A DNA stretch of 64,000 nt from Escherichia phage fEgEco12. Positions 1-64,000 of this stretch are shown piece by piece. A program made the position numbers and the translations under genes. Positions within the stretch are counted from its first letter, which is position 1. Every line of letters starts with the position of its first letter. Location of the stretch: sequence record PP777464.1; one strand, written 5' to 3'. The notes under the pieces were generated by a model. It had not been told where the DNA came from, did not search any database, and worked only from the letters and a program-made list of their open reading frames with translations.

Positions 1-26
1 AAACTTGTTTATGATAAGGTTGAATA

Positions 27-242
27 ATGACTACCAATGAAATGATGCAGGTTATTTGGGATAAAGGTTGCGATCTTAAAATCACCAGTACTGATGTTCG
101 TGTATTCAAAACTGAATATATGGAGTACTTGGACCTTGATACTTATAATAATATTGTATCAATTGAACACAAAGGTGCAGTACTGGAAACAATTGACGTA
201 GTACTGAAGAAAGCTACCGACCTATTAGGAGCGGCAGTGTGA
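27..242 (+). CDS. hypothetical protein (71 aa)
   Basis: ATG ORF at head of + strand gene series. Confidence 0.45.
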   Translation: MTTNEMMQVIWDKGCDLKITSTDVRVFKTEYMEYLDLDTYNNIVSIEHKGAVLETIDVVLKKATDLLGAAV

Positions 243-395
243 ATAACAAAGAGTGGGAAGAGTACCGTAAGAAGTGCAGGGAGTTTGATAAAGAACTAAC
301 TGGTACAGTGAATGCAGTAATGTGGGTATCTGTAATTATTGCAGTTCTTGCGTTGGGTGCTATTATTATTAATAAATTATTCTAAGGCGAATATC

Positions 396-596
396 ATGTT
401 TACTTTATATCTCGCAGTAGTTCTCACCAATGGTGAAATCACTCGTACTATTGGTGAAGGTGTATATAAAACACCAGACCAGTGCTACTCTGCTACTCAT
501 TGGCCTCGCGATAGTGGGGATGAAACACGCACTGAATTCAAATGCATGAAAGTAAAAGGTGATTTTGTTAACCTTAAGGTTATCGAGGCGAAATAA
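396..596 (+). CDS. hypothetical small protein, hydrophobic N-terminus
   Basis: in-frame ATG at 396; the track ORF at 339 begins with TTG. Confidence 0.4.
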   Translation: MFTLYLAVVLTNGEITRTIGEGVYKTPDQCYSATHWPRDSGDETRTEFKCMKVKGDFVNLKVIEAK

Positions 597-1111
597 TGGA
601 TATTAATGAGTTGTTGATCTTATTGTTTAATCGTGGAAATGATGTAAGACGTTCTGAATATCAAGACAAAATTCACATTGAAACTGATAAATGTTATGGT
701 AAAACAACTCATGAGATTTTGAAGCCAAATGGCAAACGATATGCCGATGTATGTTTTCATGAACGAAGTGATGGTAGTGAAATAATCAGTACTGAAATTG
801 TGTTTTATGATAGATCCTCGGCAGGTTCGTATGAAATAGAACTTATATATTGTCCTGGTTCAGAAACACACAATAAACGTCAGATATTATATGATGTTTA
901 TTCACCTCCAGGTGTAGCTGAATATTTTGTTATTGATTACAGTACTGAAGAAAGTGTGTTTCAACAGAGCTTGATTCATAACTTCCAGTTGAATGATCCA
1001 AATGTACCAAAGTTGTTCAAACTACTCGATACTATCGATGTTGATTTTGAATTTGTTATGTGCATTAGAACTTCCTTGATCGATGAATTTATGGAACTAC
1101 TTAATATATGA
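596..1111 (+). CDS. hypothetical protein (171 aa)
   Basis: ATG overlaps upstream stop (TAATGG), translational coupling. Confidence 0.5.
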   Translation: MDINELLILLFNRGNDVRRSEYQDKIHIETDKCYGKTTHEILKPNGKRYADVCFHERSDGSEIISTEIVFYDRSSAGSYEIELIYCPGSETHNKRQILYDVYSPPGVAEYFVIDYSTEESVFQQSLIHNFQLNDPNVPKLFKLLDTIDVDFEFVMCIRTSLIDEFMELLNI

Positions 1112-1329
1112 ATCGTTACTACATTGTGTATGAGCATGTATCTGAGTTTAATAATGTACGTGGTTATAAGAAAGAAGTACAGAAGATTGATGTATTTGTT
1201 CGTGCATTAAGTCCAACACATGCACTATTTAAATTGTTTGATGAAGTAACTAAGTACAACACACCAAAAACACAACGCTATATTGAAACAGTACATAGTG
1301 TAATACTCACTGAATATGATGGAGAATGA
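1108..1329 (+). CDS. hypothetical protein (73 aa)
   Basis: ATGA stop/start overlap with upstream gene. Confidence 0.5.
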   Translation: MNRYYIVYEHVSEFNNVRGYKKEVQKIDVFVRALSPTHALFKLFDEVTKYNTPKTQRYIETVHSVILTEYDGE

Positions 1330-1332
1330 CAA

Positions 1333-1551
1333 ATGAATTTATATCTAGTTGAAGGGTCAGTACAAGTATCCAAGCAAGACGGAGAAGGGTATCGTTTTTC
1401 ACATGTAGAATATTTTAAGTACGTAGTAAAGGCCGATGGTCAGTACGACGCAGAAATTCAGGTTGAAGAATCATTCCGTAAGAAGAATGATATTGGTAAA
1501 TTTGAATACCAAGACTTACAATTCACTGTATGGCCTAGCATTAATGACTAA
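1333..1551 (+). CDS. hypothetical protein (72 aa)
   Basis: ATG 4 nt after upstream stop. Confidence 0.5.
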   Translation: MNLYLVEGSVQVSKQDGEGYRFSHVEYFKYVVKADGQYDAEIQVEESFRKKNDIGKFEYQDLQFTVWPSIND

Positions 1552-1552
1552 G

Positions 1553-1759
1553 ATGTGGTGGTGTCATGGTGTCTACAATGTCTATGAATATGGTAGATTC
1601 AAAATGAGCAGTACCTATGCCAGACGTGTTAATGCGAAAACCCAAGTTGATGCTGCTTGTGAGATTGTAGAGTGGTATGCAGAGTTCAATGCAATTGAAT
1701 ATATGTACGAAATAGTTACAATAAATGTTGTACAAATTGACACGTCTTTGATACAATAA
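1553..1759 (+). CDS. hypothetical protein (68 aa)
   Basis: in-frame ATG just after upstream stop; longer track ORF 1436 overlaps the previous gene. Confidence 0.4.
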   Translation: MWWCHGVYNVYEYGRFKMSSTYARRVNAKTQVDAACEIVEWYAEFNAIEYMYEIVTINVVQIDTSLIQ

Positions 1760-1792
1760 CTACATCAAAAAACAACTGCAACTGAGGATACT

Positions 1793-2455
1793 ATGTTAGT
1801 AAATCTTAATTTCATCACTTCTCCTGATTGGGCATTGCGTGGTGTTTCTTTGAACTTTAAAGAAACTAATTTCGACTACATTGGTGATTGTACTTTAGTT
1901 AATGCTACATTTGATCCTCATCATCCTTTTTGGGCTGAAATTCATGATCCTAATGTAAACAATAGTACATCTGTTATGACTATTGTACAGACGAAACATA
2001 CAGGTATCCTCGCAGGTTACAGACCAGGACATGCGATTGAACACTTCACTGATTATGATGTAGTAGATGAGTATCCAATGATCCATGAAGATGGAAGTTT
2101 ATACACGTCAGAAGACTTCCGTGCTATCTTTAATAGTACTGATGACATTCTACCAAGTGGTCGTCCACGCCCTGAGTCTTATCTTATGCACCCGTCTTAT
2201 GGTGTAGCAGATACGCTTGAACAGATTTTGACGAAGTACAAGAACCTTATTGAAGGTCCAGAAGAAATTGTCTTGTGCTATCATCCAGTACTGAAGTCTG
2301 ACCAACCAGAGAGTGGTGGGTGGCGTTGGCATAAGAATGGTGAGTACATCGGTACTAAGCGTAGTAAAGAACGCTTTGAGTACTTGTATGATGAGCCAGA
2401 TGTTGAGGTTGTTTTATGTTATAATTTTCTTAAGGTGAAAAAGAAATGTATCTAG
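1793..2455 (+). CDS. hypothetical protein (220 aa)
   Basis: ATG with GAGGA RBS upstream. Confidence 0.55.
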   Translation: MLVNLNFITSPDWALRGVSLNFKETNFDYIGDCTLVNATFDPHHPFWAEIHDPNVNNSTSVMTIVQTKHTGILAGYRPGHAIEHFTDYDVVDEYPMIHEDGSLYTSEDFRAIFNSTDDILPSGRPRPESYLMHPSYGVADTLEQILTKYKNLIEGPEEIVLCYHPVLKSDQPESGGWRWHKNGEYIGTKRSKERFEYLYDEPDVEVVLCYNFLKVKKKCI

Positions 2456-2688
2456 TATTGAGTTTTGTAGTTGCATTATTGTTTATGTTCTACCCTACAC
2501 TAGTAGCAGTAGCCACTAAACGAAAGCTGGTGGATATCACTACTGTATTCTTGCTAAACGTGGCACTCGTTCTAGTGTCTATTATCATTCCCGTGAGCTT
2601 TACGGTTATTGATATGGCATCTGTATTACTATTCGTCTTCAGTTATCTTATGCTTATTGAAGAAAAACCTGTTGACAAACGTTTGTAG
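2446..2688 (+). CDS. small hydrophobic membrane protein
   Basis: ORF; two predicted hydrophobic helices. Confidence 0.5.
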   Translation: MYLVLSFVVALLFMFYPTLVAVATKRKLVDITTVFLLNVALVLVSIIIPVSFTVIDMASVLLFVFSYLMLIEEKPVDKRL

Positions 2689-2746
2689 TACTGTATAATG
2701 GTTCTTGTAGTCTGAAACTTAACACTTAAACTTGAGGATATAAAAC

Positions 2747-3073
2747 ATGTTATCAGTTCTAATTTCAATTCCTGCTCTAATTCTTTTATGGGTTATGGTT
2801 TTCGAATTCTTCATTAAAGACGAAACCGAGCGTGATGAGTTTCGTGAGTTGTTTATGTTAGACTCACCCATTGCACGAATCTTCTTCGTTGTAGTACTTA
2901 TTTCAGTACTGTCATGGTTAGTAAGTTTTGTATTACCAATTGGACCATTTGTTTCAATTATGAATTTAGTTGAGAACATTGTTGGTATTGTGTGGTTTAC
3001 TAATGCATTGTTTGCTGGTAAAGTTTCCATTTGGTTTGATATCTTGAAAGATAAACTAACTAGTAAGAAGTAA
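2747..3073 (+). CDS. small membrane protein
   Basis: ATG with GAGGA RBS; hydrophobic segments. Confidence 0.5.
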   Translation: MLSVLISIPALILLWVMVFEFFIKDETERDEFRELFMLDSPIARIFFVVVLISVLSWLVSFVLPIGPFVSIMNLVENIVGIVWFTNALFAGKVSIWFDILKDKLTSKK

Positions 3074-3099
3074 CGTTCAAAAAGTCTCTAATAGTATTA

Positions 3100-3134
3100 A
3101 ATACTTCTGTACAAATAATATGTGCAGAAGTATT
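3100..3134 (+). other. intergenic hairpin (10-bp perfect inverted repeat AATACTTCTG/CAGAAGTATT)
   Basis: inverted repeat between stop 3073 and ATG 3152; no T-run. Confidence 0.5.
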
Positions 3135-3151
3135 ACTCGTTAGAGGTTATA

Positions 3152-3517
3152 ATGAAAAAATATATAAGAATGATAATGGTGTTTGTAGTATTCATGCTTT
3201 ATTCAAGGTTCAGTACAGCCGTACCTGCTTACCTTGATTGTATGGGAAACGATGGAACATGGCATGTACTTTCTAATGACCCACAAAATGGAAACAATAT
3301 TGTCGTAGATAATGAGGTTTACCGTTTCAGGGCCGAGAGTTTGATTGGGAATAAAAAGGTATCGACATATAAATCAGATGCTGGTATAATAGCAAATGTA
3401 ATATTGATAGTGGACCCCAAGACAAAGGATGGGGATATTTACATAGTCATTTATCAAGATTCGTCGAACAAACGCGATCAGGATATTGATAAATTGAATA
3501 TTCATTGTGAACTTTAA
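3152..3517 (+). CDS. putative secreted protein (signal-peptide-like N-terminus)
   Basis: ATG with GAGG RBS; N-term MKKYIRMIMVFVVFML. Confidence 0.5.
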   Translation: MKKYIRMIMVFVVFMLYSRFSTAVPAYLDCMGNDGTWHVLSNDPQNGNNIVVDNEVYRFRAESLIGNKKVSTYKSDAGIIANVILIVDPKTKDGDIYIVIYQDSSNKRDQDIDKLNIHCEL

Positions 3518-3527
3518 GGTATAACAA

Positions 3528-3911
3528 ATGATAAACGATGTAATGCTTTATGTATTAATTACTCCGATTCTTATTAACTCAGTAATAACTATTTCAATGG
3601 CATTATTTGGTATAGTAGCAATTGTTTATGCTGTTAGTACTGGGAAGTATACTTTAATTAGTAAGGTTGATTCATGGTTCGCATCTGATAGTGTACCATA
3701 TTCAGCTAGTATGATTACGATTGGTATTCTAATCGTTGCATTTACACTGCACTGTATTGGTTTTATTAATACAAGTATTTTTTCAGTTTTTATTGGTCTA
3801 TCATTATATCCATCACTTTGGTACTTGATTTATGTAATCGATGTTTGGTATAATAACTACAAGCAGTACAAAGTGAAGAAATCCATTTTATCCAAAGGAA
3901 ACAAATCATGA
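3528..3911 (+). CDS. membrane protein (about 4 hydrophobic helices)
   Basis: ORF; strongly hydrophobic. Confidence 0.5.
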   Translation: MINDVMLYVLITPILINSVITISMALFGIVAIVYAVSTGKYTLISKVDSWFASDSVPYSASMITIGILIVAFTLHCIGFINTSIFSVFIGLSLYPSLWYLIYVIDVWYNNYKQYKVKKSILSKGNKS

Positions 3912-4258
3912 AAGTAATTTTGTTTTTTGTTTGTATGATTATATGTGGTATGTCTTATGCAGAACCATTACCTGGACTAGTCTGTACTGAAGGTGATATT
4001 AAACACATTTACCAAGGTGATAGCGATGACCATACTATCGTTTATATCGATGGTGAAGTGTATAATTTTGTTAAAGAACATACTGTAGGTGACATTAGTT
4101 TTACGCAGTACTCGAATGATACTGATCCCAATATGCTTGCATTTCTTCAAGTTGATGTATATGAAGAAAGTAATGGCGAACAGTATGTTAAACTTGTGAT
4201 GATGCGTAAGGCAGCAAAACAGGCAACATTCGGTGGCTTGTGTAAATATGAGGACTAA
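3908..4258 (+). CDS. putative secreted protein
   Basis: ATGA overlap with upstream gene; signal-like N-terminus. Confidence 0.5.
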   Translation: MKVILFFVCMIICGMSYAEPLPGLVCTEGDIKHIYQGDSDDHTIVYIDGEVYNFVKEHTVGDISFTQYSNDTDPNMLAFLQVDVYEESNGEQYVKLVMMRKAAKQATFGGLCKYED

Positions 4259-4454
4259 ACATATGTTGATTTATCAATGTGGTAACATTCGTGTTATGCA
4301 GCATCCCTACTTACAAATCTTTGATGTGCAGCAGTATATGGAAGGTGATGATCCAAGAACCTATGGTCGTAAGTATGATTACTTCACTGTAAAGCAGTGT
4401 CATAACATCAAAGAAGTACGACAATTAGTTCAAGAACTTCAAAATAAAGGTTGA
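4233..4454 (+). CDS. hypothetical protein
   Basis: ORF; start uncertain (alternative ATGs at 4248 and 4263). Confidence 0.4.
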   Translation: MACVNMRTKHMLIYQCGNIRVMQHPYLQIFDVQQYMEGDDPRTYGRKYDYFTVKQCHNIKEVRQLVQELQNKG

Positions 4455-4481
4455 CTTCGGTCAACCTTTTTTGTTATAATT
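4449..4481 (+). terminator. composite terminator-promoter: hairpin AGGTTGACTTCGGTCAACCT + T-run, TTGACT inside stem, TATAAT downstream
   Basis: 8-bp stem hairpin, T6 run, -10 TATAAT 4475-4480. Confidence 0.7.
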
Positions 4482-4509
4482 ATTTCATCAACTACTGGGG
4501 ATTTTAATT

Positions 4510-4950
4510 ATGTACGTATATCGTTTTGAACTTAAATTCAGTTATATTGAACCTAACTTAGATCCAGCAAAAACAGTAGGGCCGTTCGCACGGTACTCTT
4601 CACGATACAGTACTAAAAATGGATTTGACCGTTTGTGCATGACCACGCCTTCGCAATTCCAACCAGAACCAACTGAAGATGGAATCTATTCAATCAAACG
4701 TGGCTGGGCATTTGGCTGTCAGAGTTTGAATGATTTGTTTAAGTTCTTTACTATGGACTTGGGTAAATTACATCGTGCAGGGTTTGCTGTATCAGTATAT
4801 GAAGTTCCTGATAATCATGTTGACATTGGTCGTAGTCAAGTTCAGTACTATTGTGGTAGTGCCAATCTGGTTCGTATCATGTCAGTGAGAGAAGCAAAGG
4901 ATGAGTACCGCCAAAGTAAAAGAGTAATACATGAGGCTGTATATGGATAA
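4510..4950 (+). CDS. hypothetical protein (146 aa)
   Basis: ATG after conserved leader CATCAACTACTGGGG. Confidence 0.55.
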   Translation: MYVYRFELKFSYIEPNLDPAKTVGPFARYSSRYSTKNGFDRLCMTTPSQFQPEPTEDGIYSIKRGWAFGCQSLNDLFKFFTMDLGKLHRAGFAVSVYEVPDNHVDIGRSQVQYYCGSANLVRIMSVREAKDEYRQSKRVIHEAVYG

Positions 4951-5287
4951 GACACAAATAGAATTAAAAAAATTTGTATCGTTTTATCTACCCAATGACC
5001 CACGTTGTACACAATATGATGTTGCATATTACAATGCATTGACTACACAGTTAATGAAGAAATTCAAACAGTGTTTGACTGTATTCAATGATGATGGTAG
5101 ACGTAGATATAGAATCATTCCAATGAATGATGAAAACGATAACTACTTTGACTTTGATGTTGTTTTTCGAGCATACAATGATGATAGAATAAAATTAAAT
5201 TATGAGCAAATAATGCTTGACCTGAGTGTTATCTGTGTTATAATTACTCACATAGCCGAACTTGATGGTTTAAAAGAATGGTATTAA
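4931..5287 (+). CDS. hypothetical protein
   Basis: ORF; alternative ATG at 4943. Confidence 0.45.
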   Translation: MRLYMDKTQIELKKFVSFYLPNDPRCTQYDVAYYNALTTQLMKKFKQCLTVFNDDGRRRYRIIPMNDENDNYFDFDVVFRAYNDDRIKLNYEQIMLDLSVICVIITHIAELDGLKEWY

Positions 5288-5301
5288 CTTAGAGGATAAT
5301 C

Positions 5302-5568
5302 ATGAAGCTTAAATTACAATACAATGGTTTTACTTTGCGTAACGACACTGAGTTTGTCAATCGTTCACCAGGTGCTGAGTTGTTTTTGCGAGAGATGAAC
5401 ATTCCTTTCGTCATCACTACTGTTGGTGACCGTGAAGTGCTACAATACGCAGAGCATCCAGTTATTGATGTTCCGTGGTATTCTGAGCATATGTATATGG
5501 ATATGGCCCGTCGCTACGACTGTAAGTTCGTAGTTGAAGGTGATAAAATTACAGTCCAATTCAAATAA
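5302..5568 (+). CDS. hypothetical protein (88 aa)
   Basis: ATG with GAGGA RBS. Confidence 0.5.
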   Translation: MKLKLQYNGFTLRNDTEFVNRSPGAELFLREMNIPFVITTVGDREVLQYAEHPVIDVPWYSEHMYMDMARRYDCKFVVEGDKITVQFK

Positions 5569-5579
5569 GGTAACTTAAA

Positions 5580-5873
5580 ATGATCAGTACTTCAGTAAAT
5601 GCAAGCATCGTGGCAGACGTAGAAATGGTTAAAGAATGTACAGACGAAACCCTTCGCAACATGTACATCAATGATTTGATTTCAGAGTACGGAAGTCGTG
5701 GTGTTCATGAGTTTGTTCGCCTAAGCGGTGAATTGATGAAGAATCGCATTCGTATGAAGCTTAATGTGCATCCAAAAGCATGGGCGTTTACAATGAAGTA
5801 CGCTGAAGATATTGTTGAGTTGCGTCGCAATGATGTGTATAATCGTTTACACAATGGTACATTAAAGGACTAA
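5580..5873 (+). CDS. hypothetical protein (97 aa)
   Basis: ATG ORF. Confidence 0.5.
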   Translation: MISTSVNASIVADVEMVKECTDETLRNMYINDLISEYGSRGVHEFVRLSGELMKNRIRMKLNVHPKAWAFTMKYAEDIVELRRNDVYNRLHNGTLKD

Positions 5874-5879
5874 ATTATA

Positions 5880-5911
5880 GGAATCCGTAAAAGGATTCCT
5901 GTTCTTGTTTG
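5880..5911 (+). terminator. intrinsic terminator-like hairpin GGAATCC(GTAAAA)GGATTCC + T-rich tail
   Basis: 7-bp stem, followed by TGTTCTTGTTT. Confidence 0.55.
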
Positions 5912-5923
5912 TAAGGTAATAAA

Positions 5924-6148
5924 ATGAAATATCTAGTACTAGTACTGCTATTCTTGAGTACTGTTGTATGTGCTAAACCAAAGTATCATGTAGTGTGTAT
6001 CAACGAGATGGAAGGATATACTGAAACATATAAGAACCATATTGTTGAAGTTGCAGCCCAAGGTTCCTATGGGACCATCATCTTCCTTAAGAACAATGTG
6101 ATTGTTCAGTACAAAAAAGATTCAAATTGTAAAGTGACTAAAAATTGA
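5924..6148 (+). CDS. putative secreted small protein
   Basis: signal-like N-term MKYLVLVLLFLSTVVCA. Confidence 0.5.
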   Translation: MKYLVLVLLFLSTVVCAKPKYHVVCINEMEGYTETYKNHIVEVAAQGSYGTIIFLKNNVIVQYKKDSNCKVTKN

Positions 6149-6163
6149 TCTAGATCATTTTTT
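6146..6163 (+). terminator. palindrome TGATCTAGATCA + T6
   Basis: 12-bp perfect palindrome followed by TTTTTT. Confidence 0.35.
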
Positions 6164-6218
6164 CAGATATTCTCTGTAAATAATAGCAGTACAGAACATT
6201 ATTTTACGGAGGTGTAAT

Positions 6219-6455
6219 ATGGAAACTATAATCATCATATGTGCGTTGTTTGCATTTTTGGTAATGTGGTCACCAACATTCATTGCATATAAAATGAAAA
6301 ATAAAAATGCAGAAGCAATTATGTACGTAAACTTATGTTGCATACTAACTTATGGAATACTTTTATTCTTTACTGAATTTACATTAATCCCAGTAGTAGT
6401 TTGTTCATCAATGTTTATTTGGTTGTTTCTGCTTTATGAATCTATTAAAAAATAA
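6219..6455 (+). CDS. small membrane protein
   Basis: ATG with GGAGG RBS; hydrophobic. Confidence 0.5.
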   Translation: METIIIICALFAFLVMWSPTFIAYKMKNKNAEAIMYVNLCCILTYGILLFFTEFTLIPVVVCSSMFIWLFLLYESIKK

Positions 6456-6463
6456 AAGATATA

Positions 6464-6490
6464 GGGTTGGTAATATGCCATCCCTTTTAC
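6464..6490 (+). terminator. hairpin GGGTTGG..CCATCCC + T-run
   Basis: imperfect 7-bp stem then TTTTAC. Confidence 0.4.
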
Positions 6491-6509
6491 TTTATGTGGG
6501 GTTTAATTA

Positions 6510-7082
6510 ATGAATAGAAAAGGTAAGTTCAAAGTATCAAAGAAGAACAAAAGTTCTAGATTTAGACCTATAACTTTAACTTTTAAGGCTAAAGAAGAAT
6601 TAACTGCACTTAGTAAAAAGATAATTTCATCTAAGATTAAAGTATCATACGTAAATTCGTTAAAATTTCAGAAGGTTAAACCACAAGACAAACTCATTTC
6701 ACTTATATTTGAACGTAATGATTTTGAGATATTAGTAGATGATTATAGAGCCTATAATGCTGGATTCATCCATGTCACTTGTAATACCGAACTAACTGAG
6801 TTGGAACATTTGACATGTATCATAAGTGTAGATAACGGTGTGGTGAAGTACAAATTTTTACATTTTACCAATATCAATAATGGAATGGGTGTACAATCCA
6901 GAACTATAGTACCTACATGTGATGTGACTAATTTAGCAAAGCTCAATGAAGAAGAATATTTTCAAGAAAGCATTGTAACTGAGCATTTAGATGCTATAAT
7001 AGCAACTTACAAAGAATGCATATGGGTTTTGAATGCGATAAAGCCCAAATTGTGTTTAATGAATGTCGTTCGTGATTTATAA
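6510..7082 (+). CDS. hypothetical protein (190 aa), basic N-terminus
   Basis: ATG ORF. Confidence 0.5.
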   Translation: MNRKGKFKVSKKNKSSRFRPITLTFKAKEELTALSKKIISSKIKVSYVNSLKFQKVKPQDKLISLIFERNDFEILVDDYRAYNAGFIHVTCNTELTELEHLTCIISVDNGVVKYKFLHFTNINNGMGVQSRTIVPTCDVTNLAKLNEEEYFQESIVTEHLDAIIATYKECIWVLNAIKPKLCLMNVVRDL

Positions 7083-7095
7083 CTGGAGATGTAGT

Positions 7096-7539
7096 ATGGG
7101 TTGGATTAACGTTAATAGCATTGAGCTAAATGAGCAAGACATATTTGCCTTTGTTAATTTGGTAGAGAACATTGCTATTAAAGGTCGTCTGTTTAGTTCA
7201 TCGGACGGTAAAAAATGGATCTCTCTTATGAACGACAATGGCGAGATTTATGACGTTATGCAACTACCTCATTGGGCTTATAAGAATACATCTGATGATG
7301 TGATGGCTGCTGTTATGCGTGAGTTTGAGAAGCTGCCAGGTGGTGATATTAAGAACATCGTATTCAATGCAGAACGCATGAACTACACACCAGAGCAGCT
7401 TCAACAGTTGGCAATTGCTGCCTATCAAGCTGCCATTAAGAAACCTGAATGTGTGATATTAAAGTACACACCGGACTTGAAGTTAACACTAGAAGATATG
7501 GATTCCTTTATCTTCAGTTCAGAACTTAAACAGTACTGA
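7096..7539 (+). CDS. hypothetical protein (147 aa)
   Basis: ATG with GGAG RBS; track start 7063 overlaps the upstream gene. Confidence 0.5.
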   Translation: MGWINVNSIELNEQDIFAFVNLVENIAIKGRLFSSSDGKKWISLMNDNGEIYDVMQLPHWAYKNTSDDVMAAVMREFEKLPGGDIKNIVFNAERMNYTPEQLQQLAIAAYQAAIKKPECVILKYTPDLKLTLEDMDSFIFSSELKQY

Positions 7540-7577
7540 TTTGACTTTGGGACAACCATTTCTTACGTGATATAATC
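7540..7577 (+). promoter_or_regulatory. candidate promoter with TGATATAAT -10 region
   Basis: TG immediately upstream of ATATAAT at 7568-7576. Confidence 0.3.
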
Positions 7578-7650
7578 TTAAGTGTCTGTAGAAATAAACA
7601 GCACATGAAGTATAAATATTAAAGTAATTTATCTCTTTAAGGAGTATGAA

Positions 7651-8034
7651 ATGGTTGATAAATGGAATAAGAAAGATCCATCGCATGATGTGGATATTTC
7701 TGGAATTGATAATGCACATAAGCATAAGTATCTTGATTCACTAGGTCTACTAAAGCCTGACCAAAGTCTTGCACATGATCGTCCTTCACGTGAAAAAGCT
7801 TTCAGTCTAGAATCACTAGGTCATGAATTGAATCGTGTATTTGAAGATCATCCAATTTATGTACGTGATATCATTGAGAAACTTAAAGTGACTCCTAAAG
7901 AGCACTTCAAGGCAACAGTACACGCAGCATTCCGTGCACTACATGAAGCACTAAAGAAAACTCATAACCTTCGTAAGATTCATGATGATATCGTGAACTC
8001 TATTGAAGGTGAAAAACATAAGTTTAAAAAATAA
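7651..8034 (+). CDS. hypothetical protein with SLGLL motif
   Basis: ATG with AAGGAG RBS. Confidence 0.55.
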   Translation: MVDKWNKKDPSHDVDISGIDNAHKHKYLDSLGLLKPDQSLAHDRPSREKAFSLESLGHELNRVFEDHPIYVRDIIEKLKVTPKEHFKATVHAAFRALHEALKKTHNLRKIHDDIVNSIEGEKHKFKK

Positions 8035-8040
8035 TTAAAA

Positions 8041-8074
8041 GGGGTTGACTTCAGTCAGCCCTTTGTCGTATAAT
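8041..8074 (+). terminator. composite terminator-promoter (GGGGTTGACTTCAGTCAGCCC hairpin, TATAAT 8069-8074)
   Basis: member of repeated hairpin family. Confidence 0.65.
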
Positions 8075-8121
8075 ATTTTCATCAAGTGATACAAAATACA
8101 AACAACGTGAGGTATTAAATT

Positions 8122-8235
8122 ATGCAAGGTACTAAATTCATCATCGCTGCCCTAATCGCTGCTGTTGTAGTGGGTACAGTATGTTATTCAATTGACACCT
8201 ATATCAATACACCTAGTGTTGAACAAACCAAATAA
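8122..8235 (+). CDS. very small membrane protein (37 aa)
   Basis: ATG with GTGAGG RBS; below the track length cutoff. Confidence 0.35.
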   Translation: MQGTKFIIAALIAAVVVGTVCYSIDTYINTPSVEQTK

Positions 8236-8243
8236 GGGATATC

Positions 8244-8507
8244 ATGGCTGAAACATTATCACTATATGCGTTAGTACTGTTATTTGTCGGATTTCTTCCC
8301 GCACTCATTACAGCCATTCGTGTTGTTAAACATGAAGCTGCATTGATTGTATGTAGTATTGGGTCGAACATTCTATTGTATTTCTTTTTGACAAATACTA
8401 TTGTACTGTTTGCTTTCTTTATCATGATTCTGTGGGTACTTGTAATTCTCGGATTCTTCATTTGGTCATTGGTTGATCCTAAGAAAAAAACAGGAGAAGT
8501 GAAATGA
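8244..8507 (+). CDS. small membrane protein
   Basis: ORF; hydrophobic. Confidence 0.5.
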   Translation: MAETLSLYALVLLFVGFLPALITAIRVVKHEAALIVCSIGSNILLYFFLTNTIVLFAFFIMILWVLVILGFFIWSLVDPKKKTGEVK

Positions 8508-8800
8508 AATTAATTATTGTAATGATGATGTGTTTGGCTTTCCCAGTACTGGCTACTCCTAATCTGGACTGCACACTGTTGCGTTCAGATGGTGACACAC
8601 TTGAAATCAACACATATGAACTCTTTGGTCCAAGTGTAGTGGAGAATGAAACCACCTACAATTTCAAAGCTATTGACTTTGAAGGTAATGTTCCAGTACT
8701 AACTACAATGACTATTGACAAAACTACTTTGCTCGGACGAATCACCACACAACGCGGAGAAAGTAAAACATTCACAGCGAAAGCTGACTGTAACTACTAA
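8504..8800 (+). CDS. putative secreted protein
   Basis: ATGA overlap; RBS GGAGAAG; signal-like N-terminus. Confidence 0.55.
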   Translation: MKLIIVMMMCLAFPVLATPNLDCTLLRSDGDTLEINTYELFGPSVVENETTYNFKAIDFEGNVPVLTTMTIDKTTLLGRITTQRGESKTFTAKADCNY

Positions 8801-8821
8801 TGGTATAGTACAGTGAAAATA

Positions 8822-8852
8822 GGGTTGACTTCGGTCAACCTTTTCTTTATAC
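8822..8852 (+). terminator. composite terminator-promoter (GGGTTGACTTCGGTCAACC hairpin)
   Basis: hairpin + T-run, TATACT downstream. Confidence 0.65.
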
Positions 8853-8881
8853 TATAAATATAGTCATAGAGAATAAACAAT

Positions 8882-10393
8882 ATGAAATCTATGGAGAGAA
8901 ATCAAATGCCAGGTCAATTTACTGATAAAAATGGCGGGAACATGGCAGGTCACTCTGATAAATGGAGTGAACGCAATCGTCGTCAAAATAGCTACCAAGC
9001 AGGACAGGGGTCACGTGGTTCACGTAATCAAGGGACAGGTTTAGCTGGTAAGGCAAACGCAGAAGCAGGTGAAGTTAAGAGTACTGAGAACATGACTGAG
9101 CTAGAAAAGCTACGTTATGTTAACTCATTAGGTCTTCTTAACGCAACACAGAAACAACGCCTTGCTGATATGGAACGTGCTGAGAAAGAACAAGCAGTTC
9201 CTAAAGAAGAACCAAAACCAGAAGCTCCTAAAGCAGCTAACCCTGTTAAAGAGTTATCTGATAACTTAGGTAAGATCTTTGCTAACAAACCACAGTTGAT
9301 TCAGGGTATTGTCAAAGCACTACAGGCAGTTCCTAAAGAAGAACTCAAAGGTAAAGCACAAGCTGTACTTGATGCAATGAAAGGTAATAAGAGCACTGAA
9401 CCTACTGAAGTATTCAGTACTATCATGCGTGCACTTGAAGGTACACACAAAGAAGATTCGAAAGAACCTGAACAGGGTGAAGCAAGTCTTGATGGTATTC
9501 TTAAAACTTTTGATAGTATTGGTAAAGCAGACCGTGCTAATGCCCAGCAAGTCAAGAATGTACTGGCTAAACTTGAAAACCGTTTAGAAGGTAAAGACGA
9601 TAAGGTTAAGCTCGTATCAGATGCAGTTAACAGTGCACTTAAATCTTATGTACAAGGTGAGAAAAGTCGCTTCGTAACAGCTATGGATGCTGCATTCAAC
9701 ACTATGAAAAAGTATGAAGCAGAACATGGTGAGAAAGTGACACCTGATGGATATCTACTACGTAAAGATGAAGAAGGTGCAGTTGAACAGAAAGATGTTG
9801 AGCCTGAGCAAGAAGATCTACCTGATACCGTTGATATGGATGGATACATTCATCGTCCTGAGATGGAAGAGTTTGGGTCAGATAAAGAAGGTTTTGAACA
9901 TGCAATGGCAGTATATAAAGCATTAGTTAAAAATCCAGATTATGCTAACCGTTTTGTTGACGAGTTTGATAGTGCATGGAATAACTATAAAGACAAAGGT
10001 TATGACTTCCCTGCTGAAGCTGCATTCTTTGAACTTGGTAAACTATTAGCTAAACATGGAATTGACGTTGGTTCATCTGATTCTGATGGTATGGAAGAAG
10101 AACATCTTGAAATGACTGATAAATCAATTCATGAACTTCAAAAGTTAATGATGTGGATATCCGAGATTGGTAAAAAAGCAGGTGCTGATAGTAAAAGTAT
10201 CAACAAAAATATTAGTTGGATTAAAGATAATGTTGGTAACAATGCTCGTAAACTTCAAAAGGCTTGGGCTGATTTAGTAAATGGTGCAGATGATGTTGAC
10301 ATTGAATCACCAGAAGCATATGAGTATGCACTAACTACACTTGATAACTCATTCAAAGAGTACGACCGTGGTGTTGGAAAGGATAAAAAATAA
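8882..10393 (+). CDS. large acidic/lysine-rich low-complexity protein with SLGLL motif
   Basis: longest ORF; better RBS (GGAGAG) favours ATG 8906. Confidence 0.6.
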   Translation: MKSMERNQMPGQFTDKNGGNMAGHSDKWSERNRRQNSYQAGQGSRGSRNQGTGLAGKANAEAGEVKSTENMTELEKLRYVNSLGLLNATQKQRLADMERAEKEQAVPKEEPKPEAPKAANPVKELSDNLGKIFANKPQLIQGIVKALQAVPKEELKGKAQAVLDAMKGNKSTEPTEVFSTIMRALEGTHKEDSKEPEQGEASLDGILKTFDSIGKADRANAQQVKNVLAKLENRLEGKDDKVKLVSDAVNSALKSYVQGEKSRFVTAMDAAFNTMKKYEAEHGEKVTPDGYLLRKDEEGAVEQKDVEPEQEDLPDTVDMDGYIHRPEMEEFGSDKEGFEHAMAVYKALVKNPDYANRFVDEFDSAWNNYKDKGYDFPAEAAFFELGKLLAKHGIDVGSSDSDGMEEEHLEMTDKSIHELQKLMMWISEIGKKAGADSKSINKNISWIKDNVGNNARKLQKAWADLVNGADDVDIESPEAYEYALTTLDNSFKEYDRGVGKDKK

Positions 10394-10402
10394 ACATTTA
10401 AA

Positions 10403-10428
10403 AGGTTGACTTCGGTCAACCTTTTTTT
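10403..10428 (+). terminator. terminator hairpin AGGTTGACTTCGGTCAACCT + T7
   Basis: same hairpin family. Confidence 0.7.
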
Positions 10429-10464
10429 GTAAATATTGTAGAGGGTTTTATAAGAGGTAATGCA

Positions 10465-10716
10465 ATGTTTAAATATGTTTTATTTTCACTTGTATTGTTT
10501 ACTGATATAGTTTATAGTACTGAATACCAGTGCTCCATTGCTAGACAGGAGTTTAGAAACGGTGAGTTCTATACCAAGTCTTACACTAGAGGATTGGTAC
10601 ATGACAATAATAAAACTATAGGGTTCAATGCATTTGATAACAAAGATCGATATACGTCTGGAATACTATCTGAACGTAAGTCGGATGTAATAGGTATCGA
10701 GCATGAATTCCGGTGA
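10465..10716 (+). CDS. putative secreted small protein
   Basis: signal-like N-terminus. Confidence 0.5.
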   Translation: MFKYVLFSLVLFTDIVYSTEYQCSIARQEFRNGEFYTKSYTRGLVHDNNKTIGFNAFDNKDRYTSGILSERKSDVIGIEHEFR

Positions 10717-11077
10717 CACAGTTGCAATGTGTAATGATATTGAGAGTACTAAGAAAGTATATACTAATGGTGAAACTACCTTTAGATTCCACAATCTTAC
10801 TACTAATGAAAGTTTATACTTCTACAACTGTAAAGAGTTCATTAAACCTGTGGATAACTCATGTGATATGCCGGAGCCAAAAGCTGCTGTATGTGAGGAA
10901 CCACAATCCAAAGCTGACAAAGATTCAAAAGATAAGAAAGACAAAGCTGACAAATCGGATAAAAAAGAAAACAAAAAGAAAGCTAAAGATGATAAAGATA
11001 AAAAGTCCCCTAAGCCAAATCCATTTGAAAAGCCAAAGAATGAAAAGCCAAAACCAGACATGACATGTAAAATATAA
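10703..11077 (+). CDS. hypothetical protein with lysine/aspartate-rich C-terminal tail
   Basis: ORF; KDKKDKADKSDKK low-complexity tail. Confidence 0.5.
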   Translation: MNSGDTVAMCNDIESTKKVYTNGETTFRFHNLTTNESLYFYNCKEFIKPVDNSCDMPEPKAAVCEEPQSKADKDSKDKKDKADKSDKKENKKKAKDDKDKKSPKPNPFEKPKNEKPKPDMTCKI

Positions 11078-11084
11078 AAGAAAA

Positions 11085-11117
11085 GGGTTGACTTCGGTCG
11101 GCCCTTTTTGCTATAAT
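11085..11117 (+). terminator. composite terminator-promoter (GGGTTGACTTCGGTCGGCCC, TATAAT 11112-11117)
   Basis: hairpin family; conserved leader CATTTCATCAACTACTGGAGG follows. Confidence 0.7.
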
Positions 11118-11143
11118 CATTTCATCAACTACTGGAGGCAAAC

Positions 11144-11557
11144 ATGTTAAAAGTTATTTTCCGTTCTATCAGTTCATTACTTCTTATGATTAGTTCAGTT
11201 TGTTATGCAAATGAAGTATCTGATTTATTTGAGAAGAATTACCCAACTGCACAAGAGATGGGTGTTTTAAAATGCAAGCTAACTTCGTACAACATCATCG
11301 GCAGTAAACTTGTACTGGAACATGAACGTAGTACACCAATCCCTCTAGTGGAAGAAGGTAGTACCTTTAGCTTCAAGTACGGGGTGAATGTAACATCTGG
11401 TGTAATGAACAATGTTGATGCAGAGACTGGTTCAACATGGAGTACTAGCGGTAAAGATGTGTTTCATCGTATGCGTGAAAATGGTAAACTGAAGTACGTA
11501 TATGAAAGTTCATTCATGAAACGTGTATTCATTATAAAAAATTGTGTACCAGCATAA
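11144..11557 (+). CDS. putative secreted protein
   Basis: signal-like N-terminus; RBS GGAGG. Confidence 0.55.
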   Translation: MLKVIFRSISSLLLMISSVCYANEVSDLFEKNYPTAQEMGVLKCKLTSYNIIGSKLVLEHERSTPIPLVEEGSTFSFKYGVNVTSGVMNNVDAETGSTWSTSGKDVFHRMRENGKLKYVYESSFMKRVFIIKNCVPA

Positions 11558-11568
11558 GGAACAACATC

Positions 11569-11844
11569 ATGCGTTCATTTGAAAACTTAATCGGTAAACT
11601 TCGCTTACAAGAAATTGAAGCTGATGTGAAGGAATTATCTGAAACTAAGAGTTACATTCATTTAGATGAACTGTTTATTAAGTACGGTGAGATTGGTTTT
11701 AAGTCATTATTTGTGTTTGTCATGAAGGTGCATAGTTTAAAGTACTTTGATTTGAGTTCAAAAGACGGACAACCAAATCTGTATTACATGTATTATCTTA
11801 AGAACATAGACGAAGCTAATACATTATTCTTAGAATATATGTAG
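11569..11844 (+). CDS. hypothetical protein (91 aa)
   Basis: ATG with AAGGAAC RBS; track start 11542 is TTG. Confidence 0.5.
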   Translation: MRSFENLIGKLRLQEIEADVKELSETKSYIHLDELFIKYGEIGFKSLFVFVMKVHSLKYFDLSSKDGQPNLYYMYYLKNIDEANTLFLEYM

Positions 11845-11853
11845 GGGTAAAAA

Positions 11854-12192
11854 ATGGAACAACATTTTGAATTAATTAATAAGGTATCATTTTATGTAGT
11901 ATCGTTAATTTGGGTGTATTACATGTTTTGTTACATTATTGCATTCTTCCGATACACGACCTTGTATCAACGCATATACTACGATGCACCAATTTCATTT
12001 TTGATGTTCAGTGCATGTACGTGGGGGATAATTGAAGCACTGGCATGTGGATATAGTACGGACGAATTAAATCTCGTATCGGTGTTGACATTACTAACAA
12101 TTGCTACTATGATAGCTACAGTTCCGATATTTTTGCTCTTTAAACTGCTTCATCGCATCGATGAGTGGCGTAATAAAATCCCTGAAAAGTAA
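11854..12192 (+). CDS. small 3-helix membrane protein, paralog family
   Basis: hydrophobic; C-terminal R..KIPE-type tail. Confidence 0.55.
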   Translation: MEQHFELINKVSFYVVSLIWVYYMFCYIIAFFRYTTLYQRIYYDAPISFLMFSACTWGIIEALACGYSTDELNLVSVLTLLTIATMIATVPIFLLFKLLHRIDEWRNKIPEK

Positions 12193-12201
12193 GGATTGAT
12201 A

Positions 12202-12543
12202 ATGATTTTTTACACTAATGCGTTTGCTTATGCCGTTGCATCAATCTACATTGTGTACTTCTTATTTGGTGGAGTACTGTACTTCTTTAAGTACAAAACA
12301 TTGTTTAACCGAATGTATCCAAATCATCCAATTGTAGTAGTACTTTTGATTATTTCTGTTGCTCACATCATTGTAGAAACAATAATGGGTATTAGTGCAG
12401 TACATTACAGTCTAGGTACTATTGTGATTATTACTATGATCATCGCATACATTTTAGTAATGGGTTCTGGTTTATTTGGGAATGTAGCAATGAAATTGTA
12501 TAATCGAATTAAAACCTTACGTGATAATCTACCGGAGCGTTGA
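12202..12543 (+). CDS. small 3-helix membrane protein, paralog family
   Basis: ATG with AAGGA RBS; track start 12196 is TTG. Confidence 0.55.
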   Translation: MIFYTNAFAYAVASIYIVYFLFGGVLYFFKYKTLFNRMYPNHPIVVVLLIISVAHIIVETIMGISAVHYSLGTIVIITMIIAYILVMGSGLFGNVAMKLYNRIKTLRDNLPER

Positions 12544-12544
12544 G

Positions 12545-12889
12545 ATGTATAATTTAAATTTAATCTCATATATCATAACAACACTGTTTACTTTCTATAC
12601 CTTTGTTGGTATACTCCTACTGTACTTTAAATTTTATAAACTCTTTGACCGTTTATATCCATCATTGGAACATGAATTCTTATTGGTGATGTACATCTGT
12701 TTAACGTGTATGTCTACATTTTTCACTGTATTTGATGGTATCATCGGTATTAAAGCTGAAGATCCAAATGGTAGTACACTTGTTGCCTTTATCCTGGTAG
12801 GATTCTTCGGTACTTATATCACTTTCATTTCAACATGGTCTGTGGTTGATTATCTCATTAGATTACGAGATAAAATGCCAAATCGATAG
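12545..12889 (+). CDS. small 3-helix membrane protein, paralog family
   Basis: ATG with GGAG RBS; track start 12521 is GTG. Confidence 0.55.
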   Translation: MYNLNLISYIITTLFTFYTFVGILLLYFKFYKLFDRLYPSLEHEFLLVMYICLTCMSTFFTVFDGIIGIKAEDPNGSTLVAFILVGFFGTYITFISTWSVVDYLIRLRDKMPNR

Positions 12890-12898
12890 GGGGTTGCT

Positions 12899-13156
12899 AT
12901 GTTTGCATTGCGTAATAAAAATACAAAAGAGATTCTATGTATCTCAACAGTATGGGATTGTGCAGGAAGTGAAATGATTCTCGAAGAAGGTTCAGGTGAT
13001 TGTGTTTATGTTGTTCAGGATCGTCGCGAACTGGAATCATTACTTGACGAATTTAATGCTGGTGGAAATCCTAAAAGTACTCAATTCCCTGAGATCAGGA
13101 ATCCAGCACCACCAGGCTCTTATGAAATTCTACAACTGTGGGAGATGGATAAGTAA
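12899..13156 (+). CDS. hypothetical protein (85 aa)
   Basis: ATG ORF. Confidence 0.5.
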   Translation: MFALRNKNTKEILCISTVWDCAGSEMILEEGSGDCVYVVQDRRELESLLDEFNAGGNPKSTQFPEIRNPAPPGSYEILQLWEMDK

Positions 13157-13536
13157 TGCGTCAAATGCACAAAGTAACCGAGCTAAACAAGCGTCTGATT
13201 AAACAATCAATGTTTGAGGATAAAGAGTCTTACTATAACTTCAAACGTGCTGTAGAGGCTGCTATCCACATTCAGAAGCTTAAAGATAGTGGATGTATTA
13301 TTCTCGAAAATGGTTCTGACGTTGTTACTGATGACTTCAGTGTAGCGTTTGATGTTTCACCTGATGGTTCGCTATCAATGCCACGCTTAGGGACTGGTGA
13401 CATGACTGTGTGGGTAGGTTTCACTATGGGGAATGTACCAGGTACGGTGTATGTAGATGATGCTGAGTTGAAAGAAAGCTTCAAAAACTTATCGCATCTT
13501 GAACCACAATACGCACATGAAATGAATTTATTTTGA
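13156..13536 (+). CDS. hypothetical protein (126 aa)
   Basis: stop/start overlap. Confidence 0.5.
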   Translation: MRQMHKVTELNKRLIKQSMFEDKESYYNFKRAVEAAIHIQKLKDSGCIILENGSDVVTDDFSVAFDVSPDGSLSMPRLGTGDMTVWVGFTMGNVPGTVYVDDAELKESFKNLSHLEPQYAHEMNLF

Positions 13537-13537
13537 G

Positions 13538-13595
13538 TTGACAAACTCATTCAGTACTGTATAATGTTTATCAAGGGGATGAACTTCTCATCCCC
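13538..13595 (+). promoter_or_regulatory. sigma70-like promoter with leader hairpin
   Basis: TTGACA 13538-13543, TATAAT 13560-13565, hairpin GGGGATGAACTTCTCATCCCC. Confidence 0.6.
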
Positions 13596-13612
13596 ACAAT
13601 CGAGGAATTGTC

Positions 13613-14167
13613 ATGATTACTTTTAAGAAAACTGCTAACCACATCCATGAGATCTACATTAACGGTCACAAAGCTGGCCTTCTTCGTTTACTCGCCCATC
13701 ATCCGAATATTACCGTATCTGATAATGAACCTAAAGATTGGCGTGTATTTTTCTTTGGAAAGTACAGTGATTTTCAAGTATCAAACCTGAAGAACATTCG
13801 TTCAGTATGCACGTTAACTGAAATTAAAGAAAAGTTAACCAAAGCATTGAAAACTAATCCAGATAGTGTTCTTCCACCTGATAACTTTGTAGAGAAAGGA
13901 TATGCCTTAGCTCATTTCAAAGATGGTACTATTCAATCTATCAGTACTGAATATGAATATCAATGGACTGAGTACTTCACTTATGGATCGCGTAATACAT
14001 TGATGGCTTCACGTAGTAAATTGGAAGAAGTACTGACTCGTATGAATGAACGCGAGCGTCAATTTTATGACAAACCAGAAATGTGGAGTTCAACTTACAT
14101 TGACCGTATTGACTATGTTATTATGACTCCAATCTTTGACACTGCTTACTATGATTCTTTGAAATAA
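13613..14167 (+). CDS. hypothetical protein (184 aa)
   Basis: ATG with GAGGAA RBS. Confidence 0.55.
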   Translation: MITFKKTANHIHEIYINGHKAGLLRLLAHHPNITVSDNEPKDWRVFFFGKYSDFQVSNLKNIRSVCTLTEIKEKLTKALKTNPDSVLPPDNFVEKGYALAHFKDGTIQSISTEYEYQWTEYFTYGSRNTLMASRSKLEEVLTRMNERERQFYDKPEMWSSTYIDRIDYVIMTPIFDTAYYDSLK

Positions 14168-14178
14168 GGATAACTTAT

Positions 14179-14355
14179 ATGAAACTACGTACTCGTAATC
14201 GACTGATGGATGCACTGTACCATGAACAGCTTTCACTGAATGAAGTGAAGCGACAGTTAATGTACACATATCTGTTACCCGCTCGCATTGCAAAACAACG
14301 TGCTAAAGAATTGCTGAAAGAAGCAATCGAGTACTGGGAATCTGATTCGTACTAA
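14179..14355 (+). CDS. hypothetical small protein (58 aa)
   Basis: ATG with AAGGA RBS; below track cutoff. Confidence 0.4.
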   Translation: MKLRTRNRLMDALYHEQLSLNEVKRQLMYTYLLPARIAKQRAKELLKEAIEYWESDSY

Positions 14356-14383
14356 TTGTCACGTTAATTAAGTGAGGCGATAA

Positions 14384-14635
14384 ATGAAAATTTTATTAGT
14401 TCTAATACTACTAATTGTTTTACCATTTACGTTAGTATCCCCTGAACTTGCATGGAATGTGTTTGTGTACTTACTATGTACTATTGTAGTAAATGGTATC
14501 TTGTTCTTAGTTCTATTCATAAATGGAATAGGACACGGTGGAGGATGGACCAGTACTGCTGATATTGTACATAAAACCACTATGTCTTTATTTGTAGTGT
14601 GGAATTTATTCTGGACTTGGTTTGTGTTCTTCTAA
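14384..14635 (+). CDS. small membrane protein
   Basis: RBS GTGAGG; hydrophobic. Confidence 0.5.
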   Translation: MKILLVLILLIVLPFTLVSPELAWNVFVYLLCTIVVNGILFLVLFINGIGHGGGWTSTADIVHKTTMSLFVVWNLFWTWFVFF

Positions 14636-14644
14636 TTAAAAAAT

Positions 14645-15016
14645 ATGAATATAGATTTGAAAGGTGCAACACGAACTGTCATACTCATTGGGGAATATGC
14701 TATCAAGATTCCAACCTTTAAAAGTTGGAAGCTATTCTTAACAGGGATGATAGCTAACCTCAATGAACGTTCGTGGATGCAGTACTCCAAGCGTAGTAAT
14801 AGTGGTATCTGCCCTACGTTGTGGTCATCATGTACTGGACTAGTAACTGTACAGAAGCGTTGTAAGCCAGTGCAACATAGGGGTTTATTTTGGGTGGAGT
14901 TGTGTGCTTTAGCATTGGATTCAGAGTTAAGTACTGACTTCTTCTATTCAGATGCGAAGCCAGAAAACTTTGGGTATCTGTGTGGTAAGTTGGTTAAACT
15001 TGATTATGGAGATTAA
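14645..15016 (+). CDS. hypothetical protein (123 aa)
   Basis: ATG ORF. Confidence 0.5.
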   Translation: MNIDLKGATRTVILIGEYAIKIPTFKSWKLFLTGMIANLNERSWMQYSKRSNSGICPTLWSSCTGLVTVQKRCKPVQHRGLFWVELCALALDSELSTDFFYSDAKPENFGYLCGKLVKLDYGD

Positions 15017-15017
15017 T

Positions 15018-15287
15018 ATGTACGCATTGTATAATAAAGAAAAGAAACGATTTGCTAAGGTTGAAATTTCGATTGATACATTTGACATGTTGGAGTACTG
15101 TATTGTAACGGATTTATATGCTAACTTGTATTACGTTCTTGATGACGTATCAGTACTGCAACGATTGCTTGAGAATTCCAAAAGTCAATGCCAGGGCATC
15201 CATGATGGTTCATCTTATGAAACACCTGAGTGTTCCTACGGCTATCTGGACGGGTATGAGATTGTGAAGTTGGGGATTGTTGAATAA
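15018..15287 (+). CDS. hypothetical protein (89 aa)
   Basis: ATG with GGAG RBS; track start 14952 overlaps the upstream gene. Confidence 0.45.
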   Translation: MYALYNKEKKRFAKVEISIDTFDMLEYCIVTDLYANLYYVLDDVSVLQRLLENSKSQCQGIHDGSSYETPECSYGYLDGYEIVKLGIVE

Positions 15288-15299
15288 ATGGATTAAACA

Positions 15300-15713
15300 A
15301 TGAAGAAGTGTATCACGTGTAATATTGAAAAAGACATTAGTGAATTTGGTATAAGAAAAGATACTGGGAAACATAGAAATACATGCAAAGGTTGTAGTAA
15401 TATTACCAGTAAGAAAACCAGAAATAAAAAAACTGATGTCAAAAAACTTGAAGAAATCAAAAGAAAAAATAAAGATTTCATGACCAGAGTTAAATCATTT
15501 TATGGTTGTAGTATTTGCATGATGAAGTATCCAGAATGTTTAGACTTTCACCATCTTGATCCTAATACCAAAGAACATACACCAAGTTCTATGTTCAGTA
15601 AAAGTCGAGAATCTATCAAAGATGAAATTCGAAAGTGTATGATTCTTTGTTCTAATCACCATCGCATGGTACATTCTGGTAGACTATGTTTGATTGAAAG
15701 AAAAAAGGGTTGA
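15300..15713 (+). CDS. HNH-family endonuclease (putative homing endonuclease)
   Basis: paired CxxC motifs and DFHHLDP...N...CSNHHRMVH His-Asn-His signature. Confidence 0.65.
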   Translation: MKKCITCNIEKDISEFGIRKDTGKHRNTCKGCSNITSKKTRNKKTDVKKLEEIKRKNKDFMTRVKSFYGCSICMMKYPECLDFHHLDPNTKEHTPSSMFSKSRESIKDEIRKCMILCSNHHRMVHSGRLCLIERKKG

Positions 15714-15739
15714 CTTCGGTCAGCCCTTTTTGCTATAAT
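15707..15739 (+). terminator. composite terminator-promoter (GGGTTGACTTCGGTCAGCCC, TATAAT 15734-15739)
   Basis: hairpin overlaps the HNH stop codon. Confidence 0.7.
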
Positions 15740-15767
15740 CATTTCATCGAAACGAGAGGATGAATAC

Positions 15768-16283
15768 ATGACACGCATTAACTTAGTACACGTTAAAGAA
15801 CTTGCTGACCAACATCTGATGGCTGAATATCGTGAACTCCCACGTGTGTTTGGTGCTGTACAAAAACATGTTCAAGCACGTAAGCGAGTCCGTGATTTCA
15901 AAATTAACAGTACTTATCTGTTAGGTTCAGGTCATGTAACATTCTTCTACGACAAGTTATTGTACTTACAGAAGCGTCATATTGAAATTGTTAACGAATG
16001 TTTGCGTCGTGGGATGAAGATTCAAAACACTGAAGTAAACGACATTAGCGGCATCCCTGCTGAGTTTTGTAATGACTACGCACCATCGGAGTCAGAGATT
16101 AAAATGTCTCGTGAGCGTTTGATTGAGAAGCTCCAGATGAAGCCTACTTGGTATAAATTTACTGACGTTGAACGCCCAGAGTACGTTAAAGATATGCAGG
16201 ACGTAAGTAGTAATATAGAATCTAGTACTGATATGTTCGACGAAATTGAAGAACAAATCAAAGATGAAATGAATAATTATTAA
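15768..16283 (+). CDS. denV: pyrimidine dimer DNA glycosylase (T4 endonuclease V homolog) with C-terminal acidic extension
   Basis: N-terminal block [30 protein letters not shown]...KRVRDFKI.....[12 protein letters not shown] matches my recollection of T4 endo V. Confidence 0.85.
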
Positions 16284-16289
16284 AGGAAA

Positions 16290-16322
16290 GGGTTGACTTC
16301 GGTCAGCCCTTTTTGCTATAAT
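16290..16322 (+). terminator. composite terminator-promoter (GGGTTGACTTCGGTCAGCCC, TATAAT 16317-16322)
   Basis: hairpin family. Confidence 0.7.
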
Positions 16323-16350
16323 TATTTCATCAACTGATGAGGATAACGAA

Positions 16351-17121
16351 ATGACCAGAGAAGCACGTAGCATTCAAATCCAGAAAAACTTCAACTCCAT
16401 GATGGTTGCTCTTGAGTGTTTGCTCGACGATAGCAGTACTGTAAAAAGTATGGTTGTCAGCGGTGCACCTGGTGTTGGTAAGACTTACACCCTGTCACAA
16501 CGCCTCCAGAAAGCTCATGACGCAGCAGAATGGAACGTAGCCACTATCAGTGGTAAGATGACTACTCTTGCTCTGTATGAAGTTCTGTACAAGAATCGTC
16601 ACAGCACTAATGTATTAGTACTGGATGATATGGACAGCATCTTTGATTCAGAAGACGGTATGAACCTGCTCAAAGCAGTACTGGACAGTGGTAAACGTAC
16701 TGTGTCTTACATGACTAGCTCTAAGTACTTAACTACCAACGGTATCCCTAACAGCTTTGATTTTAACGGTCGTATCGTATTCATTACTAACAAAGATTTA
16801 GCACTGAATGCTAAAGCTAAAACCAAAATGTCTGCTCACTATGCTGCTCTTATGTCTCGCTCTGTGTATGTTGACTTACAGATCCAGACTAAAAGCGATA
16901 TCATGATTCACATTGAAAACGTAATGAACAAGACCAACATCCTGTCAACTAAAGGTGTTAATAGTAATGGTAGCAAAGCAATCCTGAATTGGATGCTGAA
17001 ACATGAAGATGCACTTCGTGCTCCTTCACTGCGTATGCCTCTGTTGATTTCAGCAGTATACAACAACAACCCGTATGATTGGGAAGAGCAGTGCGAAAAC
17101 TTGTTCCTTGAGAAAATTTAA
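16351..17121 (+). CDS. P-loop NTPase (Walker A GAPGVGKT, Walker B VLVLDD)
   Basis: Walker A and B motifs. Confidence 0.65.
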   Translation: MTREARSIQIQKNFNSMMVALECLLDDSSTVKSMVVSGAPGVGKTYTLSQRLQKAHDAAEWNVATISGKMTTLALYEVLYKNRHSTNVLVLDDMDSIFDSEDGMNLLKAVLDSGKRTVSYMTSSKYLTTNGIPNSFDFNGRIVFITNKDLALNAKAKTKMSAHYAALMSRSVYVDLQIQTKSDIMIHIENVMNKTNILSTKGVNSNGSKAILNWMLKHEDALRAPSLRMPLLISAVYNNNPYDWEEQCENLFLEKI

Positions 17122-17130
17122 TTACATGTA

Positions 17131-17160
17131 TTGACAGTACTACCATAGTGTAGTACTATA
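17131..17160 (+). promoter_or_regulatory. candidate promoter TTGACA-17-TACTAT
   Basis: TTGACA 17131-17136. Confidence 0.4.
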
Positions 17161-17188
17161 ACTTAATATTCACCACCGGAGATACGAT

Positions 17189-17527
17189 ATGCTTGAGTTT
17201 TTTAATTCAGATACAATGCTTAGTATTACTTTGATTTATCTATTTGGTTTTTTCTTTTATCATGCACTAGTTGTAGTACTATGGTATTTTAAAAAGAAAA
17301 TCGTTTTCAAACTGTATCCTGATGGAAACATTTCACTACTTCTTTTCACTATTATCCAAGGTATGTTTGCAATTGTTGGTCTTATCGCACACTTAATTTA
17401 TTGTGCTAATCCACAGTTGAACTCAATATCACAATATATTGTATTCCTTGGATTACTAATTTGGGTGCTGATATACTTGTTTAATCTCATTATTAATGGT
17501 AGAGCAAAAATTCGTGGGGACTTCTAA
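17189..17527 (+). CDS. small 3-helix membrane protein, paralog family
   Basis: RBS GGAG; hydrophobic; basic C-terminal tail. Confidence 0.55.
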   Translation: MLEFFNSDTMLSITLIYLFGFFFYHALVVVLWYFKKKIVFKLYPDGNISLLLFTIIQGMFAIVGLIAHLIYCANPQLNSISQYIVFLGLLIWVLIYLFNLIINGRAKIRGDF

Positions 17528-17874
17528 TGTTTGAATCTTATCTTGAGTTTTTAAAGAGTAGTTCTGTTGCACATTCAATTGCAGGGATTATTCTAACAGG
17601 TTATGTAACATTTTGGGTGGTTATGTTTCTAGGATGGTATTTTAAACGACAATTCTATAAGCGTAATGGTGAAGATTTTATGAATTCTGTTATTAATCAA
17701 TCGTTGTTTGCATCAACATTGATAGCATGTATTGTAGCAACACTCACAGGAAAGGTACTGCCAGCATTCTCCGCAGTTTACGGTACATTGGGTATGATAT
17801 GTGTAGTTTTTTACTTGACCATTAAACTTTGTTGTGTTATGATTGACCTTCGAAACAAGATACCGGAGGAATGA
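17527..17874 (+). CDS. small 3-helix membrane protein, paralog family
   Basis: stop/start overlap; tail DLRNKIPEE. Confidence 0.55.
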   Translation: MFESYLEFLKSSSVAHSIAGIILTGYVTFWVVMFLGWYFKRQFYKRNGEDFMNSVINQSLFASTLIACIVATLTGKVLPAFSAVYGTLGMICVVFYLTIKLCCVMIDLRNKIPEE

Positions 17875-18209
17875 TGGAATATTTTTTACACTTACTGCCG
17901 TGGTATATGAAAGTTAGTACTATGTACTATATTCTTAGTGCTGGATTCTACTTTCTGATGTGGTTCTTCAAACGACCAATTTCAGTATTCATCTCTGATA
18001 ACATGCTGCAATTAAAATTACACGCATGGTTTTTTATGGCGATGTTTATGCCTATTATTCACTACTCAATGATTAGTAGAGGTTTACGTTCTAATGGTGA
18101 ACCAATTATATTAGTATTCTATTGGGGTTCAACTATTGCATATGTAAGTTTGTTGTTGATCCCAGCCGTTCATAAATTACGTGCTAAAGTTCCTGATGCG
18201 AGGTACTAA
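17871..18209 (+). CDS. small 3-helix membrane protein, paralog family
   Basis: ATGA overlap. Confidence 0.55.
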   Translation: MMEYFLHLLPWYMKVSTMYYILSAGFYFLMWFFKRPISVFISDNMLQLKLHAWFFMAMFMPIIHYSMISRGLRSNGEPIILVFYWGSTIAYVSLLLIPAVHKLRAKVPDARY

Positions 18210-18523
18210 TGGATATCGTAACATTGATTTACACGCTTTATTCATTCTATTTTATTATGTGTTGGGTTGGATTTTTATTTGTATTGAAGATGTTTGATTA
18301 TGTTGAAAAACAGATAAAAGAATTTTGTATTCCTTTTATTGGGTCAACCATAATTAGTATTACTTGTTTGTATTATTTGGTATGTGATCCACCTGTTAAT
18401 ACAGCAATGATTGACTTCATGTTATTACCAACAACTGTTATTTTTTTATGTAGTCTGATGCCACCGATTAGTCGTGGGCTAACCGAATTTAGACGCAATC
18501 AAAAGCGTAAACGAGGGATGTGA
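18209..18523 (+). CDS. small membrane protein, paralog family
   Basis: stop/start overlap. Confidence 0.5.
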   Translation: MDIVTLIYTLYSFYFIMCWVGFLFVLKMFDYVEKQIKEFCIPFIGSTIISITCLYYLVCDPPVNTAMIDFMLLPTTVIFLCSLMPPISRGLTEFRRNQKRKRGM

Positions 18524-18891
18524 TGGAAATTGCACTTATTATATTAACTGCTATGTTGTTTATTAGTACAATTGTTATTATTGGCAAGTTCTTCTGTGTA
18601 TCCTTCTTGGAAACCGTATACGATGAAATTGCTGATGATTATGAATTACATGCGGGATTTTTTACTACGTATTGGATTAGTTTATTACTACTTATCACTG
18701 TATGGATTTTACATATATTCAAATGGGGTATGGTAGATGGTGATCCAGTACTGGCAATTATCTGTGTAGTGTTTGGTCTACTCGGTGGTGCTGTCCATAA
18801 TCTGATGGTAATTTGGCAAACCGTACAATATGTATTAGTTCCACATTTTCAGAGAATGCACCAAAGCATCAAATACCGCAAACGAGGATAA
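18523..18891 (+). CDS. small membrane protein, paralog family
   Basis: ATG with GAGGG RBS; track start 18520 is GTG. Confidence 0.5.
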   Translation: MEIALIILTAMLFISTIVIIGKFFCVSFLETVYDEIADDYELHAGFFTTYWISLLLLITVWILHIFKWGMVDGDPVLAIICVVFGLLGGAVHNLMVIWQTVQYVLVPHFQRMHQSIKYRKRG

Positions 18892-18892
18892 C

Positions 18893-19255
18893 ATGAATAA
18901 TATTGAATTATCTTTTATTGGTCAATTAATGGTAATGGCGTATACATTTATCTTCTCACTGAATGCATTCGTGTGCATTGGGAAGTACTTCCATAAGCGA
19001 CCATTATCAAATATATATGATGTAATACAAAGGAGATATAGTCCAGCATATACTGTGTTGAGTACAGCATTCAATTTTGGTTTTATTCTAATGCTGGTTG
19101 CATTATTAACATCGAGTTCGAATTTTATAACATTTGGTATTATGGTATGTTCACTAACACTGTGTGTGGTTATTCTCTGTGCATCCGTTGAGTTGCTGGC
19201 ATGGATGTATAATAAGATTTCCGAAATCCATGAGCGTTTAGGTAAGAGGAACTAA
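18893..19255 (+). CDS. small membrane protein, paralog family
   Basis: RBS GAGGA. Confidence 0.5.
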   Translation: MNNIELSFIGQLMVMAYTFIFSLNAFVCIGKYFHKRPLSNIYDVIQRRYSPAYTVLSTAFNFGFILMLVALLTSSSNFITFGIMVCSLTLCVVILCASVELLAWMYNKISEIHERLGKRN

Positions 19256-19256
19256 A

Positions 19257-19628
19257 ATGAGTTATCGTGAAATATTTTCGATCATTACTATTATTGTGTT
19301 TAGTTTAGGTTCTTTGATTTGGTTATTGTATTACTTCTGTGTAACCCCAGTATATAATATGCTAAATTCAGTTCGCTCTGATGTTGGTATTGTTTCTTTT
19401 ATTATCTTCATGACATATTATATGCTAAGTATCACAGGTTTGGTTTTGGTTGTTATCTTTGACCTTGGACCGAATCAAGATGGCATGGAGATGTGGGAAT
19501 TGATAACGATGTTTGCATGTATGATACCTGCATTTGGTGTATGTGCTGGTGTATTTTATGGGTTGTGTAAAGGTGTGAACTACTTAAAAAATATCCACAA
19601 TACTATTCGTAAAAAACGTATGTTATAA
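19257..19628 (+). CDS. small membrane protein, paralog family
   Basis: RBS AAGAGGA. Confidence 0.5.
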   Translation: MSYREIFSIITIIVFSLGSLIWLLYYFCVTPVYNMLNSVRSDVGIVSFIIFMTYYMLSITGLVLVVIFDLGPNQDGMEMWELITMFACMIPAFGVCAGVFYGLCKGVNYLKNIHNTIRKKRML

Positions 19629-19632
19629 TAAA

Positions 19633-19660
19633 AAATCCAGTACTATAATAGTACTGGATT
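19633..19660. terminator. bidirectional terminator hairpin (ATCCAGTACTATAATAGTACTGGAT) between convergent genes
   Basis: perfect inverted repeat flanked by A/T runs between + gene end 19628 and - gene end 19665. Confidence 0.7.
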
Positions 19661-19664
19661 AATT

Positions 19665-20789
19665 TTAATTATCTAAGCCACCAATTACACTGAACTGTGT
19701 GGTAACGTCTGAACTATTATCTATGTAAGTTCTTCTACCAACATAATATAGTTGTCCTTTTGCTTGAATAAAAGTTACGGTCCCTGTATTGAATGTTATA
19801 ATATCATTGTATGTAATGTCAGGTGGTAGTGCTGCTGATAACGCAGTAACTTTACTTAATGCAGCACTAGTACTACCATTTATACCAGCAGCAATACTAC
19901 CAGTACCATAGAACTTATTATCTTTACCAATGAATACGTTGGCTGATGCTTGTGTAGCTGATGTTATTGCCTTACCAATTTGGAATGCGGTTCCTATGGT
20001 GTATGGTGTGCTCCTGGCTGCGTCTATGCTTTGTGTATATCCATCCCCTAGCTGACCATTAACTTTGTCACCACATGAGTATAGAGTACCATTGAGGCTG
20101 TATATGATCCCACGGTTAGAGAAGCTAACAGCTTCTGCATTAGTCCATACTGGTGCGGTGTATGAGTTTACACGACTAGCGGTAGTTCCTAGACCTAGTA
20201 TACCATATGTGTTATCACCACATCCAAACCATTGTCCAGAACTGTTTTGATAGAACACTGAACGTTCTGTTGATTCCATGCGTACAGCATCCACAGCACC
20301 ACTTTTAACGAACGAAGTTGATGAGGATGTAGTACCAGTACCCAATGCACCATAAGTGTTTGTACCAATCGCATAGATTGATCCTAGTGGTGTCATAACA
20401 CGTATGCAGTTATATCCCAATTGAACTTTACATTCAAATAGGTTGTCCCATATTTCAGGAACAGCAGAAAATAAATTTGTAATTTCGAACCATGATGTTG
20501 TCGAATCAGTTAATCCAATACTGCTTTTGTTTCCTAAAATGAAAACAGTTTTGTCCTTCTTAATTATCCATGATGATAGGAAACCTATCTCACAGCTATG
20601 AACATTTGATTCTATTTGGGTAATATAATACTTAACTGTGTTATCACCCATGAATGCCGCAGCACCGGATGCAAAAAGGTTTCCAGTTTGTTTATTTAAA
20701 ATGTAGTTATTGTTTCCATATACACTAACATCATAAGAACTTTCTTGTTTTTCGTTCCCATAATCAAATAACAATACGAAAGGTAACAT
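19665..20789 (-). CDS. RCC1-like repeat protein, array member 1 (leader MLPFVLLFDYGN)
   Basis: repeated G.N..GQLGDG-type motifs; shared N-terminal leader. Confidence 0.75.
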   Translation of the reverse strand: MLPFVLLFDYGNEKQESSYDVSVYGNNNYILNKQTGNLFASGAAAFMGDNTVKYYITQIESNVHSCEIGFLSSWIIKKDKTVFILGNKSSIGLTDSTTSWFEITNLFSAVPEIWDNLFECKVQLGYNCIRVMTPLGSIYAIGTNTYGALGTGTTSSSTSFVKSGAVDAVRMESTERSVFYQNSSGQWFGCGDNTYGILGLGTTASRVNSYTAPVWTNAEAVSFSNRGIIYSLNGTLYSCGDKVNGQLGDGYTQSIDAARSTPYTIGTAFQIGKAITSATQASANVFIGKDNKFYGTGSIAAGINGSTSAALSKVTALSAALPPDITYNDIITFNTGTVTFIQAKGQLYYVGRRTYIDNSSDVTTQFSVIGGLDN

Positions 20790-20866
20790 GATAAAATCTC
20801 CTTGTGTTATACTTTATTTAATCATTTTATAATGTACAATTTTACAGCGATTTAATTGAGGTACTC
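20790..20866. promoter_or_regulatory. divergent promoter region (array member 1 and + gene 20867)
   Basis: AT-rich; TATAAT-like boxes on both strands. Confidence 0.4.
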
Positions 20867-21517
20867 ATGAATAAAAGAAGTAAGTTCTATCAAGAATATT
20901 TCACTAAACAGAAACGATTCACAAAAAAATACTTTACATCATCCCACCGACCAGTTGCAAGTTACAAACGTCCTAATACTAACTATCTTACTGGTGGCAA
21001 GTTTAGTGCAAAGTTCGAATTACTTATGCGTGAAAAGAATATCAAGATGCATTACGCAGAGACGAGAAAAAACTCATCAATTATTTGTTCTGATTTTCTT
21101 GAGTACGGTTGTTTAACTTATAAATTCAACGATGTATATTTGTATATTGATGTTGATTGTAACAGTACTCGTATGTTTGAGATTTCAATTCACCCAAATC
21201 ACAACCGTTATATAAACATTAACTTGGTTGATAAAGTACTGATTGGTATATCTAGTACTGATGGTGGTGGATTTGAATTTATTGCTTCAAAATATGATGA
21301 GGACTTTGTACTGTTCCCAGTACTTGATGATGTGAAAGATATTCTCAATTCATTAAAAGGAAGTCAATACAAATTATCTGAAGAACAGCTATTTCAGTAC
21401 TCACTTATTCATGATGATATCGAGATATACTTAGAGTGTGCGAGAATATTGGAGTATCTTTATAATGAACTAACAACAACTGGTAAAGTGACAGCATTCA
21501 CATTATATAATATGTAA
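20867..21517 (+). CDS. hypothetical protein (216 aa) embedded in the array on the opposite strand
   Basis: ATG with GAGG RBS. Confidence 0.55.
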   Translation: MNKRSKFYQEYFTKQKRFTKKYFTSSHRPVASYKRPNTNYLTGGKFSAKFELLMREKNIKMHYAETRKNSSIICSDFLEYGCLTYKFNDVYLYIDVDCNSTRMFEISIHPNHNRYININLVDKVLIGISSTDGGGFEFIASKYDEDFVLFPVLDDVKDILNSLKGSQYKLSEEQLFQYSLIHDDIEIYLECARILEYLYNELTTTGKVTAFTLYNM

Positions 21518-21549
21518 AAGAAAAGCCAGTACATAGTACTGGCATTATA
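21518..21549. terminator. bidirectional terminator hairpin GCCAGTACATAGTACTGGC
   Basis: inverted repeat between convergent genes. Confidence 0.6.
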
Positions 21550-22686
21550 TTAAACTGGTGGAGAATTATATGGCTCAAATTTATAAGTTGTCGTAGCAGT
21601 ACCAGCAATGGCGTTGTTAGCTAGTATGTACATAGTCCTGTAGTCGATTACCACTACAGTAATACTACCACCAAAAGCATAGTCTGTTATGTTATTAGTG
21701 TTGAATGGTAAATTAGATGAACTGGTCCATGTATTAGCTGTTGTGCTATTTGTACCATTGGAATAACCTACACTAGATGCACCAGTTGTCCATAAGTTTC
21801 CATCATTGAACAAGGAGACATGGTTAGTTGTATATGATTTATTAGGTATAGAACTATCAATTGGTGTATTCCAAACTTTAGTAACCCATGTTGTAACTGC
21901 TGTATTATTAGTAACGCCATTACCTAATGAACCATTTATTGGTATACCTCTTATATAAGAAGTGTTAGTACTAGGGTCAACATATCCAAATGTATATGTA
22001 TCAAATGCAAATTGAAAACAATCAGAACTCGGTAATGTGTACAGTAATGTATATGAAGACGTGTTTATTGATGAATTTGTACCGTTCACGCCTTGGTATA
22101 AAATACCACTAGCCAATATTTGATTATTATTTTTTGTTATAGTGTTCATTGATGGATATGTTTTCACATCACGCACATCATTAGTCACATATGTTTGTGT
22201 TGATAATGCAACGTTACTACCATTACCTATAACCCCTGTATTTGCACCACTCCCATAAAGTGAACCATCATTCAAAAGAACCATTGTAACATTACCATTT
22301 CCCGTAATTGTTTTAATATTACTAACATCCACCGCAGCAAATACAGTTGATGTTAAATCAGTGAAACGTGTATAATGTGATGTTGTGCCATTGATTGGTG
22401 TCGCAAAACCAGAATACAAAATTCTATTTTCTTTGGTAATAAGGAATGTGCCAGTAACACCATTTGAATGGATATCAACAATATTATCGCCCATTAATAC
22501 CCAATCACTTACGAATGTTGTTGTACCAGTACCCAACCCATATGTCGTATTGTATCCACGTCCATACACTCTACCATCACTGAGTAATGTTACCACACAT
22601 TGACCACCACCACCAAGGATAACTTTTTGGATAGTACTCTTTACTTTTATATTCCCGTACTTAACCATTCTTGCAAAAGGTAACAT
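21550..22686 (-). CDS. RCC1-like repeat protein, array member 2 (leader MLPFARMVKYGN)
   Basis: GYNTTYGLGTGTTT-type motifs; only RBS upstream, co-transcribed with member 3. Confidence 0.75.
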   Translation of the reverse strand: MLPFARMVKYGNIKVKSTIQKVILGGGGQCVVTLLSDGRVYGRGYNTTYGLGTGTTTFVSDWVLMGDNIVDIHSNGVTGTFLITKENRILYSGFATPINGTTSHYTRFTDLTSTVFAAVDVSNIKTITGNGNVTMVLLNDGSLYGSGANTGVIGNGSNVALSTQTYVTNDVRDVKTYPSMNTITKNNNQILASGILYQGVNGTNSSINTSSYTLLYTLPSSDCFQFAFDTYTFGYVDPSTNTSYIRGIPINGSLGNGVTNNTAVTTWVTKVWNTPIDSSIPNKSYTTNHVSLFNDGNLWTTGASSVGYSNGTNSTTANTWTSSSNLPFNTNNITDYAFGGSITVVVIDYRTMYILANNAIAGTATTTYKFEPYNSPPV

Positions 22687-22700
22687 TCTTTTTCTCCTTG

Positions 22701-23849
22701 TTATATTGATGGCATATCCAACACATATGAGTTGCTAGTGATTGATGAATATGTAGAATTTAAACCTGTACTATAAACATAATCACCTGCCCATAAGAAT
22801 GTTCTATCCAATGTTGTATGTATTTCAATATCATCATATGATGATAATGATATTTGTGCCAGTGTATATGTAGTAGCATCAATGTTTGAACCAATACCCA
22901 AAGTACCATTGTATTGTGATTGGGAGTTTTGACCAGTTGCATATATACCAGATTTGGTTATTAAATGCTGATTGTACATTGACGTACCTTTAAACAATTT
23001 AATTAAATTAGAGTTGGGTGTTGTTATTTGTGCAGGAGCAAGTATTGTTGTTGTAGTGCCACCATCACCCAATTGACCATATCGTTGGTAACCACCAGCG
23101 TATACCTGTTTAACTCCAGCAGTAGTTTCTATAATAAAGAATGAACCATAGCCAGTAGTATTAAAGTCTATTATTTTATTTGTACTCAAACCAACATTAT
23201 ATCTAGTAAATGTTGTTGCATTTGCTGAACCACCAGCATTCCCACCGACCATTTGACCACTATAATAAAATGCACCAGTACTGTCAGTATAAGCCATACA
23301 GTTTTCACTACCATATATTTTCACTGGTGTACTGGGGAAACTAGAGGTTATATTCACACATGTATTATATTTTGCAGTAGTTCCAGTAATTTCACCATTG
23401 TTGTTTTGACCAATGACCCAAACTGTGTCATCTGAACGTATAGCCATTGAGCTATAAAACGAGGATACAAATTGTTTAATAAAGGAACCAGGGAGAGAAG
23501 TAAGCATACTATTGATTTGTGCACTCACATTGGTCCATGTATTCACAACTGAATTGACACCTGCTGCTGCACCGGAACCAGAACTCCACCATGATTCATC
23601 ATTCTTTTTAATCAATGTACCGTTAGCAGAGCAATAAACATCAGCAACTGAACTATTAACTAATATCCATTCCCTCGCTGCTGTTGTATTACCAGTACCT
23701 AGCTGTCCTGCTGCATTACTACCCTTAGCATATAAATCGCCATTCTGCGTTAAAAGCATAGTATGTTGGTATCCAGTTGACAATTTCTTTATTTTTGGTA
23801 ATGCTGGTGCTTCATTTCCATAATCAAACATTCTAACAAAAGGTAACAT
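22701..23849 (-). CDS. RCC1-like repeat protein, array member 3 (leader MLPFVRMFDYGN)
   Basis: GSNAAGQLGTGNTT, YQRYGQLGDGGTTT motifs. Confidence 0.75.
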   Translation of the reverse strand: MLPFVRMFDYGNEAPALPKIKKLSTGYQHTMLLTQNGDLYAKGSNAAGQLGTGNTTAAREWILVNSSVADVYCSANGTLIKKNDESWWSSGSGAAAGVNSVVNTWTNVSAQINSMLTSLPGSFIKQFVSSFYSSMAIRSDDTVWVIGQNNNGEITGTTAKYNTCVNITSSFPSTPVKIYGSENCMAYTDSTGAFYYSGQMVGGNAGGSANATTFTRYNVGLSTNKIIDFNTTGYGSFFIIETTAGVKQVYAGGYQRYGQLGDGGTTTTILAPAQITTPNSNLIKLFKGTSMYNQHLITKSGIYATGQNSQSQYNGTLGIGSNIDATTYTLAQISLSSYDDIEIHTTLDRTFLWAGDYVYSTGLNSTYSSITSNSYVLDMPSI

Positions 23850-23926
23850 AATTCCCTCCTTTATTCATTATACTATATTTAATCAAAAAGAAAAGCCAGC
23901 ACTCTGTACTGGCATAGTATTAAGGT
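23850..23926 (-). promoter_or_regulatory. array cassette: terminator hairpin + TATAAT + AAGGAGG RBS
   Basis: conserved about 75-bp cassette. Confidence 0.6.
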
Positions 23927-25057
23927 TTAAATATTTTTATAATTAATTTCTACATAGTTACGTTGTGTTCCAGTATATCCTGGAACATTACCTATATTTC
24001 CATTACCTGCACCAAACAGACGTTCTCCGACTGCAAAATATGTCCCATAGAAACAACCATCAAACACAGGAACATCATTATAATTTGATATGTAATTATC
24101 CATAGAATCCATTCTAGTGTATACTGTCAGAGCTACATTCGTACCCATACCATATGCACCATACGGGTTAGTACCAGCAACATAATACCCAGTGGGTGTA
24201 CATATTACTGGTGAATTTGCCCCTGATCTCGTGTGGATAAATCTAAATGTACCTTCAGGTACTGGTGCTTCTTTACTGAATAATGTTGTAGCTACTACTG
24301 GGTAATCAATACCATAACTATTACCACTCAACCACGTTTTACCATCACTATCTTTGAATAATGAACAGGATTGTGTGCATCCGAACAGATTCAAATTGGT
24401 TACATTTGGAAATTTACTAATTTGTGTATATACCAGAACTGTGGTTGCGGCAGCACTACCAAGTTGTCCACGACCATTATCACCCGCACTGTACATGTAC
24501 CCATCGGTCTTTAATATTATACTAGCGTTTCCTAAAATATCAAAATCAACAACATCCGTTTGTGTTAATGTAGCTATAGGATAACGAAAATTCACTGCCT
24601 CACCAGTACCAAATTGACAATTGGTGTTTGCCCCACATCCATATAAGTTGCCGTTTTGCATTAATATAAACAAACCTGTTGTCATTTTAATTTTCTTAAT
24701 ATTAAGAATATCTATATCTTGGAATATGTGTGTTACATTTACAAATGTGGTTGAGTTAACAGCACTTGAACCATAATAAGAACCGTTCCCGCTGCCAAAG
24801 AATTCATCGCCTTTTCTGTACATTGCACATAGACTACCACCCCATACATCATCAACCCCAGTGTCAATTTGAATAACAGAAGTAACACTAGTTGTTGTAC
24901 CAGTGCCAAGTTCACCACCTGAATTGTATCCAAAACCATACAAATCCCCACTTTCTGTTAGCACCAAAACACTGTTATTGGTTGTGCATGAAATCTTTTT
25001 GATATTATTAGATGGTCTTTTATTTCCGTACTTAACCATTCTTGCAAAAGGTAACAT
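23927..25057 (-). CDS. RCC1-like repeat protein, array member 4 (MLPFARMVKYGN)
   Basis: GYNSGGELGTGTTT, GDNGRGQLG motifs. Confidence 0.75.
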   Translation of the reverse strand: MLPFARMVKYGNKRPSNNIKKISCTTNNSVLVLTESGDLYGFGYNSGGELGTGTTTSVTSVIQIDTGVDDVWGGSLCAMYRKGDEFFGSGNGSYYGSSAVNSTTFVNVTHIFQDIDILNIKKIKMTTGLFILMQNGNLYGCGANTNCQFGTGEAVNFRYPIATLTQTDVVDFDILGNASIILKTDGYMYSAGDNGRGQLGSAAATTVLVYTQISKFPNVTNLNLFGCTQSCSLFKDSDGKTWLSGNSYGIDYPVVATTLFSKEAPVPEGTFRFIHTRSGANSPVICTPTGYYVAGTNPYGAYGMGTNVALTVYTRMDSMDNYISNYNDVPVFDGCFYGTYFAVGERLFGAGNGNIGNVPGYTGTQRNYVEINYKNI

Positions 25058-25136
25058 ATTTCCCTCCTTTATTCATTATACTATATTTAATACAAAAAGA
25101 AATGCCAGTATCAAGTACTGGCATAGTTTTATAGTA
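25058..25136 (-). promoter_or_regulatory. array cassette: terminator hairpin GCCAGTA(CTTGA)TACTGGC + promoter + RBS
   Basis: conserved cassette. Confidence 0.6.
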
Positions 25137-26246
25137 TCATTTCGGCATTGTAATTGCAGACCATGAGTTCGTGGTAATAGGACCTGGCACATACAAAAAA
25201 GAACCACAAGCATAAATTTGATTATTACCATCAAATACTATACTAAAATGTGCACATGTGTATAATGCTGATTTTTCTGGGTTGTAATTATCTAAAGTTA
25301 GTGTATTGGTGAATCTACTCAAACCACCACCAGAACCATTTCTACCAAATTCACCAGTACTATATATCTTTCCTTCGGTTGTTGCGTACATATTAACATA
25401 TGAAGTTGCACTTGATTTTGATATTTTATGTATCTTACTATCAATAGTAGTGGAGTTAAATGCAAATGGATATACTTGTGTGTTCGTTGTAATACCGTTA
25501 CCAAGTTGACCAACATACTGCCAACCTGCGTTGTATATATTGCTGGCTGAATAAGCAAGAGTACCAGTACTGTTACCACCAAACAGTTTAACACTGGTTA
25601 ACCTGCTTACTAGTGTAGTATACTGTCCTGGACTTACGCCAAGTGAACCATACCCACTACTCCCACAACCGAGAAGTTCACCATTTGATGTTAATATTAA
25701 TGTGTTATTCTGTGTACCCAATATATCAAGGACTGTATTAGCTCCGGTATTAATAACTGAAACAAAAGTACTCTGAGCCGTGGAATACCCAGCACCGAGT
25801 GAATAGTTACCATTCATGCCTCTACCATAAACAATCGAACCACTAGCATCAACGTAGTGCATTGTATCTACACCAATTGATATCATTTTAATATTAGATA
25901 TATGTGGAAATGAAGAAGTAACATTCAAACCACCCAACTGAATCGTAGTATTTCCTGTGCCTAATTGTGTGGTAACTCCATGCATTATGAATTCTTCACC
26001 CTTGAGATAAAGAATATTGTACGCCCCAGCCCATGCATCAGTAACACCTTCTGAAATTAATATCCAAGTATTTCTTGTTGCTGTATTTTCAACGTTTAAC
26101 TGAAAATAAGTATTAACCCCACAACCATAAAGTGAGCCATCGCCATAGAGGACGTACAAATTATCAAGACCGCACAGTACTTTCTTTATCTTTGGATCTT
26201 CAGGTGCAATATTCCCGTAATCAAACATTCTAACAAAAGGTAACAT
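25137..26246 (-). CDS. RCC1-like repeat protein, array member 5 (MLPFVRMFDYGN)
   Basis: start set at the MLPF Met; track ORF extends through the cassette. Confidence 0.75.
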   Translation of the reverse strand: MLPFVRMFDYGNIAPEDPKIKKVLCGLDNLYVLYGDGSLYGCGVNTYFQLNVENTATRNTWILISEGVTDAWAGAYNILYLKGEEFIMHGVTTQLGTGNTTIQLGGLNVTSSFPHISNIKMISIGVDTMHYVDASGSIVYGRGMNGNYSLGAGYSTAQSTFVSVINTGANTVLDILGTQNNTLILTSNGELLGCGSSGYGSLGVSPGQYTTLVSRLTSVKLFGGNSTGTLAYSASNIYNAGWQYVGQLGNGITTNTQVYPFAFNSTTIDSKIHKISKSSATSYVNMYATTEGKIYSTGEFGRNGSGGGLSRFTNTLTLDNYNPEKSALYTCAHFSIVFDGNNQIYACGSFLYVPGPITTNSWSAITMPK

Positions 26247-26318
26247 ATTTCCTCCTTTATTCATTATACTATATTTAATACAAAAAGAAAAGCCAGTACT
26301 CAAGTACTGGCCTATATT
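26247..26318 (-). promoter_or_regulatory. array cassette (terminator hairpin + promoter + RBS)
   Basis: conserved cassette. Confidence 0.6.
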
Positions 26319-27056
26319 TTAGACTGAATTGTTAGGATAATATCTCCCACGTCCCCATATTATTCGCACAGCACCACCACCAGCAGCAGTATAAGAAGAA
26401 TTATCCCATATACTACCACCACCACCATACCTCTTACCAGCACCACCACTACCAGCACCACCATTATATGAACCACCGTAGCTACCACCAATACCATTAG
26501 CACCTTGAACAATGATACCAGTACCACCACCCGTACCAATGAACGAGGTACTATAGAATGTACCACCCCCACCGCCGCCGCCAGCACCATTTTCACCAGT
26601 GATTGCATCTCCGTTACCACCTTTACCAGTGTAGCCACCAGCACCACCACCAATGACTGCACCACCACTTACACCAGTGTTGCCACCATTACCACCACCA
26701 TCATTAATAGCGTTAGCAGCTTTTCCACCTAGTCCACCAACCGTATATGCACCAGTGAAGCTAACACATAGTTTTTCAGTTCCACGGTATAAACCGTTTT
26801 CAACTGCTGTAGTAGTGTTGGAATGTGTAAGAGAAACACTTAAGTACTCACCACCAGAAACTGGAATATTATTACGCCACGATAAGCCGCCACCAGCACC
26901 ACGTTGACCACCCGGTGAAATAACACATACTGATATTTCGGTAACGCCAGCAGGAACTGTAAATTGTGTTGTTCCTATTGCCGTGATTAATTGTTCACCA
27001 TGTGGCTTATATTCAATTTTATTCCCGTACTTAACCATTCTTGCAAAAGGTAACAT
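26319..27056 (-). CDS. glycine-rich protein carrying the array leader (MLPFARMVKYGN)
   Basis: same leader and cassette, body replaced by poly-Gly low-complexity sequence. Confidence 0.7.
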   Translation of the reverse strand: MLPFARMVKYGNKIEYKPHGEQLITAIGTTQFTVPAGVTEISVCVISPGGQRGAGGGLSWRNNIPVSGGEYLSVSLTHSNTTTAVENGLYRGTEKLCVSFTGAYTVGGLGGKAANAINDGGGNGGNTGVSGGAVIGGGAGGYTGKGGNGDAITGENGAGGGGGGGTFYSTSFIGTGGGTGIIVQGANGIGGSYGGSYNGGAGSGGAGKRYGGGGSIWDNSSYTAAGGGAVRIIWGRGRYYPNNSV

Positions 27057-27128
27057 AATTCCCTCCTTTATTCATTATACTATATTTAATACAAATAATA
27101 ATGCCAGTATCAAGTACTGGCATTATTA
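27057..27128 (-). promoter_or_regulatory. array cassette
   Basis: conserved cassette. Confidence 0.6.
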
Positions 27129-28319
27129 TTACAATTGTCTAGGTGTATCCAGAACATATCTATTTGTTTTAGGACCACCATCATCATAAGTTCCGGTTGA
27201 ATATATATTTTTCATATCAGCAGTCAGGAAAGTACGCAACGAACCGCGATATATTTTTATTTTATCATACATAGAATATGTTATTTCTGACGGCAATGGA
27301 CATGCAGTAAATTTACCAATGGTAGCATCATAACCAACACCCAATGTGCCAGCATAACTACTCGCATTTAAACCAGTTGCATATACACCTGTACTCGTAA
27401 CTAGTATACTAGATTGTGCTGGGTATCCAGTATGGATTGAATAATAAGTACCGGGTGGTAATGTAGCACTATTATTTCCTAAAACTCCATTAACAGTGCT
27501 AGATGTAGTTTTATTTCCCCATGCTCCATTATTAGCTAATCCACCAACTAGAAACTGACGTGCTCCTGTATTTGGATTCTCCACTAAAGCACTGACAGCA
27601 CCAAATGAACAAACAGTATATTGTAATGTTTTTGTATATGTGGTACTTGGCTTATACAAAGTATATTCATTAAATGGTGTCCATGTGGTACTAGTACTTA
27701 TGCCAGATGTACTACCACCAATATATAAATTATTTTGTGTATCATAAAACATTACACAGCTATTTGTTGACTGTATTCGTGCAATATCAACATTAGGCGT
27801 GACAGCTTTTACAAATGAACCATCTGATATTTGATAAGTAGTTCCTGTACCATCTGCGAATTGTCTAGCACTATTCCACCCTGTACTCCATATTGTATTA
27901 TTATCCATTAAGAAAGTAAACCACGTAGTACCTGCATACATCTGTTTAATTGAAGTACTTGAACTTTGTGTGTACAAATTTTCAATATATTGGTTATAAC
28001 TTAAAAATGATGTAGTACTAGTTTCTAAACCAATATGACTACCATATCCACAATAAAAATAATTTAAGTCCTTATCTTGAACTAACAAAGTTCCTTGTGT
28101 CATCCAGCAATCTTTGACATTTTCTCTAATTAATGTCCACGACCTTACTGCATTATTATTTCCTCTACCAAACTTCCCATAACTATTACTACCTCGTGCG
28201 TATAGTTGACCGTCGGTATAAAGTACAACAACCTCAGTATCAGTTGGTATTATTTTCTTAATTTGAAGAGGTTCAGGTGTGATATTCCCATAATCAAACA
28301 TTCTAACAAAAGGTAACAT
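27129..28319 (-). CDS. RCC1-like repeat protein, array member 7
   Basis: GSNSYGKFGRGNNNAVRSW motif; leader. Confidence 0.75.
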   Translation of the reverse strand: MLPFVRMFDYGNITPEPLQIKKIIPTDTEVVVLYTDGQLYARGSNSYGKFGRGNNNAVRSWTLIRENVKDCWMTQGTLLVQDKDLNYFYCGYGSHIGLETSTTSFLSYNQYIENLYTQSSSTSIKQMYAGTTWFTFLMDNNTIWSTGWNSARQFADGTGTTYQISDGSFVKAVTPNVDIARIQSTNSCVMFYDTQNNLYIGGSTSGISTSTTWTPFNEYTLYKPSTTYTKTLQYTVCSFGAVSALVENPNTGARQFLVGGLANNGAWGNKTTSSTVNGVLGNNSATLPPGTYYSIHTGYPAQSSILVTSTGVYATGLNASSYAGTLGVGYDATIGKFTACPLPSEITYSMYDKIKIYRGSLRTFLTADMKNIYSTGTYDDGGPKTNRYVLDTPRQL

Positions 28320-28390
28320 AATTCCCTCCTTTATTCATTATACTATATTTAATCAAAAAAGAAAAGCCAGTATCAAGTACTGGCGTAATG
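28320..28390 (-). promoter_or_regulatory. array cassette
   Basis: conserved cassette. Confidence 0.6.
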
Positions 28391-29533
28391 TCAATAAGTA
28401 TCCCAAGGTAATGGTGTCTTCCTAAATCCATACCTGGTTGTGCTCGCACCATCACCAGCAATGTATCTACCTATACCACATTGGTATAACTCTGTACTAC
28501 TACATATAGCACCACCAATAGTACCACTACTCCACTGAATTATATTAGAATATGTTATTGGTAAATCACTACATTTAGTATATATTCCAACAGTAGCACC
28601 ACCACTAATACCACCAAACATACTTCGGTTAGCACCAGTGTAATATATACCATCTGGACTCATAAATGCAGAGGTGTAAGTTGTACTGCAATCCACTGGA
28701 CTTCTTATTGTATTAAGATCGCCTGGGTATGTCCTGACACCAAAGGTGTATACATTACCATCAGTTGTAATACCATTACCTAACTGCCCACTGTTTTGTC
28801 CACCACATGTAAGCAACAATGCAGAACCAGAAACAATTGCAGTAGCATTATACGAAGTACCCATTGCAATAGAAGCACCAGACAATAGTTTTGGAGTAAC
28901 AATAGCTGTTGTATTACCCTGGCCTAATTCACCATTGATATTTCGTCCCCATGCGTATATAGAAGTCGTGTCCAATCGACATAGTACTGAACCATAACTA
29001 AACGTATATCGCATGTCAATTACCGCATTAGGCAAATTAACCTTAGTTGCAACACTAATAACACCACCAGTAACACCACTGTTTGCGTTCATGTTACGAC
29101 CATATGCATATAAAGAACCATCTGAAGTTTTAATATGCATCATACCATCTGTACAATATAATGCATCTATACTCTCCACCGCAACCGGACCCATACTGGT
29201 AGTTATATCGGTCCACCCAAGAGAGGTAGTACTAGAAATTAAGTTATTTCCGGCGTATAGTATTCTATTATTATTAGTAACTACAACTGTATATCTGGTA
29301 GTAACACCAATTAATCGAACATCAGTATATATCTTAGACCACGCACCTAATGAATTGGTGTTTGCATCCAAAAAGCCCAACTGCCCATCTGTATTGTATC
29401 CAATACCCCATACATCACCTGCACTGTCCAATAACACTTCATGTGAAAATCCAATCTTAAAATCTTTTATTGTAGGAACTACCGGAACTGGTGCAATATT
29501 CCCGTACTTAACCATTCTAGCAAAAGGTAACAT
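28391..29533 (-). CDS. RCC1-like repeat protein, array member 8
   Basis: GYNTDGQLG, GQNSGQLGNG, GRNINGELGQG motifs. Confidence 0.75.
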   Translation of the reverse strand: MLPFARMVKYGNIAPVPVVPTIKDFKIGFSHEVLLDSAGDVWGIGYNTDGQLGFLDANTNSLGAWSKIYTDVRLIGVTTRYTVVVTNNNRILYAGNNLISSTTSLGWTDITTSMGPVAVESIDALYCTDGMMHIKTSDGSLYAYGRNMNANSGVTGGVISVATKVNLPNAVIDMRYTFSYGSVLCRLDTTSIYAWGRNINGELGQGNTTAIVTPKLLSGASIAMGTSYNATAIVSGSALLLTCGGQNSGQLGNGITTDGNVYTFGVRTYPGDLNTIRSPVDCSTTYTSAFMSPDGIYYTGANRSMFGGISGGATVGIYTKCSDLPITYSNIIQWSSGTIGGAICSSTELYQCGIGRYIAGDGASTTRYGFRKTPLPWDTY

Positions 29534-29607
29534 AATTCCCTCCTTTATTCATTATACTATATTTAATACAAATAAGAATGCCAGTACTCTGTACTGGCAT
29601 TTTAATT
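29534..29607 (-). promoter_or_regulatory. array cassette
   Basis: conserved cassette. Confidence 0.6.
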
Positions 29608-30762
29608 TTAACTCGGTGTAACTATTTTTTTAAATAATCCTGTATTTCCGGCATTTTCTTCTTCATACGGAATTGTACCCATACCAGCAGTTCTACTACC
29701 ATTCCCTGAACCATATAATTCACCGTTTTTTAACATGAATGTTATCATATAACCATGTGTCATTTTATCATATGGAACTGGTTCAGTTATATTAGTACAT
29801 GCACGCCATGTTTTAATAACATTAGAGTTCGTTATTCCATCTCCAGAAGCGTTTCCACGCCCAGCGAAATACCATATACCACCTGCTCTAACGTGTGCTT
29901 CATAATTAGAACCACCTATGTAATCAATCGCAGTACTAGGAATACTAGAAGCTGGTATCTTTGTGATTGTTCTAAGACTGTTAATAGTGCCATCAGTGCC
30001 ATCACCCAACTGTCCATCTATTTGTGAACCGAATACATATAGCCCATCACTCTTTAATACGTAATTAGCACTATATGCATTTTCTGAATTTATCTGTAAT
30101 ACTCCAGTAGTAACAGTAGTCAATGTGGTAGTTGTACTAGTCGTACCAGTCGAACCAATACTAGATTTATTCCCACTGTACTTTAATGTCCCATCATTGT
30201 ATAATACAAATGAAGCATTATTCGCGGTTACACCAATATCTTTAACATCAACTTCAGGTGTCAATGTCAGTACTGATACTCTTTGTCCAACAGCCCCAGT
30301 AAAAACTTCACCGTTGTTATTGTCACCCATCTTATATAATTTATTATCTATTGTTAATAATAATGTAACGCCGTTTCCTATAACTATTTTACTATATGTG
30401 TCATTCACATTATTAAAAATACCAAGTATTTCTGTCCATACACGATAAGTAGTATTAACACCACGATAGATTTGAGTACCAGTACTCCACCATGTGCCAT
30501 CATTTTTACGTACTAATATTCCTTGTGTATCACCAGTAGTCCAAAATTCCTTTACATCAGTTAAACATAAAACCCACTCTTCAACTATAGTAGGAGAACT
30601 ACTACCAGTACCTAATTGATAGTAAAAATTATGCCCTCTGCCATATAATCTTCCGTCTTCTAATAAAATAAACACATTATTCTGTAAAACTTTTACCATC
30701 TTTATACCAACTGGCACAGGTGCTTCATTCCCATAATCAAACATTCTAACAAAAGGTAACAT
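29608..30762 (-). CDS. RCC1-like repeat protein, array member 9
   Basis: GHNFYYQLGTG, GSQIDGQLGDG motifs. Confidence 0.75.
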   Translation of the reverse strand: MLPFVRMFDYGNEAPVPVGIKMVKVLQNNVFILLEDGRLYGRGHNFYYQLGTGSSSPTIVEEWVLCLTDVKEFWTTGDTQGILVRKNDGTWWSTGTQIYRGVNTTYRVWTEILGIFNNVNDTYSKIVIGNGVTLLLTIDNKLYKMGDNNNGEVFTGAVGQRVSVLTLTPEVDVKDIGVTANNASFVLYNDGTLKYSGNKSSIGSTGTTSTTTTLTTVTTGVLQINSENAYSANYVLKSDGLYVFGSQIDGQLGDGTDGTINSLRTITKIPASSIPSTAIDYIGGSNYEAHVRAGGIWYFAGRGNASGDGITNSNVIKTWRACTNITEPVPYDKMTHGYMITFMLKNGELYGSGNGSRTAGMGTIPYEEENAGNTGLFKKIVTPS

Positions 30763-30832
30763 ATTTCCCTCCTTTATTCATTATACTATATTTAATCAAA
30801 AAGAATGCCAGTACTTGAGTACTGGCATTATG
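30763..30832 (-). promoter_or_regulatory. array cassette
   Basis: conserved cassette. Confidence 0.6.
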
Positions 30833-31942
30833 TTATTTTGGTAAATCAATTTTAGCAAAGACTGCAACATCTGCACTTGCACCTGGAATGGCGTAATACG
30901 ATCCAGTACTATATACATTCCCGTCTTTGGTTAATAATGATGTTAATCCGTCACTAAAAGCAACATCACTAATCTCACTAACTTCTACAGGTAATTGTAA
31001 ATTAGCAGCACTATAGATAGCACCCGTTTGAGAATTGTTTAATCCCAAACCACGGTTTCCCCCAATACCTTTCTGATATGCACTAGTTAATATAATTTGC
31101 GTAGCCGTGCTTGTTGCCTCTGAATTTGTCATAAACAAAGGTGAATTATTAGGTAAAGTACTTACAGGAACTGCTTTGAATGTAGTTGAATCTGAACTAA
31201 GAAAGTTTGGAGTTGTACCACATGTGAAATATGATGTACCATTATAGTAATTGAGTGTATGTCCACCAATAGCTGCATCTATTACACCAGAACTACGCAG
31301 TCCCCAAATGTTAACTTGTGTTCTGTTCCCTGTGCCATGTAATCCACGGTCATTCCACCCTGAACTATATAACTTATTATCTATGCTAATATACATACTA
31401 TCATTAGGAGTAGACATAACTTTACGCACATTAGAAGCACATAGTGTTAATGTATATATTGATGAAGAACCAATCCCCAATACACCACGGTATCCATTAG
31501 CCCCAGCACCATAGAGTACTGAACTTGAACTGAGTACAAATATTACACCACCATTGCATACAATATTAGCAATTTGATTCACAGGAATTGTATTTGTAAA
31601 CCACTCCGTTCTATCAACTAATGTAGTACTGTAAGAAGTTGTTGTTGATGATGTGAACCAATATGTTTCACCTGATGTCCATATCGTATTGTCATTTTTA
31701 ATAATAACAAGTGTTCGTCCTCCAGTGAAAAAATTAGAAACATCTGCACTTACTAATGTCCAAGAAGATACCGTGTTTTTATTACCATTTCCAGATTCAC
31801 CACCTTGATTTCTGCCTATGTAATATAATTCATGTGAATCAGTCAATACGAATTGACCTTGTGTAGAAGCACCAACTTTTATTATATTTTTAGGACCAGG
31901 TGTAATATTCCCATAATCAAATAGTCTTACAAAAGGTAACAT
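30833..31942 (-). CDS. RCC1-like repeat protein, array member 10
   Basis: start at MLPF Met; 8-nt gap with GGAGGAAT RBS, co-transcribed with member 11. Confidence 0.75.
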   Translation of the reverse strand: MLPFVRLFDYGNITPGPKNIIKVGASTQGQFVLTDSHELYYIGRNQGGESGNGNKNTVSSWTLVSADVSNFFTGGRTLVIIKNDNTIWTSGETYWFTSSTTTSYSTTLVDRTEWFTNTIPVNQIANIVCNGGVIFVLSSSSVLYGAGANGYRGVLGIGSSSIYTLTLCASNVRKVMSTPNDSMYISIDNKLYSSGWNDRGLHGTGNRTQVNIWGLRSSGVIDAAIGGHTLNYYNGTSYFTCGTTPNFLSSDSTTFKAVPVSTLPNNSPLFMTNSEATSTATQIILTSAYQKGIGGNRGLGLNNSQTGAIYSAANLQLPVEVSEISDVAFSDGLTSLLTKDGNVYSTGSYYAIPGASADVAVFAKIDLPK

Positions 31943-31950
31943 AATTCCTC

Positions 31951-33144
31951 CTATTGTTGCCATAACTGCGTTGGCATTAATGTTAATGTTTTAATTAAGT
32001 AAGTACCATCCGGTAATTTACTACCTGAACCGTTAAAGCCCCCACATGCATATAATTTATAATCTTTAGTTATAATTATTGTTCTGGACCAGTCTTTGGA
32101 TGCCATAAGAACATTGTCATATCCACCCTGTATCGCACTTAAAGAAAACGCCCCCCACGAAGTAATTATTGTTGTATTTCCCGTCCCTTCTTGACCATAT
32201 GTATTGATGCCTGCACTCCTGACATATGATGGGTATTGAGCCATAGGTGCACCAATTGTTGAGTTACCCATATTACTAGGACACAGGAAACCATCACTAA
32301 TATTCACTATAACCTGTGAATTCTGAACTGTAGTTAATTGGTTTGTAGTTGAAGTAGTACCATTCCCAGCTTGTCCAGAATTGTTTCTACCACTCCAGTA
32401 CACCCTACCGGCAGTAAACCACCAGGTAACATCATAAGTAGTACTTATATAATCGACGTTGGTTCGTATTAATTTATTAGTAAAAACGTATGAGCTAGTC
32501 CCACCACCACTTTCACCAAAGTTATCCTTACCACAAAACCATGCTTCTTTATTTGTTTTGAGATAGTGCGTACCCTGTAATGAACACGCCAATTGAGAAA
32601 CTTCACCCATACCAGTAACAACTGTTAGTACTGGAATGGGATTTTGGTTACCTGTTCCACATTCGGCATTTGCATTTTTACCACAAACAACGACTCTTCC
32701 ATCGTGTAGTAATATTCTAGTACTTTCACCTATATGTACACTCTTGATTAAATTAGCGTGTATATTTATTTTGTTAAATGCGGCAGTAACATCAGTCCAT
32801 GTTCTAAAATAACCATTAACTGGAGTTGCATCTCCATAATCGGGGAATGCTACTGTATTCCCTGTGAAATATATTCTATTATCCAAGTCAATCATCAATG
32901 ATCCATGAACGCCTAACCAAAAGGCTGCACAGTGCGTTGCCAGTACTGTAAAAGTTGAAACTGCCGATTGATTCCCTAGACCTAATTGGCTCAAGTTATT
33001 ACCACCATAACCGTATAGTGTATTCGTGGGCTTATGTAGATACATAGCATTAGTATAATGTTGCTGTAAAACATCAGTGAACTCAACTGGTTCAGGAATA
33101 GGCAGTTTATTCCCGTACTTAACCATTCTTGCAAAAGGTAACAT
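31951..33144 (-). CDS. RCC1-like repeat protein, array member 11
   Basis: GGNNLSQLGLG, GRNNSGQAGNG motifs; start at MLPF Met (alternative 33159). Confidence 0.7.
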   Translation of the reverse strand: MLPFARMVKYGNKLPIPEPVEFTDVLQQHYTNAMYLHKPTNTLYGYGGNNLSQLGLGNQSAVSTFTVLATHCAAFWLGVHGSLMIDLDNRIYFTGNTVAFPDYGDATPVNGYFRTWTDVTAAFNKINIHANLIKSVHIGESTRILLHDGRVVVCGKNANAECGTGNQNPIPVLTVVTGMGEVSQLACSLQGTHYLKTNKEAWFCGKDNFGESGGGTSSYVFTNKLIRTNVDYISTTYDVTWWFTAGRVYWSGRNNSGQAGNGTTSTTNQLTTVQNSQVIVNISDGFLCPSNMGNSTIGAPMAQYPSYVRSAGINTYGQEGTGNTTIITSWGAFSLSAIQGGYDNVLMASKDWSRTIIITKDYKLYACGGFNGSGSKLPDGTYLIKTLTLMPTQLWQQ

Positions 33145-33159
33145 AACTAAAATCTCCAT

Positions 33160-33219
33160 ATAATAATTATAATGTATTTACAAAAAAATACCAGTACGTA
33201 TTTCAGTACTGGTATAATG
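33160..33219 (-). promoter_or_regulatory. variant array cassette (hairpin ACCAGTAC..GTACTGGT, TATAAT, GGAG)
   Basis: diverged cassette. Confidence 0.5.
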
Positions 33220-34401
33220 TTATGGTAAAATAATAGCTTGTAACGAACTCATACCCAATGTTGGAACACTCGCCTGTGGTGCTGGTGCATTCACTTTTGG
33301 TGATGAAACCGCATATGTCATTCCTGAACCCAAATCTGGATCAAAAACTACAGCACAATAATTCCCACTATATATAAGTCCATTCTTGTATCCTTGTGCA
33401 CTTTGAATGCATTTCGTGAACGTCCCAATATCTGTAGTGGCATTTATTAAGTTCCTCCCACGATAACCGCAGGTGTATATGAAATTATCATCGCCTATGT
33501 ACATACTAGAATCCCCAGCAGAACTACATAGATACGACATATAAGCACGCATGTTTTTAGGAGCAACTGACAATGTACCAGCATAGAATTTATTATTCGA
33601 ACCCGAAATATCACCATCACCCAAAGCACCAAAACTCCCCCAACCAGTACCATAATATCTCTTATCACTCAAGAATATAATACAGTTGTTATTACACATC
33701 TTGACTTGATATATCAATGAAGGATCAACCCCAGGGAATGATTCAGTGTATGTTAGAACAGCCAGATCAGTACTAGCATTACATTGATGATATGTATTAG
33801 TACCAGAGGACAATATTGTACCATCAACTAATAGAATCCTCGAAGTGCCAGTACCAGCAGTACAAGCAACTGCACTTCCTGCACTTCCGGTGTATATTTG
33901 TCTGAAAGTAAAGAAACCAACAGTCTTACTCCCTTGTCCACTCCAACCAGTATTATCAACACCACACGCCCATACTGAACCATCTTCCATGATCATCATT
34001 ACACCATAACGTTCTATTGAAATATAAACAATCTTTTTAGTATCAACTGCACTAAATCTAGAAGTTATATCCGTCCAAACCTTTACACTTACCGCCGTCG
34101 CACTGGAAGTAGGATCTTCACCTGCTATCATTATCCTACCATTGTTAGTCAGATACATTGTCTGACTATAACCAGTACTACAAAACTTAACACTATCAGT
34201 CTCTGGAACTTTTAACCACTCGTTGTAACGTGTTACGTTAGTGTTATTACCTAACTGATAATAGTTATTCATCCCAGATACATATAACACACCATCCTTT
34301 ATTAAACTATAAGTCGCACTATAGTCACTACAGGTATAACGTGTACCCACAGGTGGCTCAACGACGTTCCCATAATCAAACATTCTAACAAAAGGTAACA
34401 T
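33220..34401 (-). CDS. RCC1-like repeat protein, array member 12
   Basis: GMNNYYQLGNNTN motif; leader. Confidence 0.75.
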   Translation of the reverse strand: MLPFVRMFDYGNVVEPPVGTRYTCSDYSATYSLIKDGVLYVSGMNNYYQLGNNTNVTRYNEWLKVPETDSVKFCSTGYSQTMYLTNNGRIMIAGEDPTSSATAVSVKVWTDITSRFSAVDTKKIVYISIERYGVMMIMEDGSVWACGVDNTGWSGQGSKTVGFFTFRQIYTGSAGSAVACTAGTGTSRILLVDGTILSSGTNTYHQCNASTDLAVLTYTESFPGVDPSLIYQVKMCNNNCIIFLSDKRYYGTGWGSFGALGDGDISGSNNKFYAGTLSVAPKNMRAYMSYLCSSAGDSSMYIGDDNFIYTCGYRGRNLINATTDIGTFTKCIQSAQGYKNGLIYSGNYCAVVFDPDLGSGMTYAVSSPKVNAPAPQASVPTLGMSSLQAIILP

Positions 34402-34474
34402 AATAAAATCTCCGTAATTAAATTATATAGTATTTACAAAAAATACCAGTACATATTTCAGTACTGACCTATTA
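34402..34474 (-). promoter_or_regulatory. variant array cassette
   Basis: hairpin + TATAAT + GGAG. Confidence 0.5.
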
Positions 34475-35596
34475 TTAAAAGGGCAACGGTAACTCAGTAA
34501 AAGTACTTACGTCCGGTAAACCATACATTGAATTAGCATCACCACAGTAATACCACTTCGTAGAATCATGTACCACCGATAAACGCTGTGCACATAACAC
34601 TTCCTGTATGTCATTAAACACCATCGGGACTAACTCATATGTATCCGCAAATGAAGATACACCACCACTCGCATGAAAAGTATTCGTCCCAGCATAAAAT
34701 AACTGATTAGTGTTCTTACCCACAGCAAATGTCATCAATATCCCATCATTCTCCCATAAAGAAGAAAACTTATCAACACTACCAGAAAGCTCTGTGTAAG
34801 TACTCGTAATGGCACTCGCAGCCGCCGCATTACCCATCTGTTTATTCAAGTTCTGTCCAGCAATAAAATATCTCGTTCGTGCACTAGAATCAGTATATAA
34901 TAACCCAGTGTTCGTAGTCATCATACCAATGTCCTTAATCGTCATACCAGTCTGTGAATAACTTAGATACGAAGTTAAATTAACATTATTACCCAACGAA
35001 CCGTTATCACTCATGCCACAACGATGTAATATACCACTTGTATCAACGTAGATTGTACTAACTAAACTCGTATACAACTCTTGTACATTATTCGCAATAA
35101 ACACAGCAGTCGCCTTATTACTAACCCCACCAAATGATAGGTTATTATCAAATCCCTTAGCGTATAATTGATTATTAGTAGTCAATAATCCAATCGTGAA
35201 ATAAGACATTTTCATATCCCTTACTGTACTCAAATCTACTGCCCCAAATTGGTGCGTAACATCTGTCCATGTGAAAATCTGTGCACTACCAACACCACCC
35301 GTTTCAAACCATTTGTCACCACAGTACAATATGCGATTACCCTTAGTAAAGATAACTGTTACCAATCCACTACCACACGCAAACTTTACATCACTTCTAA
35401 CCTTCGTCCAATCAAGTACATAGGTAGTGGTGTTATTACCTATACCTAACTTGCCATAACGGTTATAACCACGCACCCACAAATCACCACTCTTAGTAAT
35501 TAATAGTAATGCGTCTCCTGTACTTATTATTCGAAATCCCGAACTAGGATCAGGTACTTCATTTCCATAATCAAACATTCTAACAAAAGGTAACAT
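34475..35596 (-). CDS. RCC1-like repeat protein, array member 13
   Basis: GYNRYGKLGIGNNTT motif. Confidence 0.75.
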   Translation of the reverse strand: MLPFVRMFDYGNEVPDPSSGFRIISTGDALLLITKSGDLWVRGYNRYGKLGIGNNTTTYVLDWTKVRSDVKFACGSGLVTVIFTKGNRILYCGDKWFETGGVGSAQIFTWTDVTHQFGAVDLSTVRDMKMSYFTIGLLTTNNQLYAKGFDNNLSFGGVSNKATAVFIANNVQELYTSLVSTIYVDTSGILHRCGMSDNGSLGNNVNLTSYLSYSQTGMTIKDIGMMTTNTGLLYTDSSARTRYFIAGQNLNKQMGNAAAASAITSTYTELSGSVDKFSSLWENDGILMTFAVGKNTNQLFYAGTNTFHASGGVSSFADTYELVPMVFNDIQEVLCAQRLSVVHDSTKWYYCGDANSMYGLPDVSTFTELPLPF

Positions 35597-35668
35597 ATTT
35601 CCCTCCTTTATTCATTATAATATATTTAATACAAAAAAGAAAAGCCAGTACAGAGTACTGGCATAGTA
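35597..35668 (-). promoter_or_regulatory. array cassette
   Basis: conserved cassette. Confidence 0.6.
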
Positions 35669-36778
35669 TTACTTGGGTAATGGAATTGTAGTCCATCTAT
35701 TAGCGGCAACGCCCCCTGGTACATATGTAGGACTACCACTTACAGCAATAGTTTCATTACCATCATACACAACACTGAAGTTTGTGCACGTATACAACGA
35801 GGCGGTATCTGGATTGTAATTTATAAGTGTTAATGTATTGGTGAACAAATTCAATGCAGTAGTTGACCCGTTTTTACCAAACGAACCTGTCGTATATATC
35901 TTTCCTTCTGTTGTTGAGTACATGTTAACATATGACCCAGATGATGATTTGGCAATTTTATCTATCTTGCTATCTATCGTTTTAGAGTTAAATTGAAATG
36001 GATATACCTGTACGTTAGTATCTAAACCATTTCCTAGTTCCCCATTTAACTGCCACCCTGAGTGGTACATTCCCGAATTTGTATATGCAAGCGTACTATA
36101 CCCATTACCACCCATTATTTTAGTGCCAGATAATTTTAAACCAAACGATGTCCACTTACCAGTTTCATTTCCTATAGAACCATAAGCACTTGTCCCACAT
36201 GCTCGAAGCTCACCATTCGATGTTAGAAGCACTGTATTATTAACGTTACCAAATATATCAATAACCTGATTAGTTCCATTATTCAGTACTGAAGTGAAAG
36301 TACTCTGTGAGTAAGTACTACCTGAACCAACAGAACCATTTGTGTTCATACCTCTTCCATATACAGTTGTACCATCAGCACTAACATAGTGCATTGAATC
36401 AAAACCAATGGATATCATTTTAATATTAGAGATATCTGGGAATGAAGAAGTTACATCTACTCCACCTAATGGAATTGTAGTATTTCCTAAACCTAATGAG
36501 ACATTAGTTCCGTGCATTATAAATTTATCTTCTTTCAAATATAAAATATTGTATCCACCAGCCCATGCATTACTAACACCATTGGTAATTAGTACCCAAT
36601 TATTTTGTGTAGCAGTTCCATCAATATTTAACTGTTGATAGTTATTGATTCCACAACCATATAGCGAACCATCACCATATAGTACATATAAATTATCATA
36701 TCCTGCTATAACTTTCTTTATTTTTTTCGGTACTGGTGCAATATTCCCGTACTTAACCATTCTTACAAAAGGTAACAT
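35669..36778 (-). CDS. RCC1-like repeat protein, array member 14 (close paralog of member 5)
   Basis: start at MLPF Met. Confidence 0.75.
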   Translation of the reverse strand: MLPFVRMVKYGNIAPVPKKIKKVIAGYDNLYVLYGDGSLYGCGINNYQQLNIDGTATQNNWVLITNGVSNAWAGGYNILYLKEDKFIMHGTNVSLGLGNTTIPLGGVDVTSSFPDISNIKMISIGFDSMHYVSADGTTVYGRGMNTNGSVGSGSTYSQSTFTSVLNNGTNQVIDIFGNVNNTVLLTSNGELRACGTSAYGSIGNETGKWTSFGLKLSGTKIMGGNGYSTLAYTNSGMYHSGWQLNGELGNGLDTNVQVYPFQFNSKTIDSKIDKIAKSSSGSYVNMYSTTEGKIYTTGSFGKNGSTTALNLFTNTLTLINYNPDTASLYTCTNFSVVYDGNETIAVSGSPTYVPGGVAANRWTTIPLPK

Positions 36779-36850
36779 ATTTCCTCCTTTATTCATTATA
36801 CTATATTTAATACAAAAAGAAAAGCCAGTATCAAGTACTGGCATATTAAA
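36779..36850 (-). promoter_or_regulatory. array cassette
   Basis: conserved cassette. Confidence 0.6.
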
Positions 36851-37999
36851 TCACTGCCAAAATGACATATCAACTTCTGTGAAATTAAGCACGCTCTGCG
36901 TAGAAAGACCACCCATTGCTACCATCGCAATTCCACAATAATATAACTTCCCTTTGTCATTGAGTAACAATGTCCCAGATGGTGTTGTTACTAAATTGCA
37001 CGAAGTATTAAAAGAAGTATATGAAGGAGTATAGTAGTACTGATTAATGGTATTACCTACACCTAATTTTCCATACCCATTTTCTCCAGATGCGTAAAGT
37101 ACTTCATCACCTTTAGCAATATGTGATGCCATGTTACTAACACACGTGTATACAGCTCTAACTCCTGTACTCAATAATGTAGGAGTCTTGTATTGGATAT
37201 CAGTACTAGTAGATGTCCCACCTGTACCAAATTCATTACCGTATTGTGCACCGTATTGTTTACCACAAGCGTACAAATTATTATCCGATTTGATAAAAAA
37301 TGTACTCTGATAACTTACATTAAAATCTATAACATCCGAAGAAATCATCGTCACCCCAGTAATAGAAGTTTGATTACCCGTGCCCAACTGGTAGTAATAG
37401 TTAAAACCACAACCCCATAAAGTATTATCTTCTCGCAAATAAATGTTACCAACTGCCTTTTTAACCGAAGTTATAGTATCTACTCTTTTGAATGTGTTAA
37501 AAGAATTAATGTTTGTGCCATCACCAAATGATGATATGTTCGATATATTGTTAGTTCCACAACAATACAATGTACCATCGTTTGTTATCAAATTCACCTT
37601 CATATCATAAAAACTACTCATGTATTTTATATCAGAAACATTAATACCACTTGATGTTATCCACGTAGTACAGTCCGTCCACAAAGTTTTTCTATCAGTT
37701 ACACCAGTGAATGCCTTCGTGTTACCAGTGATAAAAACTTTTCCAGTACCTTTCTCTTCATACAATTGACAATCACTACTGTTATCTTCCAATAGAACTC
37801 GTTTAACATTCTCCGCACAAAGAATAAATTTACTCGATGCTACACCTGTACCAGTACCCCAATTCGTCGCAGAAGATGCATACAACTTGTCAGTATAAGT
37901 ATCATGAAGATACATAGAATCACTGGAATATATTTTATAACGACCAGAGTTGGTAGGAGCTTCATTCCCATAATCAAACATTCTAACAAAAGGTAACAT
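36851..37999 (-). CDS. RCC1-like repeat protein, array member 15
   Basis: GFNYYYQLGTGNQ, GENGYGKLGVGNT motifs; start at MLPF Met. Confidence 0.75.
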   Translation of the reverse strand: MLPFVRMFDYGNEAPTNSGRYKIYSSDSMYLHDTYTDKLYASSATNWGTGTGVASSKFILCAENVKRVLLEDNSSDCQLYEEKGTGKVFITGNTKAFTGVTDRKTLWTDCTTWITSSGINVSDIKYMSSFYDMKVNLITNDGTLYCCGTNNISNISSFGDGTNINSFNTFKRVDTITSVKKAVGNIYLREDNTLWGCGFNYYYQLGTGNQTSITGVTMISSDVIDFNVSYQSTFFIKSDNNLYACGKQYGAQYGNEFGTGGTSTSTDIQYKTPTLLSTGVRAVYTCVSNMASHIAKGDEVLYASGENGYGKLGVGNTINQYYYTPSYTSFNTSCNLVTTPSGTLLLNDKGKLYYCGIAMVAMGGLSTQSVLNFTEVDMSFWQ

Positions 38000-38047
38000 A
38001 TTTCCTCCTTTATTCATTATATCATATTTACCCCAAAAAGAAAACCC
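38000..38047 (-). promoter_or_regulatory. promoter/RBS cassette of array member 15
   Basis: same cassette sequence. Confidence 0.5.
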
Positions 38048-38094
38048 TTGACAACCTTTCAGTACTGGTGTACTATAGAAGGAATATAAGGAGA
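38048..38094 (+). promoter_or_regulatory. promoter of tiny-protein array (TTGACA-17-TACTAT, RBS AAGGAG)
   Basis: TTGACA 38048-38053, TACTAT 38071-38076. Confidence 0.6.
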
Positions 38095-38101
38095 ACTGTA
38101 C

Positions 38102-38329
38102 ATGACAACTACACTTAAGTACTACATTAATACTCTAACTGAACTAGAGTACGCGAAGTTTCTCGCGGATAGTTCGTGGCTAATTGAGCTAAAAACACAT
38201 AACAGTACTGGATGTAACCTTATGCTGAACAATGCACTTGATACCCTTGTAGTGAGTATTTTACACAGCAACATCTGCGGGAATAGCAATAAACAATTAT
38301 CAAAAATCTTAGTACTGGTAGCTCTATGA
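38102..38329 (+). CDS. tiny-protein family member (75 aa)
   Basis: first gene after promoter. Confidence 0.5.
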   Translation: MTTTLKYYINTLTELEYAKFLADSSWLIELKTHNSTGCNLMLNNALDTLVVSILHSNICGNSNKQLSKILVLVAL

Positions 38330-38538
38330 ACACTATGAACATTGAACAGTACTACATCGATGCACTACCAACAAAAGGTCTACGAGAAAGCCTACTGTAT
38401 ACACAAAATAATTATATAAACTTCAAACATTGTCCTAAACTCTTGAACTCGTACAGGAATAATAAAATAAGAAATGCTGTACAAGGGGTAGAAAGTATGC
38501 AATACTATTACATCCTAACCCTTTTAATCGAGCACTAA
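38326..38538 (+). CDS. tiny-protein family member (70 aa)
   Basis: ATGA overlap. Confidence 0.5.
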   Translation: MNTMNIEQYYIDALPTKGLRESLLYTQNNYINFKHCPKLLNSYRNNKIRNAVQGVESMQYYYILTLLIEH

Positions 38539-38539
38539 T

Positions 38540-38725
38540 ATGTATAAAGAATTCTACTGTAGTAAGCTGCACAAACAATACAGAGATTCATTTCCCAATG
38601 AACCTATGGATATGAATAGTCCCTTTTATAAATTTGACTTCAGACTGGAGACACGTTATGCAATAGAACATCAATTTCCTGAAACTAAGTACTTATCTAT
38701 CATGAACCTCATCTTTAAGTTCTAA
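38540..38725 (+). CDS. tiny-protein family member (61 aa, MYKEFY..)
   Basis: tandem paralog. Confidence 0.5.
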   Translation: MYKEFYCSKLHKQYRDSFPNEPMDMNSPFYKFDFRLETRYAIEHQFPETKYLSIMNLIFKF

Positions 38726-38736
38726 AAGAGTACTAT

Positions 38737-38949
38737 ATGAAAACTATGAACATACACCAGTACTACTTAGATATTCTCCCTAAAGATGTACAGTTCATCC
38801 TTAAACAAGAATACAGTACTTTAAAAAACCTTAAAAGAACCGCACCGAATGTATTAATCCTGCACCAAGAAAATGTAGTTGATAATATTCTACAAGGTGT
38901 ACCAGGGACCGAGTACTTTAACATAATAAGGCTAATTACATTACCATGA
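38737..38949 (+). CDS. tiny-protein family member (70 aa)
   Basis: tandem paralog. Confidence 0.5.
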   Translation: MKTMNIHQYYLDILPKDVQFILKQEYSTLKNLKRTAPNVLILHQENVVDNILQGVPGTEYFNIIRLITLP

Positions 38950-39131
38950 ATCATATATTATACTATTACCTAAATCTATCCGACAGGGACAAGTACACCC
39001 ACAACTCCAATGTATGGTACTACAAACGCGGTAGTATAAGAGACAAACAACATTACTTCTGTATTGCTATAAAAGAAGCACTAACAACTAAGTACACGTA
39101 CAGAGCAGTACTGAAACTTATTGATATGTAA
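38946..39131 (+). CDS. tiny-protein family member (61 aa, ..YRAVLKLIDM)
   Basis: tandem paralog. Confidence 0.5.
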   Translation: MNHILYYYLNLSDRDKYTHNSNVWYYKRGSIRDKQHYFCIAIKEALTTKYTYRAVLKLIDM

Positions 39132-39141
39132 AGAGAATACT

Positions 39142-39324
39142 ATGAGCATTGAATTGTACTTAAGTAAATTACAGCCTGGCGATAGATTCATCTACAATAA
39201 GTTCGAATTCAACTACAAGAACGGGAGCAACAAATATCGTCGAGGATACCTATATACAAGCACAAGAGATGCACAAAACGAAAAGTACACATACAGAGAA
39301 GTACTTAAACTAATCTCTATTTGA
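39142..39324 (+). CDS. tiny-protein family member (60 aa, ..YREVLKLISI)
   Basis: ATG start; track start 39121 is TTG. Confidence 0.5.
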   Translation: MSIELYLSKLQPGDRFIYNKFEFNYKNGSNKYRRGYLYTSTRDAQNEKYTYREVLKLISI

Positions 39325-39332
39325 GGTAATAT

Positions 39333-39518
39333 ATGAATACATTTGAGTACTATACAAATAAACTATCTATGCCTGAAAGATCTCATCTCTATGTGTGGAG
39401 AAATGCGTATAAAAGCGGCAATAAACTTATACAAAGAAATTCCCTTACAGTGTGTACAAATTTAATTAAAGCAGAGTACCGCACATATATTGAAGTACTC
39501 AAACTGATAGCAATATAA
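39333..39518 (+). CDS. tiny-protein family member (61 aa)
   Basis: tandem paralog. Confidence 0.5.
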   Translation: MNTFEYYTNKLSMPERSHLYVWRNAYKSGNKLIQRNSLTVCTNLIKAEYRTYIEVLKLIAI

Positions 39519-39526
39519 GGTACTCT

Positions 39527-39706
39527 ATGCAAGAATTCTATATCTATAACCTCCAGCACAAAGATAGATACAACTATAATAAATTCCAAAGGTACTACAC
39601 AGTCGGGAACAAAAGAGATAAAAAACGATACCTACTATCATGTACAGTAGAAGCACAAAACGAAAAGTACACGTACAGAGAAGTACTTAAACTAATCTTA
39701 ATCTAA
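39527..39706 (+). CDS. tiny-protein family member (59 aa, ..YREVLKLILI)
   Basis: below track cutoff; ATG ORF with family C-terminus. Confidence 0.45.
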   Translation: MQEFYIYNLQHKDRYNYNKFQRYYTVGNKRDKKRYLLSCTVEAQNEKYTYREVLKLILI

Positions 39707-39713
39707 GGTAGAC

Positions 39714-39902
39714 ATGAACACTTTTGAGTACTACTTCAATAAACTAAACCACATAGAACAAAGTATGCACAACTCATTTATTCAGCACCATCAATCATCT
39801 GCACATGGAATTAAAAATATATCGATTGAGATTATCACTACCCGTGTACTGTCATCTGAACGTTATATGTATATTGATGTACTGAAACTCATCTCTATGT
39901 AA
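39714..39902 (+). CDS. tiny-protein family member (62 aa)
   Basis: tandem paralog. Confidence 0.5.
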   Translation: MNTFEYYFNKLNHIEQSMHNSFIQHHQSSAHGIKNISIEIITTRVLSSERYMYIDVLKLISM

Positions 39903-39910
39903 GGAATAAT

Positions 39911-40090
39911 ATGCAAGAATACTATATAGAACACATAAGCATTAAAGACCGTTTCATGTACGACACCTTCGTGAAGTACTACAACCTGGCAACTAATAGT
40001 ACTAAAAATATTAATCTCAATAGCTGCATTCATCACGCACTAACAAAAGATAATCCCTTCAGGGAAATCCTCGCTCTCGCATCTGTATAA
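39911..40090 (+). CDS. tiny-protein family member (59 aa, MQEYYI..)
   Basis: below track cutoff. Confidence 0.4.
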   Translation: MQEYYIEHISIKDRFMYDTFVKYYNLATNSTKNINLNSCIHHALTKDNPFREILALASV

Positions 40091-40100
40091 AGGAAACCAA

Positions 40101-40760
40101 ATGAAACTTAATGCACACAGCAAACAATACCTTAAGCACTTTAAATACCTCAACAGTATTCAAGCAGAATCTTTTACACCAGCATATACTTACGACCCGT
40201 GTGTACTAAAGAAACGAAATAAAAAGAAAAAATCCAGAAATGTTCTCGTATCTAAGAACCTCAAATCGTACTTGAAGAAAAATAATATAGCTCTTGCTTT
40301 TATTAATATCTATAATACTGATTTAAAAGTATTGAGTACTAATACCAGCACAAAAGCACTAAAGAATGCATCTATCTATATACACATGGATAATATCCCG
40401 TGCACTATAATTCTATCTTTCGGGAATGTATACTTCTTCGGGAATTGTAATAGCACCCATGATATCAGTACTGCACAATTCCAAATCGGCGATATGTACT
40501 GCATGGGTTCAGAAAAAATACACGATAACATGCACTTCTTCCAAAAGCAACGTACTAACGAAACTGATACAGTACTGCAATTCCTCAAAGAACTAGAACA
40601 CAAAGAATTATCCGAGGAAGAAGAATTCATGTACAGTACTGTAATCGATAATCCAGGACTCTATAAAAACGCGTACAAACTAACAAAACATGTACAGGAA
40701 CTTATCAGTACTGATAAGAAATTTCATCACCTCATTACGTATATTTCAAACTATGTATAA
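40101..40760 (+). CDS. hypothetical protein (219 aa) inside the tiny-protein array
   Basis: ATG with AGGAAA RBS. Confidence 0.55.
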   Translation: MKLNAHSKQYLKHFKYLNSIQAESFTPAYTYDPCVLKKRNKKKKSRNVLVSKNLKSYLKKNNIALAFINIYNTDLKVLSTNTSTKALKNASIYIHMDNIPCTIILSFGNVYFFGNCNSTHDISTAQFQIGDMYCMGSEKIHDNMHFFQKQRTNETDTVLQFLKELEHKELSEEEEFMYSTVIDNPGLYKNAYKLTKHVQELISTDKKFHHLITYISNYV

Positions 40761-40926
40761 AGAATTCTACCTCTCGTACCTTAATTCCGATATAGTAACA
40801 TCCAATACATTCAGTACTAAAATTATCTATAATGAAGTAATGAAAGAATGTATTAAAGGTGCTATTAACCCTAAAGATACGTATGACTTGTACTATGCAG
40901 TACTAACCCTTGTTTTCACGAAATAA
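40753..40926 (+). CDS. tiny-protein family member (57 aa, MYKEFYLSYL..)
   Basis: in-frame ATG; track start 40690 overlaps upstream gene. Confidence 0.45.
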   Translation: MYKEFYLSYLNSDIVTSNTFSTKIIYNEVMKECIKGAINPKDTYDLYYAVLTLVFTK

Positions 40927-40934
40927 CACATAAT

Positions 40935-41126
40935 ATGAATAACCACAAAGAATACTACATAGAGAAACTCCCAATGTATCTCCAACACCTTCTACCAACA
41001 GAACCATTGGGTATAGAAAAAAACTACGAAAAAGACTACTTCATTCAGTGCACTAAATCCTCGATATATATTGAAGACTATAATCGAGTACTGTATCACA
41101 TCCTTTTACTAATATATAGGTACTAA
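40935..41126 (+). CDS. tiny-protein family member (63 aa, MNNHKEYY..LLIYRY)
   Basis: tandem paralog. Confidence 0.5.
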   Translation: MNNHKEYYIEKLPMYLQHLLPTEPLGIEKNYEKDYFIQCTKSSIYIEDYNRVLYHILLLIYRY

Positions 41127-41127
41127 T

Positions 41128-41310
41128 ATGCACAAAGAATACTACACACAATTTCTCCCCAGTATATTTGAACACTACGCCAGATATAAAGTCCCCCTGG
41201 ATAACGATTTGGCAGTACTGGGATTCAATAATTGCATAGAACGCAGTATAGAAAATAGTAGTAGCTATGACCAATTATATAACACTATCCTACTTATATT
41301 CAGGTACTAA
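41128..41310 (+). CDS. tiny-protein family member (60 aa)
   Basis: tandem paralog. Confidence 0.5.
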   Translation: MHKEYYTQFLPSIFEHYARYKVPLDNDLAVLGFNNCIERSIENSSSYDQLYNTILLIFRY

Positions 41311-41311
41311 T

Positions 41312-41500
41312 ATGCATAAAGAATACTACACAAAATATTTCCCAATGTACCTCAGTACTAATCTATTAGATAAACCTCGCGGTATCAATGCACAAAACGA
41401 TAAAGTGTACTTTACTATGTGCACTAAAGCATGTATACTAGATTTTGATAGCTATCATCGAGTACTGTATCATACCCTGTACCTAGCTTTCGTGTACTAA
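41312..41500 (+). CDS. tiny-protein family member (62 aa, MHKEYYTKYF..)
   Basis: in-frame ATG after upstream stop. Confidence 0.5.
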   Translation: MHKEYYTKYFPMYLSTNLLDKPRGINAQNDKVYFTMCTKACILDFDSYHRVLYHTLYLAFVY

Positions 41501-41510
41501 AGAGGCCAAT

Positions 41511-41717
41511 ATGAACGAACAGAAAGAATTTTACACCAAACACCTCAGTGCATCAGAACAAATGTTTCTAAGGAGTGTATCACCTTTACGTTTAGATACA
41601 CCACACGCCAGAGATTGCTTTAATAATTGTATACGTATTACTCTAGAAGCTTTAGAAAACAATAACAAAAATATTCAGTACTCAGGCGTAATGGGACTAA
41701 TATTTTTCTATGAATAA
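41511..41717 (+). CDS. tiny-protein family member (68 aa, MNEQKEFYTKHLS..)
   Basis: near-duplicate of 42094. Confidence 0.5.
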   Translation: MNEQKEFYTKHLSASEQMFLRSVSPLRLDTPHARDCFNNCIRITLEALENNNKNIQYSGVMGLIFFYE

Positions 41718-41901
41718 TTACAAAGAATTCTACTTAAGCCATCTCGATCTAAACTCCCAAATGCTTATACCACTAAACCCAATAGATATCAAGGATAAGA
41801 AAAATACCAAACAATTCCACTACCACACACTATGTGCTATCAACCCAGATTATAATACATATAAACTGTACTACATTCTCGCCCTAATATATAGGTACTG
41901 A
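41710..41901 (+). CDS. tiny-protein family member (63 aa)
   Basis: tandem paralog. Confidence 0.5.
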   Translation: MNNYKEFYLSHLDLNSQMLIPLNPIDIKDKKNTKQFHYHTLCAINPDYNTYKLYYILALIYRY

Positions 41902-41902
41902 T

Positions 41903-42088
41903 ATGCATAGAGAATACTATATACAATTTGTTAAAGGGAACTACAAACACGCCGTCCCCGTAAACCCCTTAAATTCTAATGACCCAAGTACTATATTCTT
42001 GTTCCATGACGCAATACGTACAGTACTCAATACTAAAGATGAACAGGTGCAGTACGTATTCTTACTATTACTTATATACAGACACTAA
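41903..42088 (+). CDS. tiny-protein family member (61 aa)
   Basis: tandem paralog. Confidence 0.5.
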   Translation: MHREYYIQFVKGNYKHAVPVNPLNSNDPSTIFLFHDAIRTVLNTKDEQVQYVFLLLLIYRH

Positions 42089-42093
42089 CTAAT

Positions 42094-42303
42094 ATGAATA
42101 AAGAACATAAAGAATTCTATTCCAAACACCTCAGCCCCACAGAACAAATGTTTCTAAGGACTACAGCACCTTTAAGTACTGATACTTATTTCGGCAGAGT
42201 ATGCTACAATAATTGTATTCAAATGACTTTAAACGCAAACGACAATAATAACAGTACTAATATGTACTCCGGCATCATAGGTATACTATTTCTATATGAA
42301 TAA
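42094..42303 (+). CDS. tiny-protein family member (69 aa)
   Basis: near-duplicate of 41511. Confidence 0.5.
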   Translation: MNKEHKEFYSKHLSPTEQMFLRTTAPLSTDTYFGRVCYNNCIQMTLNANDNNNSTNMYSGIIGILFLYE

Positions 42304-42487
42304 AGAACATAAAGAGTACTATATAAGTAAACTCAAAGAGAATGAACAAGCATGGGTTAACAATTTAATCCCCCTGGCAATGACTCAATACGAATTTAAT
42401 ATGTGTACAAAGATTGTTTTAACTACTAATGATATCTCTAATACGTACTACTTCCTATTAAGAGTACTATATGGTACTTTGAAATAA
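42296..42487 (+). CDS. tiny-protein family member (63 aa)
   Basis: tandem paralog. Confidence 0.5.
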   Translation: MNKEHKEYYISKLKENEQAWVNNLIPLAMTQYEFNMCTKIVLTTNDISNTYYFLLRVLYGTLK

Positions 42488-42498
42488 TAAGGTATACT

Positions 42499-42705
42499 AT
42501 GCAGAACATAAAAAACTATAAAGAGTACTATATAAGTAAACTACCACCGACTGACCAAGCATGGATTAGATCTATAATAGTACTGGCATTTAATAGATAT
42601 GCATTTAACAGATGTACCGAGATTGCTATAGACCCTTATAATATTAAAGAGAATGTACAGCATAATCAGTACTACTATATGTTAATGCTTATATATAGGA
42701 AGTAA
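42499..42705 (+). CDS. tiny-protein family member (68 aa)
   Basis: last array member. Confidence 0.5.
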   Translation: MQNIKNYKEYYISKLPPTDQAWIRSIIVLAFNRYAFNRCTEIAIDPYNIKENVQHNQYYYMLMLIYRK

Positions 42706-43372
42706 TTCAACATATAGACAGGGGAAGCTCCGCAGGGAAAGCATTGGACAGGCTTTAACAATTAGAAGAATTGTTAAAATTCAGCCTGGACAAATGCGAT
42801 CACTAGGATTCTCCCCAGGCTAAACCCCGTAATCATATGTAGTCATAAGTAATCATATATAAACATTTATATGAGCACCGTAGAATCACAGAATGATTAT
42901 ATATGATTCAGTACTGATTATTATAGACAAGATTACTCAAGAATGCTAGGGAAGGATTCAGTACTGCCCTAAAAGTATTCAGTACTGAAGGTGGCGATAT
43001 CCCACTAAGTAGGCAGAGGAAGTCTGCCGTACTTTGTAGTTTCCAAGCTCCTTTTCCATTTTGCAAATTACATCAAATGTAATCAAAAGTAATCACGCAA
43101 TGATTAGTACTGAATTATTACTTTCACCTTAATTACAATTACCCTTTTACCCTTCGGGGTAAAATTCCATTACCCCTTGAGGCTCCAGCAAAAAGTTGGT
43201 TAGTACTCCATCCTAAATCTCGATCCTAAAAATTTTGGAGTACCTATGAAATAAAAGTTGGATCTTCGAAAGTTGAAATTTACGTTGGGACGTTTATGAT
43301 TTGTGGGATATAATGATGTTTGTAATCGGGTAGTTCTCAAGAATATCAGTACTGAAAGATGAAAGAAAGTTA

Positions 43373-43400
43373 TTGACTTTATGATTCAGTACTGTATAAT
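43373..43400 (+). promoter_or_regulatory. orphan sigma70-like promoter (TTGACT-16-TATAAT) with no ORF downstream
   Basis: TTGACT 43373-43378, TATAAT 43395-43400. Confidence 0.45.
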
Positions 43401-43584
43401 GTTCTACATAGGGTGATGAGTTGCTGCGAACAATTCATTTACTCTACCTCCTGTCGTGAGACAGTACAGAAAAGATAGTTCCTCCTGTGGTGGTACATCT
43501 TTTTGAACCTCATATGAAAATCGTAATAACAGTACTGATATTAACAGAATGGTGTCAGTACTGATTTTAATCTAAAGCATTATG

Positions 43585-43604
43585 CCACCAGCTTGTGCTG
43601 GTGG
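43585..43604 (+). other. hairpin CCACCAGC(TTGT)GCTGGTGG containing a Chi octamer
   Basis: perfect 8-bp inverted repeat; GCTGGTGG at 43597-43604. Confidence 0.5.
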
Positions 43605-43740
43605 ATTCCCTCTAACAGTATTCAGTACTACATGATGGTCTTCATCCTCCTAGGGTAACATAGTGAGGGCTATGATGGCAGTACTGAATACTCCCTTTCA
43701 AAAGATAGATCTATGGTATAGTACTGACGGATTTTGGGTG

Positions 43741-43920
43741 TAGTTACCCTGGATGGATTTTGGGCGTAGATATGTCTAGCCCTCCAGAAGTCTGGAAGTA
43801 AAGATGGCTATCCATCTAGACGGCTAAACGGCTAGATTTCTGGATGGCTGGATGGCTGGATGGCTAGACGTTTGGACGGCTAAACGGCTAGATGGTTACA
43901 CGTCTGGAAGTATAGACGGC
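43741..43920. repeat. iteron-like repeat cluster (3x tandem TGGATGGC; 2x 19-bp GACGGCTAAACGGCTAGAT; 2x GTCTGGAAGTA) followed by AT-rich stretch
   Basis: direct repeats read from sequence; no ORF. Confidence 0.6.
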
Positions 43921-44551
43921 TAAATCAAAATTTTATTTTGTTTTTTCCAATAGTTCCCCTACCGCGTGGGGATAGTTTCCCCGCAGTATCTGGTGTTAGA
44001 TTTTTCTGAATCTGGAATCATTATCTTATAAACTGGGGGCAATGTCAACGGCCTGGACGGATATTTTTAAAAATTTTTTCAGTACTGAATTTTGGGCGTA
44101 ACTATGCACCCGGTGGGCTTGAGTCTTTCTCGACTTGATGGAACTATTATACAGTACTGAAAAAATAAAGCAATACCCTGGAAGCAAAAAAGTTTTAATT
44201 AATTTGCTTGCTATCCTGGGCCGGACTATGGTACTATATTTCAGTACTGAGAAAGTGCGTTTACCTGCTAGGGTGCGGGAGTGTATCCTTTTTTTATATC
44301 TTGAATTTTGGACGGATCTTCCCACCCCCTGGGGTATCCGCTTTCTCGCGTCTATGTAGTAATTATACGCTTTTTCAGGATCAAGTCAATACCTAAAAAC
44401 AAAATAATTGAAAATAATTTAACGCGTTTAAACGGCCTGTAAAGCCCTGGAATGATTGGAATGGTGCAAATGTATAGCTTATGTGTATTAATGCGTTAGA
44501 ATGCGTCTGAGGACGTTTTACGGGGTATAGGGATGATTTAGTGGATTGATT

Positions 44552-44638
44552 CAGTACTGAATAATAGTACTCCTATATAGAAAGATAGTTCCCCTGGATG
44601 ATTGCAGTACTGAATAATAGTACTCCTATATAGAAAGA
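44552..44638. repeat. 34-bp direct repeat CAGTACTGAATAATAGTACTCCTATATAGAAAGA x2 (period 53)
   Basis: copies at 44552-44585 and 44605-44638. Confidence 0.65.
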
Positions 44639-44666
44639 AAACTATTTTAAAAGTATTTGTAGAAAG

Positions 44667-44729
44667 TACTTGCACCGTACTGATAAAAGCGTATAATGTT
44701 TTACATCGAGAGCGGGAACACTTCCCGCT
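44667..44729 (+). promoter_or_regulatory. promoter + leader stem-loop module
   Basis: TTGCAC 44670-44675, TATAAT 44692-44697, hairpin AGCGGGAACACTTCCCGCT. Confidence 0.65.
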
Positions 44730-44752
44730 ACACATTAAGAGAGATTAAAACG

Positions 44753-45115
44753 ATGGCGACTCAAATCAATAAAATCATGCTTAACCTGGTAAACTTCCGC
44801 GATGAGATGAAAGGTCTTCCGGCTGAAACTGTAAAAATTCACATTGCAGCTTATCGGGAACTTATTGCAATGTTGCCGCTTAAGCGTGAACAATACGCCG
44901 CTACTTTGATGCTGGATTCAATGATCCATATAATGATCTCAAATGATTTGACGATGGTTTATCAGTATATGGGCGAAAATTTCGCGGTGTGTAGTAAGCC
45001 AGTACCAGGGATGGCAACAACTGAGGAATTGCACGGCTTAAACTTAAAACAAGATGCATGGGATAATATGCCTCGTTTCCTGGTATGGGCTGACAGTGGC
45101 AAAATTTACAAATAA
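44753..45115 (+). CDS. hypothetical protein (120 aa)
   Basis: ATG downstream of the module; track ORF N-terminus is promoter read-through. Confidence 0.55.
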   Translation: MATQINKIMLNLVNFRDEMKGLPAETVKIHIAAYRELIAMLPLKREQYAATLMLDSMIHIMISNDLTMVYQYMGENFAVCSKPVPGMATTEELHGLNLKQDAWDNMPRFLVWADSGKIYK

Positions 45116-45125
45116 GTTTAATAAA

Positions 45126-45188
45126 GTACTTGCAAACTATGTTTAATGGCGTATAATGTTTTACATCAGGTGGGGAATAGTTCCCCCC
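45126..45188 (+). promoter_or_regulatory. promoter + leader stem-loop module
   Basis: TTGCAA 45130-45135, TATAAT 45152-45157, hairpin GGGGAATAGTTCCCC. Confidence 0.65.
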
Positions 45189-45208
45189 TATATAAGAGGA
45201 TTAAAAAA

Positions 45209-45448
45209 ATGGCTAAATCAAAAATGTTCTTAGGTCACAAAAACAAAACTCATTGGAATGTAAGCCTGTGGATTAATAACGATGAGGGATTGTATCGGTT
45301 GGCCCTGGACTTTATTGCCGCCAATACTAATCGCAATGATGCGGCCCGTCATATGATGTTATTTTTAGAACAGACTGGACAAGATAAAACACCGGACGGA
45401 TTCAAATATAGCACTACTGCGATCCGTGCGGCGATGGTTGGAATGTAA
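45209..45448 (+). CDS. hypothetical protein (79 aa)
   Basis: ATG after leader hairpin and AGAGGA RBS. Confidence 0.5.
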   Translation: MAKSKMFLGHKNKTHWNVSLWINNDEGLYRLALDFIAANTNRNDAARHMMLFLEQTGQDKTPDGFKYSTTAIRAAMVGM

Positions 45449-45534
45449 TAGAATTTATTTAAAGTACTATCATTTTTTTGCGATAGTACTTTATAATAGT
45501 GTTTTATTCATACACCAACGATAAGGGCAACAGC

Positions 45535-45801
45535 ATGAATATTAAGTATTTTGCGACGCGTGAACAAGCTCGGATCGCCGCACGCCAGGACGGGGCAACG
45601 TTTAAAGATATGGGCGTACAATCGGAACGTGGTAAACGTTGGGCCATTGTAAAGCGTAGTACCGCCAGATCATTACAGTACTGGTTAGCGGCCTTAAAAA
45701 GTCCCGATAGTGTATCGCGTCGAGTGGTAGAAATAAAGCTCGACCGAAAGGGCAACCGCGTGACCGTGTACCGTACTAAAAAGATTGCAGTACTTGAATA
45801 A
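45535..45801 (+). CDS. hypothetical protein (88 aa), KYFATREQARIAAR family
   Basis: paralog of 57853-58248. Confidence 0.5.
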   Translation: MNIKYFATREQARIAARQDGATFKDMGVQSERGKRWAIVKRSTARSLQYWLAALKSPDSVSRRVVEIKLDRKGNRVTVYRTKKIAVLE

Positions 45802-45804
45802 AAA

Positions 45805-45868
45805 GTACTTGCAAACTATGTTTAAAGGCGTATAATGTTTTACATCGAGAGCGGGAACTCTTCCCGCC
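45805..45868 (+). promoter_or_regulatory. promoter + leader stem-loop module
   Basis: TTGCAA 45809-45814, TATAAT 45831-45836, hairpin GCGGGAACTCTTCCCGC. Confidence 0.65.
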
Positions 45869-45882
45869 TATAACCTGGAGTA

Positions 45883-46119
45883 ATGAAAATGACTAATATG
45901 TATATGACTGAAGTTAAAACCGTAAAAGATACTACCACGAATAAAACTACTTACTTACAGCGGATCTGTGGTGTATGGCAACGTATCAGCAAATCAAAGT
46001 ACTTTAAATTAACATCATATGCAAACCGTTCGGATTCATTCAGTACTGAAATAAAAGGTAATAAAGTACACCAATACGGCACTTATTATTATTATAGCCT
46101 GGACGCGATTGCAGTATAA
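45883..46119 (+). CDS. hypothetical protein (78 aa)
   Basis: ATG after GGAG RBS. Confidence 0.5.
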   Translation: MKMTNMYMTEVKTVKDTTTNKTTYLQRICGVWQRISKSKYFKLTSYANRSDSFSTEIKGNKVHQYGTYYYYSLDAIAV

Positions 46120-46149
46120 GCAGTTTACAAATCTTTACAATTGCCGGTA

Positions 46150-46178
46150 TTGACTTATTTTGTCAGTACTGGCATAAT
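46150..46178 (+). promoter_or_regulatory. orphan promoter TTGACT-17-CATAAT (rightward)
   Basis: TTGACT 46150-46155, CATAAT 46173-46178; no ORF downstream. Confidence 0.5.
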
Positions 46179-46293
46179 GTATTCATTGGCAGATAAGCCG
46201 TAGCCCATAGGGTGCGGGAGTGTATCTATAGAAAAAGTAGTTTATTACAGTTACAATTGTGCACCCGGTGGGTTAGCTGTTGTCATGGGGTAT
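46179..46293. ncRNA. candidate small RNA locus between convergent promoters
   Basis: contains TAGCCCATAGGGTGC (46201-46215) and its near reverse complement (46260-46276); no ORF. Confidence 0.3.
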
Positions 46294-46322
46294 ATTATGC
46301 CAGTACTTGATAATGCTGTCAA
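46294..46322 (-). promoter_or_regulatory. orphan promoter on minus strand (TTGACA-17-CATAAT), convergent with 46150
   Basis: reverse complement of 46294-46322 gives TTGACA and CATAAT boxes. Confidence 0.5.
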
Positions 46323-46364
46323 TACTTTTTTTTACTATTCAGTACTGAAAACTATTTTTAAAAA

Positions 46365-46396
46365 GTACTTGCAAACTATGTTTAAAGGCGTATAAT
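46365..46396 (+). promoter_or_regulatory. promoter (TTGCAA-16-TATAAT) upstream of a structured non-coding element
   Basis: TTGCAA 46369-46374, TATAAT 46391-46396. Confidence 0.6.
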
Positions 46397-46397
46397 G

Positions 46398-46486
46398 TTT
46401 TACATCAGGACGGGGAACGAAATAAGTAACTTCCCGTTAAGTAGCCCAGGAGTAAGGCACACGAAAAACTCCCCTGATAAAATAGT
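46398..46486 (+). ncRNA. candidate small RNA / structured leader (copy 1 of duplicated element)
   Basis: about 85 nt between two promoters, no ORF; near-identical copy at 56652-56738. Confidence 0.35.
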
Positions 46487-46514
46487 TTGACAAATGTTTT
46501 TAAAAGCGTATAAT
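46487..46514 (+). promoter_or_regulatory. promoter TTGACA-16-TATAAT for gene 46547
   Basis: TTGACA 46487-46492, TATAAT 46509-46514. Confidence 0.6.
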
Positions 46515-46546
46515 ACTTACATCAACTACTGAATGAGGGTTACAAA

Positions 46547-47158
46547 ATGAAAACTATCACTACTACTACTTTCGTTATGGATTTTTCTGAATTGAACGCA
46601 GAACAAAAAACGTCAGCTATCGAACTGGTTCGGGAACGTGAAAAAAACTCAAACGACAATTATTTTTCTGAAAGTGAAATTGAATACTATAAAGAAACAG
46701 TACTACCGGAATATGGCATTAATGACGCTGAAATACAATTCAGTGGCTTTTGGTCCCAGGGTGACGGTGCATCAATCAGTACTGACCACGTTGACGCAGT
46801 GAAGTTTTTACGCAAGGTAAGAGCATTAACTAAGTATCGCTCAATCCGTCACTTGCTGAATGAAGATGATTTGGCGATGAGTGTAAAGCGTTCGCACTCC
46901 CACTACTCGCATGAGAATACTGTAAGCGGGTACATTGAATCGGCTTACACTGATTTAACCGCAAAACAAGAAACGTTAGTTAATGAGCTTGAGGAACTAC
47001 TCACTGAAACTATTCGTGAATTATCCCGCAAGTTGTACCGTGATTTAGAGAATGCATATGAGGATCAATTCACTACTGAAAACATTACGGCACTGATTGA
47101 GGGTAACGAGTATCAATTCAATGTTATTGATGGCGTAGTGGAATCAATCGAATATTAA
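46547..47158 (+). CDS. hypothetical acidic protein (203 aa)
   Basis: ATG with GAGGG RBS. Confidence 0.6.
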   Translation: MKTITTTTFVMDFSELNAEQKTSAIELVREREKNSNDNYFSESEIEYYKETVLPEYGINDAEIQFSGFWSQGDGASISTDHVDAVKFLRKVRALTKYRSIRHLLNEDDLAMSVKRSHSHYSHENTVSGYIESAYTDLTAKQETLVNELEELLTETIRELSRKLYRDLENAYEDQFTTENITALIEGNEYQFNVIDGVVESIEY

Positions 47159-47166
47159 TTTAAAAA

Positions 47167-47230
47167 GTACTTGCAAACTAAGTTTAAAAGCGTATAATAC
47201 TTTATATCGAGAGCGGGAATAGTTCCCGCT
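47167..47230 (+). promoter_or_regulatory. promoter + leader stem-loop module
   Basis: TTGCAA 47171-47176, TATAAT 47193-47198, hairpin AGCGGGAATAGTTCCCGCT. Confidence 0.65.
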
Positions 47231-47250
47231 ACTAATGAGGAATACTACAA

Positions 47251-47415
47251 ATGAATACTTTTACCTTCGCTCAATTGAACGCCCTGGATGTATTGTCTGA
47301 TGCTTTGCGGGATGCAACTGAAAGCGGTTTATTTGACAATGTTGACATTCACCCTGATGTAATTAATAATTTTTGTGATGCTATCGCAGAAGTACTGGAA
47401 GATCTAAAAAAATAA
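47251..47415 (+). CDS. hypothetical small acidic protein (54 aa)
   Basis: ATG after module with GAGGAA RBS; below track cutoff. Confidence 0.45.
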   Translation: MNTFTFAQLNALDVLSDALRDATESGLFDNVDIHPDVINNFCDAIAEVLEDLKK

Positions 47416-47421
47416 TAGAAA

Positions 47422-47485
47422 GTACTTGCAATTAGTTTTCAGTACTGTATAATGGTTTACATCAAAGGGAGAAATGGTTCTCCCT
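47422..47485 (+). promoter_or_regulatory. promoter + leader stem-loop module
   Basis: TTGCAA 47426-47431, TATAAT 47448-47453, hairpin GGGAGAAATGGTTCTCCC. Confidence 0.65.
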
Positions 47486-47503
47486 GGTAATGAGGAAAAT
47501 ACA

Positions 47504-47725
47504 ATGGCTAATATCACTACTCTTTCCCAACTGGAAGCACTGGTTAAATCTATGCGGGAACATGCTGACAAAATCGGCGTACAAGATCCAGCCGTTTGCT
47601 TCTGCGACGAATTGAATGATGATACCCTGGTAATAGCAGAAGTCCAGGACGTTTCTAACTATTCCTCGCGTTACACTGGCGGCGTAGCAAATAAAGGTGA
47701 CTTCTGTTTATACCTTACAAAATAA
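47504..47725 (+). CDS. hypothetical protein (73 aa)
   Basis: ATG after GAGGAAA RBS. Confidence 0.5.
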   Translation: MANITTLSQLEALVKSMREHADKIGVQDPAVCFCDELNDDTLVIAEVQDVSNYSSRYTGGVANKGDFCLYLTK

Positions 47726-47728
47726 CAA

Positions 47729-47760
47729 CGCGGGGAGATAATAACTCCCCGTTACTTTTT
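47729..47760 (+). terminator. intrinsic terminator hairpin CGGGGAG..CTCCCCG + T-run
   Basis: 7-bp stem then TTACTTTTT. Confidence 0.6.
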
Positions 47761-47839
47761 CAGTACTGAATCATTTAATAGACGGATCTCGGCACCCGGT
47801 GGGTTAGTGACAGTTTCGTCTTGATGTAATAATTATGCC

Positions 47840-47876
47840 AGTACTGGATGCACTTGTCAACAACTATTTTTTCAAA
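47840..47876 (-). promoter_or_regulatory. orphan minus-strand promoter (TTGACA-17-CATAAT) reading into the 3' end of gene 47504
   Basis: reverse complement gives TTGACAAGTGCATCCAGTACTGGCATAAT; leader carries the TAACCCACCGGGTGC motif. Confidence 0.45.
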
Positions 47877-47890
47877 TACTTTTTATTAAA

Positions 47891-47950
47891 ATACTTGCAA
47901 TTAGTTTTTAAACGCGTATAATGTTTTGCATAGGGGGAGCGGTTCCCCTG
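47891..47950 (+). promoter_or_regulatory. promoter + leader stem-loop module
   Basis: TTGCAA 47895-47900, TATAAT 47917-47922, hairpin GGGGAGCGGTTCCCC. Confidence 0.65.
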
Positions 47951-47969
47951 GTAACTAAGGAATAAGAAA

Positions 47970-48206
47970 ATGCTTGAACAAATCAAATCAACGTCTGCGA
48001 ATGTAACGGGAACGGTAGTACACTTTACTAGTGATGAATCGCGGGGTGTACCCTATTGTGCTGTACATGTAAACACTGAGGGTAACTACTGGTTTACGGT
48101 TTACGGATCATATTCATTTGGACGGCCTGGGCATCAAAAAATTCTGGATAAAGTACAACCAACGGGTAAAAATATCACGGCTGAAATGTTTTATAAAAAA
48201 TCATAA
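47970..48206 (+). CDS. hypothetical protein (78 aa)
   Basis: ATG after AAGGAA RBS. Confidence 0.55.
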   Translation: MLEQIKSTSANVTGTVVHFTSDESRGVPYCAVHVNTEGNYWFTVYGSYSFGRPGHQKILDKVQPTGKNITAEMFYKKS

Positions 48207-48271
48207 AGTACTTGATAATAGTTTTTAGTACTGTATAATATTTTACATCGCAAGGGGGAGCGGTTCCCCCT
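48207..48271 (+). promoter_or_regulatory. promoter + leader stem-loop module
   Basis: CTTGAT -35, TATAAT 48234-48239, hairpin GGGGGAGCGGTTCCCCC. Confidence 0.6.
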
Positions 48272-48290
48272 GGTAACTAAGGATAATCAA

Positions 48291-48590
48291 ATGAAAATTG
48301 CAATCATCGCCCTGGCTTTATCTGTTTCCTCTTTCGCTGTTAATGCGTCATTAGATGTAAGTAGTGAAAAATTCATTCAGTGCACTGTTGCAATGACCGA
48401 TGAAAGAACTGGCGAGATTGTATTAAAGGATTTAGAGATCCAGCCGGAAGCATTTAAAAACGGCCCGTTCCATGAAGAAGACGAAAACGGTAGCACAACA
48501 ATTTATTATGATGCCAGTACTAAACGCGGTTCGGTCACTGTTATGGATACCGAGAAAGTAACTCATACCGGCGTTATTAATTGCCGTTGA
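48291..48590 (+). CDS. putative secreted protein (99 aa)
   Basis: signal-like N-term MKIAIIALALSVSSFAVNA. Confidence 0.55.
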   Translation: MKIAIIALALSVSSFAVNASLDVSSEKFIQCTVAMTDERTGEIVLKDLEIQPEAFKNGPFHEEDENGSTTIYYDASTKRGSVTVMDTEKVTHTGVINCR

Positions 48591-48611
48591 TAGATACTAC
48601 GGGGTAACATC

Positions 48612-48842
48612 ATGACTAAGCGAATTGTTTTACTTAACGAAAGCAGTACTACACAACTACTTAACGCCGTGCATTATGATATTGAAACGAGCGTTAATCT
48701 TATCAGTACTGTAGTTCTGTTGGACACTGGAAAGGTAGCCAATGATAAAGCGATTGCAGGTATACTAACGGATCTTGTGCCTGGTAGCAGTGCACCAATA
48801 ACGTTAAATGGTAAAGTGTTTAATATTTTACTCACTGATTAA
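48612..48842 (+). CDS. hypothetical protein (76 aa)
   Basis: ATG ORF. Confidence 0.5.
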   Translation: MTKRIVLLNESSTTQLLNAVHYDIETSVNLISTVVLLDTGKVANDKAIAGILTDLVPGSSAPITLNGKVFNILLTD

Positions 48843-48847
48843 GTACA

Positions 48848-48870
48848 TAGCCCACCTGGTGGGCTTTTTT
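48848..48870 (+). terminator. intrinsic terminator AGCCCACC/TGGTGGGCT + T6
   Basis: hairpin + TTTTTTG. Confidence 0.7.
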
Positions 48871-48924
48871 GTTTTTGTAGTATCGTAGTACTGAGATACT
48901 TTGAAAATAGTTTTAAAAAAGTAG

Positions 48925-48952
48925 TTGACATTACCACAGAAAAGCGTAGAAT
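48925..48952 (+). promoter_or_regulatory. promoter TTGACA-16-TAGAAT with long structured leader
   Basis: TTGACA 48925-48930; about 120-nt leader resembling the 46398 element. Confidence 0.5.
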
Positions 48953-49075
48953 GTATTACATCAAGACGGGGAGCACTAAGTAGACCGCCAGTAAGTCGAA
49001 CGAAAAACTGGACACGTCGAGAAAACTTTGATACACTAATAAACGTAAACTAAACTTTAATTGAGGATTTATAAA

Positions 49076-49558
49076 ATGGCTAATGTAAAATCATTCATCA
49101 AAGCACTGGTAGCAAATGAAACTAACGTCGCGGCTGAGATCCTGGCTGAACTGGATAACGATACCATGAAAGCGGTACGCAATAATTTTAACATCGCGTA
49201 CAGTACTGCGAAAGAACTACAAGCAAATAAAGCGGCAGAAATTGAAGCGGCAAAGGCGGCCCGTGAAGCAGAACTACAAGCAACAATCGAAAGTATTCAG
49301 GCGGCAGTAGTTGGATTGGATCTGGAAGTAGTTACAGAGATGGCACAAAAAGCCCTGGCGGTTAAGTATGGGGAAGACAAGCCAGAAGTAAAAGCCAAAA
49401 AATGGATTCAGGAACGCGTAGCGGTAGTACTGGACAACGGGGAAGAATATCTGATTCCGGTGCGTGGTAACTGTATTGCGGTAGTACTGGACGCGATTAA
49501 CTCCAGTGGTATGACTCGCGAGGAATGGATCGAAGCTCATCGCAAAGTTGAAGCATAA
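49076..49558 (+). CDS. hypothetical alanine-rich protein (160 aa)
   Basis: ATG after GAGGA RBS; track start 49061 is TTG. Confidence 0.55.
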   Translation: MANVKSFIKALVANETNVAAEILAELDNDTMKAVRNNFNIAYSTAKELQANKAAEIEAAKAAREAELQATIESIQAAVVGLDLEVVTEMAQKALAVKYGEDKPEVKAKKWIQERVAVVLDNGEEYLIPVRGNCIAVVLDAINSSGMTREEWIEAHRKVEA

Positions 49559-49578
49559 CAATTAAAGTACTGAATCAC

Positions 49579-49607
49579 TAGCCCACCTTAAACAGTGGGC
49601 TTTTTTG
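49579..49607 (+). terminator. intrinsic terminator GCCCAC..GTGGGC + T6
   Basis: hairpin + TTTTTTG. Confidence 0.7.
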
Positions 49608-49623
49608 TGTCTATAGTATTCCA

Positions 49624-49720
49624 GGCCACCAGCACCGCCTAGAAACGATTCTAACGCATTAAACTGATTATCTGATGCATCGCCCTAGCTGGTGGCGTTA
49701 AGGTCGTTAGAATGCGATTG
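49624..49720. repeat. interleaved inverted repeats (CCACCAGC/GCTGGTGG and TTCTAACGC/CGTTAGAATGCG)
   Basis: X-Y-X'-Y' arrangement; contains Chi octamer at 49688-49695. Confidence 0.4.
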
Positions 49721-49756
49721 AGAGCGTTTAAAGTATTTTGCAAAAAGTAATAAAAA

Positions 49757-49790
49757 GTACTTGCACGATTAAGAGATTAGCGTATAATTA
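49757..49790 (+). promoter_or_regulatory. promoter TTGCAC-16-TATAAT
   Basis: TTGCAC 49761-49766, TATAAT 49783-49788. Confidence 0.6.
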
Positions 49791-49833
49791 ATTACATCAA
49801 GGCGAGACACCTTAACTAACTGAGGATATAAAG

Positions 49834-49986
49834 ATGAATACTTATGAACTGGATTGTTTTACTTTACAAGTAATGTCAGTATGCAGTAAGAAAGATTGGT
49901 CATCAAAGGAATTTAAAGCAGTTATCGCGTGTGCAAAACACGGCAAGACTATCAATGAAACGGCATCAATCATTGATAAACTTTAA
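49834..49986 (+). CDS. hypothetical small protein (50 aa)
   Basis: ATG after GAGGA RBS; paralog of 53710-53853; below track cutoff. Confidence 0.45.
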   Translation: MNTYELDCFTLQVMSVCSKKDWSSKEFKAVIACAKHGKTINETASIIDKL

Positions 49987-49994
49987 AAAATAGT

Positions 49995-50023
49995 TTGACA
50001 ATAGTTTTAAGTACTGGCATAAT
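49995..50023 (+). promoter_or_regulatory. promoter TTGACA-17-CATAAT
   Basis: TTGACA 49995-50000, CATAAT 50018-50023. Confidence 0.6.
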
Positions 50024-50056
50024 ACATACATCAACTACTGAATAGGAATTAAAAAA

Positions 50057-50284
50057 ATGGCTATTATCATTACTCGCGTATCTGGTACTACTGGCAACGA
50101 ACAAGTAGTTGCAGTCATTACCAACAAGGAAGGTGCGGAATTGCAAAATGCAATGAATACCTGGGCCGTTAATGAGTTCGGTCAGTGGGCAAGTGTAGCA
50201 TACATTGAAACCTATCAAGTGCCGTCGATTAGTTTAACTGATTTGGGCGTTGAGCGTATCCTTTGCCTGGATGAATTAAATTAA
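50057..50284 (+). CDS. hypothetical protein (75 aa)
   Basis: ATG with AGGAA RBS. Confidence 0.55.
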   Translation: MAIIITRVSGTTGNEQVVAVITNKEGAELQNAMNTWAVNEFGQWASVAYIETYQVPSISLTDLGVERILCLDELN

Positions 50285-50288
50285 AAAA

Positions 50289-50352
50289 GTACTTGCAAAG
50301 TAAATCGAATAAAGTATAATACATTACATCAAGGGGAGAAATGATTCTCCCC
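50289..50352 (+). promoter_or_regulatory. promoter + leader stem-loop module
   Basis: TTGCAA 50293-50298, TATAAT 50315-50320, hairpin GGGGAGAAATGATTCTCCCC. Confidence 0.65.
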
Positions 50353-50369
50353 ACTACAAGGAAACTAAT

Positions 50370-50513
50370 ATGAAAACTTGTCAATGTGGTCAGAAATCTA
50401 TTACGGGTTTAAAGCGGGGCGTTGCTCTTTGCCAGTACCATTATAATTTACAAGTATGGGGTAAAGAATGGGCCGACCAGGTGGAAGCAGCAAAGAAAGC
50501 AAAAAGTAAGTAA
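50370..50513 (+). CDS. small cysteine-containing protein (47 aa; CxC..C..H)
   Basis: ATG after AAGGAAA RBS; below track cutoff. Confidence 0.45.
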   Translation: MKTCQCGQKSITGLKRGVALCQYHYNLQVWGKEWADQVEAAKKAKSK

Positions 50514-50525
50514 AAATATTATCAC

Positions 50526-50561
50526 AGTACTATTGACATAGTTTGATAGTACTGGCATAAT
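50526..50561 (+). promoter_or_regulatory. palindrome-embedded promoter (AGTACTAT-N12-ATAGTACT spanning -35 TTGACA; -10 CATAAT)
   Basis: TTGACA 50533-50538, CATAAT 50556-50561. Confidence 0.6.
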
Positions 50562-50602
50562 AGATTTTATCAAGACAACATATTAATTTAAGGAATACAA
50601 AA

Positions 50603-50926
50603 ATGGCTAAAACTATCATTAACACCGTTTCCCTGGCTGCAATCCGTGCAATCAATGTTGACGGTAAACGTTGGACTGATTCATATGGCAATACTTATCA
50701 TTCTTGTCATGTAAGCGTCGAACTGGATAACGGTTTGAATGATCTGGCGGTTGAATCATTTACTTATGGCTATGAAGATGCATATCAACAAACGGCGTTA
50801 GATCTATTAAAGGAATCAGTAGACGGGCTTAATACTGATGAAACCTCCCTTACTCGTTTGTGCAATGATCTTAATATCCCGTTGCATTGTACTGTACAGA
50901 ATGTTAAACGCAAAAAAGATCTTTAA
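50603..50926 (+). CDS. hypothetical protein (107 aa), RWTDSYGNTYHSC family
   Basis: paralog of 57434-57757. Confidence 0.55.
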   Translation: MAKTIINTVSLAAIRAINVDGKRWTDSYGNTYHSCHVSVELDNGLNDLAVESFTYGYEDAYQQTALDLLKESVDGLNTDETSLTRLCNDLNIPLHCTVQNVKRKKDL

Positions 50927-50940
50927 TTAGCTTTACTTTA

Positions 50941-50972
50941 TGCAGATACTTTGATATAGTGTCTGCATAGGG
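50941..50972 (+). other. intergenic hairpin TATGCAGATACT..AGTGTCTGCATA
   Basis: 11-bp inverted repeat with one mismatch. Confidence 0.45.
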
Positions 50973-51006
50973 GAAAGAAATTAAATTAACTTAAGAGGAA
51001 CGTATA

Positions 51007-51276
51007 ATGAAAAATATCAGTACTTTAATCGACGCAGGTACACATGTTCGGCGGTCTATGGTTGCAACCAGTACTACAAAACAAGTAGCGAGCGGTTATC
51101 TTGTATTTGTGCACGATGGTAAACTACTGGAACGTTCAATCAATTTTGATGTTAAAAACAATTGCCGTTTTATTATCTTTAAGCGTGAGCAATATAAAAT
51201 TGATTTACCAGCAAAGCCCATTAGTGGGGCGTACAACGTGCAATCATTGTTTGAACGTCAACCATACACCTATTAA
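51007..51276 (+). CDS. hypothetical protein (89 aa)
   Basis: ATG with GAGGAA RBS. Confidence 0.55.
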   Translation: MKNISTLIDAGTHVRRSMVATSTTKQVASGYLVFVHDGKLLERSINFDVKNNCRFIIFKREQYKIDLPAKPISGAYNVQSLFERQPYTY

Positions 51277-51327
51277 TCAAAACATCGTTAGCGGTCGATT
51301 CAGGCCGCTTATATTGGGGATTATACC

Positions 51328-51600
51328 ATGAACGTTAATCAAGTACTGAATGAAGTTGAAAGCATCATTAAACCAATGAAACGCATTGATGCTATGTTAA
51401 CACCGGAAGAATGCCGCCTATATGAGCGTTATAGCGTCGAACAAGTCCAGGCGATGGCTATGGCTACCCCAGCCGTTAAACCGCCTGAGAATGCGTTACA
51501 GGACGTTACAGGGGATTATATCATTAATCCAGTACTAGGGAAGATGGCTGCAATCACCGAAGATCAACAAGACTACTTAAGCCAGTACTTAAAAGGTTAA
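51328..51600 (+). CDS. hypothetical protein (90 aa)
   Basis: ATG ORF. Confidence 0.5.
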   Translation: MNVNQVLNEVESIIKPMKRIDAMLTPEECRLYERYSVEQVQAMAMATPAVKPPENALQDVTGDYIINPVLGKMAAITEDQQDYLSQYLKG

Positions 51601-51605
51601 TTAAT

Positions 51606-51815
51606 ATGCTTACTGTACAGGATAAGATCGACATCTTAAAGGTTAATATGTATGTGATTGATGCAGTACCTGGTAAAGTATTTGCATACGATGACACCAC
51701 TGTAAGCGATTTCTACTATAGCCAGGACGTGGGGGATCTTTCTGTACAGTCGGTTATTGAAAACGTAGTTAATGTAGCGTATGAGCATTTACTTTCAAAT
51801 AGTACTTGCAATTAG
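51606..51815 (+). CDS. hypothetical protein (69 aa)
   Basis: ATG 5 nt after upstream stop. Confidence 0.45.
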   Translation: MLTVQDKIDILKVNMYVIDAVPGKVFAYDDTTVSDFYYSQDVGDLSVQSVIENVVNVAYEHLLSNSTCN

Positions 51816-51866
51816 TTTTTAAACGCGTATAATGTTTTACATGAAGGGGAGAAATGATTCTCCCCA
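51802..51866 (+). promoter_or_regulatory. promoter + leader stem-loop module
   Basis: TTGCAA 51806-51811, TATAAT 51828-51833, hairpin GGGGAGAAATGATTCTCCCC. Confidence 0.65.
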
Positions 51867-51884
51867 CTAATTAAGGAATATGAA

Positions 51885-52031
51885 ATGAAAGCATCAAAAA
51901 AGAGTAATACTAAGAAAGCACGTTCACCTTTCGCTGGGGTATTCCCTTTACGTTTCGTTGATGAAGTAGTTTCCTACCCGCCGGGCCTTACTCCTGAGAT
52001 GGTAGAAAGTTTGCGTAAATCTAAAAAATAG
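51885..52031 (+). CDS. hypothetical small basic protein (48 aa)
   Basis: ATG after AAGGAA RBS; below track cutoff. Confidence 0.45.
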   Translation: MKASKKSNTKKARSPFAGVFPLRFVDEVVSYPPGLTPEMVESLRKSKK

Positions 52032-52094
52032 TACTTGCAATTAGTTTTTAGTACTGTATAATGTTTTACATGAAGGGGAGAAATGATTCTCCCC
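52031..52094 (+). promoter_or_regulatory. promoter + leader stem-loop module
   Basis: TTGCAA 52035-52040, TATAAT 52057-52062, hairpin GGGGAGAAATGATTCTCCCC. Confidence 0.65.
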
Positions 52095-52112
52095 AATAAC
52101 AGGAGAATCAAA

Positions 52113-52265
52113 ATGAAACAATACAACGCTCGGTTTGATGTTACTATCGGTAACGGCAAAGGTCAATTCTCTTTCAGTACTCGCAAAAGTTATACAGAAA
52201 ACTTCCTGCGTAATTGTGCACTGACCGCCGCACAAATTAAACATTACTTTCAGGCTAAAAAATGA
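52113..52265 (+). CDS. hypothetical small protein (50 aa)
   Basis: ATG after AGGAGAA RBS. Confidence 0.5.
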   Translation: MKQYNARFDVTIGNGKGQFSFSTRKSYTENFLRNCALTAAQIKHYFQAKK

Positions 52266-52351
52266 AATCATTAGCTTATTACAGTTCGGCCCTGGTCGGT
52301 GCATTGATCGCGGCGTTGTTAGTAACCTATCTATTCTTTATGGTGATTTAA
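52262..52351 (+). CDS. tiny hydrophobic peptide (29 aa)
   Basis: ATGA overlap; single predicted TM helix; speculative. Confidence 0.25.
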   Translation: MKSLAYYSSALVGALIAALLVTYLFFMVI

Positions 52352-52495
52352 ATGAATCCAACAGGTTTAAACTATAAAAGTTGTTCGGCGTTTACGAAAG
52401 CAAATAAAGCGAATGCACGTAAAGCGAAAGTACAGGAATACATCAAGCAAGGCATGACGCGAAAGGCGGCGATTCTAAAAGCTAAAAATAAATGA
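52352..52495 (+). CDS. small basic protein (47 aa)
   Basis: TAAATG overlap; speculative. Confidence 0.3.
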   Translation: MNPTGLNYKSCSAFTKANKANARKAKVQEYIKQGMTRKAAILKAKNK

Positions 52496-52501
52496 AAAAA
52501 G

Positions 52502-52533
52502 TGGTTGACTCCGGTCAGCCATTTTGCTATTAT
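52502..52533 (+). terminator. composite terminator-promoter (TGGTTGACTCCGGTCAGCCA; -10 TATTAT)
   Basis: right-arm variant of the left-arm hairpin family. Confidence 0.6.
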
Positions 52534-52622
52534 ATATTCATTGAGAGATAGCTCACTAGCCCACAGGGTGCATAAGTGTATCTATTATATAAGTATTGAG
52601 TACTGAAAACTATTTTTAAAAA
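52534..52622 (+). ncRNA. candidate short transcript carrying TAGCCCACAGGGTGCATAAGTGTATC motif
   Basis: between composite element and next promoter; no ORF. Confidence 0.3.
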
Positions 52623-52687
52623 GTACTTGCAAACTATCTCAATAAGCGTATAATGTTTTACATCGAAAGGGGAAACGGTTTCCCCTG
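52623..52687 (+). promoter_or_regulatory. promoter + leader stem-loop module
   Basis: TTGCAA 52627-52632, TATAAT 52649-52654, hairpin GGGGAAACGGTTTCCCC. Confidence 0.65.
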
Positions 52688-52705
52688 GTAATAAGGAAAC
52701 AAATC

Positions 52706-53047
52706 ATGACTATCTCAATTGCTCAATCTAACTTTGAAAATGAAATCATCGCCCAGGCACTGCGTTTAAATGATGGTCGGGCCGAAATTAATTACGGTTT
52801 CAATTCAGGCGGTTGTGAAAAATATCAGTACTTTGTAACGGCTGATGGCGGTGTCCTGGGTATCAATACAGTTATTGTAAACATACAGAAAATTAATTTC
52901 AATGATCCAGACGATAGCCAGTTTTACATCACTGGCGTAGACGTGAACTATGAGGATGACTCACTAACTGATGATCACACTGGCGAGCGGTTAGAAAGTG
53001 CATACGGTGAAGATGATTATCAGTCCGGTCCAGAAGATTTCGAATAA
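52706..53047 (+). CDS. hypothetical acidic protein (113 aa)
   Basis: ATG after AAGGAAA RBS. Confidence 0.55.
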   Translation: MTISIAQSNFENEIIAQALRLNDGRAEINYGFNSGGCEKYQYFVTADGGVLGINTVIVNIQKINFNDPDDSQFYITGVDVNYEDDSLTDDHTGERLESAYGEDDYQSGPEDFE

Positions 53048-53057
53048 TATAAAAAAA

Positions 53058-53121
53058 TAGTTTGACAATAGATTATAGTACTGTATAATAGTTTACATCA
53101 AGGGGAGAAAAACTTCTCCCC
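53058..53121 (+). promoter_or_regulatory. promoter + leader stem-loop module
   Basis: TTGACA 53062-53067, TATAAT 53084-53089, hairpin GGGGAGAAAAACTTCTCCCC. Confidence 0.65.
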
Positions 53122-53143
53122 ACTAACAGAGAGAAAAAACAAA

Positions 53144-53356
53144 ATGGCTAATATCTGCACTGTACTGAAAAATGCAAAACAAGTTTTATTTTCTGATCAC
53201 GATCATTTAAACAAGGATATTACTGGCGTTCGGAATATCAAAGATGTAAAAAGTGTTATGGGTATCTATTGCAATATGAAACGTGTTGGAACGTTCGGCG
53301 ACAAAGTACTATACCAGGCAGGGGATTACAATTTTACACTGACTATCATTAACTAA
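53144..53356 (+). CDS. hypothetical protein (70 aa)
   Basis: ATG after GAGAGA RBS. Confidence 0.5.
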   Translation: MANICTVLKNAKQVLFSDHDHLNKDITGVRNIKDVKSVMGIYCNMKRVGTFGDKVLYQAGDYNFTLTIIN

Positions 53357-53368
53357 AAATATTATCAC

Positions 53369-53404
53369 AGTACTATTGACATAGTTTGATAGTACTGACA
53401 TAAT
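53369..53404 (+). promoter_or_regulatory. palindrome-embedded promoter (near-duplicate of 50526-50561)
   Basis: TTGACA 53376-53381, CATAAT 53399-53404. Confidence 0.6.
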
Positions 53405-53439
53405 AACTTTTATCAACTACACTACTAAGGAATTAAAAA

Positions 53440-53619
53440 ATGGCTATCATCGCAAAAACTGAAATCGTTGGTCTGGATTCTATCATCATGACGTTTGAAG
53501 ATCAAAAAGGTATGTATGTAGTTTCATATGGTGATTATGTTCGGGAGTATGAAACGGTAGACGAAGCCTTTGAAAGTTATATTCGCCAGGTGAATAAAGC
53601 ATACGACGACTACCGCTAA
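53440..53619 (+). CDS. hypothetical small acidic protein (59 aa)
   Basis: ATG after AAGGAA RBS; below track cutoff. Confidence 0.45.
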   Translation: MAIIAKTEIVGLDSIIMTFEDQKGMYVVSYGDYVREYETVDEAFESYIRQVNKAYDDYR

Positions 53620-53630
53620 AATATATTACC

Positions 53631-53665
53631 AGTACTATTGACATAGATTGATAGTACTGTATAAT
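53631..53665 (+). promoter_or_regulatory. palindrome-embedded promoter variant
   Basis: TTGACA 53638-53643, TATAAT 53660-53665. Confidence 0.6.
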
Positions 53666-53709
53666 AAGTTTTATAAACAGTAGTTAACTTAACCTAAGAG
53701 AGAAATAAA

Positions 53710-53853
53710 ATGATCGCACTGGATTCATTCATCGACGCAGTACTGGCAAAAACTGGCGAGGATCTGACCGCAGAACAATACGCGATGATCGAGCAATGTC
53801 AGCAAAACGGTAAATCGGTGAAAGATACTGTTAAGATTATCCGCAAGATGTAA
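53710..53853 (+). CDS. hypothetical small protein (47 aa)
   Basis: ATG after AGAGAGAAA RBS; paralog of 49834-49986. Confidence 0.45.
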   Translation: MIALDSFIDAVLAKTGEDLTAEQYAMIEQCQQNGKSVKDTVKIIRKM

Positions 53854-53859
53854 TATTAT

Positions 53860-53890
53860 AGCCCACTGGTTAACGCTGGTGGGCTTTAAT
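53860..53890 (+). terminator. hairpin GCCCAC..GTGGGC containing a Chi octamer
   Basis: inverted repeat after stop; weak T-run; GCTGGTGG 53875-53882. Confidence 0.45.
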
Positions 53891-53958
53891 CATTTACCCT
53901 ATACAATGCCAGTACTAAACCGTTTATCTCGTTAGAATGCGTTACAGGACGTTTGACA

Positions 53959-54156
53959 ATGATTAGCATGAAATCAGTACAAAAACAAATAGAAACATTA
54001 TCAAAAATTAAACGTAAACAGTACTCGTTAGAATATACAATCAATGGTAACTATCATCTAATGAAAGAGAATAATTTCATTGTCATTGATGAATCATTGC
54101 AAGTTATTAGTATAGTACTGAAAGCATTAATCAATGACAGAAAAAAATTAAAATAA
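53959..54156 (+). CDS. hypothetical protein (65 aa), uncertain
   Basis: AT-rich ORF without a clear RBS; track start is TTG. Confidence 0.3.
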   Translation: MISMKSVQKQIETLSKIKRKQYSLEYTINGNYHLMKENNFIVIDESLQVISIVLKALINDRKKLK

Positions 54157-54160
54157 TCTA

Positions 54161-54189
54161 TTGACAATATCCTCCAGTACTGGCATAAT
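54161..54189 (+). promoter_or_regulatory. orphan promoter TTGACA-17-CATAAT
   Basis: TTGACA 54161-54166, CATAAT 54184-54189; leader carries AACCCATAGGGTGCAC. Confidence 0.5.
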
Positions 54190-54250
54190 ACTTACATCAA
54201 GACGAGAACGTCACTAACCCATAGGGTGCACAAATGTAACTATATAATAT
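54190..54250 (+). ncRNA. candidate short transcript with ACCCATAGGGTGC motif
   Basis: no ORF downstream. Confidence 0.3.
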
Positions 54251-54251
54251 C

Positions 54252-54324
54252 GATCAATAAATGATCAAAAAAGTACTGGATCAATTTAGCATAAGGCGTA
54301 TAATTCTGATCAATTCTTGATCAA
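54252..54324 (+). promoter_or_regulatory. cluster of five GATCAA repeats around a promoter (TATAAT 54299-54304)
   Basis: GATCAA at 54252, 54263, 54279, 54308, 54319; two pairs spaced 11 bp. Confidence 0.5.
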
Positions 54325-54485
54325 AGGCAATATACGCAGTTGAATTTATATAGACAGTACAAAGGCGTTACTATTCGTGGTAATGCTGGTGGATATGTAG
54401 TATCATATGGTTTGAATAAGATAAACACTAGTAGTATTATTGTAGCATTACAGTACTATAGTATTTTTATAATGAGGTTAAAATA

Positions 54486-54743
54486 ATGGCAGTAGGATAC
54501 GCGAAAGACGGGGCCGAACAAGACGAGATTCATGCAGTGATTCAGGCCGCCGTTAACCACGCTAGAAAGCAAATTAACGCACAAAGAGAATCACTTGTAC
54601 ATTGCCTCGACTGCGGCGATAAAATCCCTGAGAATCGACGCCAGGCCGTTATAGGGTGCATGTATTGTATTACTTGCCAGGAGGATCATGATAGTACTTT
54701 TAAAAGAGATCCGCGTAATTGTTGGCATAGATCTATGAGATAA
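54486..54743 (+). CDS. TraR/DksA-family C4 zinc-finger protein
   Basis: CLDCGDKIPENRR...CMYCITCQ C-x2-C-x17-C-x2-C motif. Confidence 0.7.
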   Translation: MAVGYAKDGAEQDEIHAVIQAAVNHARKQINAQRESLVHCLDCGDKIPENRRQAVIGCMYCITCQEDHDSTFKRDPRNCWHRSMR

Positions 54744-54748
54744 AAAGT

Positions 54749-54776
54749 ATTGACAGTACTGAAAGATAGTGTATAA
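54749..54776 (+). promoter_or_regulatory. promoter TTGACA-16-TATAAT
   Basis: TTGACA 54749-54754, TATAAT 54771-54776. Confidence 0.6.
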
Positions 54777-54806
54777 TGTTTTATATCTTAACTGAGGATA
54801 GTAATC

Positions 54807-55163
54807 ATGGGAATACAACATATCACGCGTACTACTGACAATGGCGAGATCACTGGCTATCAAGTACAGGGCAAAGTAGCACAATTGCAGTACTGGTTTG
54901 TTAAACGTGGAATCATTGCACCGGATCTTGATTATGACCGTGTAGCGTTTATTGATTCTCTTTATGTTGATCCTGATAGTCGGGGCAATGGTGAAGGTAA
55001 CGAATTAATGAATGCCTTTATTGATGCCGCCGATGATTCAGATTGTATCATCTTAGAATGCGATACGGGAGAAGATAACGCCTTTAATCTTAAAGAATGG
55101 TACGAAGGTTTCGGATTCGAGGTATTGATAGATAGTGAATATCCTATCATGATTTTATCATAG
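54807..55163 (+). CDS. GNAT-like N-acetyltransferase (small)
   Basis: VDPDSRGNGEGNELMNAF resembles GNAT motif A; C-terminal Y..GF. Confidence 0.5.
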   Translation: MGIQHITRTTDNGEITGYQVQGKVAQLQYWFVKRGIIAPDLDYDRVAFIDSLYVDPDSRGNGEGNELMNAFIDAADDSDCIILECDTGEDNAFNLKEWYEGFGFEVLIDSEYPIMILS

Positions 55164-55166
55164 TAC

Positions 55167-55223
55167 TTGCATTTAGTTTTCAGTACTGTTATAGTACTTG
55201 CATCAAGGGGAAACATCTTCCCC
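55167..55223 (+). promoter_or_regulatory. promoter + leader stem-loop module
   Basis: TTGCAT, TATAGT, hairpin GGGGAAACATCTTCCCC. Confidence 0.6.
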
Positions 55224-55241
55224 TACTAAGAGGAAATAAAA

Positions 55242-55430
55242 ATGGAAAACTTATCAAGTATTTTAGTACAAGATGATTTCGGTAATCCTGGAAGTGCTAT
55301 CATTGTTCGGGGCAATAAAGCAACGTTTGTTATTGCTGGTGGACCCGTACAGCGTAGCATTAAAAATAATGCTGTTACCATTAATAATGTACGCTATCGC
55401 TTAGATAAAGAATTAATTCATAAACTGTAA
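55242..55430 (+). CDS. hypothetical protein (62 aa)
   Basis: ATG after AGAGGAAA RBS. Confidence 0.5.
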   Translation: MENLSSILVQDDFGNPGSAIIVRGNKATFVIAGGPVQRSIKNNAVTINNVRYRLDKELIHKL

Positions 55431-55457
55431 TATTAATTTAATAGAGGATAACAATAA

Positions 55458-55781
55458 ATGTACATTCATACTACTGTCACAAAGGAAGTCCGTTGCCAGT
55501 TCGAAAGTATTCCGGGCGTATGTTTCATCACTGGTACGTTTTCCCCTGGTGATCGTGATAATCCAGTACTGTTACAGTTACGCCATCCATTATGGGATAA
55601 AGCATTTGATCTGCCGTTGAATGAATTCGCAACCACTGCTGATAAGTACATTAAAAATATTCGCGAGAATGATTGCCTATTCATTAATGCTTTTAGTGAT
55701 GCCGCGTTAAGTGAGATCCATGCTGTATTGGTTGCAATCATGGAATCAATGGAGAAAACTATATTCAAACAAGGTGAATAA
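55458..55781 (+). CDS. hypothetical protein (107 aa)
   Basis: ATG after GAGGA RBS. Confidence 0.55.
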   Translation: MYIHTTVTKEVRCQFESIPGVCFITGTFSPGDRDNPVLLQLRHPLWDKAFDLPLNEFATTADKYIKNIRENDCLFINAFSDAALSEIHAVLVAIMESMEKTIFKQGE

Positions 55782-55786
55782 AAACT

Positions 55787-55846
55787 ATTGACAATGCAAT
55801 CCAGTACTGTATAATAGTTTACATGAAGGGGAGAAATGATTCTCCC
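55787..55846 (+). promoter_or_regulatory. promoter + leader stem-loop module
   Basis: TTGACA 55787-55792, TATAAT 55808-55813, hairpin GGGGAGAAATGATTCTCCCC. Confidence 0.65.
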
Positions 55847-55864
55847 CACTAAGAGGAAAGAAAA

Positions 55865-56077
55865 ATGCAAGGTCAACTAATCGTTCGTAAATGGTCTGAT
55901 ACTAACGAAAAACCGTGGGATGTACAATACATCGCCCCAAATGGTGAATCCAGATATCAACCAGGTGTAACGCATAGTACTGAGCAATTCGCCGCCGCTC
56001 ATCGCGAACGTCTGTTACAATCAATGCAGCAAGGTTCCGGTGAAAAATTCATTCAGGATCATTGGCTGAAAGATTAA
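55865..56077 (+). CDS. hypothetical protein (70 aa)
   Basis: ATG after AGAGGAAAG RBS. Confidence 0.55.
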   Translation: MQGQLIVRKWSDTNEKPWDVQYIAPNGESRYQPGVTHSTEQFAAAHRERLLQSMQQGSGEKFIQDHWLKD

Positions 56078-56085
56078 AAAAGTAC

Positions 56086-56143
56086 TTGCACAGTACTGAA
56101 TAAAGTGTATAATGTTTTATATCGGAAGGGGAATAGTTCCCCT
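56086..56143 (+). promoter_or_regulatory. promoter + leader stem-loop module
   Basis: TTGCAC 56086-56091, TATAAT 56108-56113, hairpin AGGGGAATAGTTCCCCT. Confidence 0.65.
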
Positions 56144-56164
56144 CCTAACAAAGAGGAAAGTATA

Positions 56165-56338
56165 ATGGTCCAGGTAGAATTAACAGTACTGAAAGATCTG
56201 TTTTATCGGATTGGTACTACTGGCGAATATCCGAAGGGTGATAATGCAAAACTTTACGTATCACTCGACTTATGGCAACGCGAACAATTAGCAACGGCCT
56301 GGCGTAAAGGCAAAGCAGATCGAGAGGTGAAAGCATGA
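56165..56338 (+). CDS. hypothetical small protein (57 aa)
   Basis: ATG after AGAGGAAAG RBS. Confidence 0.5.
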   Translation: MVQVELTVLKDLFYRIGTTGEYPKGDNAKLYVSLDLWQREQLATAWRKGKADREVKA

Positions 56339-56484
56339 AAGAATTCTTATTTGAAGTAGTGTTTCAAGGTGTCGGTAATAACCAACTGATTCGATCAAGT
56401 GGTTATAATGTTAACCAGGCATGGAATAACATTAAACAAATGTACCCGAACGCTATCACATATCGCAACCCGAAAGAAGTTTAA
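56335..56484 (+). CDS. hypothetical small protein (49 aa)
   Basis: ATGA overlap; below track cutoff. Confidence 0.4.
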   Translation: MKEFLFEVVFQGVGNNQLIRSSGYNVNQAWNNIKQMYPNAITYRNPKEV

Positions 56485-56498
56485 AAATATTTGAAAAA

Positions 56499-56532
56499 GG
56501 GATTGACTCCGGTCAGTCCCTTTGCTATTATA
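56499..56532 (+). terminator. composite terminator-promoter (GGGATTGACTCCGGTCAGTCCC; -10 TATTAT)
   Basis: hairpin + TTTGC; TTGACT inside stem. Confidence 0.65.
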
Positions 56533-56622
56533 TACGCATAGAAACAAATTAGCCCACAGGGTGCATAAATGTATCTATTGTTTGCTGGTGGCTAGTACTG
56601 AAAACTATTTTTAAAAAAGTAC
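56533..56622 (+). ncRNA. candidate short transcript with TAGCCCACAGGGTGCATAAATGTATC motif and Chi octamer
   Basis: no ORF; GCTGGTGG 56584-56591. Confidence 0.3.
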
Positions 56623-56650
56623 TTGCATTGTACTTAGAATCAAGTATAAT
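56623..56650 (+). promoter_or_regulatory. promoter TTGCAT-16-TATAAT
   Basis: TTGCAT 56623-56628, TATAAT 56645-56650. Confidence 0.6.
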
Positions 56651-56651
56651 G

Positions 56652-56738
56652 TTTTACATCAGGACGGGGAACGAAATAAGTAACCCCGTTAAGTAGTCCA
56701 GGAGTAAGACATACGAAAAACTCCCCTGATAAAATAGT
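56652..56738 (+). ncRNA. candidate small RNA / structured leader (copy 2 of duplicated element)
   Basis: near-identical to 46398-46486; no ORF. Confidence 0.35.
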
Positions 56739-56766
56739 TTGACAATAGAAAGTAAACGAGTATAAT
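56739..56766 (+). promoter_or_regulatory. promoter TTGACA-16-TATAAT
   Basis: TTGACA 56739-56744, TATAAT 56761-56766. Confidence 0.6.
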
Positions 56767-56799
56767 ACTTACATCAACCACTGATAAGGAAACATTAAA

Positions 56800-57075
56800 A
56801 TGCGGACTTTACTTACAGCTAACGAAATCGAGCAAGTACTGACTACTAATCTGGAACAATGGAAACGTGAAGCAGATATCCAGGCGGTTCAATGCCTTAA
56901 CGATAAGTTAACGCCAGATGACTTAAGCACGATTGTTGATCCACAATTTTATGAAGATATTCACGACACGTCTTTAAGCGTCGAGGATGTACTTGATAAG
57001 CACTACATTGATACTGATTTACATGTTTACGGTCGTAAAAACTTTATCACTATTCACGACATTTACAATACTTAA
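56800..57075 (+). CDS. hypothetical protein (91 aa)
   Basis: ATG after AAGGAAA RBS. Confidence 0.55.
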   Translation: MRTLLTANEIEQVLTTNLEQWKREADIQAVQCLNDKLTPDDLSTIVDPQFYEDIHDTSLSVEDVLDKHYIDTDLHVYGRKNFITIHDIYNT

Positions 57076-57078
57076 GTA

Positions 57079-57140
57079 TTGACAAAGTATCTTAGTACTG
57101 TATAATAGTTTACATCAAGTGAGGGGAAACGGTTCCCCTC
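57079..57140 (+). promoter_or_regulatory. promoter + leader stem-loop module
   Basis: TTGACA 57079-57084, TATAAT 57101-57106, hairpin GAGGGGAAACGGTTCCCCTC. Confidence 0.65.
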
Positions 57141-57163
57141 CTAACAAAGAGAGAGAAATAAAA

Positions 57164-57346
57164 ATGGCTAAGTGCACTATCTGTAATAAAGAAATAGTAT
57201 TAGTTCCAAGTGCCCGTGAACGTGCCGCTCGGTTCGGTGGCAAAGCGTCAGACTATACAAAAATGTTTACTGCCCATACAGCTTGCCAGGTAGCAAAACG
57301 TTCACAAGAAAGCGTAGAATTAATGCGTAAACTTTCCAAAAAATAA
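57164..57346 (+). CDS. small protein with CxxC (60 aa)
   Basis: ATG after AGAGAGAGAAA RBS. Confidence 0.5.
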   Translation: MAKCTICNKEIVLVPSARERAARFGGKASDYTKMFTAHTACQVAKRSQESVELMRKLSKK

Positions 57347-57349
57347 GTA

Positions 57350-57411
57350 TTGACAAAGTATCTTAGTACTGTATAATAGTTTACATCAAGCGAGGGGAAT
57401 AGTTCCCCTCC
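57350..57411 (+). promoter_or_regulatory. promoter + leader stem-loop module (duplicate of 57079-57140)
   Basis: TTGACA 57350-57355, TATAAT 57372-57377, hairpin GAGGGGAATAGTTCCCCTC. Confidence 0.65.
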
Positions 57412-57433
57412 TAACAAAGAGAGAGAAATAAAA

Positions 57434-57757
57434 ATGGCTATGATCCTTGCCCAGAAAGTAGAATTGAAAATTGTAACCTCCTTTGACATTAACGTTAATC
57501 GGTGGACTGATTCACACGGCAATACTTACCACTCTTGCTACGTGTCTGCGTTAATTGGCGACCGCTGGGAAGACCTGGGACACGAAACCTTTACATACGG
57601 TTACGGTACACAAGGCGAATACACGGGCTTGGAGATCATTAAAGAAACCGTTATAGGTTTCAACCCGAAAGAAAAAGTTATTCATCGCATCGAGGAAGAG
57701 ATCAACAAAGAAATAACAGTTCGCTACCACGATGTAAAACGTAAGAAAGACATGTAA
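57434..57757 (+). CDS. hypothetical protein (107 aa), paralog of 50603-50926
   Basis: shared NRWTDSHGNTYHSC block. Confidence 0.55.
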   Translation: MAMILAQKVELKIVTSFDINVNRWTDSHGNTYHSCYVSALIGDRWEDLGHETFTYGYGTQGEYTGLEIIKETVIGFNPKEKVIHRIEEEINKEITVRYHDVKRKKDM

Positions 57758-57788
57758 TAGAATCCATTTAAAGTACTATTTGACATTG

Positions 57789-57817
57789 CCCAGATAGTAC
57801 TTTATAATAGACTCTAA
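57789..57817 (+). promoter_or_regulatory. promoter TTGACA-17-TATAAT
   Basis: TTGACA 57789-57794, TATAAT 57812-57817. Confidence 0.6.
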
Positions 57818-57852
57818 CTTGTAGTACTAACTCAACTAATAGGATGTATACC

Positions 57853-58248
57853 ATGATTACTAAATTCTACGCTACCCGTGAAGCTGCCCGTATTGTTGCA
57901 CGCGAGGAAGGAGCAGCATTTAAAGACATGGGCAAAGATGCAACGAAAGGACAACGCTGGGCCGTACAGTTCAAAGAAATCTCTGATATTGTGAATTCAC
58001 CTGAGCCAGTACTGACAGCAGCAGAACTAAAACGAGCGGATATGCTGGCGGCAATACTTGACGCACAAGATGAGTTTATCGCTGATTCTGATATCAAAGT
58101 ACAGGTAAACCACACCGCATGGACTCACGCGGATCACCTGGCAAACCTTAAGCGTCCAAGTGAACTGATTCGCAACCAGAAAGAGATCCGACATGATCGT
58201 AAGGGTAATCGTGTAACAGTATACAGTAAACGCCGCCAGGTTATCTAA
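57853..58248 (+). CDS. hypothetical protein (131 aa), paralog of 45535-45801
   Basis: shared KFYATREAARI...RKGNRVTVY blocks. Confidence 0.55.
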   Translation: MITKFYATREAARIVAREEGAAFKDMGKDATKGQRWAVQFKEISDIVNSPEPVLTAAELKRADMLAAILDAQDEFIADSDIKVQVNHTAWTHADHLANLKRPSELIRNQKEIRHDRKGNRVTVYSKRRQVI

Positions 58249-58270
58249 TAACTTGCAGTACTAACAACAC

Positions 58271-58295
58271 GGCGGGATCAGTTCCCGCCTTTTTT
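58271..58295 (+). terminator. intrinsic terminator GGCGGGATCAGTTCCCGCC + T6
   Basis: hairpin + TTTTTT. Confidence 0.7.
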
Positions 58296-58309
58296 ATAGG
58301 ACAAACAAA

Positions 58310-58564
58310 ATGATTAAGGTTCAACTATATAAAGATAACATCTTACGGGTACACTATAAAGCACCTCAGAGAATCATCACAAAGGCCGTACAGCTTGCTA
58401 ATGAGTTTATTAATGGTAACCTATTACCTAGGAAGTTAAGCAACGGGAAACTGCGTGTAATCGACGTGGACACTAACAACAGGATAGTAATCGAGAACAC
58501 AGGAAAGATAAACCTTTATGAGCATCAACAATACAATAAGAAAATAAAACTAATATCACGTTGA
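58310..58564 (+). CDS. hypothetical protein (84 aa)
   Basis: ATG ORF. Confidence 0.5.
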   Translation: MIKVQLYKDNILRVHYKAPQRIITKAVQLANEFINGNLLPRKLSNGKLRVIDVDTNNRIVIENTGKINLYEHQQYNKKIKLISR

Positions 58565-58589
58565 CAGTACTCAATTGTTTTAGTACTAT
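58561..58589 (+). promoter_or_regulatory. promoter TTGACA-17-TACTAT
   Basis: TTGACA 58561-58566; duplicated at 58837. Confidence 0.55.
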
Positions 58590-58617
58590 GTACACATACC
58601 AACACGGGAGAAACAAA

Positions 58618-58836
58618 ATGAAATTATCTAAAATCGAAAAGAAAACTATTGATGAAGCAGTTAAGCACGGTTATACCTTTCGTAATGATTCACATTTTAC
58701 CAATTTTCAACAAGGGTATCGTACTATTAAAAAACTAATTGACAAAGGTTTATTAGTTGAAGTCAATAACGGTAACGGTATCGAGTATCAACCAACACAG
58801 GACGCATTTTATTTTAAGAAATATAATATTATCTAA
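58618..58836 (+). CDS. hypothetical protein (72 aa)
   Basis: ATG after GGGAGAAA RBS; track ORF begins at TTG within the promoter. Confidence 0.5.
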   Translation: MKLSKIEKKTIDEAVKHGYTFRNDSHFTNFQQGYRTIKKLIDKGLLVEVNNGNGIEYQPTQDAFYFKKYNII

Positions 58837-58865
58837 TTGACAGTACTCAAATGTTTTAGTACTAT
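58837..58865 (+). promoter_or_regulatory. promoter TTGACA-17-TACTAT (duplicate of 58561)
   Basis: TTGACA 58837-58842. Confidence 0.55.
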
Positions 58866-58893
58866 ATGTACATACCAACACGGGGGAAACAAA

Positions 58894-59136
58894 ATGATTA
58901 CTTTAGAAAAACGTATCAAAGAAACTACATCGCTGGTGGAACTGTTAACAGTACTCAAATGTAAAACAACACCATTCAGCACGCCGGACTTTATTAATAT
59001 GGTTGATGTTAATGGTCGCTATCGTATCACGGTCGAACAAGGAGCGGCGAAAGTATTCAGTACTAAAAACACGAAGGAAGTGATCCACGCCGTTAATGTT
59101 AAAAAAGTAGTTGCCATTGATAGTAAAGTACTGTAA
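58894..59136 (+). CDS. hypothetical protein (80 aa)
   Basis: ATG after GGGGGAAA RBS. Confidence 0.5.
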   Translation: MITLEKRIKETTSLVELLTVLKCKTTPFSTPDFINMVDVNGRYRITVEQGAAKVFSTKNTKEVIHAVNVKKVVAIDSKVL

Positions 59137-59167
59137 TATAGTTTCATTAACTCAAGGAGAACATGCA

Positions 59168-59752
59168 ATGCGTAATTATACTAAATTCATCCGTACACTG
59201 TCAGAAATGGAAACCAACAAAGAGATCCTTTCAGCTTGTCGGTTAGCTGGCCTGGAGATCATCGGTGCTGGTTCTTCCCGTATAGTTTTCGCTTTAAATG
59301 ATCGGTTAGTGATTAAGGTCGCGAATTGTGATGCGGGTGTAGAACAAAATGAAACTGAATGTAAGGTATGGAATTTTTTAGACTATGACCGCCCTCAATT
59401 GAAACAGTACTTTGCAAAGGTGCATATGCATTTATGCGATCCTGATAATATGTTTATCGTTATGGATCGGTTGAGTACTGCAAGCAAAGGCAGTGTGAAG
59501 CACGTAAACGCGTGCAATGAATTAAAGTACAATATTAAACGTAATGCAATCGAACGCCAGCACCGCTTTGCTGATGCACTACAACACGTTGATGATACAT
59601 TATCAACACTAACGATAAGAGATATCAGAAAACAGAATATCGGCCAGGATCGTAATGGACTTATTAAAGTACTTGATTACGGTTTAACCAGCAATATCTG
59701 GAATCAGTACTATAAAAAGCGTGATGTGGCAGCAAGTAAGGTAACACGATAA
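59168..59752 (+). CDS. protein-kinase-like protein (ePK-fold motifs)
   Basis: GAGSSRIV glycine loop, VIKV lysine, IRDIRKQN catalytic-loop-like, DYG (DFG-like). Confidence 0.55.
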   Translation: MRNYTKFIRTLSEMETNKEILSACRLAGLEIIGAGSSRIVFALNDRLVIKVANCDAGVEQNETECKVWNFLDYDRPQLKQYFAKVHMHLCDPDNMFIVMDRLSTASKGSVKHVNACNELKYNIKRNAIERQHRFADALQHVDDTLSTLTIRDIRKQNIGQDRNGLIKVLDYGLTSNIWNQYYKKRDVAASKVTR

Positions 59753-59767
59753 AAAAAGATTAAAAAA

Positions 59768-59800
59768 GGGATTGACTCCGGTCAGTCCCTTTGCTATTAT
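59768..59800 (+). terminator. composite terminator-promoter (GGGATTGACTCCGGTCAGTCCC; -10 TATTAT)
   Basis: same element as 56499 and 62520. Confidence 0.65.
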
Positions 59801-59893
59801 ATATCCATTGAGAGATAACTCACTGACCCATAGGGTGCGGAAGTGTATCTATTATATAAGTATTCAGTACTGAAAACTATTTTTAAAAAAGTA
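59801..59893 (+). ncRNA. candidate short transcript with ACCCATAGGGTGCGGAAGTGTATC motif
   Basis: no ORF before next promoter. Confidence 0.3.
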
Positions 59894-59954
59894 CTTGCAT
59901 TGTACTTAGAATCAAGTATAATGTTTTATATCGAGAGGGGGAATGGTTCTCCCT
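59894..59954 (+). promoter_or_regulatory. promoter + leader stem-loop module
   Basis: TTGCAT 59894-59899, TATAAT 59917-59922, hairpin GGGGGAATGGTTCTCCC. Confidence 0.65.
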
Positions 59955-59973
59955 GGCAATAAGGAATAAAATC

Positions 59974-60195
59974 ATGACTACAATGACTTGCATTTACGCT
60001 TCTAATCTTCTGAATGATGCGGCCTTTAATGTTGATTCAGAATATCAATGTTATCGGGATGAAAATAAAAAAGTTTTTGTAGTTGATAATAATGGTTTCC
60101 ATATTGAATTACAATCCGGCTTCACTGGTGTTGATGGTAAATCAGTATGGGGCGTACAGGATGATAAAGGCACATATCATTTTAAACGTAATTAA
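59974..60195 (+). CDS. hypothetical protein (73 aa)
   Basis: ATG after AAGGAATAAA RBS. Confidence 0.55.
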   Translation: MTTMTCIYASNLLNDAAFNVDSEYQCYRDENKKVFVVDNNGFHIELQSGFTGVDGKSVWGVQDDKGTYHFKRN

Positions 60196-60198
60196 GTA

Positions 60199-60257
60199 TT
60201 GACAAAGTATATCAGTACTGTATAATAGTTTACATCAAGGGGAGAATAGTTCTCCCC
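60199..60257 (+). promoter_or_regulatory. promoter + leader stem-loop module
   Basis: TTGACA 60199-60204, TATAAT 60221-60226, hairpin GGGGAGAATAGTTCTCCCC. Confidence 0.65.
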
Positions 60258-60278
60258 GATACTAAAAGGAATAAAATC

Positions 60279-60683
60279 ATGACTACTACTAATCAAGCTC
60301 GGTCCATCGCCAACGATAAAAATCATGCTGCAATGGTCGCTGGTTACATTGAAGCTATGCAATTCAGTACTGTACACAATGAGAACGGCGATTACCTGGA
60401 AGATTATGAGTTATCTGATGAAGCACGTCAAGCGGCGGTGATTGCATGTTCTCGCTTCATTGAGAAACACGGTAATGATCTGGAAGTAGTTCGCGGTATG
60501 TTTATTGATTACGGTTATGAGCAAGCTGGTCATGATCTGTTCCTTACCCGCGAAGGTCACGGAACTGGTTTTTGGGATCGTGGTTTAGGTCACTATGGCG
60601 ATGTATTCACGAAGTACTGCGAAGAAATCAACGTTTGCGATCCCTATGTAGGCGATGATAATCTAATCTATATGGGCGAATAA
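60279..60683 (+). CDS. hypothetical protein (134 aa)
   Basis: ATG after AAAGGAA RBS. Confidence 0.55.
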   Translation: MTTTNQARSIANDKNHAAMVAGYIEAMQFSTVHNENGDYLEDYELSDEARQAAVIACSRFIEKHGNDLEVVRGMFIDYGYEQAGHDLFLTREGHGTGFWDRGLGHYGDVFTKYCEEINVCDPYVGDDNLIYMGE

Positions 60684-60689
60684 AAGTAT

Positions 60690-60748
60690 TTGACAAAGTA
60701 TATCAGTACTGTATAATAGTTTACATCAAGGGGAGAACTATTCTCCCC
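60690..60748 (+). promoter_or_regulatory. promoter + leader stem-loop module
   Basis: TTGACA 60690-60695, TATAAT 60712-60717, hairpin GGGGAGAACTATTCTCCCC. Confidence 0.65.
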
Positions 60749-60772
60749 ACACCAATAAAAGGAAACAAAATT

Positions 60773-61045
60773 ATGTCCAGCTACTCCGCTACTATGATCA
60801 TTAAAGATATGAACGGTAATCCTACTTCTGCTGGTGGATCATTTGGAAATATTAACTTAGATGGGCGGTTATCCATGCAATCAGCCATCGATACAGCGAA
60901 AGAAGTTTTTAAGAATGAATGTACTGTTAGTAAGCTGGATTATATGGGATTCGCTATCGAGAAAACTACTCGTTTTGTGAACTACAAAAATCCACTGATG
61001 ATTGATACTAACCTGAAAGCTAACGAAGTGGGGTACTTATTATGA
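60773..61045 (+). CDS. hypothetical protein (90 aa)
   Basis: ATG after AAAGGAAA RBS. Confidence 0.55.
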   Translation: MSSYSATMIIKDMNGNPTSAGGSFGNINLDGRLSMQSAIDTAKEVFKNECTVSKLDYMGFAIEKTTRFVNYKNPLMIDTNLKANEVGYLL

Positions 61046-61233
61046 CAGTAGAAGAAGTTAAAAAAGTACTGGCAGTACTACGATATCATAATCATTGCAA
61101 GGTGAAGAATGATCCTGATTATCTTGATTCATCCCTGGAGGAAGACACCTTGAACGCTATAAGCCATATGCAGACATTAGCAAAGCGTATGACTGAAAAG
61201 AACATGCCGGACTATATCGGAAATAAAATTTAA
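61042..61233 (+). CDS. hypothetical protein (63 aa)
   Basis: ATGA overlap. Confidence 0.5.
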   Translation: MTVEEVKKVLAVLRYHNHCKVKNDPDYLDSSLEEDTLNAISHMQTLAKRMTEKNMPDYIGNKI

Positions 61234-61239
61234 AAAGTA

Positions 61240-61302
61240 CTTGCATTGTAGTTAGATTAACGTATAATGTTTTATATCGAGAGGGGGAAATGGTTTCCCC
61301 TC
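61240..61302 (+). promoter_or_regulatory. promoter + leader stem-loop module
   Basis: TTGCAT 61240-61245, TATAAT 61263-61268, hairpin GAGGGGGAAATGGTTTCCCCTC. Confidence 0.65.
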
Positions 61303-61320
61303 AAGTCCAGGAGATACACC

Positions 61321-61584
61321 ATGAACACTATCGAAATCACTATCAATGCACACGTATACGACAACGTAGTACTGCAAACTACTATGACCGCCAATGATAC
61401 CAGTACTTTGCGGAATACTGTTATTAGTGCCGTATGTGCCGCTATCGGTGATGTCGCCCTGGAAAATGCAAAACACGTAAACGATGGTTTCACTATGTGC
61501 AAACGTGATAACGCAAAACATATCATCGTGGAAGGTTACGGCGGTGTAGAATTTAATGTTTATATGAAAAAAGTACTTGCATAA
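61321..61584 (+). CDS. hypothetical protein (87 aa)
   Basis: ATG after CAGGAGA RBS. Confidence 0.55.
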   Translation: MNTIEITINAHVYDNVVLQTTMTANDTSTLRNTVISAVCAAIGDVALENAKHVNDGFTMCKRDNAKHIIVEGYGGVEFNVYMKKVLA

Positions 61585-61632
61585 TAACTAAAACAAAGTA
61601 TAATGTTTTGCATAGGGGGAGATATCCTCCCC
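61577..61632 (+). promoter_or_regulatory. promoter + leader stem-loop module
   Basis: TTGCAT 61577-61582, TATAAT 61599-61604, hairpin GGGGGAGATATCCTCCCCC. Confidence 0.65.
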
Positions 61633-61651
61633 CACTAAAAGGAGTAATAAA

Positions 61652-61876
61652 ATGGCTAACTTTGATGAACTGATGCGGGAAGTAGCTAACCTGGCAGAAG
61701 AGAAGAAATCATTCGATTCTATCTATAACACCGCTCACCGTGATTCAGTACTGGCATGTAACCAGGATCAAAAAGATGAACTAATCGCCACCTATCATGA
61801 AGCATGGAAGTACTACCGACAATGGGAGAAAGAAGAAAGTGAGTCTACCATTGACGGCCTCAATAATCTAATCTAA
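61652..61876 (+). CDS. hypothetical protein (74 aa)
   Basis: ATG after AAGGAG RBS. Confidence 0.55.
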   Translation: MANFDELMREVANLAEEKKSFDSIYNTAHRDSVLACNQDQKDELIATYHEAWKYYRQWEKEESESTIDGLNNLI

Positions 61877-61888
61877 AAGTTTTATTTC

Positions 61889-61924
61889 AGTACTATTGAC
61901 ATAGCTTGATAGTACTGATGTAAT
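61889..61924 (+). promoter_or_regulatory. palindrome-embedded promoter (AGTACTATTGACATAGCTTGATAGTACT)
   Basis: TTGACA 61896-61901; weak -10. Confidence 0.5.
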
Positions 61925-61952
61925 AACTTTACTAACTACAAGGGGAAACATA

Positions 61953-62210
61953 ATGGATCAGTTCACACAATATCGGGTAAATCCACAAGCTATGGCCTAC
62001 GTAGAAGACCATAAAACGTTACCAGTACTGCAACCAGTTAAAGGCCATATCTATCGTGCAATGTCGTGGTGTACGGCCCAGGATGGCTATAAAACCGTAG
62101 CCGTGGGTATGTATTGCGGTGATGGTGAATGGTTTGATCCAAATAATCCGGTAGCCATTGACAGTACTGAAAAAATGAAATGGGCCGACTACATCGAAGA
62201 TATTTCATAA
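61953..62210 (+). CDS. hypothetical protein (85 aa)
   Basis: ATG after AAGGGGAAA RBS. Confidence 0.55.
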   Translation: MDQFTQYRVNPQAMAYVEDHKTLPVLQPVKGHIYRAMSWCTAQDGYKTVAVGMYCGDGEWFDPNNPVAIDSTEKMKWADYIEDIS

Positions 62211-62217
62211 AAACTAT

Positions 62218-62279
62218 TTGACAGTACTAACCAATAATGTATAATGTTTTACATAGAGCGGGGGAATAGTTCTCCCGCC
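62218..62279 (+). promoter_or_regulatory. promoter + leader stem-loop module
   Basis: TTGACA 62218-62223, TATAAT 62240-62245, hairpin GCGGGGGAATAGTTCTCCCGC. Confidence 0.65.
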
Positions 62280-62300
62280 AATAGTTTGGAGTAAAACATT

Positions 62301-62501
62301 ATGTCTATCGCTATCGCCCTGGTTGAAGTACTGAAAGAAGCTAAAGCCAACCAGATCGACGTAAAGATCCAGGAACTACAAAACGGCTTAATCGGCTGTA
62401 CTTGTACCGCTGGTGGAGCGGCAGACTATCGAGAACACGAATCACTCGAATCACTGGTTCGGTATCTTACCATGATCGTTGATGATTGGAGAATCATCTA
62501 A
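62301..62501 (+). CDS. hypothetical protein (66 aa)
   Basis: ATG after TGGAG RBS. Confidence 0.55.
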   Translation: MSIAIALVEVLKEAKANQIDVKIQELQNGLIGCTCTAGGAADYREHESLESLVRYLTMIVDDWRII

Positions 62502-62519
62502 CAAAAAAGAATAAAAAAA

Positions 62520-62552
62520 GGGATTGACTCCGGTCAGTCCCTTTGCTATTAT
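62520..62552 (+). terminator. composite terminator-promoter (GGGATTGACTCCGGTCAGTCCC; -10 TATTAT)
   Basis: third identical right-arm copy. Confidence 0.65.
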
Positions 62553-62660
62553 ATACGCATAGACAAAAACTAGCCCACAGGGTGCATAGGTGTATCCAAA
62601 ATATATAGTTAATAACGGTGAGTAACTATCTGCTGGTGGAACTAAAACTATTAATAAAAA
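62553..62660 (+). ncRNA. candidate short transcript with CTAGCCCACAGGGTGCATAGGTGTATC motif and Chi octamer
   Basis: no ORF; GCTGGTGG 62632-62639. Confidence 0.3.
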
Positions 62661-62664
62661 AGTA

Positions 62665-62692
62665 TTGACAAAGTATATCAGTACTGCAATAA
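62665..62692 (+). promoter_or_regulatory. promoter TTGACA with weak -10 (CAATAAT)
   Basis: TTGACA 62665-62670. Confidence 0.45.
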
Positions 62693-62746
62693 TGTATCTC
62701 GTAGGGCGGCAATGGTGCGACGGCCCACAAAGTTAGGAGATTCACC

Positions 62747-63079
62747 ATGAGTACTTCAATCGCTATCGTTAAAGCTTTCATCCGTACTAATGTTTCCTCT
62801 GTATTCATCGACGGCCTCGACCGTAACGTAGAATACTCAATCATTATCGCACAAACGGCAAACGGTTCTCGGTACATCCTGAATGATAGTGAAGCAAATC
62901 ACTACTACTTCACTAAAGCCACTGGCTTTAAACGCATCGATGCTGATGTAGTATACGCTAAGATGAATAAGCTGGTAGATAAGATTAACGCTAAAGGTAC
63001 TATAGATTTACAGTACTGGACCGAAACCGATCCAGAGTATGGATCTCACCGCTACCTGAATCCAGGTATCAAAATGTAA
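62747..63079 (+). CDS. hypothetical protein (110 aa)
   Basis: ATG after TAGGAGA RBS. Confidence 0.55.
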   Translation: MSTSIAIVKAFIRTNVSSVFIDGLDRNVEYSIIIAQTANGSRYILNDSEANHYYFTKATGFKRIDADVVYAKMNKLVDKINAKGTIDLQYWTETDPEYGSHRYLNPGIKM

Positions 63080-63086
63080 AAAGTAC

Positions 63087-63148
63087 TTGCATAGTACTTA
63101 GATTCATGTATAATGTTTTACATAGAGAGGGGGAAATGGTTCTCCCTC
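63087..63148 (+). promoter_or_regulatory. promoter + leader stem-loop module
   Basis: TTGCAT 63087-63092, TATAAT 63109-63114, hairpin GAGGGGGAAATGGTTCTCCCTC. Confidence 0.65.
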
Positions 63149-63168
63149 CTAAATTAAGGAGTTTTATC

Positions 63169-63570
63169 ATGACCTTCTCAATCACTTCCTTCGCTGACGT
63201 TTTAGTACTGGCCCGGACTTTTGGTAAAGATGCACTGGAGTACGCTGTAAGTAATGGCACTATCCAACCGGAACAGTGCCGCATCATTGGAAACTGCAAA
63301 CGTTGGGCGGTTTCCAATACTATTGCACTGGAAAACTTCCACGATGGCAACAATGAATATTCTGTTGATGTAGTATTCGAAGCCGTTGATCTCGGCGGTA
63401 TCTATAATACTAACCTGAATGATGTGCGTATCGTTCGCACTGGGTTCGGTGCTTATGATGTATCTATTCGTGAAGCTATGAACACCGGATACATTAGCAA
63501 GGACTTACTTGCTCACATCATGCAGCTGTGTACGGAACGTAACGAAGCACGCACTATCTTAGGACTGTAA
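63169..63570 (+). CDS. hypothetical protein (133 aa)
   Basis: ATG after TAAGGAG RBS; track N-terminus is promoter read-through. Confidence 0.55.
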   Translation: MTFSITSFADVLVLARTFGKDALEYAVSNGTIQPEQCRIIGNCKRWAVSNTIALENFHDGNNEYSVDVVFEAVDLGGIYNTNLNDVRIVRTGFGAYDVSIREAMNTGYISKDLLAHIMQLCTERNEARTILGL

Positions 63571-63584
63571 GCGTTACACATCAC

Positions 63585-63604
63585 CAAACATCATAGGCCG
63601 CCTT
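63585..63604 (+). other. hairpin AGGCCGC(CTTGTA)GCGGCCT
   Basis: 7-bp inverted repeat; no T-run. Confidence 0.35.
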
Positions 63605-63638
63605 GTAGCGGCCTTAACTATATCAGGAGTACATACAC

Positions 63639-63848
63639 ATGATCTATACAGTATACAACGTTCTAGGCACTATTGCAGGCGTACATGATAACGTCGATGG
63701 TGCTATGCGTACAGTACTGCAACAGGTTCCACTAAAGCCTAAGACCATTAAGCAGATGACAGCACGACTAACCAGGGCGACGGCTGGCGTGGAAGTATGG
63801 CAGGACTATGGGGATACACAGATAATCGTAAGCGTAACGAAGGATTAA
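63639..63848 (+). CDS. hypothetical protein (69 aa)
   Basis: ATG after CAGGAG RBS. Confidence 0.55.
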   Translation: MIYTVYNVLGTIAGVHDNVDGAMRTVLQQVPLKPKTIKQMTARLTRATAGVEVWQDYGDTQIIVSVTKD

Positions 63849-64000
63849 TGCGTAAAAGGATTTAGTACTGAATCATAAAAAAGTCAAGGCATTTTTAAAC
63901 TTCAGCGTTAAAAAAATGCATAGGTAATCCCTTGACTTTTATGAATAAAAAGGGATTGGACTATGGCAAAATGCGTAGGGGGCTAAAGGGCGGGTAACCT

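Follow-up and report, generated by a model that had tools for sequence, protein, structure and literature searches.

Two promoters that face each other across a segment of about 115 bp raise the question of what is transcribed between them and what such transcripts would do. The pair is found in Escherichia phage fEgEco12 (PP777464.1), within a stretch of 64,000 nucleotides that was analysed at full length and is referred to here as the window. An earlier note on this DNA had read the "orphan" segment as a toxin-antitoxin or antisense RNA locus. Judged from its sequence, the segment is composed of two inverted, tail-to-tail copies of one repeated module, so the earlier mechanism is partly supported, its geometry being partly right and its kind wrong.

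Promoters of the locus

Three promoters are relevant to the question:

46150-46178, + strand: promoter P1, TTGACT-17-CATAAT (10/12), with an AGTACTG spacer motif and the extended -10 element TGgCATAAT
46294-46322, - strand: promoter P2, TTGACA-17-CATAAT (11/12), with an extended -10 TG
47832-47860, - strand: third orphan promoter, of the same family as P1 and P2

The rightward promoter TTGACT-17-CATAAT and the leftward promoter TTGACA-17-CATAAT had been noticed before at 46150-46178 and 46294-46322, and both are present there, as are the motif TAGCCCATAGGGTGC (46201-46215) and its near reverse complement GCACCCGGTGGGTTAG (46261-46276), which had been reported with them. With up to three mismatches, the 16-mer occurs eight times, against 0.12 expected. 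The convergent promoter pair is real and far beyond chance. P1, P2 and the promoter at 47860-47832 (-) all belong to a family with the extended pattern TTGACA-N9-AGTACTGGCATAAT, of which the window contains nine members versus 0.02 expected from shuffles. Five of the nine lie about 35 nt upstream of a Shine-Dalgarno sequence (SD) and ATG, directly in front of genes, and the pattern is therefore a working type of gene promoter. The P1 promoter is unchanged in nine Asteriusvirus genomes.

The third promoter had been placed at 47840-47876 and credited with an antisense RNA across the 3' end of gene 47504-47725. The promoter exists, but at 47860-47832 (-), and its transcript would be antisense to essentially no more than the 3' untranslated region and terminator of that gene, barely overlapping its coding sequence, as a minus-strand terminator-like hairpin at 47751-47731 precedes the stop codon at 47725.

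Coding potential of the segment

The segment is non-coding, as had been claimed. A search for short ORFs with a ribosome-binding site, covering ORFs of at least 8 codons on both strands of 46120-46360, returned none, since an SD within 3-16 nt upstream is absent for every one of them. A GTG ORF of 32 codons (46212-46310) and an ATG ORF of 36 codons (46285-46395) lack an SD and are broken in close relatives by variable T-runs, a 5-nt deletion and cassette replacements. Spurious micro-ORFs are annotated across the promoters in these genomes, for example A4_267 and WPEC3_CDS064.

Type I toxin-antitoxin systems need a small toxin ORF, usually of under 60 amino acids, with a ribosome-binding site, and in its absence that reading fails. 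What stands of the proposed toxin-antitoxin or antisense architecture is a non-coding segment with near-consensus convergent promoters and no terminator between them; what does not stand is a toxin ORF and a unique sense/antisense pair. Convergent promoters without an intervening terminator predict that sense and antisense transcription overlaps over about 100 nt, an estimate taken from the promoter positions, but there is no toxin mRNA for an antisense RNA to overlap. The P1 and P2 arms are two copies of one module, of which the window has eight further single copies, in both orientations.

Genomic setting

By sequence similarity, the source of the window is an Asteriusvirus, a jumbo coliphage of the PBECO4/121Q/G17-like group, and the 2.5 kb around the locus share 92-99% identity with Asteriusvirus jumbo coliphages, among them EC.P1, vB_EcoM_G17, slurp01, PBECO4 and 121Q. 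In vB_Ec-M-J, the homologous stretch lies within an annotated direct terminal repeat (DTR) of 21,525 bp. Matched element positions, in which position 1078 of locus L002 corresponds to 44084 of the window, place the physical left genome end near 43,007, and we therefore infer that 43,007-64,000 is all DTR. The convergent pair sits inside this repeat of about 21 kb.

The DTR consists of small monocistronic genes with spacers of 80-400 bp, many of which contain near-consensus promoters and terminator-like hairpins, and relatives differ in it by indels. Immediately past the DTR, genes are tightly packed. Promoter density is high, with 11 perfect matches to TTGACA-16/17-TATAAT on the + strand of 50-64 kb. 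The window contains no tRNA or tmRNA. Among the neighbouring proteins, Pfam detects DUF7249 only, which gives no hint of function, and the genes of the terminal-repeat (early) region are almost all annotated as hypothetical in the Rak2-like records retrieved. A literature search found no transcriptome or transcription-start map for Rak2-like phages.

A repeated module behind early promoters

The module was recognised by printing the context of every CCCANNGGGTGC-like site. It begins with a sigma-70-type promoter, which is followed by an arm of 20-29 nt that holds a first hairpin (HP1), the core RCCC-AYA-GGGUGC, a purine-rich pentamer and the tail UGUAUCUAU. The RNA part, of about 58-60 nt, is predicted to be structured and non-coding, and its core is near-invariant. 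A covariance model (CM) built from 22 copies detects exactly ten copies in the window, whether or not speed filters are applied, plus a truncated remnant at 44238 (+). No copy lies in 1-44,000 of the window; all ten are in the DTR part. The copies and their associated features are as follows:

44084-44141, - strand: element copy facing the left genome end, found by the CM
44300-44357, - strand: element copy, found by the CM
46181-46237, + strand: element copy 1 (P1 RNA), CM 54.6 bits, E 6e-12, predicted transcription start site (TSS) near 46185
46188-46190 and 46197-46199, + strand: HP1 of copy 1, GGC/GCC, loop AGAUAA
46203-46206 and 46210-46213, + strand: HP2 of copy 1, GCCC/GGGU, loop AUA
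46210-46215 and 46222-46227, + strand: alternative HP3 of copy 1, GGGUGC/GUAUCU
46221-46229, + strand: tail UGUAUCUAU of copy 1
46230-46246: A/T-rich spacer of 17 nt between the two tails, centre of the inverted repeat
46239-46297, - strand: element copy 2 (P2 RNA), CM 43.6 bits, E 1e-8, predicted TSS near 46287
47731-47751, - strand: bidirectional terminator hairpin, which would end the RNA of the 47.8-kb element at about 100 nt
47770-47827, - strand: element copy, CM 53.8 bits, HP1 GAC/GUC, core CCCACCGGGUGC, tail UCCGUCUAU
52498-52593, + strand: composite unit of a 12-bp terminator hairpin whose stem holds the -35 TTGACT, a -10 TATTAT and an element (52536-52593)
54161-54251, + strand: AGTACTGGCATAAT-type promoter and element copy (54194-54251)
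56496-56586, + strand: terminator/promoter composite and element copy (56528-56586)
59765-59860, + strand: terminator/promoter composite and element copy (59803-59860)
62517-62607, + strand: terminator/promoter composite and element copy (62549-62607)

Copy 2 is a short-arm variant without HP1; its core AACCCACCGGGUGC is the reverse complement of 46261-46274, and its tail is UGUAACUGU. The copy at 44300-44357 (-) and the truncated + copy at 44238-44298 make up a degenerate tail-to-tail pair.

Coupling to a promoter is nearly general. Across the window and the related loci, 70 of 75 core-motif instances have a promoter-like site of at least 8/12 in the expected upstream window; the five without one look like chance sites, and one of the 70 (window 24188, within a coding region) is itself a chance match. 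The promoter comes in three contexts, namely the AGTACTGGCATAAT type, an ordinary TATAAT, and TTGACT-17-TATTAT, whose -35 is embedded in a terminator hairpin of 12 bp (52498, 56496, 59765 and 62517). Therefore the RNA, and not the promoter, is the conserved unit.

Distribution and conservation

The CM finds 76 copies in 20 related loci, which belong to Alcyoneusvirus RaK2, the Mimasvirus phages GAP32 and CBB, Munch-like phages and uncultured relatives. The P1 RNA is 82-86% identical in Klebsiella RaK2 and K64-1, Cronobacter GAP32, Pectobacterium CBB and Salmonella Munch, where it always lies in an intergenic gap of the terminal-repeat region and where its flanking DNA gives no blastn alignment. 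Orthologous copies with the HP1 of copy 1 are found in RaK2, GAP32, CBB and Munch. The ten copies of vB_Ec-M-J fall between 1.1 and 20.1 kb, within its 21.5-kb DTR, and 21.5-60 kb is free of them. In an exact-pattern scan (IMG/VR) of whole genomes, the matches of RaK2, 121Q, GAP32 and CBB are confined to a single stretch no longer than 20 kb or, for CBB, to the two DTR copies.

Comparison with E. coli genomes gave no match to the element. A metagenome scan with TAACCCANAGGGTGC returned at least 120 loci; among the matches listed none has both promoter and tail, and all look like chance. Rfam 15 gave no family match at the gathering threshold in the whole window, and the best sub-threshold scores in 46100-46420 were at most 19 bits against thresholds of 40-60. 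The genome papers of CBB and RaK2 do not describe the motif. With no prior description of this early-RNA family found in the literature or in Rfam, the module is, on the present sequence evidence, best described as a new repeated non-coding RNA module of the immediate-early kind.

Predicted structure of the RNA

HP1 has a stem of 3-5 bp that differs fully between copies (GGC/GCC, GAG/CUC, GACG/CGUC, GUC/GAC, CGC/GCG, CCAC/GUGG, GCCG/CGGC, UCCA/UGGA and AGCA/UGCU) and a purine-rich loop of 6-7 nt (GAGAAA, GCGAAA, AGAUAA or AGAACAA). Its covariation in the CM alignment is 0.333 versus 0.142±0.013 after shuffling (0/500), and slid partners reach at most 0.079; in a MAFFT alignment, which is not fitted to structure, it is 0.234 versus 0.128 (0/500). 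In about a third of the copies, P2 included, HP1 is cut to 2-3 bp or missing.

The core can form two further hairpins, each of only 4-6 bp. HP2 (RCCC/GGGU, with a loop of 3-4 nt) is paired in 98.5% of cells; among distinct sequences, 31 close it with A-U and 31 with G-U, and a compensatory CCU/AGG is found in two copies. HP3, between GGGUGC and the tail, is paired in 92% of cells versus 31-66% for slid partners. At four positions of the HP3 tail the changes all keep pairing (U or C opposite G, A or G opposite U), and column 55, which adjoins HP3, tolerates transversions. HP3 has an invariant 5' strand, which precludes scoring true covariation, and the sequence subfamilies are not independent events. 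HP2 and HP3 are mutually exclusive and near iso-energetic, with means of -3.6 versus -2.9 kcal/mol, HP3 being lower in 37 of 65. As part of the explanation favoured below, the core would be bistable, GGGUG pairing either upstream with RCCC (HP2) or downstream with the tail YRYCY (HP3). Many of these pairs are G-U, which makes the constraint strand-specific and argues for an RNA and not for a site in duplex DNA.

The structural case is a comparative one and does not rest on energy: single elements fold no better than shuffles (z -1.8 and +0.28). RNAalifold alone recovers HP2 only, HP1 being misregistered or absent in some copies. A test of the best hairpin in the arm against shuffles was non-discriminating and was replaced by position-specific pair counts. 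Two other structures were rejected. A long-range stem between the 5' arm and the UGUAUCUAU tail (AGAUA/UAUCU, AGACG/CGUCU or UUACAU/AUGUAA) gave a tail permutation p of 0.09 overall and of 0.52 when the tails were non-consensus. A general role of HP3 as a terminator (attenuator) was discarded as well, as most copies lack a U-run behind the tail.

Single and paired copies

Single copies in reverse orientation are mostly followed by a U-tract terminator (13 of the 17 listed for the window and other loci, the 47.8-kb copy included). This is a G+C-rich hairpin with a U-tract 25-35 nt past the tail, and it is the bidirectional terminator of the convergent gene, so that free sRNAs of about 95-110 nt are predicted. 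No terminator follows the forward copies, which continue into the own promoter of the next gene, so a free-sRNA role for them would need processing; the copy at 12592 of locus L021, which leads directly into an SD and ATG, is the sole such case seen. Outside the pair, four of the five forward copies, about 3 kb apart, directly follow strong terminators, of which the region has no others.

Nine close pairs were found, all of them convergent, with core-to-core distances of 57 bp (n=5), 68 bp (n=2) and 75 bp (n=2), and some are orthologous. They are the window locus, its 121Q orthologue, and pairs in GAP32, Munch, L008, L009 (two), L018 and L021; the 57-bp spacing of the window pair recurs in the pairs of 121Q, GAP32, L009 and L018. 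Tandem or divergent pairs less than 150 bp apart were not seen in the window and loci. In other phages, the two copies of the 68- and 75-bp pairs have a Fur-box-like palindrome between them.

Such pairs are found again in other genera, which makes an accidental geometry improbable. The window pair is kept in nine of nine aligned Asteriusvirus genomes despite arm swaps: the P1 arm is cassette-replaced in 121Q, A4 and TH47, and the P2 arm in EJP2 and WPEC3, where the P2 site holds a complete HP1. In RaK2, GAP32, CBB and Munch the P1 orthologue has no partner copy, and pairs therefore arose more than once.

Neither the 46230-46246 spacer, on either strand, nor the upstream gene 45883-46119 has an intrinsic terminator. 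In the absence of terminators, any polymerase that starts at P1 or reads through from upstream would have to meet those from P2 within about 100 nt. Read-through transcripts are predicted to fold to -38.5 kcal/mol on the + strand (z -3.7) and to -28.7 kcal/mol on the - strand (z -4.2).

Proposed working of the module

With moderate confidence, we take the locus to be a tail-to-tail pair of a DTR-restricted module in which a strong sigma-70-type promoter is followed, at a fixed distance, by a structured non-coding RNA of about 58 nt. Host RNA polymerase would fire from all copies once the terminal repeat enters the cell. Reverse single copies would end at the bidirectional terminator of the neighbouring gene and yield free RNAs of about 95-110 nt, while forward copies would form the 5' part of transcripts that reach into the next gene.

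At the pair, the polymerases from P1 and P2 would converge over about 100 nt, and each promoter may limit the other by collision or occlusion. TSSs, 3' ends and promoter activity in this locus are predicted from sequence; with TSSs about 102 nt apart, simultaneous firing would, in a simple collision geometry, truncate both RNAs before the module is complete. Read-through RNA, including that from gene 45883-46119, would fold into a long imperfect hairpin suited to RNase III, and the pair is on this ground read as a site of RNA production which, lying between two genes, would also serve as a barrier to transcription or a place of processing.

The RNA most likely acts by binding a protein of host or phage and not by antisense pairing. 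Protein binding is favoured because the core is conserved in sequence, because ten copies lie behind strong immediate-early promoters and because no complementarity was found: duplex energies with 19 class-1 DTR 5' leaders are no better than those of shuffled elements, and a search for complementarity to E. coli found none.

A more far-reaching proposal, which is tentative and which we hold to be possible, is that the elements constitute a new class of multi-copy immediate-early phage RNA. About 20 strong promoters, ten per terminal repeat, would then produce it within seconds of DNA entry, and it could serve as a protein-binding decoy or as a polymerase-modifying leader in host take-over, HP2 and HP3 providing recognition or a switch, and the pairs acting as self-limiting production sites and transcription insulators. 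If the RNA does bind a host factor or modify RNA polymerase, it would represent a new type of phage take-over RNA. Rak2-like jumbo phages (PBECO4, 121Q, RaK2, K64-1, GAP32 and CBB) are under development for therapy. The motif marks a tenth of the intergenic regions in the first DNA that enters the cell and so offers a testable handle on immediate-early transcription, and the CM is ready for annotating Rak2-like genomes.

Alternative explanations

The alternative that survives best, although it is unlikely, is a cis-acting leader of the nut or put kind, in which a boxB-like HP1 and the core, as they are transcribed, would load a phage or host factor onto RNA polymerase, or bind the enzyme directly, and thereby alter elongation or termination. 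The short and fixed distance from the promoter would suit such a leader, as would a hairpin whose stem varies while its purine-rich loop is conserved. So would the forward copies, which stand directly after the strong terminators and head gene blocks of about 3 kb, and the L021 copy at 12592, which is the direct 5' untranslated region of a gene. The reverse copies, however, meet a good terminator within 25-35 nt and then only antisense DNA, which leaves such a leader little to act on, and every downstream gene has its own promoter. Inspection of the alignments revealed no boxA-like sequence, the HP1 loops of 6-7 nt are not GNRA-like pentaloops, HP1 is dispensable in a third of the copies, and no Rfam antitermination family matches.

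Slightly less likely again is that the module is a recombination cassette resembling the PeSLs of T4-type phages, which would shuffle small early genes; its transcribed part would have no function, and the pair would be a by-product of inverted duplication. Four copies join a terminator hairpin to the promoter, as in PeSLs (PMC4122927), and the setting, a DTR of monocistronic small genes with indels between relatives, would fit, as does the swapping of P1 and P2 arms between close relatives. Yet it is the transcribed RNA, and not the promoter, that is conserved best across genera, and the pairing of this RNA is strand-specific and rich in G-U. PeSLs end in an SD and ATG, which these modules do not, the indels seen fall between promoters of another class and not at the element, and the pair is kept in all nine genomes examined.

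An explanation at the DNA level is improbable. Here CCCAYAGGGTGC-N5-TGTATCTAT would be an operator or roadblock for a DNA-binding protein of phage or host, about 25-55 bp downstream of some immediate-early promoters, with a role in shut-off or in replication, recombination or packaging of the DTR. That the core is conserved in sequence beyond its pairing potential alone, that the motif is restricted to the DTR and that a Fur-box-like palindrome separates the copies in the 68- and 75-bp pairs of other phages would all agree with it. Against it, insertion of a covarying hairpin makes the spacing to the -10 variable (20-29 nt, bimodal), and no convincing copy of the motif without a correctly oriented promoter was found. 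In addition, G-U accounts for half of the closing pairs of HP2 and for most pairs of HP3, and on the opposite strand these are C-A mismatches; the constraint thus acts on a single strand in a strand-specific manner.

Finally, a locus-specific type I toxin-antitoxin system or dedicated sense/antisense control module is largely refuted and very improbable, since beyond convergent promoters whose transcripts would overlap by about 100 nt it finds no ORF with an SD, candidate ORFs that are disrupted in relatives, and two arms that both belong to a ten-member repeat.

Comparison with known systems

The lambdoid nut site places a boxA (CGCUCUUUA-like) beside a boxB hairpin with a GNRA-like pentaloop. 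Such sites and HK022 put let the polymerase that has transcribed them read through terminators. With lambda nut and HK022 put, the module shares a promoter-proximal RNA with a variable-stem hairpin, a purine-rich loop and a sequence-conserved element. It differs in having no boxA, other loop sizes and ten copies in both orientations, many of them directly before terminators; no CGCUCUUUA-like boxA was seen on inspecting two element alignments, where the HP1 loops measure 6-7 nt.

In coliphage 186, pR and pL are face-to-face promoters that show transcriptional interference and serve different gene sets of a developmental switch. The window pair resembles them in having two strong convergent promoters about 100 bp apart with no terminator between, whereas here both promoters drive the same non-coding module.

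The OOP RNA of lambda, the product of a single-copy gene, reportedly covers about 55 nt of cII coding sequence. The 47.8-kb copy and the reverse copies of other phages are like it in that an orphan promoter convergent to a protein gene would give a short RNA with an intrinsic terminator near the 3' end of that gene. An own promoter and an intrinsic terminator are present at the 47.8-kb copy and in 13 of 17 reverse singles, and P1 and P2 lack the terminator. In contrast to OOP, the only overlap is at the shared terminator, and the body of the RNA is multi-copy, conserved and unrelated to the neighbouring gene; substantial overlap with a convergent coding sequence is absent, the terminator at 47751-47731 preceding the stop codon at 47725.

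PeSLs are promoter-early stem-loop cassettes of T4-type phages (PMC2839356; PMC4122927), each of which runs from an AT-rich region through a stem-loop and a sigma-70-like promoter to the SD and start codon of the gene that follows (PMC4122927). The module is like them a short, repeated intergenic cassette in the plastic early region of a T4-related myovirus, with a near-consensus sigma-70 promoter, in some copies joined to a terminator stem-loop, and with evidence of cassette exchange between relatives. A sigma-70-like early promoter is present in the module, and a stem-loop overlapping the -35 is found in four of the ten window copies, being absent at P1, P2, 47860 and 54161; where the module has a stem-loop, the -35 lies inside the hairpin, which is a difference from PeSLs. 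An SD and start codon at the 3' end are absent, the copy at 12592 of L021 being the only exception seen. As for indel boundaries, arms are swapped within the element, and the nearby gene indels lie between promoters of the other class. PeSLs end in a downstream SD and start codon and have no conserved transcribed RNA motif, whereas the unit of the module is a non-coding RNA of about 58 nt.

Pseudomonas phage PA5oct contains ncRNA001 and ncRNA002 in its terminal repeat, which RNA-seq showed to be highly expressed throughout infection (PMC7318152), and which are single-copy and 236-451 nt long (PMC7318152). The two jumbo phages are distantly related, and the likeness lies in having non-coding transcripts, predicted from sequence in the present case, within a long terminal repeat. 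They share no sequence or structure with the element: the CM found nothing better than E 0.27 in 1-45 kb of PA5oct, and the RNA-seq-verified ncRNAs of its DTR do not contain it. The element belongs to no named family and is classed as akin to the repeated early regulatory cassettes and to the sRNAs of phages.

Non-coding modules beside the facing promoters

The facing promoters P1 (46150-46178, +) and P2 (46322-46294, -), each of which drives one copy of the ~58-nt structured RNA element, are neighbored by one copy (46340-46535) of a second, duplicated non-coding module; the other copy is at 56597-56790, and both are located directly behind an element copy. The 46340-46535 copy contains:

46369-46396, promoter of class 1, the class of the direct terminal repeat (DTR) that is distinct from the element-linked promoters
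46403-46480, structured leader of ~85 nt without an ORF (-19.4 kcal/mol)
46487-46514, perfect consensus promoter

Sequence comparison of the leader reveals that the pair GGAG/CUCC is replaced by GGUG/CACC in the relative EJP2. Together with the P1/P2 pair, this module brings the 427-bp spacer 46120-46546 to a total of four promoters and three predicted non-coding transcripts.

In public annotations, micro-ORFs have been called over the P1, P2 and P3 promoters and the elements. Those of two related loci are very likely spurious:

L025 561-677, A4_267
L028 372-470, 581-670 and 670-765, WPEC3_CDS063-065

Convergent element pairs

In Munch-like phages and uncultured relatives, a Fur-box-like palindrome occupies the middle of 68- and 75-bp convergent element pairs:

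L006 148-166
L021 6091-6109
L008 1286-1304

One example, GATAATGATAATCATTTAC, has two mismatches to the 19-bp consensus, and the window contains no such palindrome with three or fewer mismatches. A decayed convergent pair is formed by the 44300 (-) copy and, tail-to-tail with it, a shortened one:

44238-44298, +, AGGGTGCGGGAGTGTATCC followed by T7, which reads as a terminator

Left genome end and upstream gene arrays

Degenerate tandem repeats with a period of 8/16/32 (43816-43922; units CTGGATGG / GGCTAGACGG) are found within the 1.7-kb gene-free leader 43007-44695, ~0.8 kb in from the inferred left end of the genome, and could be iteron-like or packaging-related. Just ahead of the DTR boundary, ~20 very short paralogous ORFs form an apparent tandem array (38000-42700), in which ...AAAGAATACTAC... 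(KEYY) recurs close to each ORF start. Another block, 19665-38017 on the minus strand, is composed of ~15 paralogs, each 373-402 aa long; the single member analyzed, 21550-22686, gave weak RCC1-like repeat matches below the cutoff.

The whole window contains 20 copies of the E. coli Chi sequence, GCTGGTGG (0.68 expected), in an orientation that matches the direction of nearby genes. Examples include:

49688, 53875, 54385, 55335, 56584, 58932, 60830, 62409 and 62632, +, Chi sites in the DTR
43585-43604, hairpin from an inverted Chi pair, CCACCAGC-TTGT-GCTGGTGG, near the inferred left genome end

The hairpin and the sites may serve to protect the linear genome from RecBCD.

Promoters of the DTR

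The palindrome CAGTACTG, with 73 sites in the whole window (1.08 expected), is present in coding as well as intergenic DNA. Both promoter classes contain it, as AAAGTACTTGCAA... and ...AGTACTGGCATAAT, and its free-standing form TTCAGTACTGAA usually lies 10-25 nt 3' of each element. Eleven plus-strand promoters in the 14 kb of 50000-64000 match the sigma-70 consensus perfectly (12/12; TTGACA-16/17-TATAAT). Composite terminator/promoters are located at:

52498-52533
56496-56531
59765-59800
62517-62552

In these, the -35 TTGACT is embedded in the stem of a 12-bp hairpin whose loop is UCCG (AAAGGGATTGACTCCGGTCAGTCCCTTT), and the U-tract contains the -10 TATTAT, a design also found in GAP32, CBB, Munch and RaK2.

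Follow-up and report, generated by a model that had tools for sequence, protein, structure and literature searches.

Why should a jumbo coliphage keep, immediately downstream of its promoters, three copies of a short element without evident coding capacity? The element was noticed in a 64,000-nt window of Escherichia phage fEgEco12 (PP777464.1; the window denotes this whole stretch), which belongs to Asteriusvirus, the 121Q/PBECO4-like jumbo coliphages, and a sequence-only reading proposed that it could be a small RNA, a riboregulatory leader or a protein-binding site. The region lies inside the ~21-kb direct terminal repeat of the Asteriusvirus genome, which is an array of cassettes made up of a sigma70 promoter, a 5′ hairpin and a small gene.

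The near-exact repeat is confirmed: copy 1 (46398-46486) and copy 2 (56652-56738) agree at 84 of 89 positions, differing by three substitutions and one 2-nt indel in the first of two predicted hairpins (hairpin 1), and promoter consensus locates two flanking promoters at each, as had been claimed. The near-identical stretches run from 46402 to 46481 and from 56656 to 56733. The third copy, originally drawn at 48953-49060, is a genuine diverged copy but a shorter one; its homology is confined to 48958-49032 (core, 48975-49016), it has no hairpin 1, and the remainder is ordinary leader. By consensus, each copy begins at the transcription start of a sigma70-type promoter (P1), and copies 1 and 2 end shortly 5′ of a second promoter (P2); behind copy 3, the second-promoter candidates are weak 9/12 promoter-like sites only. 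The core pattern AGTAAGNCNNACGAAAANCT occurs three times in the window, compared to 0.04 occurrences expected by chance, and a covariance model of the core (R1) detects exactly these three sites in the window with scores of 54 to 59 bits, where the next best site scores 8.8 bits.

Table 1. Features at and around the three copies. Promoters, start sites and RNA ends in the window are assigned by consensus only; bit scores are those of covariance model R1.
Feature	Position	Strand	Details
P1 of copy 1	46369..46396	+	TTGCAA-16-TATAAT; AT-rich upstream region; consensus only
Predicted start of copy 1 P1	A46402/A46404	+	consensus only
Copy 1 RNA element (W1)	46404..46478	+	three-way junction; MFE -19.4 kcal/mol, z -2.27; 54.1 bits
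Copy 1 outer helix	46404-46409/46473-46478	+	predicted fold
Copy 1 hairpin 1	46410-46437	+	predicted fold
Copy 1 linker	46438-46448	+	contains AAGUAG; predicted fold
Copy 1 hairpin 2	46449-46472	+	loop 46453-46468; predicted fold
P2 of copy 1	46487..46514	+	TTGACA-16-TATAAT, 12/12; consensus
Gene downstream of copy 1 P2	46547-47158		203 aa, phrog_5162; short-leader mRNA predicted from P2
Intrinsic terminator upstream of copy 3 promoter	48849-48875
Copy 3 promoter	48925..48952	+	TTGACA-16-TAGAAT; consensus
Copy 3 (W3)	48958..49032	+	no hairpin 1; 57.3 bits
Copy 3 outer helices	48960-48964/49028-49032 and 48965-48968/49015-49018	+	predicted
Copy 3 AAGUAG	48978-48983	+
Copy 3 hairpin 2	48987-49012	+	loop 48992-49007; predicted
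Gene behind copy 3	49076-49558		160 aa, phrog_27871; 117-nt leader, copy 3 its 5′ part
Terminator closing the unit of the copy 3 gene	49580-49610
Further promoter-like site	56503-56531		~120 nt upstream of copy 2 P1
P1 of copy 2	56623..56650	+	TTGCAT-16-TATAAT; weak -35 (too weak for the promoter scan; read directly from the sequence), perfect -10, AT-rich upstream region
Copy 2 RNA element (W2)	56658..56730	+	MFE -21.0 kcal/mol, z -3.17; 59.1 bits
Copy 2 outer helix	56658-56663/56725-56730	+	predicted fold
Copy 2 hairpin 1	56664-56689	+	predicted fold
Copy 2 AAGUAG	56691-56696	+
Copy 2 hairpin 2	56701-56724	+	loop 56705-56720; predicted fold
P2 of copy 2	56739..56766	+	TTGACA-16-TATAAT, 12/12; consensus
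Gene predicted to be driven by copy 2 P2	56800-57075		91 aa, phrog_14947

The core consists of an AAGUAG linker and a 5-bp hairpin (hairpin 2) that closes 16 nt of loop, UAAG.C..ACGAA. Set 7 nt upstream of the loop, the linker does not vary among the 14 distinct sequences compared, three of which are the window copies, and most of the nineteen invariant columns fall within the linker and the loop. Across the same sequences, the hairpin 2 stem is 94.3% paired, compared to 19-47% for slid controls; three of its five pairs are changed on both sides (A-U versus U-A at 7:7), G-U pairs are tolerated, and none of 500 shuffles reached the observed score. RNAalifold independently predicts the same hairpin. 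Moreover, promoter-proximal matches to the sequence pattern all have 4-5 stem pairs, whereas chance matches elsewhere have 0-2, with one exception that reaches 4 when wobbles are counted. The covariation of hairpin 2 across phage families, its tolerance of G-U pairs and the invariance of its loop and linker support a structured RNA on the transcribed strand. Both of the internal complementarities described earlier are present, and both appear in the minimum-free-energy folds (z = -2.3 and -3.2). The predicted folds also base-pair the first transcribed nucleotides in copies 1-3, and in copies 1 and 2 the outer helix encloses two hairpins; copy 3, K64-1, Hallingskeid and LIMEzero have a single hairpin. 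Taken alone and compared with shuffled flanks, the outer helix does not reach significance (p from 0.002 to 0.8), and it is not evident in T7.

The element had also been described as free of open reading frames. A 31-aa, ATG-started frame (46395-46490) does span copy 1, and the element carries hypothetical-protein annotations in some database records, but the conclusion that it lacks coding capacity holds because the ATG sits in the -10 hexamer and precedes the transcription start, and the 2-nt indel breaks the frame in copy 2. Further, the ATG has no Shine-Dalgarno sequence, other carriers have additional indels in hairpin 1, TAA and TAG triplets are conserved in two of the three frames, and no open reading frame is conserved across the element copies. 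A small encoded peptide is accordingly an exceedingly improbable explanation.

Motif searches find the element far beyond this phage. The motif is present in 261 phage records, which are mainly T7-like genomes of ~40 kb; T7-like records with the motif number more than 250, and additional T7-like phages also carry it. Homologues occur in Rak2-like jumbo phages (a 366-kb IMG/VR contig, Munch, Hallingskeid, K64-1 and Muenster), in rV5-like and phi92-like phages (Justusliebigvirus outra and muut, Vequintavirinae A73 and A7_1) and in LIMEzero. The carriers have a host in common and few genes in common. The motif is absent from the E. coli genomes and the GTDB bacterial genomes searched. Rfam 15 gives no window match at the gathering threshold and, near copy 1 at E<=10, a single 15-bit match to a plastid motif; no known RNA family emerged as similar in sequence.

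In all carriers examined, promoter consensus puts the motif right after a sigma70-type early promoter, 20-65 nt downstream of its start and on the transcribed strand. A second sigma70-type promoter follows it in copies 1 and 2, T7, Kayfunavirus-like phages, L013, Hallingskeid and K64-1, and lies no more than 60 nt away in nearly all carriers. Homology between carriers begins at the P1 start site and stops at the P2 -35, regardless of the downstream gene, and the same element is found with different P1 promoters. On sequence grounds, the element is a member of a widespread promoter-bounded module, which the sequence-only reading did not recognise, and not a local duplication.

The most familiar carrier is T7, where the motif occupies positions 552-587, between A1 (annotated +1 at 498) and A2 (+1 at 626), and scores 56.0 bits with model R1. 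T7 and the window share the AAGUAG-N7-G(A)UAAG-N4-ACGAA core with a compensated 5-bp stem, its placement in the leader of the upstream of two early sigma70 promoters, and a ~120-nt promoter spacing, which recurs in the window at 56503/56623/56739. In contrast, the T7 segment has one extra loop nucleotide (loops are 16-17 nt across the family), different 5′ hairpins and no clear enclosing helix, and its hairpin ends 1 nt from the A2 -35. Judged by its core and score, T7 552-587 is a homologue of the element and not merely an analogue. The A1 leader is among the most used transcription templates; a literature search found no function assigned to the A1-A2 segment, and we know of none.

The proximity to A2 bears on whether the element acts as DNA. 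In T7-like phages the hairpin lies 1-3 nt from the next -35 (TTGACA), which leaves some room for a DNA-level or promoter-coupled role: an UP-like or upstream activating region of the downstream promoter, a regulator site, or a hairpin pause that parks P1 polymerases over P2. A T7 A-tract read from the sequence, ACGAAAAAC, falls at about -46 to -38 of A2, the location of the proximal UP subsite, and the second promoter is near in almost every carrier. However, the hairpin and the following -35 are anywhere from 1 to about 60 nt apart among carriers, copy 3 has only a weak promoter-like site, and compensatory changes that include G-T pairs are unexpected for a duplex protein site. Because of the compensatory stem changes and the variable distance, a double-stranded DNA protein site is disfavoured, and a DNA-level signal as a whole is very unlikely.

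Between the two RNA proposals, a leader fits best because the element begins at the promoter +1, has no terminator and, in copy 3, supplies the 5′ portion of an mRNA leader. A terminated, free-standing small-RNA gene is unsupported: none of the three copies has an intrinsic terminator at its 3′ end or any terminator-like site before the next gene. A trans-acting RNA could arise differently, if P1 mainly makes an ~80-100-nt RNA that is freed by processing or by a block at an occupied P2, and that acts early in infection as a decoy, titrating a host protein or RNA or diverting it. Several observations suit this proposal. Besides the promoter that serves the element, a second serves the downstream gene; no fewer than five different genes are found behind the element, implying selection independent of them; its loop nucleotides are invariant; and in T7, RNase III cleavage at R0.3 frees the A1 leader fragment. 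Moreover, in Eneladusvirus and Mimasvirus (BF, fHe-Yen9-04, GAP32), the syntenic P1-RNA-P2 slot holds a different, highly structured 160-nt RNA (z = -4.3). Against it, no recognisable processing site follows the element, copy 3 continues into an mRNA leader without a strong second promoter, and no complementary target was identified. We consider a trans-acting RNA rather unlikely.

A less specific explanation is that the element only stabilises 5′ ends in a generic way, or travels along with mobile promoter cassettes; its similarity across phages would then be due to recent recombination at promoters they share, and it would have no specific partner. Coliphage copies are about 90% identical, and much of this identity reflects recent transfer and not selection. 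A 5′ hairpin also follows nearly every promoter between 44 and 62 kb. A paired 5′ end hinders 5′-end-dependent decay, and the element resembles ompA-type 5′ stabiliser hairpins in the pairing of its first transcribed nucleotides in copies 1-3. However, such stabilisers need no specific sequence, which leaves the invariant linker and loop unexplained; a generic hairpin would not preserve 19 positions, most of them unpaired, without variation as its stem is altered by compensation, a pattern that extends over Asteriusvirus, Alcyoneusvirus, Erwinia and Pantoea phages, Studiervirinae and Melnykvirinae; and the ordinary 5′ hairpins of the region have loops unrelated to the element's. The cassette argument has a precedent in the promoter-early stem-loop (PeSL) cassettes of T4-like phages (PMC2839356, PMC4122927), in which units of a strong sigma70 promoter and a stem-loop delimit small, variable early genes and provide the joints for recombination; the element likewise has its breakpoints within promoters, at the P1 start and the P2 -35, and behaves as a joint for modular shuffling. 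PeSL stem-loops, in contrast, are promoter-linked terminators whose loops are not conserved, whereas the element's hairpin lies downstream of the start site, lacks a U-tract, is not a terminator joined to an early promoter, and is most conserved in its loop. Overall, a generic stabiliser or passenger is improbable.

The element is probably a conserved non-coding, structured 5′-leader RNA module of the earliest host-polymerase transcripts, a family that includes the T7 A1-A2 segment, with host-factor docking as its likely role. In this model, the host sigma70 RNA polymerase would transcribe the element from the upstream promoter of a tandem early pair; in jumbo-phage copies, a helix pairing the first transcribed nucleotides with the 3′ side would enclose the core, while hairpin 1 would be optional; and the module would travel between phage families as a promoter-bounded cassette. 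The different structured RNA in the syntenic slot of Eneladusvirus and Mimasvirus suggests that this slot is maintained for the sake of an RNA product. The unpaired nucleotides would present a docking surface for a host component, possibly the polymerase, on the first transcripts of infection. Docking is the most likely function, as we infer from a compensated stem, invariant unpaired nucleotides and carriers that share a host but few genes. At a minimum, the fold may additionally sequester the 5′ end against 5′-end-dependent decay.

The favoured version of docking, offered tentatively, is that the element acts in cis on the transcribing RNA polymerase as a put-like processivity or anti-pausing element. 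The HK022 put RNA remains anchored to the polymerase and acts without any phage protein (PMC8632103); like the element, it is promoter-proximal, about 65-80 nt long and part of early phage transcripts made by host RNA polymerase. Put is a double hairpin, as are copies 1 and 2, whereas copy 3 and several homologues have only one hairpin. Model R1 indicates no sequence relationship, scoring at most 7.4 bits across HK022 25000-38000 (13 kb, the presumed early control region, within which putL and putR were not located), compared to 52-60 bits for members. Put lets RNA polymerase pass terminators in cis, in a manner that depends on the beta' zinc-binding region. For the element, antitermination fits poorly because the copy 3 transcription unit is closed by a good intrinsic terminator right behind its gene, and a second promoter that bypasses the element makes it harder to see it as essential in cis for the downstream gene.

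Lambda nut and rrn leaders offer another comparison: these are leader RNA signals in operons that are early or strongly expressed, and they share with the element a 5-bp hairpin and a loop segment rich in A (GAAAA). T7-like carriers have a boxA further downstream, as in nut/rrn antitermination leaders, whereas the window has none: CGCTCTTTAACAA-like boxA sequences with at most two mismatches number 6 in the window against 7.5 expected, none on the plus strand or near a copy. Further, lambda boxB has a GNRA-like pentaloop where the element's loop is 16-17 nt, and the carriers do not include any lambdoid phage.

A functional motif would rank among the few RNA signals common to unrelated virulent phage families, namely Autographiviridae, Rak2-like jumbo phages, and rV5-like and phi92-like myoviruses, and would suggest a host target that they share and engage ahead of the first phage protein. 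Its presence in T7 makes this directly testable with T7 genetics, in vitro transcription from A1 and existing RNA-seq. For annotators, the motif marks the earliest host-transcribed region, and its distribution indicates that phage families exchange promoter-bounded non-coding modules besides genes. A bolder and rather doubtful proposal is that AAGUAG and its hairpin form a protein-independent RNA device, found in first transcripts from T7 to 350-kb jumbo phages, that captures or reprograms a host machine; candidates are a host defence or RNA-binding factor and the transcribing RNA polymerase, which would gain speed or processivity in a put-like manner. A put-like gain, if true, would be relevant to transcription-driven genome entry, and such a device would mean that a functional element in the T7 A1 leader has been overlooked for decades.

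The roughly 85-nt element is real, repeated and non-coding, because two of its copies are nearly identical, searches recover all three specifically, promoters flank them, no terminator-like site follows them and the overlapping reading frame is broken. In particular, copies 1 and 2 are identical at 84 of 89 positions, their first hairpins differing by a 2-nt indel; this bears out the near-exact duplication claimed by the sequence-only reading. The diverged third copy that it proposed has the core (an AAGUAG linker and hairpin 2) without the first hairpin. The core pattern has three matches in the window (0.04 expected), and R1, a covariance model of the core, finds exactly copies 1-3 at 54-59 bits, with the next best match at 8.8 bits. 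The sites beside the copies that had been called as promoters fit the sigma70 consensus, with a weak -35 hexamer (TTGCAT) in copy 2's P1, the promoter whose predicted transcript begins with the element. No terminator-like site lies 3' of any of the three copies, contradicting the suggestion of a terminated small-RNA gene. A 31-aa ORF over copy 1 begins within the -10 hexamer and loses its frame in copy 2, which rules out a coding reading and agrees with the lack of coding capacity first noted. The proteins of the downstream genes have sub-threshold Pfam matches only, and every one falls in a PHROGs family of unknown function.

As RNA, copies 1 and 2 have minimum-free-energy folds that are three-way junctions (-19.4 kcal/mol, z -2.3 and -21.0 kcal/mol, z -3.2, respectively), where +1 to +6 (AUCAGG) pairs with CCUGAU in an outer helix, hairpin 1 forms from ACGGGGAA and UUCCCGU, the linker UUAAGUAGCCCA is single-stranded, and hairpin 2 pairs GGAG with CUCC around the loop UAAGGCACACGAAAAA, in which an NNAC tetraloop closed by C-G is predicted. 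Covariation, which the sequence-only reading proposed to check across the three copies, supports hairpin 2, whose 5-bp stem is 94.3% paired over 14 distinct sequences. Across these sequences, pair 16-36 is A-U in seven and U-A in seven, pairs 14-38 and 15-37 change jointly from C-G to G-C, and pair 13-39 is G-U, G-C or A-U in 10 and unpaired in four. Shifting the stem partners by 1-3 columns leaves only 19-47% paired, none of the shuffled controls attains the observed covariation score, and RNAalifold predicts the same hairpin. Pattern matches away from promoters have 0-2 stem pairs, with one exception that has four, counting wobbles. A protein-binding site in duplex DNA, another early suggestion, fails to account for the compensatory stem changes. 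Moreover, the 14 sequences share 19 invariant columns, most of which are unpaired: in the linker, AAGUAG and a C, and in the loop, U-A-A-G, C and A-C-G-A-A. A generic stabiliser hairpin leaves these unpaired positions unaccounted for.

Further, a helix between the 5' end and the stretch directly after hairpin 2 recurs with differing sequences (see Table), including a C-G to G-C flip in a metagenomic relative of Erwinia phage Hallingskeid. Compared with shuffled 3' flanks, its duplex energy yields p values of 0.002-0.8, significant for Hallingskeid and Munch only, and T7 has no such helix; the outer helix is likely, though not proven, to be real in jumbo phages. Hairpin 1 is optional: copies 1 and 2, 121Q, A73, outra, L013 (another carrier) and Munch retain it, with indels and G-U changes, and copy 3, K64-1, Hallingskeid and LIMEzero lack it.

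Table. Coordinates and outer-helix pairings of the element, its relatives and neighbouring features
Feature	Genome	Coordinates	Outer helix or sequence
Copy 1	window	46402-46481	CAGGA/CCCUG
Copy 2	window	56656-56733	CAGGA/CCCUG
Copy 3	window	48958-49032	GACG/CGUC
Relative	L013		GCGGC/GUCGC
Relative	Munch		CGGC/GCCG
Relative	Hallingskeid		CAUC/GAUG + CGG/CCG
Relative	K64-1		GCGAC/GUUGC
Relative	LIMEzero		ACCGAA/UUCGGU
Motif	T7	552-587	
Extra promoter and non-coding stretch	K64-1 (L019)	20160-20340	
Extra promoter and non-coding stretch	Muenster (L020)	5430-5610	
Ribosome-binding region, conserved gene	window	49046-49078	ACTAAACTTTAATTGAGGATTTATAAAATG
Ribosome-binding region, conserved gene	GAP32 (L023)	4556-4586	TTTAACTTTTAAGAAGGTATATAATCATG
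Slot RNA	BF (L021)	1512-1672	
Slot RNA	fHe-Yen9-04 (L022)	~815-975	
Slot RNA	GAP32 (L023)	~4290-4440	
Tandem promoter-like sites	window	56503-56531, 56623-56650, 56739-56766	
T7 A1-like initial transcribed sequence	window	44700-44720, 45840-45859, 47203-47221	ACATCGAGAGCGGGAAC
AGTACT/CAGTACTG sites (examples)	window	46344-46351, 47757-47764, 53072-53079	
D9/D15 repeats with converging promoters	window	46150-46322	
Other D9/D15 repeats	window	44262-44300, 52557-52595, 54215-54253, 56550-56588, 44097/44313/47783	
Minus-strand promoters reading into D9/D15-type repeats	window	47860-47832, near 44367	

Relatives of the copy-1/2 type occur at ~90% identity in unrelated coliphages, namely the Justusliebigvirus phages outra, muut and EmilieFrey and the Vequintavirinae A73, W70, A7_1 and A5-4. 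In those inspected (outra, muut, A73 and A7_1), the element is flanked by two promoters, the P1 sequences and downstream genes differ, and identity runs from the P1 start to the -35 of P2, the second promoter just 3' of the element, or just past it. Other Rak2-like jumbo phages (a 366-kb IMG/VR contig, Salmonella phage Munch, Klebsiella phages K64-1 and Muenster, and Hallingskeid) have diverged orthologues of copy 3 in a terminal repeat or early region, each upstream of a gene positioned like window gene 49076, as judged for K64-1 and Muenster by synteny and annotation alone. In these two phages, the element is separated from the conserved gene by an extra promoter and ~190 nt of non-coding sequence with element-like words (CCAGTAAGCATGG, CACGAAAAAC). 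The conserved gene 3' of copy 3 has a ribosome-binding region similar to the T7 gene 10 leader (TTAACTTTAAGAAGG).

The pattern AAGTAG-N7-GTAAG-N4-ACGAA also finds T7-like podophages, including Pantoea phage LIMEzero, several ~40-kb contigs and a 37,555-bp IMG/VR contig whose core segment is the same as in the Yersinia phage phiA1122 record. In the annotated T7 record, the motif lies between promoters A1 (+1 at 498) and A2 (+1 at 626) and ends 1 nt ahead of the A2 -35. Across T7-like phages the hairpin ends just 1-3 nt from the next -35, so the element may have a promoter-linked role. A 42-nt Kayfunavirus-type core matches 261 phage records, mostly ~40-kb T7-like genomes from Escherichia, Salmonella, Klebsiella, Enterobacter, Cronobacter, Yersinia and other hosts; one of the 261 is a Melnykvirinae member. 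A metagenome scan with the strict pattern gained just a few new variants. The motif has no match across 5,426 E. coli genomes and just two, stem-less and by chance, in a 185,579-species bacterial and archaeal genome set, ruling out a host or prophage origin. Rfam has no family at gathering threshold in the window and no match to copy 1 at E<=10, apart from a 15-bit plastid motif near it. The literature searched, on Asteriusvirus promoters, jumbo-phage terminal repeats and the T7 early leader, gave no description of the element; the T7 sequence dates back to the 1980s, and older T7 work, outside this search, may hold an earlier description.

About 35 Asteriusvirus genomes (121Q/PBECO4-like jumbo coliphages of 320-385 kb) match a 261-nt query around copy 1 at 97-100% identity. 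In vB_Ec-M-J, the region matching copy 1 falls within the annotated 21.5-kb direct terminal repeat, and the three copies are 3.7, 6.75 and 14.2 kb from the left end. Between 44 and 62 kb the window is densely packed with cassettes, nearly all on the + strand. Each runs from an AT-rich upstream stretch through TTGCAA or TTGACA, a 16-17-nt spacer and TATAAT to a start site at ACATC, followed by a 5' hairpin rich in GC and then by a small ORF with its Shine-Dalgarno sequence. Three tandem promoter-like sites ~120 nt apart are spaced like T7 A1, A2 and A3 (498, 626 and 750); the element occupies the second inter-promoter interval here and the first in T7. Several window promoters also have an initial transcribed sequence like that of T7 A1 (ATCGAGAGGGAC).

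The AGTACT palindrome occurs 290 times in the window (21.6 expected from base composition) and CAGTACTG 73 times (0.7 expected); these sites are scattered across coding and non-coding DNA and are incorporated in promoter spacers (AGTACTGTATAAT) and upstream regions (AAAGTACTTGCAA). A second promoter-proximal non-coding repeat family is present (TAGCCCAYAGGGTGC... and GCACCCGGTGGGTTAG; families D9 and D15). Just upstream of copy 1, + and - strand promoters converge ~120 bp apart over two such repeats, and these repeats with opposing promoters may be sense/antisense small RNAs. Munch, K64-1 and Muenster encode a protein kinase in a terminal repeat or early region, vB_Ec-M-J encodes a DksA-like zinc-finger protein in its terminal repeat, and K64-1 and Muenster also have YeeU-like and YafQ-like proteins in this part of the genome; this jumbo-phage early gene set is a T7-like host-takeover repertoire adjoining a T7-like leader motif.

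The main rival reading is that the element is a released decoy RNA. In its favour, three other phages (Serratia phage BF, Yersinia phage fHe-Yen9-04 and Cronobacter phage GAP32) have a syntenic P1-RNA-P2 slot, upstream of a homologue of window gene 49076, in which another RNA, ~160 nt long and highly structured (in BF, MFE -48.5 kcal/mol, z -4.3), stands in place of the element. This suggests that the slot is maintained for the sake of an RNA product. By eye, stem positions differ between the three RNAs, and Rfam returns sub-threshold microRNA-type noise only, with none reaching gathering threshold.

The carriers have enterobacterial hosts in common but few genes, and the RNA would be present ahead of any phage protein. 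The best explanation for the conserved unpaired nucleotides is therefore a surface on which a host component docks. The favoured partner would be the transcribing RNA polymerase, by analogy with the HK022 put RNA, a promoter-proximal double hairpin of ~65 nt that is anchored to polymerase and is anti-pausing and antiterminating (PMC8632103). Against an antitermination role, a good terminator closes copy 3's unit, and most copies are followed by a second promoter that bypasses the element. At the sequence level, homology to put is rejected, since R1 reaches at most 7.4 bits over 13 kb of HK022 (25000-38000). Similarly, a nut-like reading fails on the lack of a boxA in the window and on the wrong loop size; CsrA (GGA) or Shine-Dalgarno mimicry is rejected because copy 3 and other families do not conserve the GGA and AGGAG words found in copies 1 and 2; and base-pairing between the loop and tRNA T-loops, or between the linker and short mRNA leaders, is dropped because it spans just 5-6 nt at non-conserved positions. 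Overall, the evidence fits a conserved module in RNA of the transcribed strand, an early-leader signal of phages whose potential is real but unproven; host RNA polymerase would make it as infection begins, and phage families would swap it as a promoter-bounded unit.
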